This document shows positions 1 through 45,244 of a DNA stretch of 45,244 bases, in pieces; position 1 is the stretch's first letter; every line of letters begins with the position of its first letter. The position numbers and the translations under genes are program-made. Location of the stretch: NCBI GenBank assembly GCA_016283195.1, contig JAEEML010000088.1, positions 1 to 45,244 on the forward strand, read 5' to 3'. The DNA comes from Deltaproteobacteria bacterium. GTDB taxonomy: Bacteria > JAEEML01. The notes under the pieces are model-generated. The model searched no databases and was not told the DNA's origin. It worked only from the letters and a program-made list of their open reading frames with translations.

Positions 1-1077
1 AATAATGCCGTGCGGCGAATGGATCAGATGATCCATCTTTTTGTAATTTTCCGGCGAAAAGCCGAGGTCGGTAAGATCGAGCAAAATGGAGCTTCTGTCT
101 AATAGACGCATGGTAATGCGCTCGCCGTGGCTGGTGGGCACGGTGGCAGTACGGATATCAATATCTTTACCGGCCATCTTAATGCGAATACGCCCGTCCT
201 GGGGCAGACGCTTTTCGGCGATATTGAGCCCGGCCATAATCTTAATACGCGAAATCATTGAAGATTGTATTTTTTTGGGCGGGCGGATTTTTTCATGCAA
301 AATACCGTCGATGCGGAAGCGGATGATAAGGTCGCGCTCCATTGGCTCCACATGGATATCGGAAGCATGCTCTTTGATAGCCTGGGAGATGAGCGAGTTG
401 ACAAGGCGGATAATGGGCGCTTCGTCTTCGCTGTCGAGGAGGTCTTTGGTCTCTTCCAGCTCATGGGCAAAGCTATTCAAATCATCGTCGTTTTGAATAG
501 CTTCCATGGTGGCTTCGGCCTGCGCCGAGCGGCGGTCGTAAACACCGTTAATAGCATTTATAATAGTTTCCGAGCGCGCCAGCTTTAAAGCACAGGGGAG
601 GCCAAAATGGTCAGAGAGCTCATCTATAGCGCCAAGCGCATAAGGGTCGCTTATGGCTACCTCGATAGCCCCGTTTTGCTTTGAAAGCGGTAATAATTTG
701 TGCTTTTTGCAAAAGTTAATGGGAAGACCTGCGACCAGCTCATCGGGAATATCTTTTATTTCAATAGAGCTGATTATCGGTAATTCCAGCTGCAGCGCAA
801 TAGCTTTTAAAACAGTCACTTCGCCAGCGAGCTTCTTTTCTAAAATAAATTCAATTTGCGCCGAGGGCGAAAGATTTAAAAGCTCTGCTTCATCCTCTGG
901 AGTAATGGCATTAAGCTCGCCCATAGAGTGCAAAATAGCCGGCAACGGCATAGTGGCATAACTGGGCACCTCTACCATAGCCGCCGGTTCCGGGGTTATA
1001 GTGGCTACTTGGGGAAGCGGCATATTTACTACCGTTTTTTCTTCCGCCGGGGCCATATTTTCCACTACATCGCTCAT
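1..1077 (-). CDS. gspE: Type II secretion ATPase GspE (3' end truncated by window edge; absent from ORF track)
   Basis: Manual translation from ATG at 1077 (ATGA overlap with gspD stop) gives MSDVVENMAP...SRIKIMAGLNIAEKRLPQDGRIRIKMAGKDIDIRTATVPTSHGERITMRLLDR...HSPHGII, the GspE/PilB signature just before Walker A. Directly follows a secretin. Confidence 0.93.
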   Translation of the reverse strand, partial: MSDVVENMAPAEEKTVVNMPLPQVATITPEPAAMVEVPSYATMPLPAILHSMGELNAITPEDEAELLNLSPSAQIEFILEKKLAGEVTVLKAIALQLELPIISSIEIKDIPDELVAGLPINFCKKHKLLPLSKQNGAIEVAISDPYALGAIDELSDHFGLPCALKLARSETIINAINGVYDRRSAQAEATMEAIQNDDDLNSFAHELEETKDLLDSEDEAPIIRLVNSLISQAIKEHASDIHVEPMERDLIIRFRIDGILHEKIRPPKKIQSSMISRIKIMAGLNIAEKRLPQDGRIRIKMAGKDIDIRTATVPTSHGERITMRLLDRSSILLDLTDLGFSPENYKKMDHLIHSPHGII

Positions 1078-3740
1078 GGAGCGGCCTCACTTTGAGCATT
1101 GGTAGTAGCCTCACTTGTTGCTGGTTGCGACGTTTCAGAGGGAGCTTGTTCCACTTCGCCGGCTCCTTCATCAGCTTTGGCGCCATGCACTTCTTCGGTC
1201 ATTTCGGAAAATTCGGCTGTCTCCATTTCCGGCATAATAAGCGTCTCTTCGCCGTTGCCTTCGCCGCCGTTTTCAATGCGCTTCATCTCATTTTCTATTT
1301 CGGCCAGCAGTGTTGCGGCCATGCCGTTTTTACGAGCATAATTGACATAGGGACGATAATCTTGCGAACCGCCGTAAAACATCTTTTCAAAGCGCTGATG
1401 CTCCAGCAATTTACGCTTGGCGATAGCCTCCATATCGCTTTTGTCTCTAATAATGTAAGGCGTTAAAATTATAAGCAAACTAACCTTTTCTTTTTCCCAA
1501 GAGCGAGTTTTGAAAAGCCAGCCGAAAATGGGAATATTGCCAAGAAGCGGAATTTTAGATTCCGACTCGCGGTAACGTTCACGAATGAGGCCGCCGATTA
1601 CCATGGTTTGCTGATCATCCGGGGTAATAACGGTTTTGGTCTTTCTGGTGGCGGTCATCGGCTGGCCGGTAGCTTCATCTTTACCAATCAAATCTTCGAT
1701 AGAAAGATCAACTTCCAGGCGCACTTTACCAAACTCATTGATATGCGGCGTAAGACTTAGTTTCAAAGAAACATCAATGCGGTCGGTACGAGAATAAAGC
1801 CCGGCATAAGCCGAAAGAGCCGAACTGGCACTGCTACTTAAACCGGCTAAATTATTCAAAGTTGAGCCATAGCCTTCTTGGAAGGGGATTTTTTGTCCTA
1901 CTTCAATCTCGGCTTCTTCGTTGTCGGTTACTGTAATATGCGGAGTAGAGAGAATATTGGAATTGGTATCATTTTCCAAAGCTTTTAAAACCACACCGAT
2001 ACTGGGAATAGTCACCGAAGTGCCGCCGATAGTGCCGGTAAACATCTCACCCAAAACGCCGCCTATAGCTCCGCCAAAAATATTAAAGAGGTCGGCAACC
2101 CCGGAGGCGCTGGTGATGGCCGTCATGGTGGAGTTACTGGAAGATTGAATAAAACCTATACCTTGCGAGAGATTTTTATTGCCGGAACCTTTATCAAAAG
2201 GAATACCGCTATGCCAACCGGTACCGAATTGGTTGTTTTTGCCAACTGTCACTTCCATAATAGCCGCTTCGATAAAAACCTGCAGGCGCGGGCGGTCCAG
2301 CTGTTCTATAACTTTTTTAAGGCTTTTATAATCGCGGGCGGAGCTCACAATCACCAAGCTGTTGGTGGCTTTATCGGCGGTGATTTTTACTTCGCCCTCA
2401 AAAAGCGCCGCGCTATCGGCCGGCCCTTTTTTATTATTGGCTGCCTTCTTGTTATTTCCGCTATTAGAACGCCCCTGAGCCAGCGAAGAGAGCGTATTGG
2501 CTACATCTTCGGCAGTAGCGTTTTTTAAATAATGAACGCGAATTTGGCCTTCATCTTCGGTGAGCTGCACATCCAGCTTGCTCACAATATCCATAATGGG
2601 AGCAAAACTGTCATGGCCGGCCAGGATAAAGAGCTGATTAGTGCGATCATCGGGAATTATTTTGGAAATATTTACCGAACTGCCGACAGAGTCCTCCGCC
2701 GGTTTATTGCTGTTTTTACTATTGCCGCTATTAGAGGCCGGCTTTTTATCCACATCATATATTTGCTTTATTTTTTCCGCTACTTCGCTGGCAATACCGT
2801 TTTCTATGGGAATAATTTGCAACTCTTCCCGGCCGCCGGCTTGGTCCAGAGTATCAATAATACTTTTTATGCGGTGAATATTATTGCCATAATCGGAAAG
2901 AATCAGAGTATTGGTGGGCTGGAAGACGGTCATCGAGCCGTCAGAAGAAACCATTCCTTTGATAATATTAGATATATTTTGAGCATCAACATATTTAAGT
3001 TGCAATAAAATAGTTACCAGAGAATCGGTCCAAGGCACATTTTTGGCATCGTCGTAATAAGTAGGAATCGGTGATTTAATAGCCTCTTTAGAAGAGGTTA
3101 ATTTATAAAATTTGCCGGAGCGCACTAAAGTTAAATTATTGATTTCAAGAGCCGACAAAAAGGCTTGGTAGGCCTCATAAGCTGTAACCTGAGTAGGGCA
3201 CAAAATGGTGATTTTTTGTCCTTTTATTTTTTCAGGCACAATGAAGTTGCGCCGCGTAATATCGCTTATAGCTTTAATAACATCTTCTACGGCCGCTTTA
3301 TTAAAATCAAAATAAAATTTACCTTTGCGGCTTCTGGCGGCGTAGTCGATGGTGGTTTCCTCTTCGCCGCCACCCCCTTGAGAGCCTTTATTAGCTGCAG
3401 AAGAGGCGGCCGGAGCGGCAGCTTGGGCTACTTTGGTGGGCTCACTCGCGCTGCTGCTACTGGCGCTCTCTTCGTTATTACTTTCGTCTTCTTTGGTTTC
3501 TGCTTCGGCAGCATTCCGGAATCTGGCCGCTCTTTTCACTTTTAGCGAATCAATAGCATGCTGACGGCCCGGAGACAAACGCCTAGCGTCACGGTTTAAA
3601 ATATGGCGCGGGGGACGAACTCTGTTTTCGCCCTCCTCTTCCTCTTGAGCTTTCAGCGGTGTAGCCACTAAAACAGTGGCTAAGAGAGCAAGTAGCGGCC
3701 AGGCAGGTCCAAACGGTATTTTACGAAAATGCAGGAACAT
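1074..3740 (-). CDS. gspD: Type II secretion secretin GspD
   Basis: Signal peptide, N0 domain (FDFNKAAVEDVIKAISDITRRNFIV), repeated N domains (ITADKATNSLVI), secretin core (QVFIEAAIMEV, NILSTPHI, KIPLLGNIPIFGWLFK). Low-complexity N-terminal extension and acidic C-terminal tail. Confidence 0.95.
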   Translation of the reverse strand: MFLHFRKIPFGPAWPLLALLATVLVATPLKAQEEEEGENRVRPPRHILNRDARRLSPGRQHAIDSLKVKRAARFRNAAEAETKEDESNNEESASSSSASEPTKVAQAAAPAASSAANKGSQGGGGEEETTIDYAARSRKGKFYFDFNKAAVEDVIKAISDITRRNFIVPEKIKGQKITILCPTQVTAYEAYQAFLSALEINNLTLVRSGKFYKLTSSKEAIKSPIPTYYDDAKNVPWTDSLVTILLQLKYVDAQNISNIIKGMVSSDGSMTVFQPTNTLILSDYGNNIHRIKSIIDTLDQAGGREELQIIPIENGIASEVAEKIKQIYDVDKKPASNSGNSKNSNKPAEDSVGSSVNISKIIPDDRTNQLFILAGHDSFAPIMDIVSKLDVQLTEDEGQIRVHYLKNATAEDVANTLSSLAQGRSNSGNNKKAANNKKGPADSAALFEGEVKITADKATNSLVIVSSARDYKSLKKVIEQLDRPRLQVFIEAAIMEVTVGKNNQFGTGWHSGIPFDKGSGNKNLSQGIGFIQSSSNSTMTAITSASGVADLFNIFGGAIGGVLGEMFTGTIGGTSVTIPSIGVVLKALENDTNSNILSTPHITVTDNEEAEIEVGQKIPFQEGYGSTLNNLAGLSSSASSALSAYAGLYSRTDRIDVSLKLSLTPHINEFGKVRLEVDLSIEDLIGKDEATGQPMTATRKTKTVITPDDQQTMVIGGLIRERYRESESKIPLLGNIPIFGWLFKTRSWEKEKVSLLIILTPYIIRDKSDMEAIAKRKLLEHQRFEKMFYGGSQDYRPYVNYARKNGMAATLLAEIENEMKRIENGGEGNGEETLIMPEMETAEFSEMTEEVHGAKADEGAGEVEQAPSETSQPATSEATTNAQSEAAP

Positions 3741-3795
3741 AGCATATCCTTTGTTTGCATTGTGTCGGCATCCCTAAAATGCCGATTTGCTTATA

Positions 3796-3812
3796 TGCAA
3801 TAATCAGGCCAA
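3796..3812 (-). promoter_or_regulatory. Sigma-54 (-24/-12) promoter upstream of gspD
   Basis: Minus strand reads TTGGCCTGATTATTGCA with exact GG-N10-GC spacing, about 55 nt upstream of the gspD ATG. Confidence 0.7.
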
Positions 3813-3876
3813 TTTTAAAAAGCAAAAAATTGTTATAAGTTGTTGCAGGTTAGCTTTATTTTTTTCAATTTGCCGC

Positions 3877-3934
3877 TGTGACAAAATGTCAATTATCTCT
3901 GCACCAGCGGAAGATTGTGCGACATTTTGTCACA
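3877..3934. promoter_or_regulatory. Perfect 14-bp inverted repeat; candidate enhancer (UAS) pair for a sigma-54 activator
   Basis: TGTGACAAAATGTC (3877-3890) and GACATTTTGTCACA (3921-3934), 30-nt spacer. Each arm is itself quasi-palindromic (TGACA-AAA-TGTCA). They lie about 100 and 140 nt upstream of the predicted start site, with an AT-rich tract between them and the promoter. Confidence 0.55.
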
Positions 3935-3953
3935 TAAACGAGTTCAGGGCTTA

Positions 3954-6900
3954 TTAAAAATGGTAATTGCGGCTATTGATAGCGCCGGCGACAGATTGAT
4001 CGCCGCGCAGGTTATAAATGAGGTCGAAATAGAGATGGCGTTCGTCAGGATCAATAAAGGGGTCATCCTGGGAAGTGCCAAGTTCATAGATAATATGCAG
4101 CCTGTCAGCCGGAATATGGACACTGTAACTCCCTATTCTGTTCATACTGGCGTTCATAAGATCATTAGCTGCCACATCGTCATCAAAGAAGCTTTTCTGG
4201 CCATCAAAAGCACTATTATATATACTATCTGAAATATTGGAAAAGCTTTCGTCGCAGAGCATATTAAGGCCCATCAGGCTATCCACCAGTGTCAGTTGGC
4301 TCTCGCTTTCCAGGCCGGCAATAGCCGAGCTCTTGTTATATGGGCTACTGTTGCCATAAATGGTGGAGCCGGAAACAATGCCTTCGCTATCTACAAGGCA
4401 AAGAGCCGTGCCGCAGTTTTCCACATCATAACATACGCCTTTTTCCACCGGAGCGCCTAAATAGTTATTGCCAAGCTGGACATTGTAAAGAGCCAGCGGG
4501 CCGGAGCTGTTATAAATAGCGCCGCCGGCCAGTAATCGCGCTGCAGAAGGTTCGGTGGAAACTGCGCTGTTTTCATCAAAAACGACATTGGTTAAAAGCA
4601 CACGCATGGCCCTTTCACTGTAAATAGCACCGCCCTTGGCTATATTTTGTTTTGTTACAGCGCTGTTTTTCACAAATGAGCTGTCCTGCACCACCAGGCG
4701 GCTATCATTGGTATTGGTAATAGCGCCGCCCCAAGCTTCGTCATTTTGTTCATTTATATTGCGCGAGAAATAGGAACCGCTGATAACTGCCAAGGCAGAG
4801 CTATTATTCATTAAAACAGCTTCCAGCTTACCGGCCACAAATTCGCTTATACCGCAGTTTTCGATATAAAGAGCCGATCCTTCCTCATTATCGGCAAAGG
4901 CGCCGGGCTCCTTATTGCCCATAAAGGTGATATCGTGGAGCGAAAGGCGCTTCATGGTATTGATAGTGAAAAGCGGCTCATTGGCAGAAGGCGTATATAA
5001 AATAGTGGTGCGCTGTTCATAAAGATTTTCGCCACGTTCGGAAATACTCTTTTCAGAACCTTTAAAGGAGCCATAAACATCAATAGTGGCCTCACCGCCG
5101 AGATCGAGCAGGATATTTCTGTCAGCCGTATAATCACCACCGGCTATCCAAATAGCTGCCTCTTTACAGGCCGCGTCTTTAAGCAGATTATAAGCCAAAT
5201 CAAAGGCCGCATTGACAGTAGCCAGCGCCTCTTCCCAGCTCTGCCCGCTCTGCCCGTCGTCTCCTTCTGTGCGCACATAGACGATACATGGTTCAGTGAG
5301 TTCCAAACAGGTAGGTTCCATATTGTCATCATAATAACAAACTGTTTCATCTTTATGGTAACAATCGCCGTCAAAATTCTCGCAAGTAGGCTTACAGGCA
5401 ATATTTCTCCCGTTTATACTATCCGGATAACCAGGCTCAAAGGAAAGGTGCTGACCGCCCGGCGGGCAAACCTGGACATCGCCGAATCTGTCAAGTGCAT
5501 AATAGCAGCCTTTGCCGGCAAGACCACTATCACATACCTGCAAATCATTGCAGGAGCAGCTGGAGCAAGAAGAGCCGTAATAGCCGCCGGTACATTCGCT
5601 ACAGGTGGTATTGCCTTGCCAATTGGTATAACAATTGCAGGAACCATCACCACCGGTGCCCTGTCTACAAGAGCCATGACCGCTACAAGGATTAGTAGGC
5701 CCGCCCTGGCAGGTAATTGTGCACGAAGGACCGGCATAGCCACTGACACAAGCATTGCAGGCAGCTCCCGTCCAATGACCCGGACCAGTACAGGAGCAAG
5801 TGCCGTCCTGCTGACAGGTACCGTGACCACTACAGGGATTAGTAGGCCCGCCGGGACAGGTAGTTTGACAATTTGAGCCAACATAGCCGGGTTTACAAGT
5901 AGCGCAAGCCGGAGCCGCCCAGTTGCCGTTACAAGAACAAGTGGGGGTGGTCACATTTTTACCGTCATGGCATTCACCACGGCCGTTACAGGGATCAGCG
6001 GCGCCGCCGGGGCACTCTAAAGAGCAATCAGGGCCGCCATAGCCGGGTTTACAATCTTCGCAACCGGCAGCCAAATCCCAATTGCCGGCACAAACATCAC
6101 AAGCAGAACCGCTCCAATGGCCAGAGCAAGAACAGGTGGGCGTTACATTCTTACCGGCCGTGCAGGTACCATGGCCGTTACATTGGTTAGCAGCGCCGCC
6201 GGGGCACTCCAAAGAGCAATCAGGGCCGCCATAGCCAGGTTTACATTCATTGCAATCTGTCCCAGTCCAATTGCCTTTGCACACATTGCAAGCCGGGCCA
6301 GCCCAGTTGCCGGTACAAGAACAAGTGGGCGTCACATTTTTACCGGCAGAGCAGGTACCATGGCCGTTACATTGATTAGTAGCACCGCCGGGACATTCGG
6401 CATTGCAATCGGAGCCGCCATAGCCATCTGCGCAGGTATCACAAGCAGTGCCGGTCCAATGGCCGCCACATTGTGTGCAAGAGCCATTACCATTTAGGCC
6501 ATCAATGCAGGAGCCGCCTTTACATTGCGCGCTGCCGGTTCCGCCGGGGCAGGTATTTTCACAATTTTGGCCATATTTGCCATCTATACAATCAGCACAG
6601 TTCTGCCCCACATCAAAGCCGCTTTGGCAACTCGTACAGTTACCGTTTCCCCCAGTGCCACCATTACAAGTACCATGGCCGTAACATTGCGCGCTGCCGG
6701 TTCCGCCGGGGCAGGCATTGGAACAGGTTGGCCCCCAGTAGCCATCAGCGCACTGAGTACAACTTGGCATGGCCCAGCCGGTTTTACACTGGGTACAATT
6801 TGATTCGGTGGTGAAATTGCCGCTGCAGGCACCACAATTGCCGAGGCCATGTACACCGTCATCACATTCCGACTGACCATTGCAAATACCGCCCGCGCTG

Positions 6901-9026
6901 CCGAGTCCCTGGCAGGTGCCGGTACATTGGGGGCCAAAGTAGCCCTCTTTGCAATCGTTGCAATTAGCCTCTGCACTCCAGTTGCCACTACAATTAATGC
7001 ACTTGCCTTCACTGGTACAGGTGCCGCGACCAAAGCAGATTCCCTGACCCTCAGCCACGCCTGGGCAGGGCAGACAACTTGGCCCATAATAGCCATTTGC
7101 ACACTCATTGCAGGTAGCGCCAGTATAATTAGCAGCGGTACAGGTACACTTGGGTTTGCCGTTAGCTATGGAGCAATTACCATGGCCGTTACAGGTATTG
7201 GGCGTGCACTTGGGTTCACAAGTGCCATTTTGGTCTTCATCCTGATAATCACTCTGACACTTACAATCAACTTGGCCGGTAGTGCTATTTATATAGCATT
7301 CGGCACCGGTCGGGCAGCTATGCTGGGCAACTTCACAAGTTGGCATACAAGTGCCGTCATTGTTAGCGTCCTGATAACCAGCGGCGCAGGCAGTACAAGA
7401 GCCGTTGGCATCTAAAGCGTAGCCAGTATCACAATTACAGCTATTACTGGTTTCGCCGCCGCAAGTGCCATGGCCGTTACAAACATTGGCAGCTCCGCCC
7501 GGGCAGGGTTTACATTCCGGGCCGGCATAGCCGGTATTGCACTTATTACATTCTATTCCTGCCCAGCCGGTATAGCATGAGCAGCTATTGCTGGTTTCGC
7601 CGCCGCAGGTACCATGACCGTTACAGGCATTATCCGCGCCGCCCGGGCAGGGAGTACATTCCGGGCCGGCATAGCCGCGCGCGCACTTTTGACAGTTATC
7701 ACCACTATAGTTGGGCTTACATTCGGTGCAGTATTCACCTTGCCAATGGTCGGCACAGAGGCAGGTACCATGGCCATCTTTTCCTTCATCGCAGGTGCCA
7801 TGTTCCGAGCAGGCACAAGGCAGGCAATCCGGGCCATAGTAACCGGGTGCGCACTCATTACAGCTCACACCGGCCCAGCCTGGCAGACAGGTGGCACAAT
7901 TGCTATTTTTATCAAAGTGGTTAAAACACTCGCATTCACCATTGCCGGTGCGGCCATCCAGACAAATGCCGTGACCATTGCAAACCCCATTCTCACTGCC
8001 CAGCCCCGGACAGCGCCCTGTACATTCATCATTAAAATAGTTGGCTACACACTTATCGCAGGCCGGGTAGCCGGTAAAATTGCCTTCACAGCCGTTGCAA
8101 TCAACACCGGCCACGCCTTCATCACAAACACAGGAACCGTCAGGCTGGCATTTTCCTTTATTATTACAAGGGGTTTCTGCTCCGCCAAGGCATTCGATTT
8201 GGCAATTATCGCCCACATAGCCGGGCTTACAAACCGCACAATCGCTAGCGGCATCCCAATTGGTAAGACAAAGGGAGCAGGAAGTTTCTATATCATAATG
8301 ATTCAAACAGGTTGTACAGCCGCTTTCCGCTGTAAAATGGTTATTGCAGGTACAAACGCCATCGCCATCTACGCCATCGTTACATTTGCCGTGGCCACCG
8401 CAAACAGCGCCTTTCTCTACTCCCGGGCAAAGGCCGTCGCACTTTTTGCCAAAATAGCCATCTTTACAAACACTGCAATCTTCACCGCCCCAGTTTCCGT
8501 CGCACTTACAGGAGCCATCACCGTCAACACCATCATCACAAACACCGTGGCCGCTGCAAATTTCGCTATCAAAACCGGGACATTTTCTCTGGCACTTTTC
8601 GCCGTAGCGCCCGGCTTCACAGCGCATTTGGCAAATGGATTTACCGCTGGAGTTTTCTTTGCAAACCCAGCCTTGCTCTAAAACACAGGAAGCGCTGCAA
8701 CCGTCGCCGGCTTTATTATCGCCATCATCACAATCTTCCAGGCCCTCTTTGCGCCCATCACCGCACACAACGGAAGTGCCATCAATACAAACACTATCTT
8801 CGCAATGCTGGGTATTAATGTCACATTCGCTATTGTCTGTGCATATTTTATGACAAGTGCCCAAAGCGCATACAAGGCCGGTTTTACACTCATCACTGTT
8901 CTTACAAGCTGTGCCTTCGGGCAAATTATTGGCTATTCCGTTTATGGTGTTGTCAGGATCTCCGCAACCGCTTGTCACCAGCAGGACCGCCATACTCAAA
9001 AAGAGTGCCAATTTAGAAAATCGCAT
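3954..9026 (-). CDS. Giant Cys-rich lipoprotein: myxococcal Cys-rich repeat, long EGF/laminin-EGF-like array, C-terminal right-handed beta-helix
   Basis: Lipobox-like LVTSG-C. CGDG..E.CDDG...GDGCSASC repeat, dozens of CxxCxxGyxGxxC / CPGGxxxxCxGHGxC units, VYVxxxGDDxxSGxSW helix cap, GGAI/FxxN repeats. Confidence 0.85.
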   Translation of the reverse strand: MRFSKLALFLSMAVLLVTSGCGDPDNTINGIANNLPEGTACKNSDECKTGLVCALGTCHKICTDNSECDINTQHCEDSVCIDGTSVVCGDGRKEGLEDCDDGDNKAGDGCSASCVLEQGWVCKENSSGKSICQMRCEAGRYGEKCQRKCPGFDSEICSGHGVCDDGVDGDGSCKCDGNWGGEDCSVCKDGYFGKKCDGLCPGVEKGAVCGGHGKCNDGVDGDGVCTCNNHFTAESGCTTCLNHYDIETSCSLCLTNWDAASDCAVCKPGYVGDNCQIECLGGAETPCNNKGKCQPDGSCVCDEGVAGVDCNGCEGNFTGYPACDKCVANYFNDECTGRCPGLGSENGVCNGHGICLDGRTGNGECECFNHFDKNSNCATCLPGWAGVSCNECAPGYYGPDCLPCACSEHGTCDEGKDGHGTCLCADHWQGEYCTECKPNYSGDNCQKCARGYAGPECTPCPGGADNACNGHGTCGGETSNSCSCYTGWAGIECNKCNTGYAGPECKPCPGGAANVCNGHGTCGGETSNSCNCDTGYALDANGSCTACAAGYQDANNDGTCMPTCEVAQHSCPTGAECYINSTTGQVDCKCQSDYQDEDQNGTCEPKCTPNTCNGHGNCSIANGKPKCTCTAANYTGATCNECANGYYGPSCLPCPGVAEGQGICFGRGTCTSEGKCINCSGNWSAEANCNDCKEGYFGPQCTGTCQGLGSAGGICNGQSECDDGVHGLGNCGACSGNFTTESNCTQCKTGWAMPSCTQCADGYWGPTCSNACPGGTGSAQCYGHGTCNGGTGGNGNCTSCQSGFDVGQNCADCIDGKYGQNCENTCPGGTGSAQCKGGSCIDGLNGNGSCTQCGGHWTGTACDTCADGYGGSDCNAECPGGATNQCNGHGTCSAGKNVTPTCSCTGNWAGPACNVCKGNWTGTDCNECKPGYGGPDCSLECPGGAANQCNGHGTCTAGKNVTPTCSCSGHWSGSACDVCAGNWDLAAGCEDCKPGYGGPDCSLECPGGAADPCNGRGECHDGKNVTTPTCSCNGNWAAPACATCKPGYVGSNCQTTCPGGPTNPCSGHGTCQQDGTCSCTGPGHWTGAACNACVSGYAGPSCTITCQGGPTNPCSGHGSCRQGTGGDGSCNCYTNWQGNTTCSECTGGYYGSSCSSCSCNDLQVCDSGLAGKGCYYALDRFGDVQVCPPGGQHLSFEPGYPDSINGRNIACKPTCENFDGDCYHKDETVCYYDDNMEPTCLELTEPCIVYVRTEGDDGQSGQSWEEALATVNAAFDLAYNLLKDAACKEAAIWIAGGDYTADRNILLDLGGEATIDVYGSFKGSEKSISERGENLYEQRTTILYTPSANEPLFTINTMKRLSLHDITFMGNKEPGAFADNEEGSALYIENCGISEFVAGKLEAVLMNNSSALAVISGSYFSRNINEQNDEAWGGAITNTNDSRLVVQDSSFVKNSAVTKQNIAKGGAIYSERAMRVLLTNVVFDENSAVSTEPSAARLLAGGAIYNSSGPLALYNVQLGNNYLGAPVEKGVCYDVENCGTALCLVDSEGIVSGSTIYGNSSPYNKSSAIAGLESESQLTLVDSLMGLNMLCDESFSNISDSIYNSAFDGQKSFFDDDVAANDLMNASMNRIGSYSVHIPADRLHIIYELGTSQDDPFIDPDERHLYFDLIYNLRGDQSVAGAINSRNYHF
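5681..7690. repeat. DNA-level internal duplications inside the EGF array
   Basis: Examples: 7441-7533 vs 7585-7677 (144-nt period); ACATTGCGCGCTGCCGGTTCCGCCGGGGCAGG at ~6523 and ~6685; three related units at ~5910-6060, ~6120-6250, ~6300-6430; GGATTAGTAGGCCCGCC at ~5689 and ~5836. Confidence 0.85.
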
Positions 9027-9066
9027 TTTGCCCTCCTAATTGCTTTAGCGCAAAAAACAAACGTTT

Positions 9067-12063
9067 TTAGCCTCCGATATCGGGGAGATATAGTGCGGAC
9101 TCAAAGGGACCGGCGGCAGATTTATCGTTCATAAAACGCGCCAAGCCATTTAAATCAAAGAATATTCCATATTTATAAAAATCGGCGGGCAAGAAATCGG
9201 GCACCAAATATTCTCCTGGCGTCATATTTAACTGAATATCTTTTTGCGTCATCACCTCTCCCAAGGCTCTATCAATATCTTCGGCATCAAAATATGAAGC
9301 GGCGGTTTCACCAATACCAAGTATATTGGCAAAGTTATCTCTATCATCCTTATTTTGAGCAAAAACCGAATTATAAACATTCATTTTTGTGTCGGCACTA
9401 TAAAGGGCTACGCTGCCGGTATTATTATTTACCAAAAGCCCATATAAATTAACCGGCAATGTGCTTTGGGTATATAAAACGGATCCTTCATGTTCACTAT
9501 CACTCTTAACGCTATTTTCACTAAATTGTAAATTATAACCATAGAGGCTGGCTTTATCATAAAGCGCTATAGCTCCGCCCTGAGCAAGGCGCTCACCGAT
9601 AAGCCTATTTTTATTAAAAACACTGTTAATATAAACATTACGGCTAACTTCTCCGGCAAAAATCACTGCTCCACTAGCTTTATCAGCCAGCAAAGAATTA
9701 CCCATAAATGAGCTGTTAACAATATGCAAATGGCCAAGATTAAAAATAACCCCGCCAAAACCTGGCCCGCCATCAGAAGTAATGCCGGATATTCCGGACC
9801 CGGAAATAATGAGGCTGGCATCAGGAGCTATCTCAACAAAAGGCGAACTAGATCTTTCGGTTTCAAAAGCGGATATATAGGTATTTTCAAGAACTACTGT
9901 TGATGCTCCTTTGGCTTTTATTAACTTTTCGGTTTCATTTGTAGCGGCGCTCATGCCGATGGAATCAAGCAGCAAATAGCTCTTATTGTTAAGTTCCGCA
10001 AAATATGAGGCTTTAAGAGCAATAATAGCGCGGGATTCTTCACTATTTTTTCTTTCGCCGATATTCTTTTCTTCGCCGCGGAAGCCGCCGTATATATAAA
10101 GGCGCATTTCATCGGCCCCATGTTCTTCGGGCAAAAACGGTTTGCTCATTACATAATTGCCGGCCGTTAAAAGGATAAACATATCACGGCAAGCAGGAAG
10201 GCGTTCTGCCCAAAGAGCCATAGCCCGATCAAAGGTGGCTACGGCATTAACCCAACCTGAGCCGTCTTTGTCATCATTGCCATCTTTTTGATTTACAAAA
10301 ATCCAGCACTTGTCTCCGCTATCGGCCATGGAAAGGCACACTGGTTTGCCCTCAGCTTGGCGTTCATAATAACAGGCCGAATAATCCCCTTCTTTTTGCG
10401 TAAAACAGCCGCTTTCGGCACAAGTATATTGACAGTTAACGTTCTCCCCGCTTTCCGGCTCATAATAATAATGTTGCAATCCCGGCGGGCAAACATGGCC
10501 GTATTCTCCTTCTTCATAATAGCAAGTACCATCGTTTGCCTTGCCATCGCGGCAAGTGGCCCGTTCCGGGCAATCACAGGGAGTGCAACGTGAGCCGTAA
10601 TAACCGGGCTTACAGGTATCACAGACCTTATTGTTGCCATTGTTACCTGTCCAGCCCTCATCACAAGTACAGGTGCCGTCTTTATCTTTGCCATCATTAC
10701 ATTTTCCGTGAGTACCGCATTGGCAGGCCACACAATTTTCACCATAGTGACCGGAAGCGCACTCGTTACAATCAGGACCGGTAAAGCCGGGTTTACATTC
10801 ATTACAAGCCTGGCCATCCCAGTTGCCGGTGCAGGCACAGGTTGGATTCACATTTAGGCCGGCAGAACAGGTGCCGTGGCCGTTACACTGAGCAGCAGCG
10901 CCGCCCGGGCACTCTAAAGAGCAATCAGCGCCGCCATAACCGGCGTCACATTCGGTGCAACCGTCACCGGCAAAACCGGTTTTACATTCCGCACAATTCT
11001 CGCCGGTAAAATTGCCGCTACATTTACAGGAACCGTCGCTGTTACAAGTTCCGTGCGGAGCACAGGGGCAAAGCTGACAATTCTCACCAACATAACCTTC
11101 CGCACACTCATTGCAATTCGGGCCGGTAAAGCCCTCTTTGCAACTATCGCAAGCCGGACCGGCAAAATTGCCATTGCAAGTACAAGTGCCGTTACCGCCC
11201 ACGCCGTCTGAACAGGTGCCGCGAGCCGAACCGCCGCAGGGGCCGGTAGCAGTGCCGGTGCCGGGGCAGCTGCTTGCGCATTTTTCGCCATAATAACCGG
11301 CAATACATTCATTACATGAAGCGCCGGTGAAATTACCGCTACAACCGGAACAATCAAGGCCCAAAACGCCGTCGTTACATTTACAGGCGCCGGTGCCAGC
11401 TACACCGCCGTCACAAGTTCCCTGGCCGTTACAGGGATTTTCGGCACCGCCAAGACATTCATTTGCGCAGTTAGGGCCAAAATAACCGGCCTTACATTCG
11501 CTGCAATCGGCACCGTCCCAGTTACCATGACATTCACAAGTGCCGCTGCCTTCCACACCGTCATCACACACCCCATGGCCACTGCAAATGGCACTGTCAA
11601 AACCGGGGCATTTTTGCTGGCATTTTTCGCCAAAGCGGCCGGGCTCGGCACACTTCTCGCTGCAAACGGTTAAGCCTTTTTCGTTTTCTTTGCAGCGCCA
11701 GCCTGTTTCCAATTTGCAAACAGAGCTGCAACCGTCGCCGCTGGTGTTGTTGCCATCATCGCATTCTTCATTATTGCCTTCGCGATAGCCGTCACCGCAA
11801 ACCGAGGCAGCGCCGCTAACACAAATACCAACTTCATCGCAATGCTGGGTATCGACATTGCAATCGCCTTTATAGGTGCATAGTTTATGGCATTTCCCGT
11901 TAAAGCAGTAAAGGCCGCTGCGACATTCCGAAGTACTCTGACAAAGCTCGTCTTCTGGCAAGTCTTTAATTTTTCCCGGCTCTTCTTCGACATTATTGCC
12001 GCAGGCAAAACACAAGAAAGGCAGCGTTATTACTAACAAATTCGACATGCGCATCTTAGCCAT
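9067..12063 (-). CDS. Paralogous Cys-rich EGF-repeat / beta-helix lipoprotein (shorter stalk)
   Basis: Lipobox-like LCFA-C. N-terminal ~150 aa align by eye with 3954-9026 (TQHC...CGDG...GEKCQ.KCPGFDS.ICSGHGVCDDGV.G.G.C.C). IFVNQKDGNDDKDGSGW cap, GGVI/GAVI/GGAI repeats. Confidence 0.85.
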   Translation of the reverse strand: MAKMRMSNLLVITLPFLCFACGNNVEEEPGKIKDLPEDELCQSTSECRSGLYCFNGKCHKLCTYKGDCNVDTQHCDEVGICVSGAASVCGDGYREGNNEECDDGNNTSGDGCSSVCKLETGWRCKENEKGLTVCSEKCAEPGRFGEKCQQKCPGFDSAICSGHGVCDDGVEGSGTCECHGNWDGADCSECKAGYFGPNCANECLGGAENPCNGQGTCDGGVAGTGACKCNDGVLGLDCSGCSGNFTGASCNECIAGYYGEKCASSCPGTGTATGPCGGSARGTCSDGVGGNGTCTCNGNFAGPACDSCKEGFTGPNCNECAEGYVGENCQLCPCAPHGTCNSDGSCKCSGNFTGENCAECKTGFAGDGCTECDAGYGGADCSLECPGGAAAQCNGHGTCSAGLNVNPTCACTGNWDGQACNECKPGFTGPDCNECASGHYGENCVACQCGTHGKCNDGKDKDGTCTCDEGWTGNNGNNKVCDTCKPGYYGSRCTPCDCPERATCRDGKANDGTCYYEEGEYGHVCPPGLQHYYYEPESGENVNCQYTCAESGCFTQKEGDYSACYYERQAEGKPVCLSMADSGDKCWIFVNQKDGNDDKDGSGWVNAVATFDRAMALWAERLPACRDMFILLTAGNYVMSKPFLPEEHGADEMRLYIYGGFRGEEKNIGERKNSEESRAIIALKASYFAELNNKSYLLLDSIGMSAATNETEKLIKAKGASTVVLENTYISAFETERSSSPFVEIAPDASLIISGSGISGITSDGGPGFGGVIFNLGHLHIVNSSFMGNSLLADKASGAVIFAGEVSRNVYINSVFNKNRLIGERLAQGGAIALYDKASLYGYNLQFSENSVKSDSEHEGSVLYTQSTLPVNLYGLLVNNNTGSVALYSADTKMNVYNSVFAQNKDDRDNFANILGIGETAASYFDAEDIDRALGEVMTQKDIQLNMTPGEYLVPDFLPADFYKYGIFFDLNGLARFMNDKSAAGPFESALYLPDIGG

Positions 12064-12269
12064 TTGCTTCTCCCAAATTTAAATAAAGAATCTGCCCATT
12101 TCCATATCCATAGCGGAATAAGGAACAGCCCTATTATTATAATACAAATAAAATAATTAATAAAATACTTATTGCTGTAATTGGCGCGATTACCATGAGT
12201 TTACTTGCAATTCAATTCTTCTTCCAATAAAAAGGCCCTTGGTACGCTTGCGCCATGAGCGGAGTTAAT

Positions 12270-14420
12270 ATGCAATACTGCCCTATTTGCGATACACAAT
12301 ATGAAGATTCGTTAAAAATCTGTCCCAAGGACGGAGCCCAATTGCTGACTATAAAGAACCGCGAGGATCCCCTCATCGGCTCCCGCCTTAAGGATCGCTA
12401 TCTTATTCTCAAAAAAATCGGCGAAGGCGGCATGGGGGCGGTTTATCTGGCCGAACAGCAGCCGCTTGGTCGCCGGGTCGCCATAAAAATGCTCAATTCC
12501 GATGCCCGCGATGACCCGGCTCTCGTTAAACGCTTTCTCCGCGAAGCCAAAGCGCTAAGTGCCCTCTCGCATCCCAATATTGTTTCCATCATCGACTTTG
12601 GCAACACCACCGATGGGGCTGTTTTCCTGGTTATGGAGTATTTGGAAGGGCATCAGCTGGATTATTACACCGGCGAGCACCGTCTTTCCAAAGAAGATCT
12701 GGACAATATCATCTCCCAAACAGCCGCCGGTCTCGCTGCCGCCCATGCTCACGGTCTTATTCATCGCGACATCAAACCGGCCAACATATTTGTCACCGAA
12801 GTAGCCGGGCAAAAAGTAGTTAAAATCCTGGATTTCGGCATAGTTAAAAGTGAAGGCAAAGGGGAGACCAATCTCACGCAATCAGGTAGCGTAGTGGGCA
12901 CCCCTGGTTATATTTCCCCTGAGCAACTCAAAGGCGGTAGCGAGCCGGACAGCCGCTCGGATATTTATGCTCTGGGCGCGGTTATTTATTTTCTTATCAA
13001 AGGCGTACGCCCTTATGACGGCCCTTCGACCCAGTCTATTATTTTTAAGCAGCTGACCGAACCGCCGAATCCCGTTGATTTTGAGCAATACGGTTACGAT
13101 AAAGATATGCGCCAGATAGTTTTAAAAGCCATGGCCATGAACCCGGAGGAGCGCTTTAAAACCACCACCGAGCTCGCCCAAGCCGTGCATCTGGCCATTT
13201 TGGGCAAAAGGCGCTTTAACTGGCGAAAATTTATCATTTTAAATATTATTGTCCTGGCTTTGGCACTCGCGGGGGCACGCGGTTTACAACTTTATATTGC
13301 CCAAGAGCGCCAGCTGGCCGCTACCAGCGATAACACTATCTATTTCGGCCTCTCAAATGCGCTTACCGGCCACAACCGGGAGATGGGTCGGGCAGTTAAA
13401 AATGGTATTGAGGTGGCTATAGCCCGTTACAACGCCATGGGTGGTTTTCATGGCCGAAAAGTAGATTTAATATTAAAAAATGACCGCTATCAGCCGGAAA
13501 AAGCCCAAACTAACGTTAAAGAATTTATCGCCGATACAAAAGTAATGGCTATTGTCGGCAATGGCGGCGATGCCAGTGTAAAAGCTGTTTTGCCGCTGGT
13601 AAACGAAGCTAAAATCCCCCTTATCGGAGCTATTTGCGGCGCTGACTTTATGGCTCCTAAACCGCCGCTGCCTTATGTTTTTAATCTCTCTTCCGGGTAC
13701 AATGCCCAAATGGCCAGAGCTTATGGCTATTATTTTAAAGAATTAGGCCTTAAGAGCTCGGAAATAGCCATCTTTGCTCAAAATGACACCTATGGCCAGG
13801 AGGCTGTCCTTTCGGCGCAAAATTACCTTAAACAGCAGGGACTTTCCCCGGATATTACCGTATTTTGGCATGAAGTCGGAAGCTCCGAAACAACCAGCCA
13901 GTTTGCGGCCTTAAAAGCTGCCCCGCACATTAAAGCCATTATAAGCGCCACCATTGCCCGGCCCATTGCCTATTTCATAGCCGATATGCGGCGCAACGGC
14001 CTAAGCCACCCTTTGATCACCGTCGGTTCGGTGAGCACTATGGAAATAGCCCGGGAAATATCGGCTTTAGGTCTCGAAAATACCAATAATATTTTTGTCA
14101 CCATGACCTTGCCGCCCATAGATGCCGACCTGCCCATGCTGCGCCGTTTTTATGAAGATTTTGCCGAATTTGCCCCCACCGAGCCCACTACGGAATTGGC
14201 TCTGCACGGCTATTTGGCCATGCAAATGACTTTAAGAGCTCTCGCTGCTTTGCCGGGCGATTTAAGCCGCGAAAATCTGCGTCTGGCACTGGAAAGTCTC
14301 CACAGAAACAACTTGGGATTCGGTGGCTATTGCCAAATGTCGGCCAATGATCATACCTGCTTGGAAAAAACTTGGCTTTTGCGCTTTGACGGAGAAAGTA
14401 CCTGGCAAGTCATACCTTGA
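12270..14420 (+). CDS. Membrane Ser/Thr protein kinase with C-terminal type-1 periplasmic-binding-protein (LivJ-like) domain
   Basis: N-terminal CPIC..CPKDG Zn ribbon, GEGGMGAVY, VAIK, HRDIKPAN, DFG, GTPGYISPE, TM helix (FIILNIIVLALALAG), then FGLSNALTG...NDRYQPE..NDTYG fold. GGAG at 12261-12264 favours ATG 12270 over 12255. Confidence 0.9.
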   Translation: MQYCPICDTQYEDSLKICPKDGAQLLTIKNREDPLIGSRLKDRYLILKKIGEGGMGAVYLAEQQPLGRRVAIKMLNSDARDDPALVKRFLREAKALSALSHPNIVSIIDFGNTTDGAVFLVMEYLEGHQLDYYTGEHRLSKEDLDNIISQTAAGLAAAHAHGLIHRDIKPANIFVTEVAGQKVVKILDFGIVKSEGKGETNLTQSGSVVGTPGYISPEQLKGGSEPDSRSDIYALGAVIYFLIKGVRPYDGPSTQSIIFKQLTEPPNPVDFEQYGYDKDMRQIVLKAMAMNPEERFKTTTELAQAVHLAILGKRRFNWRKFIILNIIVLALALAGARGLQLYIAQERQLAATSDNTIYFGLSNALTGHNREMGRAVKNGIEVAIARYNAMGGFHGRKVDLILKNDRYQPEKAQTNVKEFIADTKVMAIVGNGGDASVKAVLPLVNEAKIPLIGAICGADFMAPKPPLPYVFNLSSGYNAQMARAYGYYFKELGLKSSEIAIFAQNDTYGQEAVLSAQNYLKQQGLSPDITVFWHEVGSSETTSQFAALKAAPHIKAIISATIARPIAYFIADMRRNGLSHPLITVGSVSTMEIAREISALGLENTNNIFVTMTLPPIDADLPMLRRFYEDFAEFAPTEPTTELALHGYLAMQMTLRALAALPGDLSRENLRLALESLHRNNLGFGGYCQMSANDHTCLEKTWLLRFDGESTWQVIP

Positions 14421-14441
14421 TGATACTTTTTAATACATAAA

Positions 14442-14471
14442 CTTGACGCCGATTCATTTCCTCATTATAGA
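14442..14471 (+). promoter_or_regulatory. Putative promoter of grpE-dnaK (sigma-70-like, overlapping a sigma-32-like motif)
   Basis: TTGACG-17 nt-TATAGA. The same bases read CTTGAC...CCTCATTAT, resembling CTTGAA/CCCCATNT. Confidence 0.5.
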
Positions 14472-14514
14472 GACTTAAACCATTTTCCCTGCTAGTCGTA
14501 CAAGGGAGGTTATT

Positions 14515-15174
14515 GTGATTAGTAATGAAGCATTAGAAGAAGCCATGAAGGCTGCCGAAGAAAGTGTGGATAACCATATAGCTGCTGCCAAAGAGGCCGA
14601 AAGCCTGATCAGCACCGAGGTGCCGGAAGACTCAGGAGCGCCGAGTACGGCCGAAATAGCCGCCTTAAAAGCCGATATTAATAAAAAAGAGCAGGAATTA
14701 GCCTCTACCAAAGATGCTCTTTTGCGCACTGCCGCCGATTTTGAAAATTATCGCAAGCGCTCGGAAAAAGAGATTAATGAAATTCGCAAATTTGCCGCCA
14801 AGCAACTTTTGCTGGATTTTCTCCCGGTCATGGACAACTTTGAGCGGGCTATAGAGCACCTGCCGGATAGCACCGAAGAACCTGTAAAAAACATGGTAAC
14901 CGGCATAAAAATGATCAAAGACGGCTTTTTAGCCACTTTGCGCCGCCATGGGGCCGAACCTTTTGATTCTCTTGGCAAAACTTTTGACCCAAATATTCAC
15001 GAAGCGCTCACCCAAATGCCCACAAATGAATACGAACCGGGCCAAATTTGCCAGGTTATGGAGCGCGGCTATATGTTGCATGATCGCCTTTTAAGGCCGG
15101 CTAAAGTAGTGGTGGCCTCCGCTATGCCTAAAGCTGCCGAAACTGCCAGTGACCAGGAAACAGCCGGAGAATAA
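14515..15174 (+). CDS. grpE: Nucleotide exchange factor GrpE
   Basis: [59 protein letters not shown] start. Confidence 0.97.
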
Positions 15175-15176
15175 TC

Positions 15177-16994
15177 ATGGGAAGAACAATCGGTATCGAT
15201 CTCGGAACCACCAACTCTTGTGTTGCCGTTCTTGATGGCAATGATCCGCTGGTTATTCCCAATAACGAAGGCTCCAGAACCACCCCCTCGATTGTGGCTT
15301 TTTCGGCCAAGGGCGAGCGACTCGTCGGCCATATCGCCAAGCGCCAGACAGTCACCAACGCCAGCAACACCATTTATGCCGTAAAGCGCTTTATCGGGCG
15401 CAAATTTACTTCTGAGGAAGTTACACAGGATATAACCGCCCTGCCCTATAAAGTAACTGCGGCCGGCAACGGCGACGTGCTGATAAATGTCGGTGGCAAA
15501 GAGCTTTCGCCGCAGGAAATTTCCGCCATGATCCTCGATAAACTGCGCCAAACAGCCGAGGAATACCTGGGCGAGCCGGTTAGCGATGCGGTTATCACCG
15601 TGCCGGCTTATTTCGATGACAGCCAGCGCCAGGCCACCCGCGATGCCGGCCGCATTGCCGGCCTCAATGTAAAGCGCATCATCAACGAACCTACGGCCGC
15701 CGCTCTCGCCTATGGCCACGGACATAGTGACGATGATGGTAAAATTATCGCCGTTTATGATTTAGGCGGCGGTACCTTTGATATTTCCATTTTGGAGCTT
15801 AGGAAAGGCGTTTATAACGTCCTCTCCACCAGCGGTGACACCCATCTGGGCGGCGAAGATTTCGACCGCCGCATTATCGATCATCTCTTAAACAAATTTA
15901 AGGAAGAAACCGGCGTGGAGCTCCACGACAATCCTATGGCCATGCAGCGGGTTAAAGAGGCCGCCGAAAAAGCCAAATTGGAACTCTCCAGTTGTACAGA
16001 GACAGAGATAAATCTGCCCTTTATTGCCGCTTCACAAAATAATTCACATCACCTCATTGCCACTTTAACAAGAGTTGAGCTGGAATCGCTAACCGAAGAG
16101 CTGGTGCAGCGCACTATTGCCCCATGCAAAGTGGCCCTAAATGATGCCAAATTAACCCCGGCCCAGATAAATGAAGTACTCCTGGTTGGCGGCATGACCA
16201 GAATGCCCCTGGTGCAGGAAACAGTTTCCAAATTTTTCGGGCAAAAAGCCAATAAAGAGCTCAACCCCGATGAAGTGGTAGCTGTTGGCGCGGCTGTGCA
16301 GGGTGCTATTTTAAGCGGTCAAGTAAAAAATGTGCTGCTGCTCGATGTCACCCCGCTTAGCCTGGGCGTGGAGACTTCCGGTGGCGTCATGACGGTGCTC
16401 ATTCCTAAAAACACTACCGTTCCCTGCCACAAATCACAGGTATTTACCACGGCTTACGACAATCAGCCCTTTGTCAGTGTGCACATTTTGCAAGGCGAGC
16501 GCCCCATGGCGGCCAATAACAAAACACTGGCCAAATTTGACCTGGTAGGCATTCCGCCGGCCCCGCGCGGTATCCCGCAAATTGAGGTTTCTTTTGATAT
16601 AGATGCCAACGGCATTGTCACTGTTTCCGCCAAAGATCAAGGCACCGGAAAAACCCAAAATATGCGCATCACCTCTTCTTCAGGCCTCTCCGAAGAAGAA
16701 ATTAAATCCATCATCAGCGAAGCCGAATCTTATAAATCAAACGATATATTAAATAAGCAACTGGCCGAACTCAAAAATACGGCTACCGGCCTTATTTATA
16801 CTGCCGAAATGGCCGTTAAAGAGTACGGCAGTTCGCTTTCCACCAAAGATTTAGACCTCATCCAAGCCGATATTGCAGCCTTAAAAGAGGCCATTGAAGG
16901 CGACGATGCCGAGGAAATAAAAAATCTCACCACCCAGCTCGAAGGCTCCAGCCACCGTTTTGCCGATATTCTTTACGGCGAGGCTCTAAAATAG
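15177..16994 (+). CDS. dnaK: Hsp70 chaperone DnaK (short C-terminal tail type)
   Basis: [66 protein letters not shown]. Confidence 0.97.
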
Positions 16995-17015
16995 CTTTTT
17001 TTAAAAGGCTAAAAA

Positions 17016-17660
17016 ATGCTAACTGATAACGATTGTCTAAATGTGCTTTTTCCTCCTCTCTCCAGTGGGGAATTAGCTGTTTTTGCCACCGATACGGTAA
17101 TTGGCCTGGGTTGCCGGATATACCGCCCGGATTTGGTAAAAAAGATATGCGCCGTAAAGGGGCGCCCAATAAATCAGCCGATGGCCCTCTTGGTCTCTTC
17201 CGTTGCCGCCGTAGAGGAAATATCCGCCACCAAGCTAAACCGCGATTTACAAATACTGGCTGAAAAATGCTGGCCGGGCCCGCTGACTTTTTTGGTCAAA
17301 GTAAACGCCGAAAGAATTAAAAGTCATCCTGAATGGTATGCGCTTTTGGCACCAAGCGGCTTTTTGGGCGTGCGTCTTCCGGCTTGCCCGCCACTTTTGG
17401 AAGTCATAGATAAAATGGGCGGTGCCATCATCGCCACCTCAGCCAATTTACATGGTGAAAAAACACCATTAAGCGCCGCTGATTTAGCTCCGGCAATAAA
17501 AAAAGCGGCCGGCGGAATTTGGTTGCCGCCGGGGCTGAAAACTTCCGGACTCGCTTCAACAGTGGTTAAAGTTGAAGGAGAAAGTATTAAGCTGCTGCGG
17601 GAAGGATTTTTTTCGCTAAAGCAGTTGAAAGAGTTTTTAGGCTATGATAAAAGGGCCTAG
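17016..17660 (+). CDS. tsaC: L-threonylcarbamoyladenylate synthase (TsaC/Sua5/YrdC family)
   Basis: TDTV.GL, KGRP, WPGPLT, GVRLP, TSANLHG, STVV motifs. Confidence 0.9.
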   Translation: MLTDNDCLNVLFPPLSSGELAVFATDTVIGLGCRIYRPDLVKKICAVKGRPINQPMALLVSSVAAVEEISATKLNRDLQILAEKCWPGPLTFLVKVNAERIKSHPEWYALLAPSGFLGVRLPACPPLLEVIDKMGGAIIATSANLHGEKTPLSAADLAPAIKKAAGGIWLPPGLKTSGLASTVVKVEGESIKLLREGFFSLKQLKEFLGYDKRA

Positions 17661-17707
17661 TCTTTTATGACAGCCTGTTGCCTTGATAAGGCAGGCGGAG
17701 AGTATTT

Positions 17708-17959
17708 ATGAGGTCATTTAGATTAAAAATTGCTTTGGGATGTGCCGTTTTGGCATCCTTGCTATTGACCTCCGATATTCTTTGGGCTAAAGCAGGTCGC
17801 AAGGTGATACGCCTAGAGGCCATTAAGGTAGAAGGACGCATCCAAAAGCCCGAAGCCTTTTACATTTTGCAGCGTAGCAACCTTAATTTTGAGGCACTGG
17901 AGCTCAAAGAGAGCTTCATACCTAAAATAGTGGATTCTGTTAACCATAAGCCCTTCTGA
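17708..17959 (+). CDS. cglF: CglF/GltF-like small exported gliding-motility protein
   Basis: Signal peptide followed by RKVIRLEAIKVEGRIQKPEAFYILQRSNLNF...ESFIPKI...PF, which I recognise as the myxobacterial CglF/GltF pattern. Context supports the call. Confidence 0.75.
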   Translation: MRSFRLKIALGCAVLASLLLTSDILWAKAGRKVIRLEAIKVEGRIQKPEAFYILQRSNLNFEALELKESFIPKIVDSVNHKPF

Positions 17960-17997
17960 GCCACGGCAGGCCAGAAGAAACCTTTGAGGAGGAAAGG

Positions 17998-18651
17998 ATG
18001 CTTGCGGGTATAGCCAAATTTTACGTCGAAGGCGGCGCGTTTATGCACCCGATCACGCTGATGTCGGTGATTTCCATCGCCATCATGATTGAGCGCGTTT
18101 ATGCCCTGTACTTCAAGTACAACATCAATGCCGATCAATTTATGGCCCAAATCCAAAAACTGGTTATGGCCAATAATATCGATCGCGCTATCAAACTGTG
18201 CAATGCAGCTCCCAAGGCGGCTCTGCCCAGAGTTATCAAGGCAGCTCTCACCCGCGCCAACAAAGGCGAGGTAGAGATTTCCAACGCCATTGAAGAATCG
18301 ACTCTGGAAGTTCTGCCCCAGCTGAACAAGCGGACACCGCTTCTCACCACGGTTTCCGGTATGGCCACCATGCTCGGTCTTCTCGGTACCATTATCGGTC
18401 TGATCGATGCATTCGCCGCCGTGGCTACTGCACCGCCGGATAAGAAAACCGAGATGCTGACCTTGTCCATCGCTATCGCTATGAACACCACCGCTTGGGG
18501 TCTGATTGTCGCTATCCCCACCACCTTCGTGGCCGTTCTTTTGAACACCACCACCAAGAAAATTGTGGAAGATATCGATCTGTACTCTGTAAAGATGCAG
18601 AACCTCTTGGTTGCTCGTGGCAAAGGTACTACCAATCCTCTGGATCACTAA
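17998..18651 (+). CDS. MotA/TolQ/ExbB proton-channel subunit (AglR-like)
   Basis: GGAFM.PI...ER, ATMLGLLGTIIGLIDAF, IAIAMNTTAWGLIVAIP. Three TM helices. Confidence 0.92.
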   Translation: MLAGIAKFYVEGGAFMHPITLMSVISIAIMIERVYALYFKYNINADQFMAQIQKLVMANNIDRAIKLCNAAPKAALPRVIKAALTRANKGEVEISNAIEESTLEVLPQLNKRTPLLTTVSGMATMLGLLGTIIGLIDAFAAVATAPPDKKTEMLTLSIAIAMNTTAWGLIVAIPTTFVAVLLNTTTKKIVEDIDLYSVKMQNLLVARGKGTTNPLDH

Positions 18652-18690
18652 TTAGATCGCATCTATGGTTAGTACCGCTCTAAGGAGAAG

Positions 18691-19347
18691 ATGATGGGTT
18701 ACAAGCCATCCAAAAAAGGCATTCCGGATTTAGAGACCGGAGCAAATTTGACTCCAATGATGAACCTCATCATGCTGCTCATTCCCTGTTTGCTTATGTC
18801 CACGGTCTTCATCGAGATCACCGTTCTTAATGTGGCCGCGCCCTCTATCGGCGCCCCCGGCGGTGCCAGTGATACCCCTCCTCAGAACGATAAACCTCCG
18901 CTGAACCTGACCGTCACCATTACCAGCAAGGGTTATACCGTTGCCGGTTCTGGTGGCGTTCTGGGTGCGGAAGTCAAAGAGGGTGAGGAATCTAAAGGCC
19001 CGACTATCCCCATTAAGGAAGCATCCGTAAACTGCAGCCAATACATCGATACAGGGCCGGTGCCACGCGACAAAAATCGCGACAGAAAGCCCTGCACCAA
19101 AGACGAAGCGGCGCAGAATGTACATCGTACCTTCTGGATCTATGATAACGAAGCTTTGCAAAAAAAGCTGGTTGAAATCAAAGATGCCTATGAAGACGAA
19201 GAGCGCATTATCATTTCTGCCGAGCAGGATGTCCATTATGAAGCGGTTATCCATGTTATAGATATCTCCCGCCAAATTAAGGATCCCGCCAGTGGCGAAG
19301 TGCGTGAACTCTTCCCGGAAGTTGTCATCAGCCCCGGATTTATGTGA
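18691..19347 (+). CDS. ExbD/TolR-like subunit (AglQ/S-like) with Asn at the conserved TM Asp position
   Basis: NLTPMMNLIMLLIPCLL TM helix, LNLTVTIT, IIISAEQDVHYEAVIHVID, LFPEV. Confidence 0.85.
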   Translation: MMGYKPSKKGIPDLETGANLTPMMNLIMLLIPCLLMSTVFIEITVLNVAAPSIGAPGGASDTPPQNDKPPLNLTVTITSKGYTVAGSGGVLGAEVKEGEESKGPTIPIKEASVNCSQYIDTGPVPRDKNRDRKPCTKDEAAQNVHRTFWIYDNEALQKKLVEIKDAYEDEERIIISAEQDVHYEAVIHVIDISRQIKDPASGEVRELFPEVVISPGFM

Positions 19348-19376
19348 TAGCCGGTTTATGAGGAGTACTAGACGCT

Positions 19377-19964
19377 ATGTCTGATCAGAATATTGAAGCC
19401 CAGAATGCTAGCGAGAGCGCTGCCCCGGCCGCTGCTGCGGTACCGGGTTTTGAGCCGGCTCCCGAAGGTGCCATAAAGGAAAAAAAGAAACGGCCCGTAG
19501 AAACTATCGGTTCGAGTCTTAGTATTGACTCCCTTATGGATATTATGACCATTCTCCTGGTCTTCCTACTTAAGAGCTACTCCGCCGACCCGGTGCAAAT
19601 CAAACAGGCCCCGGGCCTGAGCTTGCCTTTCGCCACTTCCGAATTAAAGCCAGAAGAAGCTACAGCTATCACCATTACTTCCACTTCTATCACCGTCGAT
19701 GATAAAAAAGTGGTTGCTCTGGAGGATGGCAAGCCCAACCAGGCTGATATCGCCGGTGACCACCTGATTCAGCCGCTCCTTGATTCCCTCGTTGAAGCCG
19801 TTGACCATCAAAAACGCATCGGCCAAATGAATAAAAAGGAATTTAGCGGAATAGTCACTGTCGTTGCCGACCGCCACATGTCTTTTAATATGCTCATAAA
19901 GATTATGTACACAGCCGGCCAAGCTCAATTCAGCAAATATAAATTTGCGGTCATAAAGAGCTAA
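19377..19964 (+). CDS. ExbD/TolR-like subunit (AglS-like)
   Basis: LSIDSLMDIMTILLVFLLKSYS, VVADRHMSFNMLIKIMYTAGQAQFSKYKFAV. Confidence 0.88.
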   Translation: MSDQNIEAQNASESAAPAAAAVPGFEPAPEGAIKEKKKRPVETIGSSLSIDSLMDIMTILLVFLLKSYSADPVQIKQAPGLSLPFATSELKPEEATAITITSTSITVDDKKVVALEDGKPNQADIAGDHLIQPLLDSLVEAVDHQKRIGQMNKKEFSGIVTVVADRHMSFNMLIKIMYTAGQAQFSKYKFAVIKS

Positions 19965-20005
19965 AAAACTTACCTTACAGCATGGTATCGTAGCGGTGAC
20001 ATTAA

Positions 20006-21406
20006 ATGGTTGATGCAAATTCTTCAAATGTCAGAGCACCAAGAGGACCGGTAGCGCAGGCTAATACCAGTCAGCATAAAGTACTGCGCATTCTGGTTTT
20101 AGAGGGGCGCAAGGTCATTGAAGATAAGCTTTTGCGCAAACCGCAGAAGGTTAATATCTCCTGTGATGCCAGCAAAAAAGCCACCATCAATATCCCCAGT
20201 GTCGGCGTGCCACAACACCACTTGCTCTTTGAACCGGCTAAAGGCGGTTATACCCTCTATTTTACCGATAAAATGGGCGGCCGCCTATCGAATGCCAGCG
20301 GTCAAGCGGATTTACAAACTCTTAGACATCACCAGGGTGTTGTAAATCGCGGCGGCATTTACGCTATCTTCATAGATGAAAACACCAAAGGCAAAGTGTT
20401 TTTTGGGGAAGATGCCGTTATTCTCTTTCAATTTGTTGCGCAGCCGCCGGAGCCCAAAGCCGAAAAACTAAATCTTTCCATTAAAGATACTCTGGCTCAC
20501 AGCATAGACTGGATTTTTATGCTGCTTTTAGCCGGTGCTTTTCTTTTTGAAACCGGCTTTGTTTATACTCTCTATCATACACCCATGCCGCCGGAAAAAT
20601 CCTTTGATGAAGTTAACGAGCGCTGGGCGGCCCTCATTGTTCCCGACTTAAAACGGGAAGAAAAACCCCCGGAACCGGAACAAAAAGATGGAGAAGGGCC
20701 TTCTACTAAAAAGAAAGAAGAGCCCCAAAAGATGGAGAAGCAGGATACTTCCAAGATGAGCGAGTCGCAAAAGGAGGCATATACTGCCGCCCGCAAAGAA
20801 AAAGCTCGCTCTCTCGTGGCCGGCAAAGGCGTTTTGGCTATGATCGGCACTGCCGGAGAAGGCTCTGCCAGCGGTTTTGTGGCTGATGTTTTTGGCCAAA
20901 ATGCCGGCATCAGCGAAGGTGCTTTTGATGGCATCACGGGCATCGGTGTGGCAACAGGAGACGGCGAACGCACAAGACGCGGTGGCTCAGCTGTCGGCGA
21001 CGCTGCCAGCATTGATAAGCTCGGCACATCCGGCGGCGGCCAGGTAGCTTCCGGCACCAAAAAAGAGACTAAGGTGTCATCGGTTGTAAAAAGTGAGGCT
21101 CCGGAAGTTGACGGCGATCTCGATCCCAATGCCGTAGCCAAATATGTTAAAGCGCGCATGACCTCTATCAAAGAATGCTATGAGCGTGAACTAAAGCGCG
21201 ACCCCAAACTGGCCGGCAAACTTACTATTTCTTTTACTATTGAAACCGATGGCAAAATTTCGGAAACTTATGTAGAAAGCAACACCATGGGCAATAAAAA
21301 TGTGGCCAATTGTATCACCGGCCGCATCAGAAGCTGGCGCTTTCCCAAGCCCAAAGGCGGTAGCGTCACGGTGGCCTATCCCTTTATTTTCTCGCCAAGT
21401 ACCTGA
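20006..21406 (+). CDS. GltG/PglI(AgmX)-like energy transducer: cytoplasmic FHA-like region, TM helix, charged/Gly-rich linker, TonB-C-like domain
   Basis: TM at ~aa 168-190. C-terminal IKECYERELKRDPKLAGKLTISFTIETDG...CITGRIRSWRFPKPKGGSVTVAYPFIF. Confidence 0.85.
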   Translation: MVDANSSNVRAPRGPVAQANTSQHKVLRILVLEGRKVIEDKLLRKPQKVNISCDASKKATINIPSVGVPQHHLLFEPAKGGYTLYFTDKMGGRLSNASGQADLQTLRHHQGVVNRGGIYAIFIDENTKGKVFFGEDAVILFQFVAQPPEPKAEKLNLSIKDTLAHSIDWIFMLLLAGAFLFETGFVYTLYHTPMPPEKSFDEVNERWAALIVPDLKREEKPPEPEQKDGEGPSTKKKEEPQKMEKQDTSKMSESQKEAYTAARKEKARSLVAGKGVLAMIGTAGEGSASGFVADVFGQNAGISEGAFDGITGIGVATGDGERTRRGGSAVGDAASIDKLGTSGGGQVASGTKKETKVSSVVKSEAPEVDGDLDPNAVAKYVKARMTSIKECYERELKRDPKLAGKLTISFTIETDGKISETYVESNTMGNKNVANCITGRIRSWRFPKPKGGSVTVAYPFIFSPST

Positions 21407-21525
21407 TTCTGCTTATTCTCAGCTCTCTTTCGGCTAAAAAGCCATTGAAGAAATTAAGAATAATTAGTAAAAGAGGCTTTTGTCCTAGTAAAGGACAAGT
21501 GTAATAAACAAAGGCAGGCGGTTAA

Positions 21526-23514
21526 ATGCCGGAATTGGGGTCAATAATTGGCGATCGTTATGAGCTCATAAGCGAACTGGGCCAAGGAGCCATGAGTATC
21601 GTCTATGCCGCACGTGACCTGCGCCTAAACAGGCAGGTGGCCATTAAAATGCTCCTGCCGCATCTTGCCGGTAAAGAAGAAGCGGTACTGCGCTTTCAGC
21701 GCGAAGCAGCCGCAGTGGCCAGGCTTGATGAGCACCCCAATATTGTCCGCATTTATGATTATAGCGGCCCGGATGTAACTCCGGCCTACCTCGTTATGGA
21801 ACTGGTATCCGGCCCTACTCTGGCCACCTTTATGGCCAGCCATCCTCTGTCCTGGCCGGATCTTGCTGCCATTATTGTAGAACCTCTGGCCAGAGCTCTG
21901 GCTGTGGCTCACGAAACCGGAATCATTCACCGCGATATTAAGCCGGAAAATATCATGTTTAGCTCTGCCGGCCAGATTAAACTGGTGGATTTTGGCATTG
22001 CCAGAGCTGTTGGCAGTGCCACACTCACTTCCACCGGAGCACTCATGGGCTCACCGGCTTATATGGCGCCGGAATATATCAACGGCGAGCCGCCGGATAT
22101 AAGAGCCGATATTTATTCCTTGGGGATTCTGCTCTATCACCTGGTCACCTCGGCTATGCCTTTTGAAGCCTCAAATCCGGCGGCGCTTTTTAAAAAAATC
22201 TGCTCCGGTGAATTTTCCCCGCCGGAACAATTCGAGCCCAAAGTAAGCCGCCAGTTAAATAGCGTAATTTGCAAGGCACTAGCCTTAAACCGCGCAGAAC
22301 GCTTTCAAAGTGCCGCTGAACTGGCCAAAGCTTTACAAGATATCGCCAATACTCTTTCACTCGGCCCGATAGATGAAGCTCTGGCAGCCTATTATGCCGC
22401 GCCTGAGCAATATATTGCCGAAAAACTGCCACTCTGGCTGGAGGGGGAAAAAGAGGCGGCCCGGCAGGCTGCCGCTGCCCGGCACACCGGCGAAGCCCTG
22501 GCTCATTATGAGCGTCTTTGCACCTTTTGCCCGGATAATCAGGAACTGGCCGGCGCCATAAAGCACCTCTTAAAAAAAGAGTGGCGCTGCCATTTTGCCA
22601 AAACCTTGCTGATCGTTCTTCTTATAATACTTCTTTTAAGCGGCGGCGCTTTTACTCTTTTTTGGACTCTGCCGCCGGACGAAGTGGACGCACCTCTAAA
22701 TGATGCCCTAAGCGATAGCGCCATGCTGCCGGAGATAACCGGCGCCAATAGCTCCGATGCTGTAACGGATATTAAAAATCCGCCAAACGATACCATAACC
22801 GATAAAGCGCCTATTAAGCCGCCGGCAGAAAATATGGCGGCTAAAACCAGGCCGGCAGTACAAAAAATTCGCGCTCTGGTTGATAAAACTACCCATAAAA
22901 GACGCGAGCGTAATATTCCTGCGCCGCCTCCGGCACAGGCGGCCAAGGTGGAAGATCCTTCTTCTGCCGCCCTCTCTCCGGCCGCTAAAACACCAAAGAC
23001 TCCTCCCCCGGCCGAAGACGCTACAGCGGAAAACCAAGTATTGCCAGTGAGTTCAAAAGCAGAAACGCCAAAAATTCCAGTGACTTTTCATGCCTTTCCC
23101 TTTGCCTCTATTTGGATTGACAATAAGCTGGCCGCCCAAAATGCCATGACGCCCATAACTGTCAATTTATCACCTGGCACCCATAAAGTCCGCTTTGAGC
23201 ATCCGGCCGCGCACACGCTCGAAGAGACTTATTCAATAGACGAAAAAAATAACGAACCTGCCTTCCGCGTGCACATGCAGCCCTTGCCGGCCAAATTAAT
23301 TCTGGATATTCCCGAGGGCTCTCTGGTAGAACTGGGAGATGAGCGCTGGCTAACCAGCCCCTATAGCAAAAACGAAGGCCACATTGTAGAATTACCTGAC
23401 AAAGCCTTCCGTCACAGCTATAAGGTAACAATAACGGAGCCGGGGCGTTCTCCCTGGAGCAAGGTTGTTGAATTTAAGGCCGGAGAAACAGTGCGGCTCA
23501 CTTCCGGAAGATGA
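21526..23514 (+). CDS. Membrane Ser/Thr protein kinase with Pro/Ala linker and PEGA-like C-terminal domains
   Basis: GQGAMSIVY, VAIK, HRDIKPEN, DFG, GSPAYMAPE, TM (LLIVLLIILLLSGGAFTLFW), PFASIWIDN...TPITVNLSPGTHKVRFEHP. Confidence 0.9.
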   Translation: MPELGSIIGDRYELISELGQGAMSIVYAARDLRLNRQVAIKMLLPHLAGKEEAVLRFQREAAAVARLDEHPNIVRIYDYSGPDVTPAYLVMELVSGPTLATFMASHPLSWPDLAAIIVEPLARALAVAHETGIIHRDIKPENIMFSSAGQIKLVDFGIARAVGSATLTSTGALMGSPAYMAPEYINGEPPDIRADIYSLGILLYHLVTSAMPFEASNPAALFKKICSGEFSPPEQFEPKVSRQLNSVICKALALNRAERFQSAAELAKALQDIANTLSLGPIDEALAAYYAAPEQYIAEKLPLWLEGEKEAARQAAAARHTGEALAHYERLCTFCPDNQELAGAIKHLLKKEWRCHFAKTLLIVLLIILLLSGGAFTLFWTLPPDEVDAPLNDALSDSAMLPEITGANSSDAVTDIKNPPNDTITDKAPIKPPAENMAAKTRPAVQKIRALVDKTTHKRRERNIPAPPPAQAAKVEDPSSAALSPAAKTPKTPPPAEDATAENQVLPVSSKAETPKIPVTFHAFPFASIWIDNKLAAQNAMTPITVNLSPGTHKVRFEHPAAHTLEETYSIDEKNNEPAFRVHMQPLPAKLILDIPEGSLVELGDERWLTSPYSKNEGHIVELPDKAFRHSYKVTITEPGRSPWSKVVEFKAGETVRLTSGR

Positions 23515-23529
23515 GCGTAAGAGGCTAAT

Positions 23530-24444
23530 GTGGCATTTCGCATAAATATCGGCGCTATTACTTTGGCCATTATTTTGAATCTTTGGCCCCTCTTAGTGCA
23601 CGCCCAAATGCCGGCGCCGCCCTCGCCACCGCCACCCTCTGCCGGAGATCCTGCGGAAGGAGCATTTTCCCCCACCGACACCTTCAGGCTGGGCAAAAAT
23701 CAATTTACCCACGGCCAATATGATGAAGCTATAAGCAACATAACCGCCGTTATTTATCCTCTGAGCCTGGACTCGGAAGACGATGTAGTGGAAGCCAGGC
23801 GTATTTTGGCTATTGCATATTATCTCACCGGGCATAAGGATCTTGCCACTACCGAATTCACCAAATTGCTCTATTTGCGCCCTCTTTATAAGCTGGATCC
23901 TTTCTTAGTGGCCCCATCCATTATCGAATTTTTTGAACAAATCAGAAAAAAATTAAAGCCGCAGTTAGACCCGCTCATTATGTCCGAAGTAGATAGTTCC
24001 AAACAAGCCAGCAGTGCTCTAAGCGGCAAATCTATCCGCGTGGAATATCACTATAATTCCCGGGCTCTTACTTTTTTCCCTTTTGGCATCGGCCAATTGC
24101 AAAACGGCGACAAAGCCTTGGGCTATACCTCGCTGGCCGTGCAAACCTCGGCACTCACACTAAATATTGTTTCGGCCATTGTGGCTTATCGCAGCAACAA
24201 TAGCTATTCTGCTCTTTTAAGGGCCAATGCCGCCGGCGAAGACCCTTGGCAAAAGGAGCGTTTGCAAGAGCTCTCAAGCCGCAGCAAGGCCATGATGATT
24301 ACCAATATAATAGCGGCCAGTGTCTTCACTCTCACCTGGTTTTTAAGCGCTGTCCACGCCAATTATCGCTATGTACCTTATCGCACGGAAATCTCCAGCG
24401 AAGACGTGGACCAAGCTCTGCTTAACGGGGGAGAAAGGCCGTGA
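23530..24444 (+). CDS. Exported TPR-like protein with hydrophobic C-terminal segments
   Basis: Signal peptide (LVHA-Q), poly-Pro, TPR-like helices (GQYDEAI, ARRILAIAYYLTG, F..LL.L.P.Y.LDP), PFGIGQLQNG motif. Confidence 0.7.
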   Translation: MAFRINIGAITLAIILNLWPLLVHAQMPAPPSPPPPSAGDPAEGAFSPTDTFRLGKNQFTHGQYDEAISNITAVIYPLSLDSEDDVVEARRILAIAYYLTGHKDLATTEFTKLLYLRPLYKLDPFLVAPSIIEFFEQIRKKLKPQLDPLIMSEVDSSKQASSALSGKSIRVEYHYNSRALTFFPFGIGQLQNGDKALGYTSLAVQTSALTLNIVSAIVAYRSNNSYSALLRANAAGEDPWQKERLQELSSRSKAMMITNIIAASVFTLTWFLSAVHANYRYVPYRTEISSEDVDQALLNGGERP

Positions 24445-25310
24445 CTTTCATTCATAAATACATAGATGAAGAGTATGCCGACCTCTATGAAAAAGAGTAT
24501 ATAAAGCGCTTTGGTAAACCGTTTGCCATGCTGCTCTGGAAGGCGCTCCATCTCAATTTAAGCGCGGACCAAAAACTCATTGACTTTTCGGCCAGTCACG
24601 GTTTTCCCTCACTTTTATTTTTGCGCAAACTCTCGCCCGGCAGCCAGATTGTGGCTTTAAGCGAAGATTATATTGCTTTGCGCTATTTGCATCTTTTGGC
24701 CGGAGCTGAAGACAATAAGCGTATTTTTGCCCGTTTTCAAGAAGATGGGCGCACTCCGCTGGCCGGCAACTACTTTGATGCCGGATATTTAAATCTGGCT
24801 TTTGATGCCATAAGTAATATTCCTGTTTCCTTAAGCGAATTGGCCCGCGTGGTAAAGCCCGGCGGCCAGGTGGCGCTGGTGGCTCCGCTCCAGGACAGCT
24901 TAAGCGAAATATACGACCTGGTGGCCACTATTTTAAATACCATGGAAGAGCCGGAATATTTGGCCGAACTGATGAATAACCGCCTTGATGCCGCCGATGA
25001 GCCTTGGCTTTTGGAAACCATGCGCAGTGCCAATGTACAAAATGTCAAACTCTATCGCACCACCTTCTCGGTGGAGTTGCCGCAGGGCTCTTATGTGAGC
25101 CGCGACCCTTTAATGAACCGCTTTTTGCTGCGCCAAGTCATGCGCACCTTGCCCTCAAAAATGCAAAAAGTCATTCTCCATCGCTTAAGCGCCATCCGCG
25201 CCGCCGCCCCGTTTAATATGCAGGTAACAGCCGCCTGCGCTATCGGCCAGGCCCCAAATTCTCCGGAATTGCCTTTGGCTGAGCGGCTAAATAGAGCCAG
25301 GGTTACTTAA
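24441..25310 (+). CDS. Class I SAM-methyltransferase-like protein, degenerate motif I
   Basis: PLAGNYFD and LSELARVVKPGGQV post-motifs are present, but motif I reads LIDFSASHG rather than LDxGxGxG. GTGA overlap with the upstream gene. Confidence 0.65.
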   Translation: MTFIHKYIDEEYADLYEKEYIKRFGKPFAMLLWKALHLNLSADQKLIDFSASHGFPSLLFLRKLSPGSQIVALSEDYIALRYLHLLAGAEDNKRIFARFQEDGRTPLAGNYFDAGYLNLAFDAISNIPVSLSELARVVKPGGQVALVAPLQDSLSEIYDLVATILNTMEEPEYLAELMNNRLDAADEPWLLETMRSANVQNVKLYRTTFSVELPQGSYVSRDPLMNRFLLRQVMRTLPSKMQKVILHRLSAIRAAAPFNMQVTAACAIGQAPNSPELPLAERLNRARVT

Positions 25311-25401
25311 GATAGCTTTTTTCGCCCTTAAAAGACAAATTGCCAATTGCTTTACGCGGCAAAACTTGCATAATGGGAGCCTGTAACGGAGGCCGCAGAG
25401 C

Positions 25402-26199
25402 GTGGTTCAGGCAATTGCAAATCATTTAGAAAATCTGCTTAAAAGCGGCGCTATCAGCCCAGCACAAATGGGGGCCATCAGCGAAGCTGAGCTCACAGCG
25501 CTCTATGCCTTCAGCCTTAAGGAGCTTGATGCCGGCCAATATGAAAACGCTCTGAAATTGCTTGGCGGCCTGACAGCTCTCGATGGCAGTAAAGCTAAAT
25601 ACTGGCGCGCGCTGGGAGTAGCCGCCCAATGCGCTTCTTTAAACAACGAAGCCCTTATGGCCTATGAAAAAGCCCTCGCCCTCGATAATAAAAGCGCTTA
25701 TATCTATATTTACCGCGCCGAAATATACCTTTTGCAAGGCAAAATCGGTGCCGCCAAAGAAGATCTGTACACCGCTTATCTCCTGCACAAAAAGCACCAA
25801 TTGGCACCGCCACTTTTGGAGCGCCTCGATAAAACCAATAAACGCCTTAAAAGCAAAGAGTCAGCCATAAGTCCGCCCCATAAAGACGCTGCCCGGCCGG
25901 CACCACCCCAAAAAGCGGAAAAAACAGAAAAAGCCGCGCTTAAAACCGGAATTTCCCAGAGTTTCGACGAAGATTTGGAAAAAACGCTCACCGCTATAAA
26001 AGCCATAGAAAAGCCGTCTGTAGCCGCAAATAGCGAGAAAATGGCGGCGCACAGTATTAAAGCTCCATTGCCGCATAAAAAGCCGGCCGCCAAAGAAGAG
26101 GCGCTGGATGCGGAAGAGGCCACTAAAACAGCTATAAAAGCCCCTTTTGACCCGGAAGTCACCAAAACATCCATAAAGCCGATTAAAGGGGCTCCGTAA
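25402..26199 (+). CDS. SycD/LcrH-like TPR chaperone with low-complexity C-terminal extension
   Basis: GAISEAELTALYAF...AGQYENA..L...L.ALD...KYW.ALG...Q.......A...Y..A..LD.......Y.AE..L..G....A pattern. GGAGG RBS, GTG start. Confidence 0.7.
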   Translation: MVQAIANHLENLLKSGAISPAQMGAISEAELTALYAFSLKELDAGQYENALKLLGGLTALDGSKAKYWRALGVAAQCASLNNEALMAYEKALALDNKSAYIYIYRAEIYLLQGKIGAAKEDLYTAYLLHKKHQLAPPLLERLDKTNKRLKSKESAISPPHKDAARPAPPQKAEKTEKAALKTGISQSFDEDLEKTLTAIKAIEKPSVAANSEKMAAHSIKAPLPHKKPAAKEEALDAEEATKTAIKAPFDPEVTKTSIKPIKGAP

Positions 26200-26591
26200 T
26201 GGAGACAGGCGGCAAAAAGATAAGTGCGGAACTCTTAAATCCGGAAGAAACTTCTCTGCCGGCGGTTTATGATGAGGCCATAGCCGTTGATTATCAGGAA
26301 CTCTCCAACCTCGCCTGCTGGCTTGATGTCGTTACCACCATTATTACCGGCAGCGATGAATTAAATACCGCCACGCTCACCGAAGCACTTTTGGCCGGTG
26401 CGCGCTATAACGGGGCCGATTTAGAAGAGCTGGCCGCCGAATTTCCGTCTCCCGGCAGCACTAAACTGCCGGGCCAAAATATAGATGCCGAAGCCATCTG
26501 TATGGCCCTCTGCACTGCCAGTGAAGCTCTCATAGAGCAGCTTTTGCTCTCCCTTGCCGAGCAGCGCACCATTAAAGCACGGCGAATTTAA
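26199..26591 (+). CDS. Hypothetical acidic helical protein
   Basis: TAATG stop/start overlap with the SycD-like gene. No motif recognised. Confidence 0.65.
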   Translation: METGGKKISAELLNPEETSLPAVYDEAIAVDYQELSNLACWLDVVTTIITGSDELNTATLTEALLAGARYNGADLEELAAEFPSPGSTKLPGQNIDAEAICMALCTASEALIEQLLLSLAEQRTIKARRI

Positions 26592-26703
26592 ATTTGTTTC
26601 ACAAATCTGGGCAAAAAATACCTCTTGCCTAGATTTCCTAACTGTGTTGTTATGCTCGTTTTGTGCAAGCTACCGCAAAGCGTAGCCAAAGTGGAGGTTA
26701 TTT

Positions 26704-27915
26704 ATGAAAAAAGCTGGTTGGTTTCTCTTCTTATGTGCAGCTCTTTGTTTAAGCACTGCCGCATGCAACAAGAATAACGAGGGCAACAAAAGCGGGGAAA
26801 ATTCCAAGGAAAATAACAATGATAGCAATAAAGTCAGCGGCGAGTGCGAAAAGGGTAAATTCGGCCCGGATTGCCAGCCCTGTACCTGTAAAAACGGCAC
26901 TTGCAATGATGGCAAAGAAGGCAGCGGCGAGTGCGTATTTTGCGAAAAAGGCTTTTATGGGAAAAATTGCGAAAATCAATGCGCATGTAACAGCTTGCAA
27001 ACCTGCATAGGCGGCCCGAACGGCACCGGTTGCCAATGCAAAAACGGCGGGACAGGCAGCGATTGTAGCGATACTTTATCCGATGAAGACGATTTCTGCC
27101 TGCCAAACACTTTCGGCCCAGAATGCCAACCCTGCACTTGTGTCACCACTAACGGCTTTTGTGATGACGGTAAAGAGGGCGGCGGCGCATGCCTCTCCTG
27201 CTACTTTGGCTATTACGGCGCGAATTGCGAACATGAGTGCGAGTGTGCAGATAGCCAGGTGTGCAATGACGACATTACCGGCATCGGTTGTAAATGCTCC
27301 GGCGGCTTTACAGGCGATGATTGCTCCACTTGTTCTTTAACCGAAGGGCAAAAAGGCACTTTTACGGATCAGCGCGATGGCAAAGAATACGCCACCGTAG
27401 TTATAAATTGCCAGGTTTGGCTGGCAGAAAATTTAGCCTATGCGGGCCAGGATGTAGGCTGCGACGCCAGCACCGATGATGCTGATTTTCTAAACAAATA
27501 CGGCTGCTTATATCTTTGGGAAAGTGCAAAGAAAGCTTGCCCCACTGGCTGGCATTTACCAAGCAAGATGGATCTTCACGAGCTCATTAATTATTTGTAT
27601 GTAGATGAAGAGGACGAGGCCGATAAATATGAACAAGCCTTTCTCGCCCTTATTAAAGCCGCTGCCTGGCAGGAAGAGGAAAGCAGCACTGCTACCGGCT
27701 TTGATGCTCTGCCGGCCGGCAGCTTGCGCTACTTTTTGGCAGACGGCGAATTAGTAGATAAATACAGCGTGGATTTTGGTGAAGGTGCCGAATTCTGGTC
27801 CAGTGATGTAGATGATCTGAATGCTACCACGCTGAGTTTATGGCTAGGTGAAGCCAGAGCCGTTTCCAGCTACTATAAGGACTCTTTATATTCCGTGCGT
27901 TGCATCAAAGATTAA
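26704..27915 (+). CDS. Lipoprotein with EGF-like Cys-rich repeats and C-terminal FISUMP (Fibrobacter succinogenes major paralogous) domain
   Basis: Lipobox-like STAA-C, two Cys-rich blocks, GTFTDQRDGKEYATVVINCQVWLAENLAY, YGCLYLW..A..ACPTGWHLPS, GFDALPAG, FWSS, SVRCIKD. Confidence 0.92.
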   Translation: MKKAGWFLFLCAALCLSTAACNKNNEGNKSGENSKENNNDSNKVSGECEKGKFGPDCQPCTCKNGTCNDGKEGSGECVFCEKGFYGKNCENQCACNSLQTCIGGPNGTGCQCKNGGTGSDCSDTLSDEDDFCLPNTFGPECQPCTCVTTNGFCDDGKEGGGACLSCYFGYYGANCEHECECADSQVCNDDITGIGCKCSGGFTGDDCSTCSLTEGQKGTFTDQRDGKEYATVVINCQVWLAENLAYAGQDVGCDASTDDADFLNKYGCLYLWESAKKACPTGWHLPSKMDLHELINYLYVDEEDEADKYEQAFLALIKAAAWQEEESSTATGFDALPAGSLRYFLADGELVDKYSVDFGEGAEFWSSDVDDLNATTLSLWLGEARAVSSYYKDSLYSVRCIKD

Positions 27916-27917
27916 TA

Positions 27918-28268
27918 TTAATTATCGCAGCCTTTAGCTTCCAGATATTCTGCCAGTTTTTCCACGCTCTTAGCCCCGATTCCGCGCACTCTCGTTAGGT
28001 CGCTAAGTGTGCTAAAACAGCCGTTTTGCCGGCGTTCTTTAATAATAGCCGCCGCTCTTTTTTCCCCAAGACCGGGCAAAAGCGCCAGCTCCTCAGAGGC
28101 AGCATCATTGACATTCAGCTTTCCGCCGGCGGCCAGGGGCACATTTATTTCGCCATTTGCCGGCTGCTCTATGGCTGAGCTCTCGGCGCTGCCGGGCAGC
28201 CAAGTTAAGCGCCAGAGCAGAATGAGAGCGGAAAGAGCCAGCAAAAGGAGCCAGGGAAGGCGCCGCAT
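27918..28268 (-). CDS. comEA: ComEA-family helix-hairpin-helix DNA-binding protein
   Basis: N-terminal TM, LNVNDAASEELALLPGLGEKRAAAII, DLTRVRGIGAK. Confidence 0.88.
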   Translation of the reverse strand: MRRLPWLLLLALSALILLWRLTWLPGSAESSAIEQPANGEINVPLAAGGKLNVNDAASEELALLPGLGEKRAAAIIKERRQNGCFSTLSDLTRVRGIGAKSVEKLAEYLEAKGCDN

Positions 28269-29000
28269 TTAGCGCCAGGGGCCTTCAATAAGAGCTGTTT
28301 TAATTTCGGCTAAGGTCTCTTTAAGGCCGATGGCGAGAGAGCGGCTCCAAAAATAGTGGCCGATAATAAAGCTTTTTATCTCTTCCATAGGCGCAAGCAG
28401 GCGAATTTCCCGCGGAGATAAGGAACCGGAAACCGCAATTTCCATGCCAAAGCGCTGGGCACTTTTTACGGCATCGGCAAAAGATGAAAGGGCTTCGCTC
28501 AGAGCCTCATCACTCTGGGCCTCGGCCAGGCGGCGCGTATTTAAAACCACCATCGGTACGGCCAAGCGATAAAGGGCTTTAAGCTGCTCTAAATCAGGCT
28601 CAATGAGCACTGCCGCCGGCACTTCGGCATCTTTAAGATTTTGCAAAAAGGAGCGCAATTGCTCTTTTAACCCCAGAACATTGTAACTTTCCAGTGGGCT
28701 GCTACCCACCGAGTCGCCGGTGATAACAGCCACTTGCGGCTTAACTTCAAAAGCTGTTCTAAGGGCTTCCTGACCGGCCGGAAGCTCCAGCATAAGCGGC
28801 CCGTGCGCAACTTGAGAAAGCAAGCTAACTTCGCGTTTTAAAAGCTGTTTAGCTTCGCTGCGGTAACTTACGGCCACTCCGGCGGCCCCGGCGCTTTCGG
28901 CTAAAAGCGCCAGTTCTATAGGATCGGGAATGGGTGATTTTCTGGCCAGTTGCCAAGCGATAATGGTGTCGAGTTGCAAAAAAATACGCGGTAAAGACAT
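28269..29000 (-). CDS. pdxJ: Pyridoxine 5'-phosphate synthase PdxJ homologue, probably catalytically degenerate
   Basis: PDP..LA.LAE.AGA.G, LE, KP, IEPD.EQ, IGH, and position after glmM. Key His/Asn residues are missing. Confidence 0.75.
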   Translation of the reverse strand: MSLPRIFLQLDTIIAWQLARKSPIPDPIELALLAESAGAAGVAVSYRSEAKQLLKREVSLLSQVAHGPLMLELPAGQEALRTAFEVKPQVAVITGDSVGSSPLESYNVLGLKEQLRSFLQNLKDAEVPAAVLIEPDLEQLKALYRLAVPMVVLNTRRLAEAQSDEALSEALSSFADAVKSAQRFGMEIAVSGSLSPREIRLLAPMEEIKSFIIGHYFWSRSLAIGLKETLAEIKTALIEGPWR

Positions 29001-29009
29001 TTTAAACTC

Positions 29010-30368
29010 CTAACCAAGGGCTTTGGCAATAACGCCGGCCAATTCCTCGGCCCAGTAAGTAACGCGATCTTCACTGGGGCCTTCAACCATCACTCTGGCC
29101 AAAGCTTCCGTGCCGCTAAAGCGCACCACTGCCCGCCCGTCATGGCCAAATTCATCTTCCATAGCTTTTAGGGCCTTTTTTACCTCTGGAAGATCGTTAA
29201 TCGGTTCTTTTCTGGCCACTTTTACATTAATGAGTTTTTGGGGATAAATTTCCATCACTTTTTTGAGTTCGCTTAAGGGCTTACCGGTGCGCAGCATAAC
29301 TTCAATCAGGCGGATAGCGGCCAGCGTGCCGTCGCCGGTGGTAGAATAATCAAGATAAACCAGGTGGCCTGATTTTTCGCCGCCGAAATTATAGCCGTTT
29401 TTGCGCATTTCTTCCACCACATAGCGGTCGCCCACCTGGGTGCGCACCAGTTTGCCGCCGGCCCGCTCAATAGCCCGCTCCAGGCCCAGATTAGACATAA
29501 CTGTGGCCACAAGAGTATTTTTTGCCAGCGTCCCCTGCTTTAGCATATAGGTGGCGCAGATAGCCATAATTTGGTCGCCGTCCACTTCTTCGCCGTTTTC
29601 GTCGCTGATAAAGAGGCGGTCGGCATCGCCATCTAAGGCCATACCGAGAGCGGCACCGTGTTTAGGCACGAGGCGCATCATCTGCTGCGGGTGGAGTGAA
29701 CCGCAGCGCAAATTAATATTGGTGCCATCGGGAGTCACGCCGAGAGTAGTAACAATAGCCCCCAGCTCGCTCATAATGGTGGGAGCCACATGGTAAGCGC
29801 TGCCATTGGCACAATCCACCACTATGCGCATACCGTCCATATCTAGGTCATCGGGAAATGAGCTTTTGACAAAAACCAGATAGCGCCCTTTGGCATCATC
29901 AACGCGGCTGGCCCGCCCCACATGGCCTTTGGTGGGGCGCATATTGCTGCGGTGATTTTCCAAAACATAGCGCTCCATTTCCACTTCCACCGCATCGGGC
30001 AATTTATAGCCGTCGCGGCCGAAGAATTTTATACCGTTATCCTGATAAGGATTGTGCGAAGCGCTGATTACCACCCCGCCATCGGCCCGCATACTGCGCG
30101 TTAAAAAGGCAATAGCCGGCGTAGGCATGGGGCCAACCAAAAGCACATCTGCTCCGGCCGAACAAATACCGGAAGCCATAGCCATTTCCAGCATATAGCC
30201 GGAAGCCCGCGTATCTTTGCCTATAACAATGCGGTGGCGGTGCCTGCCGGAGCGGGAAGTCATGGCAATAGCTCGCCCCAAAGCCAGAGCCACTTCAGAA
30301 GTCATGGGATATTGATTGGCAATACCGCGCACCCCGTCGGTGCCGAATAATTTACGCGTTACGCTCAT
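29010..30368 (-). CDS. glmM: Phosphoglucosamine mutase
   Basis: [63 protein letters not shown]. Confidence 0.97.
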
Positions 30369-31321
30369 TTGCCCCTTCTCCTTTTCTGGGTGGATTTGGC
30401 TTTTTGCGGGATATATTCCACCACTGCCGAGGGCAGAGTACTAATGATATAAGCCCCCTCCGGCACACCCTGGAGCTCCGGCTCAAAAGCTACAGTACCG
30501 GAAGATATACTACTTAAATCTTCTGCCGAAACCACAAGACGCAATTTTTTAACATCCATCTTATCAATAATGCGCTTGGGCCCACGCACCGTAACTGAAG
30601 CCGAGCGCGTTTTAAGCCTGGCGCCGGGAAAATCATTTTCAAAAACAATGGGTACCCTAGCGCTCTTTTTGATGAGCTCCTCATTAATGGGAATCATCAC
30701 AGTGATTTTTGGGGGCTGCCCTTTAAATTGCAAAGGATAATTAATGGGTTTTAGCTCCACTTCCGGCTTTAGATCAATAGTGGCTCCTTCAATATCTATC
30801 ACCTTGGTAAAAATAGCATCAATTTGATTCACTTCTGTAGAAGGACCGGTAATTATTACTGTTTCCGGGTTTAAAATCGCATCATCTCTAATATAACCGT
30901 TAGCCGGCTCGCCTACAATATGAGCGGTAACCGGCACCCGGCGCTCCACCTGCCTATCCAGTTGCAATTGCAAATGGGAGGGCATTACCTGCACCGGTTT
31001 TAAGCCGGCAAAGCTGGGAATTTGCTCCGGGGCCAATGTTATTTGCGCTGTACCCGGGCCTTGATCTCTAAGATCCAAAATATAAGGCATGGGCGTCCGC
31101 TCATTCCAAGAGCGCAAAGTGGCCAAGGGACCCTGATAAGTCACCTTTACCGTGCTGGGTATTTCCGACATATGCAAAATATCCGGTGCCAAATTTATTT
31201 GAAAAGGCACATCAACTACTTTAGTGGTGCCGATTTCCACCGAAATTAAAAAGTACATTACAATAGCCGTAAAAAGCGAAAAGAGCTTTAAGCGGAAATT
31301 TTCAATGAAAATTTTTCTCAT
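30365..31321 (-). CDS. cdaR: CdaR/YbbR-domain regulator
   Basis: N-terminal [11 protein letters not shown], YbbR repeats ([15 protein letters not shown]). Lies between cdaA and glmM. Confidence 0.88.
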
Positions 31322-31323
31322 AA

Positions 31324-32124
31324 TTATTTCCTCGGCCGGGGCTCAAAATATTTTTGCAAAACCTGGCGCAAAACATCTTCATCCAAATCGCGGGTTATCT
31401 GTCCGTTTTCGGCGATGGAAATTTGCCCCCGCTCCTCAGAAACCACTACAGCCATGGAATCATACTCTTCGGTAACACCTATAGCGGCACGGTGGCGGGT
31501 ACCCAGCTGCGGATCGAGGTGGGGATTTCTGGTGAGCGGCAAAACCACGCGGGCGGCGGCAATGCGCCCCTGCTGAATGATAACAGCGCCGTCATGAAGC
31601 GGGCCTTTGGGCCAAAATATTTGCTCCAAAAGCGGGGCGGAAAGCTGAGCATCCAGCTTATCGCCGGTAACCGCCAGCTCGCTCAAATTGCCTTCGCGCT
31701 CTATAACAATAATAGCGCCGATGCGCTGTCTGGCCATGGAAGCACAGGCCCGGCTCACCTCTTCCACCAAAAGAGCGCCGCGCTCGGCACTGCTACGCGA
31801 CCAGAGAGTATTGCCGCCAACCCGTGAGAGCACACGGCGGATATCGTGCTGAAACACCACAATAATGAGCACCAAAAGGGAGCTGGTAAAAGTCTCTAAA
31901 ATCCAGGAAAGGGTTTTTAAATTAAATATTTTGGCTCCCAAAAAGACGAGGAGCATGAGAAAGAGACCGGTGAGTACCTGCTGCGCCAGCGTGCCGCGAA
32001 TAAGGTACAAAACCCAATATATTACCATGGCCACCAGGATAATATCTATAGCACTGGTAATCACCGTGCGCACCACTTCCACAGTGGGTGATTGCCACCA
32101 GGTCATAAAGGCTGTTAAATCCAT
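31324..32124 (-). CDS. cdaA: Diadenylate cyclase CdaA/DacA
   Basis: Three TM helices, VVFQ.DIRR.L, GAIIVIER, PLHDGAVII, GTRHRAAIG, VVVSEERG.IS. Confidence 0.96.
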   Translation of the reverse strand: MDLTAFMTWWQSPTVEVVRTVITSAIDIILVAMVIYWVLYLIRGTLAQQVLTGLFLMLLVFLGAKIFNLKTLSWILETFTSSLLVLIIVVFQHDIRRVLSRVGGNTLWSRSSAERGALLVEEVSRACASMARQRIGAIIVIEREGNLSELAVTGDKLDAQLSAPLLEQIFWPKGPLHDGAVIIQQGRIAAARVVLPLTRNPHLDPQLGTRHRAAIGVTEEYDSMAVVVSEERGQISIAENGQITRDLDEDVLRQVLQKYFEPRPRK

Positions 32125-32143
32125 AAAAATTTCCTTTTATCCG

Positions 32144-32914
32144 TTAATTATGCGGCTCTCCGCCAAGCTGCCCGGAAGGCATCCCGCCGGATGCTTCTTC
32201 TATTTTTTTCATTACCTCGGGATTTTTTAAGAGATCGTTAATCTGCTTATCATCCAAAATATTTCCGAAATTGCCATTTTTTAATTTTTCCAATAATTCT
32301 GGGCTATTTAATATATCTTTTATCAGTTTGTTATCGGTTAAATCGGCTGGCAACATTTTTTGCGGATTTTTGGCCAAATCCTGCAAAGCTTCCAGCTTTG
32401 GCATAATTTCAAAATCAACACTACTAAGATAATTATGCGATTTCACAAAATTAAATGAGTGCGAACTCTCCGGCTCAAGCTTCTGCAAGAGCTCCCAATT
32501 TGGAAAATTGGCCGTCAGCATGAGCAAGAGCCACAAAAGAATATAAGAAAACATAAGGCCGCTAAAAAGTCCGCCTATAGCGCCCAAAACACGGTTGGCA
32601 TCGTTTAAAAAAGCTTTGATGATGGGGTCTAAAATCCAGCCGACGATAAAAGTCACCATAATAGCGGCCAGAATAATAATCACCAGAGAAGAAGCCGAAT
32701 AGGCCGTCTTAAGAGATATACCAATATTATTATGAATAAATTCCGCAATTTGCGGCGCTGTATAGCGGGCGATAAAAACAGCAGCCACAAGCCCCAATAA
32801 ACGGTACAAATAGCGAAAAGCGCCGGTGGCAATACCGCGGATTAGCAGCAAAAGCACTAATACCAAAACGGCAATATCTATCTTCATTTTCCCCTCCAGA
32901 TAGGGCTCCTTCAC
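32144..32914 (-). CDS. cvpA: CvpA (colicin V production) family membrane protein with C-terminal extension
   Basis: DI..L..L....RG...G, NRVLGAIGGL, four TM helices. The true start may be ATG 32887 (GGAGGGG upstream). Confidence 0.8.
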   Translation of the reverse strand: MKEPYLEGKMKIDIAVLVLVLLLLIRGIATGAFRYLYRLLGLVAAVFIARYTAPQIAEFIHNNIGISLKTAYSASSLVIIILAAIMVTFIVGWILDPIIKAFLNDANRVLGAIGGLFSGLMFSYILLWLLLMLTANFPNWELLQKLEPESSHSFNFVKSHNYLSSVDFEIMPKLEALQDLAKNPQKMLPADLTDNKLIKDILNSPELLEKLKNGNFGNILDDKQINDLLKNPEVMKKIEEASGGMPSGQLGGEPHN

Positions 32915-33008
32915 GCGCGCAGGGTAGCACTAAGCGAAGGCGCTAGCAAGGAGGTTTAAAGCTAGTTAGTAGCCTTTTTTCTCTTAGCGACGCTGTAAGA
33001 GACACACT

Positions 33009-33150
33009 TTAGCCAATATACGACTCATCTTGCTCAATTCTGCTCAAGACCCAATCGAAATTGCCGCTCGTAACAACCGTGCCGCAGTCGGCACAAGTGC
33101 CGTCAGCCTTAATGCCACTCGTAGCGCCGCAATTGGGGCAGCCGGGGCGG
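33009..33150 (-). pseudogene. Chimeric remnant copy of the Tim44-domain gene (first Zn-ribbon fused to the C-terminus)
   Basis: 33009-33088 matches 33890-33969 (5 mismatches). 33081-33150 matches 34589-34659 (2 mismatches, 1 indel). Reads PGCPNCGATSGIKADGTCADCGTVVTSGNFDWVLSRIEQDESYIG* with no ATG/GTG/TTG start. Confidence 0.88.
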
Positions 33151-33180
33151 CTAACGAAGAAAGCAAAATAATTTATCTAT

Positions 33181-33567
33181 CTATAATGTTATAACTTTTA
33201 GGCTGGGAATATGAGCAAAATGTTTATCCTGAGTAACCACTGTCATATCATTGGCCAAGGCAGTAGCAGCAATCCACATATCATTTTCCGGTATAATGTT
33301 GCCGTGTGCCTGCAGTGTATATTTTATTTTACCGTATTCAAAAGCCACATTTTTGGTTACATCAAGAAGTGGATAAGAAAGACAAAATTCTAAATATCTA
33401 TTACGATTTTCAATCCTTAATTGTGATTTTTCCACTCCGAACAGCAATTCACCAAGTACAACAACCGGAATATGAACCCCCTTAAATTTGCGTGCTTCAT
33501 TGGCAATCAGCGTATTTCCCTGAACTATGCGTATAACAACATTCGTATCAAACAAATTACCACTCAC
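33181..33567 (-). CDS. vapC: PIN-domain toxin VapC
   Basis: FDTNVVI, VVLGELLFG, PENDMWIAATALANDMTVVTQDKHF. Confidence 0.93.
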   Translation of the reverse strand: MSGNLFDTNVVIRIVQGNTLIANEARKFKGVHIPVVVLGELLFGVEKSQLRIENRNRYLEFCLSYPLLDVTKNVAFEYGKIKYTLQAHGNIIPENDMWIAATALANDMTVVTQDKHFAHIPSLKVITL

Positions 33568-33796
33568 TTGGCTCTATCCTTCGGCATTCTTGCACTGCCT
33601 CCAACATCTTTTCACTATCTTCGTCACTCACAGTGCCAAAAAATCGGTCAATCGGCGAAATTTCACTCTTTGTATTTTCTTGTCTTTTGCTTTTAAATAC
33701 TTGCGTAAGCCGAGATAATAAGGCCACACATTGGTCATAAGAGAAGCTATCCACACTAGCCAGAAGCGTATTAAATGCTACATCACTCATTATCAC
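33557..33796 (-). CDS. Putative cognate antitoxin (VapB-like)
   Basis: Small ORF upstream of vapC, overlapping it by 11 nt. GGAGG RBS. C-terminal FFGTVSDED.EKM..AV.ECRRI...EW is typical of PIN-toxin partners. Confidence 0.75.
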   Translation of the reverse strand: MIMSDVAFNTLLASVDSFSYDQCVALLSRLTQVFKSKRQENTKSEISPIDRFFGTVSDEDSEKMLEAVQECRRIEPSEW

Positions 33797-33889
33797 ACCT
33801 CCACCAACCGGGGATTATACCACACTATGAGCTCTTTTGCACCAGCTGACCAAAGTTCGATAGTAGCCGTGTACTTTCCTGATTTCTTC

Positions 33890-35554
33890 TTACCCTACAT
33901 AAGACTCATCTTGCTCAATTCTGCTCAAGACCCAATCGAAATTGCCGCTTGTAACAACCGTGCCGCAGTATTCGCACTTACCGGCCTGGTTCAGCTTAAT
34001 CTCCGCGCCGCAATTAGGACATTCATGTGAATTATAAGCCTTTTCGCTAAAATCTTTAGTGCGGATAAAAGTCCAGTATTCCGTAAAAGCGCGCGGTGTA
34101 GTCTTACTGCCGGAAGTAACATTGCCATCGCGGTCAAGCACATAATCCAGCATGGAAGCATGGATTCTATAAGTCACCGCTTCGTAATAGTAATCATCAT
34201 CAACTTTAGTAAGCTCAATTTGGGAAATATTTACATTTTCGCAAACACTGCGGCGGTTTACCCGCTTATAATTATCTATCCAGAAACGGTGCACGTCAAA
34301 AATGGCATCGGTCTCAAACGGGCGGGCGAGCTCCCAGCGCTGGCTGCTCCAGGCCTCCTGAATGGTAAGAAAAGCCTCCTTTACCCGCTCTTCCAGGCGA
34401 GCGCGGTCAAAGCCGGGGTGGCGCTCAGCAAGGCCAGCCAGTTTGGCTTCCAAGTCGGGGTCCAAAACGGTGGGCAGATTGGTGCCCACCTCTGCCACAT
34501 GCTCGCTGCCGGGCACGAGGTCTATTAGCTCTTTATAGTGGTTAAAATAGGTAACTACCCACTGATGTTCGCCGGAAATTACCGGCGAGCCGCAGTAGGC
34601 ACAAGTGCCGTCAGCCTTAATGCCGCTCGTAGCGCCGCAATTGGGGCAGCCGGGGGCGGTAATTTCATTAGGCCCTTTGGAGAGCACGCCGGCCTTTTTA
34701 GCTAAAATCAAGGTAGCATCAAGATAATAGCGCTTTTCTTCACCCTCTGCCAATAGCGTGTAATCGGCTTCCAGCTTGGTAGTTACTTCAATTTGCTCGG
34801 GATTTGCAGTAGCGTTCTTTATGGCAAAGGAGCCGATAACTACATCTTTTAGCCGGCCTTGGCTATCCGCTAAGAGCGCAGATTTAATAGTTTCCAGCAC
34901 CTCCGGTTTAATATATGGCGTCACGGCTTTTAGTTTTTCTTCATCACCAAGAGCGCGCAAAGTGCGCACAAAGAGGAGCTGGATAAAATCGTAAAAGAGA
35001 GGCTCACTAAAGTGGGCATCGGCCTCTTTGAGTGTTTTCAAATAAATGCGGTGAGTTCGCTGGTTAAGAACTCTCTCCGGCACCGGCGGGCCATATAAAA
35101 TCCGTTTTATCAAAGCATAAATGACAAGCGAAATAACCAGAAGGACAAGGAGAGCGACAATTAAGGTGATTATAGCGAAAAAGACAAAAACAGCTTTATA
35201 GAAAAAGATAGTTGCCGCAGCAGCTGTTTCATCGGTAGCGGCATCACCTAAAACATCGCTGCGGCCGTCGCTGGCGCCGTCAAAAACTACAGCATATATT
35301 GTCTTTAAATCCGGACCGTCAGCGCTATCTTTAGAGCCTTTTTTGTGGCTCCGGCTATGGCTCCGGCTATGGCTCCGGCTCCGGCTGCTGCTATGGCTCC
35401 TATGGCTACTACCGCCCCTATAGGAGTGGCCGCCGCCGGCGCGGGCAAAAGCTTCGGTAGGGTGAAAAGAAAAAGCGGCAATAAAGCATATAATTAGTAT
35501 TTTCAGCCAGCTGGCTAATGAAAGATGAATAAATTTTAAATGCTTGTTTTTCAT
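33890..35554 (-). CDS. Membrane protein with two Tim44-like domains and two Zn-ribbons
   Basis: Signal-like AFA-RAGGGHSY..G motif, TM, CPNCGA...CxYCG twice, FLTIQEAWS, FTEYWTFIR, DWVLSRIEQ. GAGG RBS favours ATG 35554 over 35593. Confidence 0.85.
   Translation of the reverse strand: MKNKHLKFIHLSLASWLKILIICFIAAFSFHPTEAFARAGGGHSYRGGSSHRSHSSSRSRSHSRSHSRSHKKGSKDSADGPDLKTIYAVVFDGASDGRSDVLGDAATDETAAAATIFFYKAVFVFFAIITLIVALLVLLVISLVIYALIKRILYGPPVPERVLNQRTHRIYLKTLKEADAHFSEPLFYDFIQLLFVRTLRALGDEEKLKAVTPYIKPEVLETIKSALLADSQGRLKDVVIGSFAIKNATANPEQIEVTTKLEADYTLLAEGEEKRYYLDATLILAKKAGVLSKGPNEITAPGCPNCGATSGIKADGTCAYCGSPVISGEHQWVVTYFNHYKELIDLVPGSEHVAEVGTNLPTVLDPDLEAKLAGLAERHPGFDRARLEERVKEAFLTIQEAWSSQRWELARPFETDAIFDVHRFWIDNYKRVNRRSVCENVNISQIELTKVDDDYYYEAVTYRIHASMLDYVLDRDGNVTSGSKTTPRAFTEYWTFIRTKDFSEKAYNSHECPNCGAEIKLNQAGKCEYCGTVVTSGNFDWVLSRIEQDESYVG
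35346..35408. repeat. In-frame 12-bp tandem repeat (TGGCTCCGGCTA x ~3, then degenerate) encoding a Ser/His/Arg tract
   Basis: Direct reading of the sequence. Translates on the minus strand as SHRSHSSSRSRSHSRSHSRSH. Confidence 0.85.
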
Positions 35555-35734
35555 ATATAACCTCAAATAAAAAACACCGCTGAAAGCTATCATATGTTCA
35601 TTTTCTATTCAATTAAGAAAACTTTGCTATTTTTATTGCCATATGGCCCTACTTTTTACTAGGCAGGCGCCATTTATTTTGGCATAATTCGCTGGCTCAT
35701 TGGCTGCGACGCCACGAAAGAAAGGAAGTTATCT

Positions 35735-37150
35735 ATGAGCTATACTATGTTCCGCAAAGCCATGGTAATTTTAACTAATGATCCCGAAGAACCGGTACTA
35801 CGCGATGCCGACCTTCTGATCAAAGACAACAAGGTATTAGCCGTTGGCAAGGAACTAAAGCTGCCGGACGATGCCCCAAGCCGCGTCATTGAAGCCTCAA
35901 TGATGGTCATCACCCCCGGCATGATAAATACGCATCACCACCTTTACCAAACCTTTCAGCGCAATGTGCCCTTTGTGCAAGATGCCAAACTTTTTGACTG
36001 GCTGACCGGCCTCTATAAAATTTGGCAAGAGCTCACACCTGAAGCCGTTTATGTGAGCGCCCAAGTGGGCCTTAGCGAGCTCCTGCTCTCCGGCTGCACC
36101 ACTGTGGCCGACCATTATTATGTCTTTCCCAAGGGGCAGCCGGCCGATATGCTCGATAATACCATCAGGGCGGCCAAAGAGCTCGGCGTGCGCTTCCACC
36201 CCACCAGAGGCTCCATGAGCATGGGTGAATCTCAAGGCGGTTTGCCACCAGATAGCGTGGTGCAAAGCGAAGAAGATATTTTAAAAGACTCCGAGCGGGT
36301 TATTAAAATGTACCATGACCCGGAAGAGTTTTCCATGTGCCGCATTGCTCTTGCGCCCTGCTCGCCGTTTTCGGTAACAGCTACCGGCCTTAAAGAGGCG
36401 GCAAGTCTTGCCCGCTCTTATAAAAATGTGCGTTTACATACACATCTGGCCGAAACTTTTGACGAAAATGATTTTTGCATGCAAAAAGTGGGCATGCGCC
36501 CGCTCGATTATATGGAATCCTGCGGCTGGCTGGGGCCGGATGTCTGGTATGCTCACGGTGTCCATTTTAATGACGAAGAAATTGAGCGCCTAGCCAAAAC
36601 CGGCACCGGCGTAGCCCATTGCCCAGCCTCCAATTTGCGCCTCGGCTCCGGCATTGCCCGCGTGCCGGAGATGATTGAGGCCGGCGTGCCGGTGGGCCTC
36701 GCTGTCGATGGCAGTGCCAGCAACGATTCTTCCAATATGCTGCGCGAAGCGCAACTGGCCCTCATTGTCCACCGCGTGGGCACCGGCGTGCAGTCTATGC
36801 CGGCCTTAAAAGTGTGGCAAATGGCCACCATGGGCTCAGCCCGCGTTTTGGGCCGCGATGATATCGGCCAACTCCTTCCCGGCAAAGCAGCCGATCTTGC
36901 TGTGTGGGATATGGACCATGTGGGCTATGCCGGCGCACTGCACGATCCACTGGCCGCCCTGCTCTTCTGCACCGGTCATAATTATGCCCGCCATGTCTTT
37001 GTAAATGGCCGCCAGGTGGTGGAAAACTTCCAATTAACCGAGCTCGATACCAAAGCTTTGACCCATAAAGCCACTTTGCTCTCTGAGCAGATGATTCAGC
37101 GCGCCGCCGCCAGAACTGGCGTGGATTACCTAAAACACTTAGGAGATTAA
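35735..37150 (+). CDS. 8-oxoguanine deaminase-like amidohydrolase (AtzB-related)
   Basis: NTHHHLYQ, RGSMS.GES.GGLPPD, APCSPFSV, HTHLAET, AHGVH, HCPASNLRLGSG, VDGSASND. Confidence 0.88.
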   Translation: MSYTMFRKAMVILTNDPEEPVLRDADLLIKDNKVLAVGKELKLPDDAPSRVIEASMMVITPGMINTHHHLYQTFQRNVPFVQDAKLFDWLTGLYKIWQELTPEAVYVSAQVGLSELLLSGCTTVADHYYVFPKGQPADMLDNTIRAAKELGVRFHPTRGSMSMGESQGGLPPDSVVQSEEDILKDSERVIKMYHDPEEFSMCRIALAPCSPFSVTATGLKEAASLARSYKNVRLHTHLAETFDENDFCMQKVGMRPLDYMESCGWLGPDVWYAHGVHFNDEEIERLAKTGTGVAHCPASNLRLGSGIARVPEMIEAGVPVGLAVDGSASNDSSNMLREAQLALIVHRVGTGVQSMPALKVWQMATMGSARVLGRDDIGQLLPGKAADLAVWDMDHVGYAGALHDPLAALLFCTGHNYARHVFVNGRQVVENFQLTELDTKALTHKATLLSEQMIQRAAARTGVDYLKHLGD

Positions 37151-37155
37151 TCACC

Positions 37156-38028
37156 ATGGGCCATGGAAGTTATACAGCCGCTGATTGGAGCAAATTAAAA
37201 AACAGCCGCAATTTAAGCAGCGACCAAAATAATGAAGAAATTTTCAAAAGCAAAAAATGCGATCCCCGCTTTGACCCAAAATTCATCAACATGCGCGAGG
37301 CGCGCGATTCTGAGGATCACCCGGAATCAACCCCCATCATCATCGGCCTTGATGTCACCGGTTCCATGGGCTACCTGGCCCAAAAAGTGGCGACAGAAGC
37401 TTTAAATGAAACCATGATGAAGCTCTATTCCACCAATGTGGTAAAAGATCCGGCGCTCATGTTTGCCGCTTATGGCGATTACCAGGACCAATCCCCCTTA
37501 CAAGTGACGCAATTTGAATCGGATATCCGCGTTGCCGAGCAGCTCCTCGACCTCTGGCTGGAAGATGGCGGGAGCGGTCAGGTTGTGCCTAGCCTTTTGT
37601 GGTATTTTGCCGCTAAGCACACCATGCTCGATAATTTTGAAAAACGCCATAAAAAGGGCTTTATCTTTACCATCGGCGATAATGCCAGATGCCGCGAGGA
37701 CTCTTTAAATGAGCTCTATCAAAGAGTTTTTGACGAAAAAGTATCCATGAGCGTAGCGGAAATTTTGCAAATAGCTAAGGAAAAATTTGAAATTTTCCAT
37801 CTCTACCTGGCCGAAAGCGGAGAAGCCATACCCAATGATATCAGAAGAACGCAGCTTCACGGCCACACCATGAAAATAGCTCCCGAAGAAATCGATGCCA
37901 TCCCGGAAATTCTCATCAGCGCCATGCAAATGACCGAGAGCATGAGTATGAAAGAAGCTCTAAATCAGTGGCCAAAAGAAAAACACGGCATCGTACAAAA
38001 AGCTTTAAAATCATTAAAAATTAAATAA
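37156..38028 (+). CDS. vWA (MIDAS) domain protein
   Basis: PIIIGLDVTGSMG MIDAS motif, PLQVTQFESDIR, KGFIFTIGD. Confidence 0.8.
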   Translation: MGHGSYTAADWSKLKNSRNLSSDQNNEEIFKSKKCDPRFDPKFINMREARDSEDHPESTPIIIGLDVTGSMGYLAQKVATEALNETMMKLYSTNVVKDPALMFAAYGDYQDQSPLQVTQFESDIRVAEQLLDLWLEDGGSGQVVPSLLWYFAAKHTMLDNFEKRHKKGFIFTIGDNARCREDSLNELYQRVFDEKVSMSVAEILQIAKEKFEIFHLYLAESGEAIPNDIRRTQLHGHTMKIAPEEIDAIPEILISAMQMTESMSMKEALNQWPKEKHGIVQKALKSLKIK

Positions 38029-38029
38029 A

Positions 38030-38794
38030 TTACAATTCCATACCTGGCAGGAGGCTGAGTACGTAAGGCCCATCTTTGGTAATGGCAATCGAGTGTTCAA
38101 AGTGGGCACTCAATTTGCCGTCTTTGGTGACCACAGTCCAGCCGTCGGAGAGGCTTTTTACCTTCCAGGTGCCCTCATTGACCATCGGTTCCACAGCAAT
38201 AACGAGCCCCTCGCGGAGGTGAATGCCGCGGTGGCCGGTGTAATAATGGGGCACTTGCGGATCTTCGTGCATGGAGGTGCCGATGCCGTGGCCCACATAG
38301 TCGCGCACACTGGAAAAGCCCTCGGCTTCCACATAATCCTGAATGGTTATGCCGATATCGGAGAGATAATTATCCGGTGTGCAGCAGGCAATAGCCCGCT
38401 TTAAAGACTCTTTGGTGGCGGCCATCAAGTGGGTAGCCACTTCGCTCACTTTGCCGCAAGGCACAGTAATGGCCGAGTCACCCACATAGCCCTTATAAAC
38501 TACACCAAAATCAATGGAGATAATATCGCCCTCTTTTAAAATGCGCTTAGGCGAAGGAATACCGTGCACCACCTCTTCGTTGATGGAGGCGCAGATATTG
38601 CCCTTAAAGCCGTTATAGCCCAAAAACGCGCTTTTAACTCCGCGTTTTTTAATTTCTTTTTCGGCAATAAGGTCGAGATCTTTAGTGGAGACACCGGGCT
38701 TTACCGCCTCGCGCAGAATTTGCAAAATTTCGGCGGTGTGGATATCGGCCACCCGCATGAGCTCTATTTCTCTGGGACTTTTTAAAATGAGCAT
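38030..38794 (-). CDS. map: Methionine aminopeptidase type I
   Basis: CASINEEVVHGIP, GDIISIDFG, GDSAIT, YVGHGIG..MHEDP, AVEPM, SAHFEHSI. Confidence 0.97.
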   Translation of the reverse strand: MLILKSPREIELMRVADIHTAEILQILREAVKPGVSTKDLDLIAEKEIKKRGVKSAFLGYNGFKGNICASINEEVVHGIPSPKRILKEGDIISIDFGVVYKGYVGDSAITVPCGKVSEVATHLMAATKESLKRAIACCTPDNYLSDIGITIQDYVEAEGFSSVRDYVGHGIGTSMHEDPQVPHYYTGHRGIHLREGLVIAVEPMVNEGTWKVKSLSDGWTVVTKDGKLSAHFEHSIAITKDGPYVLSLLPGMEL

Positions 38795-38797
38795 TCT

Positions 38798-39685
38798 TTA
38801 ACCTCTTTTATTAAGCGCTGCCATTAAAAGCTGCACGGCCAGCTTGGCAGCTGTGTAATCGGCATGGTGGAAACCGGGGCGCGGTGAGAGCTCCACCACA
38901 TCGGCGCCCACAATGGTGTGCCCCTTGGCCGCATAGCTGATAATTTCCTTTACTTCGCTGTAAGTTAGCCCTTGCGGCTCAGGGGTGCCTGTAGCCGGCA
39001 TGACCGTAGGGTCGAGAGCATCCACATCCAGAGTAATATAAATCTCTTTGGGCAGATTATCGATATAAGGGAAGGAGCGGCTCACATGGCCGGCACACTC
39101 CCAGCCATAGCAAGTGGGCACCGGGCGGCTCTCTTTAAATTCCTTTTCATCCGGGCAAAAAGCGCGAATGCCGATGGAAGCCACCGGGATATTATAGAGC
39201 TCAATGAGGCGGCGCACAATGCAAGCGTGGCTATATTTGGAGCCCCAATATTCCAGGCGCAAATCGTGGTGAGCATCCAGGTGCAAGAGGCCGGCATTGG
39301 GGTAGCGCTCAAAACAGGCTCCCGCTGCCCCCACAGTGATGGTGTGCTCACCGCCGAGGGCCAAAACGAATTTATCATTCCGGTAAAGTTCCAGGGCTTT
39401 TTCTTTAACAAATTCCACCATTTCCTGAGGGGTCAAATCCTCAATTGGCAGGGGGTCGGCAGTGCGAAATTTAAGCCCGCAAAGATCCACTCCGCTCTCT
39501 TCATCGGTCTCTTCGATATATTGCGAAGCTTTGATGATGGCGGCCGGGCCGTCTTTGGTGCCGGCTTGATAACTCACGGTGGCTTCAAATGGGCAGGGCA
39601 AAATAATAGCCCGCTCTTCTCCCGGCGAAGGCAGAGCGCCGTCAACCGGGGCTAAAAACTGGGTTTCGTCTAAAACTTCTTCCAT
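38798..39685 (-). CDS. speB: Agmatinase (ureohydrolase family)
   Basis: GT..GP.AI..AS, LGGEHTIT, DAHHDLR, SHAC, DVDALDP, TGTPEPQG, DVVELSP. Confidence 0.92.
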   Translation of the reverse strand: MEEVLDETQFLAPVDGALPSPGEERAIILPCPFEATVSYQAGTKDGPAAIIKASQYIEETDEESGVDLCGLKFRTADPLPIEDLTPQEMVEFVKEKALELYRNDKFVLALGGEHTITVGAAGACFERYPNAGLLHLDAHHDLRLEYWGSKYSHACIVRRLIELYNIPVASIGIRAFCPDEKEFKESRPVPTCYGWECAGHVSRSFPYIDNLPKEIYITLDVDALDPTVMPATGTPEPQGLTYSEVKEIISYAAKGHTIVGADVVELSPRPGFHHADYTAAKLAVQLLMAALNKRG

Positions 39686-39828
39686 AAAAGCTCCTTTGGG
39701 CCCAAGGGCCGCTGTTAGGCTCTTCTACGACCATAAAAGAAAAAATGCAATGGGTTTCACGCGCAACTTAGCGGTAGCCGCGAATTTAGGTGCCTGCTTA
39801 CGCGGCTTTTTTATATAGGTTTAGGCCC

Positions 39829-41094
39829 TTATAAGAGCTTGCAAAGCTGCTCGCAGTTTTTGGCCGCCGCGCCGGTATTTTTATCCACCGTGTTTTTGGC
39901 CATGGCCCCCAGCTTTTTAAGCTCTTCTTCACCGGCAAAGAGCTTTTTTATCGTCTCGGTCATCTGGGCAATGGTGTTTTGCTGCAAACCGCCGCGGCCG
40001 TGGAGCAAAGTGGCTTCTACTTTAAAATTATCCATTGAAGGGCCAAAAAGCACCGCTTTACCACAAATAGCCGGCTCCAGAATATTCTGCCCACCTCTTT
40101 TGCAAAAGCTGCCGCCCACAAAGACCAAATCGGCTGTATAGTAGAGATCCATCAGCTCGCCCACACTATCCAGCACAAAAAGTGTGCCGGCTTCAATGTG
40201 CGTATTTTGGCTGCGCAGAGAAATTTTGAGGCGCGCTTTGGCGGCTTCGGCCAAAATATCTTCTATATGCTCCATATAGCGCGGCGCAACAGCCACCGCC
40301 AAATCCGGCATATTTTCCATTAATTCGGCAGCCATTTTAATAAGCGGCGCTATTTCCGCATGATGGATAGAGCCCAAAACCAAAAGGCGGCTTTTCTCCT
40401 CACGGCTAAAAAGATGGCGCTCTTTGGCCCGGGATAGGCCGCCTAAAAGGTTATCATATTTGGTGTTGCCGGTTACAAGAACATGGCTCGGCATAGCGCC
40501 GCCTCTAAGGGCCCGCTCGGCTTCATCGGAAGAGCGCATTAAGAGCAAATCGAGCATTTTGAGCAAATTGCCGGTAAAGGTAAAAAGCAGGCGATAATAA
40601 ACGGCCGTGCCTTGAGAGAGGCGGCCGTTATGAAGCACCAATTTAGCGCCGGATTTACGGGCTCTCAGCATGAGCACCGGCCAGAGCTCGGTATATTCCA
40701 GCACTAAAACAGTGGGCCTTATAGCCGCTATAAAGCGGCTAACCGGCCCAGCCATGTCATAGGGAGCATAGAGCACCGGTCCATACTCTTTAAGCTGCTT
40801 TTGGCCGAGACTCATGCCGCTATCGGTAATAGTGGTAATAACTATGCCGTAATCGGGATGAGCAGCATGAAAAGCGGCAATAGTGGGCTTTAGAGCCAAT
40901 AGGTCGCCCATGGAAGCGCCGTGGAACCAAATGCGCTTTTCCGGCAAATTTTTGAGTTTTTGCGTGAGCTCACCGCTAAAACGCCCCAAGCGCTGCAATA
41001 CACCGTGGCGCACCTTGGGATGGAGCAGCAAAAAGGGACTTACTGCCAAATAGGCCAAAGGGCTTATTATATACTGGTAAAGCCAGGCGAGCAT
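39829..41094 (-). CDS. waaA: 3-deoxy-D-manno-octulosonic acid (Kdo) transferase
   Basis: IWFHGASMGD, ITTITDSG, PYD, TELWP, NGRLS, TGNTKYD, APR, FVGGSF...GGQNILEPA, FGPSMDNF. Confidence 0.93.
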   Translation of the reverse strand: MLAWLYQYIISPLAYLAVSPFLLLHPKVRHGVLQRLGRFSGELTQKLKNLPEKRIWFHGASMGDLLALKPTIAAFHAAHPDYGIVITTITDSGMSLGQKQLKEYGPVLYAPYDMAGPVSRFIAAIRPTVLVLEYTELWPVLMLRARKSGAKLVLHNGRLSQGTAVYYRLLFTFTGNLLKMLDLLLMRSSDEAERALRGGAMPSHVLVTGNTKYDNLLGGLSRAKERHLFSREEKSRLLVLGSIHHAEIAPLIKMAAELMENMPDLAVAVAPRYMEHIEDILAEAAKARLKISLRSQNTHIEAGTLFVLDSVGELMDLYYTADLVFVGGSFCKRGGQNILEPAICGKAVLFGPSMDNFKVEATLLHGRGGLQQNTIAQMTETIKKLFAGEEELKKLGAMAKNTVDKNTGAAAKNCEQLCKLL

Positions 41095-41120
41095 AAAGTG
41101 AAAGCGAAAAGGCCGCTTAA

Positions 41121-41876
41121 TTATTTACGGCAATCTGGGCAGAGGTCGAAGAAGTCTGCCGGTACGCTGGAGATATTCTGGAAATGCTCGAGTTGGAACA
41201 TCGGAGCATAGGCATAACCACAGCGTTTGCAGGTCTTCATGGGCAATTCGCGGTTCCAGCGGGCGAGAGAACGCTTGGTGATGACCTGATCCAAACCAAT
41301 GCAGTTGGTGGGACAGGCCACGGCACAGGCGCCGCAACCGATACAGGTGCTGGCTACATCGTGGAAAGGCGAAATGGCCTCTTTGTGCTCACCGCGGCCG
41401 GCGAAAGAGAGCGCTTCGATACCCACGAGTTCGCGGCAGACACGTACGCAGAGGCCGCAAAGAATGCACTTATTGCCGTTATTCTTTTCAAAGGGCAATT
41501 TGTCCGCATCAATACCAAAGCGATCTTTAGCCATTTGACGGAGCTCTTTAGACTCCGGCGCTCTGGCCAAAAGGAGCTCCATAACCATCTTGCGGTTGCG
41601 GCGCACCTTTTCGGTATTGGTGAAAACTTCAATTCCCTCTAAAATCGGATAATTGCAAGAGGTGGTGAGTTTGGTCTTGCGGCCGTTTTTAACTTCCACC
41701 AGACAGAGGCGGCAGGCGCCATAGGGCTTCACCGCCGGGTTGTGGCAGAGATAGGGAATATCATAGCCATTAGCGAGTAAGAAATCCAATAAACTGGACT
41801 CGCGGGGGGCAGAACATTTTTTGCCATCCACTATGAACTCGACCATGGGGGCGTTATTTACTTTTGCTTCGGTCAT
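41121..41876 (-). CDS. Fe-S protein like the N-terminus of HydA/NuoG ([2Fe-2S] + 2x[4Fe-4S] + C-terminal 4-Cys motif), no catalytic domain
   Basis: IPYLCH...GACRLCLVEV...TSC, CILCGLCVRVC, CIGCGACAVACP, CKRCG...CPDC. Confidence 0.88.
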   Translation of the reverse strand: MTEAKVNNAPMVEFIVDGKKCSAPRESSLLDFLLANGYDIPYLCHNPAVKPYGACRLCLVEVKNGRKTKLTTSCNYPILEGIEVFTNTEKVRRNRKMVMELLLARAPESKELRQMAKDRFGIDADKLPFEKNNGNKCILCGLCVRVCRELVGIEALSFAGRGEHKEAISPFHDVASTCIGCGACAVACPTNCIGLDQVITKRSLARWNRELPMKTCKRCGYAYAPMFQLEHFQNISSVPADFFDLCPDCRK

Positions 41877-41894
41877 ATTTGTCTCCCTGGCTGG

Positions 41895-43775
41895 TCACTC
41901 GACGGTTACCGCGCCAAACTTACAAACTTCTTTACAAACACCGCACTTAATACATTTAGCGCTATCGATAACGTGTTTCTCTTTACGAGCGCCGGAGATA
42001 CAATTTTGCGGGCAGTTCTTGGCGCAAACGGTACAACCGGTACAGTTATCGTTAATGCTAAATTTGATGAGCTTCTTGCACACTTTGCCCGGGCACTTCT
42101 TCTGGAAGATATGGGCTTCATATTCTTCGCGGAAGTGGCGGAGAGTGGAGAGCACCGGGTTGGCAGCGGAACCGCCCAAAGCACAGAGTGAGCCCTGAGA
42201 AAGCGTTTCGCAGACAGCTTCGATGAGTTCCAGATCATCAGCGCGGCCCTTGCCCTCGGTGATGCGGGTTAAAATCTCTTTCAGGCGGGCAAGACCTTCA
42301 CGACAGGTGGTGCACTTGCCACAGGATTCTTCGCAGAGGAATTCCACAAAGTATTTGGCAAAATCCACCATACAGGAGTCTTCATCGAGAACAACCATAC
42401 CGCCGGAGCCCATCATGGAGCCCACTTTGGAGAGTTCGTCGAAATCAACGGGCATATCGAGATATTTCTCGGGAATACAGCCGCCGGAGGGGCCACCAGT
42501 TTGCACGGCTTTGAACTTTTTGCCGTTTTTGATGCCGCCGCCTACGCCAAAGATGATATCGCGCAGGGTGGCGCCCATGGGTACTTCCACAAGACCGGTG
42601 TTGTTGACTTTACCGGCCAGGGAGAAGATCTTGGTGCCCTTGGAGCCATTCCAGGGATTTTCCGTAACATCGCCGGTACCGATAGCGGTAAAGGCAGCGA
42701 CGCCGTTTTTAATAATGAGCGGCACATTGGCCCAGGTTTCCACATTGTTCAGCACAGTCGGCTTATCGTTTAAGCCAGACTCAGCCATGTGGATGTGTTT
42801 AGCGCGAGGCTCACCGACAAAACCTTCGATGGAAGCGATGAGGGCGGAAGATTCACCGCAGACGAAAGCGCCACCACCGCGGTTGATGCGGATATCAAAG
42901 GAGAAATCGGTGCCTAAAATATTTTTACCCAAAAGGCCGGCTTCGCGCGCTTGAGCTAAAGCAGCTGAGAGGCTCTTAATGGCCAGTGGGTACTCGTTAC
43001 GCACATAGACGATACCTTCGTCGCTGCCGATAGCAAAAGCCCCAATGAGCATACCTTCGATGACGGTGTGCGGGTTGCCCTGCAAAACGGCTTCATCCAT
43101 AAAGGCACCGGGATCGCCTTCATCGGCATTACAAATAACATAGCGCTTACTGGCGCCAAGTTTATCGGCTGCTTTCCGGCAGCTCTCCCACTTTTTGCCG
43201 GTGGGGAAACCGCCGCCGCCGCGCCCGCGGAGTCCGCTCTTAATGATGTCGTTAATAACATCTTCGGGCTTCATGCCGGAGAGCACTTTAGCGAGAGCCT
43301 GGTAACCACCGGCGGCTAAATAGCTCTCAATGCTTTCGGGGTCGATAACACCCAAAATACCGGTGAGCTCACGCTTTTGATTTTTATAGAAGGGGATATC
43401 ATCCTCTTTTTCAATCTTTTTGCCCTCGGCATCGGTGTAAAGTAGGCGCTCCACCGCTTTGCCGCTTATGGCGCTGTCTAAAATGTCGGCGGCATCAGCC
43501 ACCTGGACTTTTTTATAAAAAGTCTTTTGGGGATAAACAACAACTACCGGGCCCATTTCGCAAAAGCCCAGACAGCCGGTGACCAGTAATTCAACTTTAT
43601 CGCCCAAATTCTTTTCACTGATGAGTTTTTTAAACTCGGCAACTAATTTTTGACAGCCGTTGGCAGTACATCCGATACCGCCACAAACAGTAACAACCGG
43701 GCGGTCGCTCTTTCTGGCAGCGGCGAGAGTTGCTTCAAGATCCTGAAGCTGTTTTATTGATTTAATCCGTTCCAT
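41895..43775 (-). CDS. NADH/FMN-binding HydB/NuoF-like subunit (long, bifurcating type)
   Basis: N-terminal thioredoxin-like Fe-S domain (CGGIGC, GCLGFCEMGP), SGLRGRGGGGFPTG.KW, NADEGDPGAFMD, GAFVCGE, GGPSGG, ESCGKCTTCREG, C-terminal 2x[4Fe-4S]. Confidence 0.95.
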   Translation of the reverse strand: MERIKSIKQLQDLEATLAAARKSDRPVVTVCGGIGCTANGCQKLVAEFKKLISEKNLGDKVELLVTGCLGFCEMGPVVVVYPQKTFYKKVQVADAADILDSAISGKAVERLLYTDAEGKKIEKEDDIPFYKNQKRELTGILGVIDPESIESYLAAGGYQALAKVLSGMKPEDVINDIIKSGLRGRGGGGFPTGKKWESCRKAADKLGASKRYVICNADEGDPGAFMDEAVLQGNPHTVIEGMLIGAFAIGSDEGIVYVRNEYPLAIKSLSAALAQAREAGLLGKNILGTDFSFDIRINRGGGAFVCGESSALIASIEGFVGEPRAKHIHMAESGLNDKPTVLNNVETWANVPLIIKNGVAAFTAIGTGDVTENPWNGSKGTKIFSLAGKVNNTGLVEVPMGATLRDIIFGVGGGIKNGKKFKAVQTGGPSGGCIPEKYLDMPVDFDELSKVGSMMGSGGMVVLDEDSCMVDFAKYFVEFLCEESCGKCTTCREGLARLKEILTRITEGKGRADDLELIEAVCETLSQGSLCALGGSAANPVLSTLRHFREEYEAHIFQKKCPGKVCKKLIKFSINDNCTGCTVCAKNCPQNCISGARKEKHVIDSAKCIKCGVCKEVCKFGAVTVE

Positions 43776-43792
43776 GCGTTTGCCATTCCTTA

Positions 43793-44272
43793 TCAGGACT
43801 TTTTGCTGTCCGCTTTAATGTCGTTAATGACCTTGTTAATCTTATTAGCCGTGGCATTGCCGATGGTCTCGCCATCCATAATCACGACCGGACCCATAGC
43901 ACAGGCACCAACGCAGTTGACCCGCTCAACGGTAAAGAGCAGATCTTTGGTGGTTTCGCCGGCTTTGATTTTGAGATTCTCCTCGATTTTGTCGAGAATA
44001 CGGCCGGCTCCGCGCACATGGCAGGCAGTACCCATGCACACAGTGCAAATATGTTTGCCGCGCGGTTTTAAGCTAAAGGCTTTGTAAAAAGTGGCCATGC
44101 TGTAAATGCGGGCAATGGAAATCCCGAGGCTTTTGGCTACATGCTCGAGAGCCGGGCGGGGCAAATAGCCCTCAGCGGCCTGGATATCTTGCAGAATAGC
44201 CAGCAAATTGGCCTCGGCATACTCATTCTTGGCGAGAATGGCATCTATTTTTGCAGTATCATAACTAGCCAT
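43793..44272 (-). CDS. HydC/NuoE-like [2Fe-2S] subunit
   Basis: LQDIQ...GYLP, ATFY..FSL.PRGKH...VCMGTACHVRGA, VNCVGACAMGP. Start corrected to ATG 44272 (GGAGG RBS, 1 nt after the porB stop). Confidence 0.93.
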   Translation of the reverse strand: MASYDTAKIDAILAKNEYAEANLLAILQDIQAAEGYLPRPALEHVAKSLGISIARIYSMATFYKAFSLKPRGKHICTVCMGTACHVRGAGRILDKIEENLKIKAGETTKDLLFTVERVNCVGACAMGPVVIMDGETIGNATANKINKVINDIKADSKKS

Positions 44273-44273
44273 A

Positions 44274-45209
44274 TTATTCCTCCACCTGAACGGCCGAGCG
44301 CTCAAATTTGTAATATTCTTCGCGCACAAGGCCTTCCAGAATCTCAACATCCTCGGCGCTAAGGTGTTTATAGCGCCCTTGCGGAGAGACATAATCTTTG
44401 AGCGGTTTTAAGAAAGGCGGCTTATAGGTTTGATAAGTCACGCCGTCCACCACTTCAAAGAGCGGATAAACACCGGTTTGCACCACGAGACGGGAGAGGC
44501 GGATACCCAGTTCGGAGCCGCACTTCCAGCCGGTGGGGCAAGGAGCAAAGCAGTGGAGGAAGACCGGACCGTCGGCCGCTTTGGCTTTTTCCACTTTGGA
44601 GACAAAATCAAAGGGGTAGCCCAGGCTCATAGTGGCGCAGTAGGCGATGCGGTGATCGGCCATAATGCGGGCCAGCGGTTTTTTCCAGGTTTTTTGACCT
44701 TTGGAGAGCTTGCCGGCCGGGCTGGTGGTGGTTGTCGCCCAGAGCGGAGTGGAGCTGGAGCGCTGCACACCGGTATTCATGTAAGCCTCGTTGTCATAGC
44801 AGAGGTAAATGATGCGGTGGCCACGTTCCATAGCGCCGGAGAGAGCCTGAATACCAATATCGGATGTACCGCCATCACCACCGATAGCCAAGATGGTGGG
44901 CTCTACATCGTAAGGCAGGCGGCCTTTACGGCGGAGTGCTTTGATGGCTGCTTCCACACCGGAAGCCACGGCAGCGGCGTTTTCAAAAGCCACGTGGATC
45001 CAGGGCACATTCCAGGCTGTTTCCGGGTAAGATGAAGAAATGATCTCCATACAACCGGTGGCATTGCAAACAATGGTATTACGGCCCAGGACTTTGAGCA
45101 TCCAGCGCAACACCAGAGCGGGGATACAGCCCTGACAGGCTCTGTGGCCCTGGGAGAATAATTCTTGCTTAGGCAGCACTTTCGCTGCAAACACATTAAG
45201 TTCGTTCAC
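44274..45209 (-). CDS. porB: Pyruvate/2-oxoacid:ferredoxin oxidoreductase beta (TPP-binding) subunit
   Basis: GHRACQGC, NATGCMEI, FENAAAVASG, GGDGGTSDIG.QALSG, YDNEAYMNTG.QRS, PCPTGW. Confidence 0.92.
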   Translation of the reverse strand: MNELNVFAAKVLPKQELFSQGHRACQGCIPALVLRWMLKVLGRNTIVCNATGCMEIISSSYPETAWNVPWIHVAFENAAAVASGVEAAIKALRRKGRLPYDVEPTILAIGGDGGTSDIGIQALSGAMERGHRIIYLCYDNEAYMNTGVQRSSSTPLWATTTTSPAGKLSKGQKTWKKPLARIMADHRIAYCATMSLGYPFDFVSKVEKAKAADGPVFLHCFAPCPTGWKCGSELGIRLSRLVVQTGVYPLFEVVDGVTYQTYKPPFLKPLKDYVSPQGRYKHLSAEDVEILEGLVREEYYKFERSAVQVEE

Positions 45210-45244
45210 GACCGTACTCCTATTACTTCGGCTTCACCGGCAGG

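Follow-up and report, generated by a model that had tools for sequence, protein, structure and literature searches.

The Agl-Glt gliding machine of Myxococcus xanthus (AglRQS with GltA-K and CglB) and its Agl-Nfs spore-coat machine are presumed to share a common logic, in which a PMF motor works a bitopic FHA-TM-TonB-CTD transducer that acts on periplasmic partners. AglR and GltG interact by two-hybrid (PMC3169522), and in an AlphaFold model of the M. xanthus proteins a strand of GltF pairs with the TonB-CTD of GltG (PMC11761067). The Agl motors are modular and power both gliding and spore-coat assembly (PMC3858216). The Glt paralogue G4 is dispensable for gliding, which is unaffected by insertion in its gltD homologue MXAN_1922 or by the M2 motor deletion MXAN_3004 (Luciano 2011, PMC3169522); the M2 deletion was also without effect on sporulation (Wartel 2013, PMC3858216). 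A 'core complex' of aglRQS with gltC, D, E and G occurs in Gammaproteobacteria, Geobacter and Fibrobacter, organisms not known to glide, and the core genes were argued not to be sufficient for motility (Luciano 2011, PMC3169522). In Plesiocystis, glt genes of the G4 type and a motor of the M2 type stand together in seven consecutive accessions (EDM80280-80286; Luciano 2011, PMC3169522). Their leaves, GltC, D, E, AglR, Q, S and GltG, stand beside the M. xanthus G4 and M2 leaves in Fig S4 of that paper, as read from the leaf order in PDF-extracted text and not from the drawn tree.

The window, meaning the whole 45-kb stretch of DNA analysed here (45,244 nucleotides), carries five + strand genes at 17708-21406. 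They code for p83, a small exported protein, then for a single protein of the TolQ/ExbB type, a pair of ExbD/TolR-like proteins that differ from each other and, last, a GltG-like transducer that is bitopic. The gaps between them are 38, 39, 29 and 41 nt in the ORF list, and content, order and spacing (29-41 nt) are exactly as the initial annotation had described them; Pfam and NCBIfam matches support the gene content. The five ORFs are genuine genes and not chance ORFs, because each has strong homologues and their order recurs in related loci. The first two genes have Shine-Dalgarno-like GGAG/GAGGAGG motifs ahead of their start codons, and no + strand terminator or clear promoter was found at the operon edges. 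The set is an ion-driven inner-membrane motor operon with an energy-transducing partner.

The AglR-like MotA/TolQ/ExbB subunit (17998..18651, + strand, 217 aa; Pfam MotA_ExbB E 3e-23) is presumed, from homology, to form the pentameric ring of a 5:2 ion-driven motor. It is 58-74% identical to its homologues in the compact loci, with T131 and T165 invariant. The motor profile was matched at E <= 1e-30 by 339 cluster representatives, and the best 120 matches listed for the AglR-like (ExbB) search were all close metagenomic relatives. By analogy with Plesiocystis, the motor probably belongs to the M2 type rather than to M1 (AglRQS).

The two ExbD/TolR-like paralogues occupy the AglQ position (ExbD1; 18691..19347, + strand, 218 aa; Pfam ExbD E 8.4e-12) and the AglS position (ExbD2; 19377..19964, + strand, 195 aa; Pfam ExbD E 3.9e-10). 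Residues 17-195 of ExbD1 match the Pfam model at positions 7-115, with a periplasmic insertion of ~45 aa that contains two Cys. ExbD2 has a cytoplasmic N-terminal extension of ~45 aa, and its profile aligns to both ExbD and TolR chains. Compared to ExbD2, which keeps the transmembrane Asp (D55; Asp in 10 of 10 aligned sequences), ExbD1 has Asn25 at the usual channel-Asp position, a column where solved ExbD chains align the transmembrane Asp of their FIDVMLVLL segment. The Asn is shared by the window and related loci L001, L003, L015, L033 and L038, and Asp is found in L005, L008, L010 and L012. In other 5:2 motors the equivalent change of Asp to Asn inactivates the motor, so ExbD1 could be a non-conducting or regulatory subunit instead of half a working axle.

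The last gene (20006..21406, + strand) encodes a 466-aa GltG-like transducer of the G4 type, from a family with a full length of ~450 aa. Residues 13-466 match the GltG model NF033760 (NCBIfam) at positions 189-649 of 650 (E 2e-57), with a score of 195 bits that lies under the 650-bit equivalog cutoff; the first (N-terminal) FHA domain of GltG is missing. The protein consists of a cytoplasmic FHA-like beta domain (~25-145), a TM helix (~157-191), a disordered periplasmic linker rich in Lys/Glu/Pro and Gly, and a TonB-CTD-like AgmX/PglI tail (~359-464), a layout that mirrors residues 190-640 of M. xanthus GltG (PMC11761067). The AF2 model had a mean pLDDT of 71.7, with both folded domains near 90, and Foldseek retrieved FHA domains (1uht, E 9e-4, TMt 0.64) and TonB CTDs (6fip, 6sly, 5lw8). 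Phosphothreonine binding by the FHA-like domain appears doubtful from its sequence, because the canonical Gly-Arg / Ser-x-x-His pattern was not obvious by eye.

The first gene (17708..17959, + strand) encodes p83, an 83-aa protein with a signal-peptide-like N-terminus (by eye) and predicted export, which the initial annotation had called CglF/GltF-like. The HMM search gave only a weak match for p83 itself (NCBIfam NF033764, E 0.013, 15.5 bits, cutoff 90), and the family resemblance held up, with 54 of 76 aligned members matching that model at E <= 0.01 (best 3.3e-8). Judged by these profile matches, the p83 family is a distant CglF/GltF relative. Its conserved mature core reads ...VIRLEAIKVEGRIQKP.AFYILQRSNLNFE...., with E42, G43, I45, Q46, K47, P48, A50, R56 and L59 invariant in the alignment, and the nearest Atlas clusters are Myxococcota hypotheticals of 78-83 aa. 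Complex prediction of p83 with the GltG CTD gave an ipSAE of 0.48 compared to 0.13 for the best control, with at least 91% contact agreement between runs and partner pLDDT of at least 50. This is a weak pass: in the calibration of the tool, 116 of 157 solved complexes and 2 of 215 mismatches passed, but only 18 of the 157 solved complexes did so with a value of 0.60 or lower, as did both of the passing mismatches. Given the gene adjacency, the pairing was already likely before the prediction.

We compared 80 related loci, all labelled Myxococcota or 'Bdellovibrionales'/delta-proteobacterial MAG. The identical five-gene order was found in 9 loci that are complete and in 1 that is truncated, and 75 of the 80 have a p83 homologue ahead of the GltG-like gene and on its strand. 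The relatives place these genes directly behind GltC-, GltD- and GltE-like genes: where enough upstream sequence was present, GltE-like genes occurred in 66/66 loci, GltD-like in 56/56 and GltC-like in 45/46, and NCBIfam GltE and GltC matches back those labels in the loci examined. At the corresponding place upstream of the operon, the window has sua5, dnaK and grpE. Searching the whole window by tblastn with the relatives' GltC/D/E-like proteins returned nothing better than E 0.08, and GltA/B/H/K, CglB, GltI/J and MglAB are all missing from its 45 kb. The initial annotation was thus right that the operon has neither gltD/E nor outer-membrane glt genes at its sides. Its idea of a self-contained trans-envelope machine is not supported, since no periplasmic pillar or outer-membrane part lies in the window and the relatives almost always link GltC/D/E. 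The missing gltC/D/E linkage and the Asn of ExbD1 are the unusual features of this locus. The organism comes out close to Myxococcota by its DnaK and GltG, and from these sequences it looks like a deep-branching relative of that group. Genes typical of anaerobes are present in this one window, which does not by itself settle the lifestyle.

By sequence, the transducer and p83 fall within a conserved family of Myxococcota whose cultured Myxococcaceae/Archangiaceae loci match M. xanthus G4 (MXAN_1919-1923) in gene order and protein sizes. The Citreicoccus locus, for example, encodes 803/1114/(GltE-like)/91/448 aa (L079), compared to 809/1111/490/91/447 aa for MXAN_1923-1919 (Luciano 2011 Table S3, PMC3169522). 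Identity of the window's GltG-like protein to Myxococcia GltG4-type proteins is only 33-39%. We consider it likely that these genes specify the inner-membrane half of an envelope machine of the Agl/Glt class, of the G4 (and probably M2) paralogue type, rather than the gliding machine. As a member of a known family the operon is fairly ordinary, and it shows no sign of gliding. The compact layout is already in print, because the seven consecutive Plesiocystis accessions, which join G4-type glt genes to an M2-type motor, imply it.

On the best reading, a proton-driven 5:2 motor would energise a TonB-like transducer that binds p83. Homology to TolQR, ExbBD and MotAB suggests that five AglR-like copies form a proton-conducting ring round one ExbD1-ExbD2 heterodimer. 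Protons would pass via the conserved Asp55 of ExbD2 and the ring threonines, and would turn or flex the complex. With Asn at the equivalent site of ExbD1, only one of the two axle subunits would be protonatable. The GltG-like protein could dock to the motor via its single TM helix, as the published AglR-GltG two-hybrid result suggests, and its long flexible periplasmic linker would carry the work to the TonB-like C-terminal domain. Exported p83 may bind that domain, a step suggested by the conserved adjacency, the published GltF-GltG model and the complex prediction. GltC/D/E-like periplasmic partners and outer-membrane partners would have to come from other parts of the genome, unless the organism lacks them; none of GltC/D/E, GltA/B/H/K or CglB lies in the window, and a trans-envelope path is thus only putative for this locus.

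The initial annotation had instead proposed gliding or prey contact, with a compact, self-sufficient Agl-Glt motor that moves the cell or adhesins such as neighbouring EGF-repeat proteins. We regard this as unlikely. The homology to GltG, GltF and AglRQS-type components and the modularity of Agl motors (PMC3858216) are in its favour, as are the large EGF-repeat proteins and the secretin/ATPase pair 5-17 kb upstream. In addition, 11 of 60 relatives have a ~1300-aa FG-GAP repeat protein downstream of the cluster, a possible surface cargo. However, the EGF genes lie on the opposite strand and are separated from the operon by grpE-dnaK-sua5 and a kinase gene, the match to the GltG model stays below equivalog level, the first FHA domain is missing, and the gliding components listed above, from GltA to MglAB, do not occur in the window. 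The closest cultured counterparts are of the G4 type, and the G4 gltD insertion and M2 deletion leave gliding intact, as the latter leaves sporulation (Wartel 2013); the published argument that core genes do not suffice for motility points the same way.

It is very unlikely that the set is an ordinary ExbB-ExbD-ExbD-TonB system that powers TonB-dependent uptake across the outer membrane. A layout of one ExbB, two ExbD and a TonB-like gene is not unique to Agl systems, and ExbB-ExbD-ExbD-TonB gene sets are present in other phyla, which speaks for such a system. The C-terminal domain is TonB-CTD-like in fold and weakly TonB-like in sequence (PDB TonB chains match the family profile at E 0.004-0.09), and several database sources label the relatives 'TonB family protein'. 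However, TonB_C (Pfam, E 0.087, 13.7 against a cutoff of 24.6) and tonB_Cterm (TIGR01352, E 0.0073, 16.6 against 27.1) stay below their cutoffs, compared to 115 bits against 40 for the AgmX/PglI tail (NF033768), and the AglR-like protein scores 30 bits against the 206-bit cutoff of ExbB TIGR02797. The relatives are embedded in gltC-D-E-F-G clusters, the cytoplasmic FHA-like domain is foreign to TonB, and no TonB-dependent receptor was found among the 30 window ORFs scanned. The earlier assignment to the Agl/Glt family, and not to ordinary ExbBD-TonB or TolQRA systems, is upheld by the GltG and AgmX/PglI-tail matches, with solved TolQ and ExbB (PDB) reaching only 33.8 (E 3e-7) and 26.8 bits with the motor protein. 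A Tol-Pal-like envelope-integrity or cell-division system is hardly credible: among the named relatives of the motor protein TolQ scores highest, and the relatives' GltD-like proteins are built of YbgF/CpoB-type TPR repeats, but TolQ TIGR02796 gives 55.8 bits (E 5e-15) against a cutoff of 221 and the TolR equivalog ~19-20 against 127, no TolA, TolB, Pal or CpoB adjoins the operon, two different ExbD/TolR paralogues are present where Tol systems have one, and M. xanthus keeps its bona fide Tol-Pal locus apart from the Agl/Glt paralogues (PMC3169522).

Compared to M. xanthus G4, the locus has a transducer of similar size (466 vs 447 aa) in which the first FHA domain is likewise absent, preceded by a small GltF-like protein (83 vs 91 aa), but G4 includes gltC/D/E paralogues and the window has none. 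As in M2 (MXAN_3003-3005), one AglR-like and two ExbD-like genes follow the order R-Q-S; in M. xanthus the M2 motor and the G4 transducer lie in separate loci, whereas in this locus the motor genes are placed between the gltF-like gene and the gltG-like one. Plesiocystis pacifica SIR-1 (EDM80280-EDM80286; Luciano 2011, Fig S4/Fig S1) also has AglR/Q/S-like proteins directly before a G4-type GltG-like protein, judged by accessions and leaf positions, and lists no gltF-like gene, which may be unannotated. The MAG loci L001, L003, L008, L010, L012, L015, L033 and L038 have the same compact layout as the window. Unlike the window, Plesiocystis and these eight loci carry a gltE-like gene directly upstream, with gltD- and gltC-like genes where the sequence reaches. 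The locus has the AglR/Q/S, GltG and GltF families in common with the Agl-Glt and Agl-Nfs machines, but the GltG and CglF equivalog scores of Agl-Glt are not attained here, its N-terminal FHA domain is missing, GltI/J/K/H/A/B and CglB are not in view, and the Asn of ExbD1 stands in the place of an Asp reported for both AglQ and AglS (PMC9389320). The 'core complex' similarly joins the motor and a GltG-type transducer in one presumed operon, always with gltC/D/E and one extra gene and without gltF, whereas our locus has the gltF-like gene and no gltC/D/E. ExbB-ExbD-TonB and TolQ-TolR-TolA share the 5:2 motor families, the single-pass transducer with a flexible linker and the TonB-CTD-like fold, but the scores here are far under their cutoffs, the ExbD pair is made of two different proteins, an FHA-like domain forms the cytoplasmic part of the transducer, and the genomic association is with Glt genes and not with receptors or Pal/TolB.

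The five genes at 17708–21406 all lie on the forward strand and comprise an 83-aa ORF, p83 (17708–17959), an ExbB/AglR-like gene encoding a motor ring protein of 217 aa (17998–18651; Pfam MotA_ExbB, E 3e-23), two ExbD genes, ExbD1 in the AglQ position (18691–19347; 218 aa; Pfam ExbD, E 8e-12) and ExbD2 in the AglS position (19377–19964; 195 aa; Pfam ExbD, E 4e-10), and a GltG-like gene (20006–21406; 466 aa) that matches the NCBIfam GltG model (NF033760) and the AgmX/PglI C-terminal domain (NF033768). The intergenic gaps measure 38, 39, 29 and 41 nt, and GGAG and GAGGAGG motifs stand ahead of the first two start codons, those of p83 and the ExbB-like gene. The ORF list and the Pfam and NCBIfam searches agree with the gene content, coordinates and spacing described in the initial annotation. 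None of the antisense ORFs overlapping the five genes had support, and a scan for a promoter or terminator delimiting the operon gave nothing above shuffle expectation. As in the Agl/Glt-Nfs class, one AglR-like MotA/TolQ/ExbB gene is found together with two distinct ExbD/TolR paralogues; their order here is ExbB-ExbD1-ExbD2. The operon is real, and its assignment to the Agl/Glt family was right, given the matches to GltG, to the AgmX/PglI tail and to the CglF family.

The 466-aa protein has the layout of a GltG-type bitopic transducer, with a cytoplasmic FHA-type domain, one transmembrane helix, a long linker and an AgmX/PglI tail that is similar to the C-terminal domain of TonB. In its AlphaFold2 model (mean pLDDT 71.7, both folded domains near 90), an all-beta domain (residues 25–145) is followed by a helix (157–191), a disordered stretch (218–356) and a mixed alpha/beta domain (359–464). 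Foldseek searches of the PDB matched the first domain to FHA domains (1uht, E 9e-4, TMt 0.64; 5a8i; 4qcj) and the last to TonB C-terminal domains (6fip, 6sly, 5lw8); by eye, the canonical Gly-Arg and Ser-x-x-His pattern is absent from the FHA-like domain. NF033768 scored 115 bits (cutoff 40), and the GltG equivalog model gave E 2e-57 and 195 bits against a cutoff of 650, aligning residues 13–466 with model positions 189–649. Because this alignment begins at model position 189, we take the protein to be without the first FHA domain; neither the GltG equivalog score nor the two FHA domains that would mark a gliding machine were found in it.

Relatives were gathered by a family-alignment scan with one genome per species, which confirmed 290, and the best 80 were kept. 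These best 80 of 290 are labelled Myxococcota, 'Bdellovibrionales' or delta-proteobacterial MAG, and the window's GltG-like protein is 33–43% identical (top 43%) to theirs over the full length, conserved in the family at about 440–470 aa. Synteny in the 80 loci, read by tblastn with the window's proteins, revealed a p83 homologue upstream of the GltG-like gene and on the same strand in 75 of them, and the two genes were adjacent, or separated only by motor genes, again in 75 of 80. Among the other five loci, L016, L031 and L068 are cut by a contig end, L005 has its p83 on the opposite strand, and L057 lacks p83. The complete order p83-ExbB-ExbD-ExbD-GltG occurs in nine loci (L001, L003, L005 with p83 inverted, L008, L010, L012, L015, L033 and L038), and L016, which starts within the second ExbD gene, is probably a tenth compact locus. 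In a maximum-likelihood tree built quickly from 77 GltG-like proteins, after one row of 31 aa had been dropped, the window fell in a clade starred at 99 that comprises 16 MAG rows and takes in every compact locus. Its sister clade, likewise starred (99), is made up of 61 Myxococcia rows without motor genes at the locus; the exact position of the window is unsure because its end branch is long (1.1). One Myxococcales MAG (L055) has tandem GltG-like genes at 3390–4637 and 4800–6110, whose products are 29% and 35% identical to the window protein.

The NCBIfam CglF/GltF model scored the window's p83 at E 0.013 and 15.5 bits against a cutoff of 90. The same model was matched at E ≤ 0.01 by 54 of the 76 aligned members of the p83 family (best 3.3e-8); of the members with bit scores listed, the highest reached 30 (in the Citreicoccus locus L079) and none came near the cutoff, which makes p83 a distant GltF/CglF paralogue and not an equivalog. 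The likeness to CglF/GltF first proposed for this protein holds as a family relationship. Conservation is striking in mature p83, where nine columns are invariant. Complex prediction for p83 and the C-terminal domain of the GltG-like protein gave an ipSAE of 0.48 against 0.13 for the best control, with at least 91% contact agreement in the prediction runs and a partner pLDDT of at least 50; in the calibration, 116 of 157 solved complexes and 2 of 215 mismatches attained the ipSAE mark, but those attaining it at 0.60 or under were only 18 of the 157 solved complexes together with both passing mismatches. The modelling lends weak support to the predicted contact, a pairing that was likely beforehand because of the recurrent upstream p83 gene and the published GltF-GltG model.

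The ring protein is 58–74% identical to its counterparts in the compact loci, with T131 and T165 invariant. Its profile matched 17,420 cluster representatives at E ≤ 0.001, of which 339 were at E ≤ 1e-30, and the length and composition of candidate representatives did not separate M1 (aglRQS) from M2, the motor paralogue of M. xanthus (MXAN_3003-3005). No AglR or M2 name appeared among the 150 matches listed in the representative search with the ring protein, and the ExbB search returned, among the matches listed, only close metagenomic relatives with generic names (64–100% identity). ExbD1 and ExbD2 share 18% identity in the alignment of ExbD proteins from compact loci (A3), where the transmembrane Asp of ExbD2 (D55) is kept in all 10 aligned sequences. 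At the N25 column of ExbD1 the window and 5 of 9 counterparts have Asn, the remaining 4 have Asp, and in the ExbD family profile this column is aligned with the transmembrane Asp in 'FIDVMLVLL' of solved ExbD chains. ExbD and TolR chains in the PDB were matched with the family profile only; single-sequence PDB searches with the two paralogues returned nothing at E ≤ 10. The window's axle appears to be single-Asp. In ExbD1 there is also an inserted segment, about 45 aa long, whose two Cys are conserved in all counterparts but L005, from which the insertion is absent; the two Cys could form a periplasmic disulfide.

Upstream of p83, the TPR proteins encoded by the relatives are large, one of ~1110–1220 aa built of YbgF/CpoB-type repeats and another of ~400–630 aa matching the GltE model (E 1.5e-13 to 2e-34), and Citreicoccus has an additional 803-aa protein with a GltC match (E 1e-20). 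Counting only loci with same-strand p83 and enough upstream sequence, GltE-like genes were present in 66 of 66 informative loci, so that none of the 66 was without gltE, GltD-like genes in 56 of 56 and GltC-like genes in 45 of 46. Downstream of the cluster, 44 of 68 loci of relatives encode a cNMP-binding protein and 11 of 60 an FG-GAP (integrin-alpha-like) repeat protein of ~1300 aa, which may serve G4-type systems as cargo or adhesin; downstream genes of these kinds were noted, among other loci, at 10396–14792 in L001 and 9438–13832 in L015. When the GltC/D/E-like and downstream proteins of the relatives were run by tblastn against the 45-kb window, nothing better than E 0.08 was found. The linked GltD, GltE and GltC of the Agl/Glt-Nfs class are missing within these 45 kb, and the initial observation that no gltD/E genes flank the operon is borne out. 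Detachment from gltC/D/E was otherwise seen only in L005 (probably also L016) and in L057. The ORFs at 23530–24444 and 25402–26199 were considered as GltC/D/E substitutes and rejected, with TPR matches below threshold and the relatives' GltD/E at E 0.56–0.79. The proposal that the contiguous genes make up a self-contained trans-envelope machine is not supported, GltC/D/E homologues being absent from the window, and no GltA/B/H/K, CglB, GltI/J or MglAB was found among the 30 window ORFs scanned.

The gliding clusters of M. xanthus are G1, G2 and M1, the sporulation paralogue is G3 (nfs), and the paralogues G4, G5 and M2 are given as of unknown function in PMC3169522, which also describes a widespread 'core complex' of aglRQS with gltC, D, E and G in non-gliders. 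Table S3 of that paper lists the G4 products as 809 aa (MXAN_1923), 1111 aa (MXAN_1922), 490 aa (MXAN_1921), 91 aa (MXAN_1920) and 447 aa (MXAN_1919). The Citreicoccus locus follows MXAN_1923-1919 gene by gene, with proteins of 803 and 1114 aa, a GltE-like ORF, and proteins of 91 and 448 aa. Since order and sizes match Table S3, the fetched GltG-like family is of G4 type, as judged from the gene order and protein sizes of this one locus; a ~450-aa GltG paralogue preceded by a ~80–90-aa GltF paralogue, in a family that includes Myxococcia clusters, is what the window contains. G4 lies two locus tags from mglA (MXAN_1925) in Tables S1 and S3 (PMC3169522); when L079 and a second relative, L009, were examined for MglA at their upstream edges, the short ORFs there had no Pfam match.

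In Fig S4 of the same paper, taken as the leaf order of its extracted text, Plesiocystis pacifica EDM80280-EDM80286 appear one by one in the GltC, GltD, GltE, AglR, AglQ, AglS and GltG trees, the Glt leaves beside MXAN_1923, 1922, 1921 and 1919 and the Agl leaves beside MXAN_3003, 3004 and 3005 (PMC3169522). The consecutive accessions imply one contiguous cluster of G4-type glt and M2-type motor genes. This cluster is a strong lead as a precedent for the compact layout, which is consequently not new. In M. xanthus, insertion in MXAN_1922 and deletion of MXAN_3004 left gliding unaffected (PMC3169522), deletion of MXAN_3004 left sporulation unaffected, and MXAN_3003 gave no two-hybrid interaction with GltG or NfsG (PMC3858216). 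A literature search with the G4/M2 locus tags found nothing beyond Luciano 2011 (PMC3169522) and Wartel 2013 (PMC3858216).

The reading with the best support combines a proton-driven 5:2 motor with a GltG-like transducer and p83, and it builds on the gene set, domains, folds, channel residues and conserved linkage found here. The motor would have a heteromeric ExbD1/ExbD2 axle. Through its transmembrane helix, the GltG-like protein would link this motor to its own TonB-like domain, which in turn would bind p83. We infer the stoichiometry from solved TolQR/ExbBD structures and the AlphaFold AglR5-AglQ-AglS model (PMC11761067), and the contact between motor and transducer from a two-hybrid interaction of AglR with GltG (PMC3169522). 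Gliding, which the initial annotation had suggested on the strength of the Agl/Glt-like gene set, is not supported by the scores of the 466-aa protein and p83, both short of the GltG and CglF equivalogs, or by the G4 and M2 mutants, which have no gliding defect. An ExbBD-TonB uptake energiser would agree with the fold of the transducer tail but is not supported by the scores, which were 13.7 against 24.6 for TonB_C, 16.6 against 27.1 for tonB_Cterm, 30 against a cutoff of 206 for the ExbB equivalog and only 26.8 bits for the ring protein with solved ExbB; no TonB-dependent receptor gene is among the 30 window ORFs scanned. The scores do not support a Tol-Pal system either: the match to solved TolQ reached only 33.8 bits, the TolQ equivalog 55.8 against a cutoff of 221, and TolR 19.8 and 19.1 against 127, with no tolA-tolB-pal-cpoB neighbours next to the operon. 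At the level of sequence, the ring-protein scores argue against both TolQ and ExbB identity, and the 339 representatives matched at E ≤ 1e-30 are closer to it. A Zorya-type MotAB-like defence system can be dismissed, its sole sign being a PADLOC ZorA match of 15.7 bits (E 0.0012) with nothing for the other four proteins.

DnaK, encoded two genes upstream of the operon, has matches at 82% and 69% identity and then at 62–65%; 14 of the 120 matches listed carry organism names, 13 of them Myxococcota and 1 'Deltaproteobacteria bacterium'. Together with the GltG tree, these protein comparisons suggest that the source organism is a deep-branching relative of Myxococcota. The grpE, dnaK and sua5/yrdC genes (14515–17660, forward strand) lie directly upstream of the operon, where relatives carry gltC/D/E. 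The 82% DnaK match and an ExbB match at 90% come from the same source, with a longest contig listed of 6621 nt for both, which fits a recurrence of this arrangement in a relative; the two 6621-nt entries need not be one contig.

Further upstream are a fusion of a Ser/Thr protein kinase with a periplasmic-binding-protein domain, Peripla_BP_6 (12255–14420, forward strand), and, on the reverse strand, teneurin/laminin-type EGF-repeat proteins of 1690 and 998 aa (3954–9026 and 9067–12063) and a T2SS/T4P-type ATPase with an MshEN domain, cut by the window end, with an 888-aa secretin (N0, Secretin_N, Secretin; 1–3740). The EGF-repeat proteins are the 'EGF adhesins' named as possible cargo at the outset; they are encoded on the strand opposite to the operon, with the kinase gene and grpE-dnaK-sua5 in between. 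A second Ser/Thr kinase, whose C-terminal PEGA domain is weak, begins 120 nt downstream of the GltG-like gene (21526–23514, forward strand), and its match to the PADLOC 'PD-T4-6' kinase models (E 1e-92) is probably generic kinase similarity. Kinases also occur within about 3–5 kb of the cluster in L008, L010 and L012. In the window, beyond the second kinase gene, lie a 403-aa Fib_succ_major-domain (Fibrobacter succinogenes major paralogous) protein (26704–27915, forward strand; E 3.7e-24) and, on the reverse strand, the cdaA (DAC domain), ybbR and glmM trio of the usual c-di-AMP synthase operon (29010–32124), a 128-aa PIN-domain protein (33181–33567), possibly a toxin-antitoxin toxin, and a set of NuoE-like 2Fe-2S, NuoF-like FMN/4Fe-4S, 2Fe-2S/4Fe-4S ferredoxin-domain and TPP-enzyme C-terminal domain proteins (41121–45209). 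This four-gene set is typical of an anaerobic electron-transfer module and is compatible with anaerobic metabolism, not proof of it.

We consider it improbable that the GltF-like, AglR-like, two ExbD and GltG-like genes form an autonomous 'energiser cassette', freed from GltC/D/E here and independently in the L005/L016 lineage, with an asymmetric axle and with M2 as the partner of G4; under this joint reading the cassette may be a minimal machine acting on a different partner, and its axle would be intrinsically asymmetric because only ExbD2 has a protonatable Asp. If true, the cassette would be a natural single-Asp 5:2 motor, and in M. xanthus the orphan transducer G4 (MXAN_1919-23) would have the orphan motor M2 (MXAN_3003-5) as its dedicated partner, a testable pairing. 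Returning to the proton-driven motor with its GltG-like transducer and p83, the layout suggests that in M. xanthus M2 is the likely motor of G4, and the G4-type GltF-GltG pair and its motor travel together as one block even where the TPR pillar genes are missing. With Asn in place of Asp in one axle subunit out of two, the window offers a natural variant that bears on the stepping of 5:2 motors. On present evidence, no gliding in a new type of organism can be read from the operon; its interest is modest and lies in the detachment from gltC/D/E, the apparently single-Asp axle and the G4-M2 pairing hypothesis.

To our knowledge, machines of the Agl/Glt class are the only bacterial ones in which a Tol/Exb-type motor is made to drive directed transport at the surface. 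The GltG-like protein of the window corresponds to the central FHA domain, transmembrane helix, linker and TonB C-terminal domain of M. xanthus GltG, which differs from it in having an extra first FHA domain (PMC11761067). AglQ and AglS are both reported to have the conserved Asp (PMC9389320), whereas ExbD1 of the window has Asn at that place.
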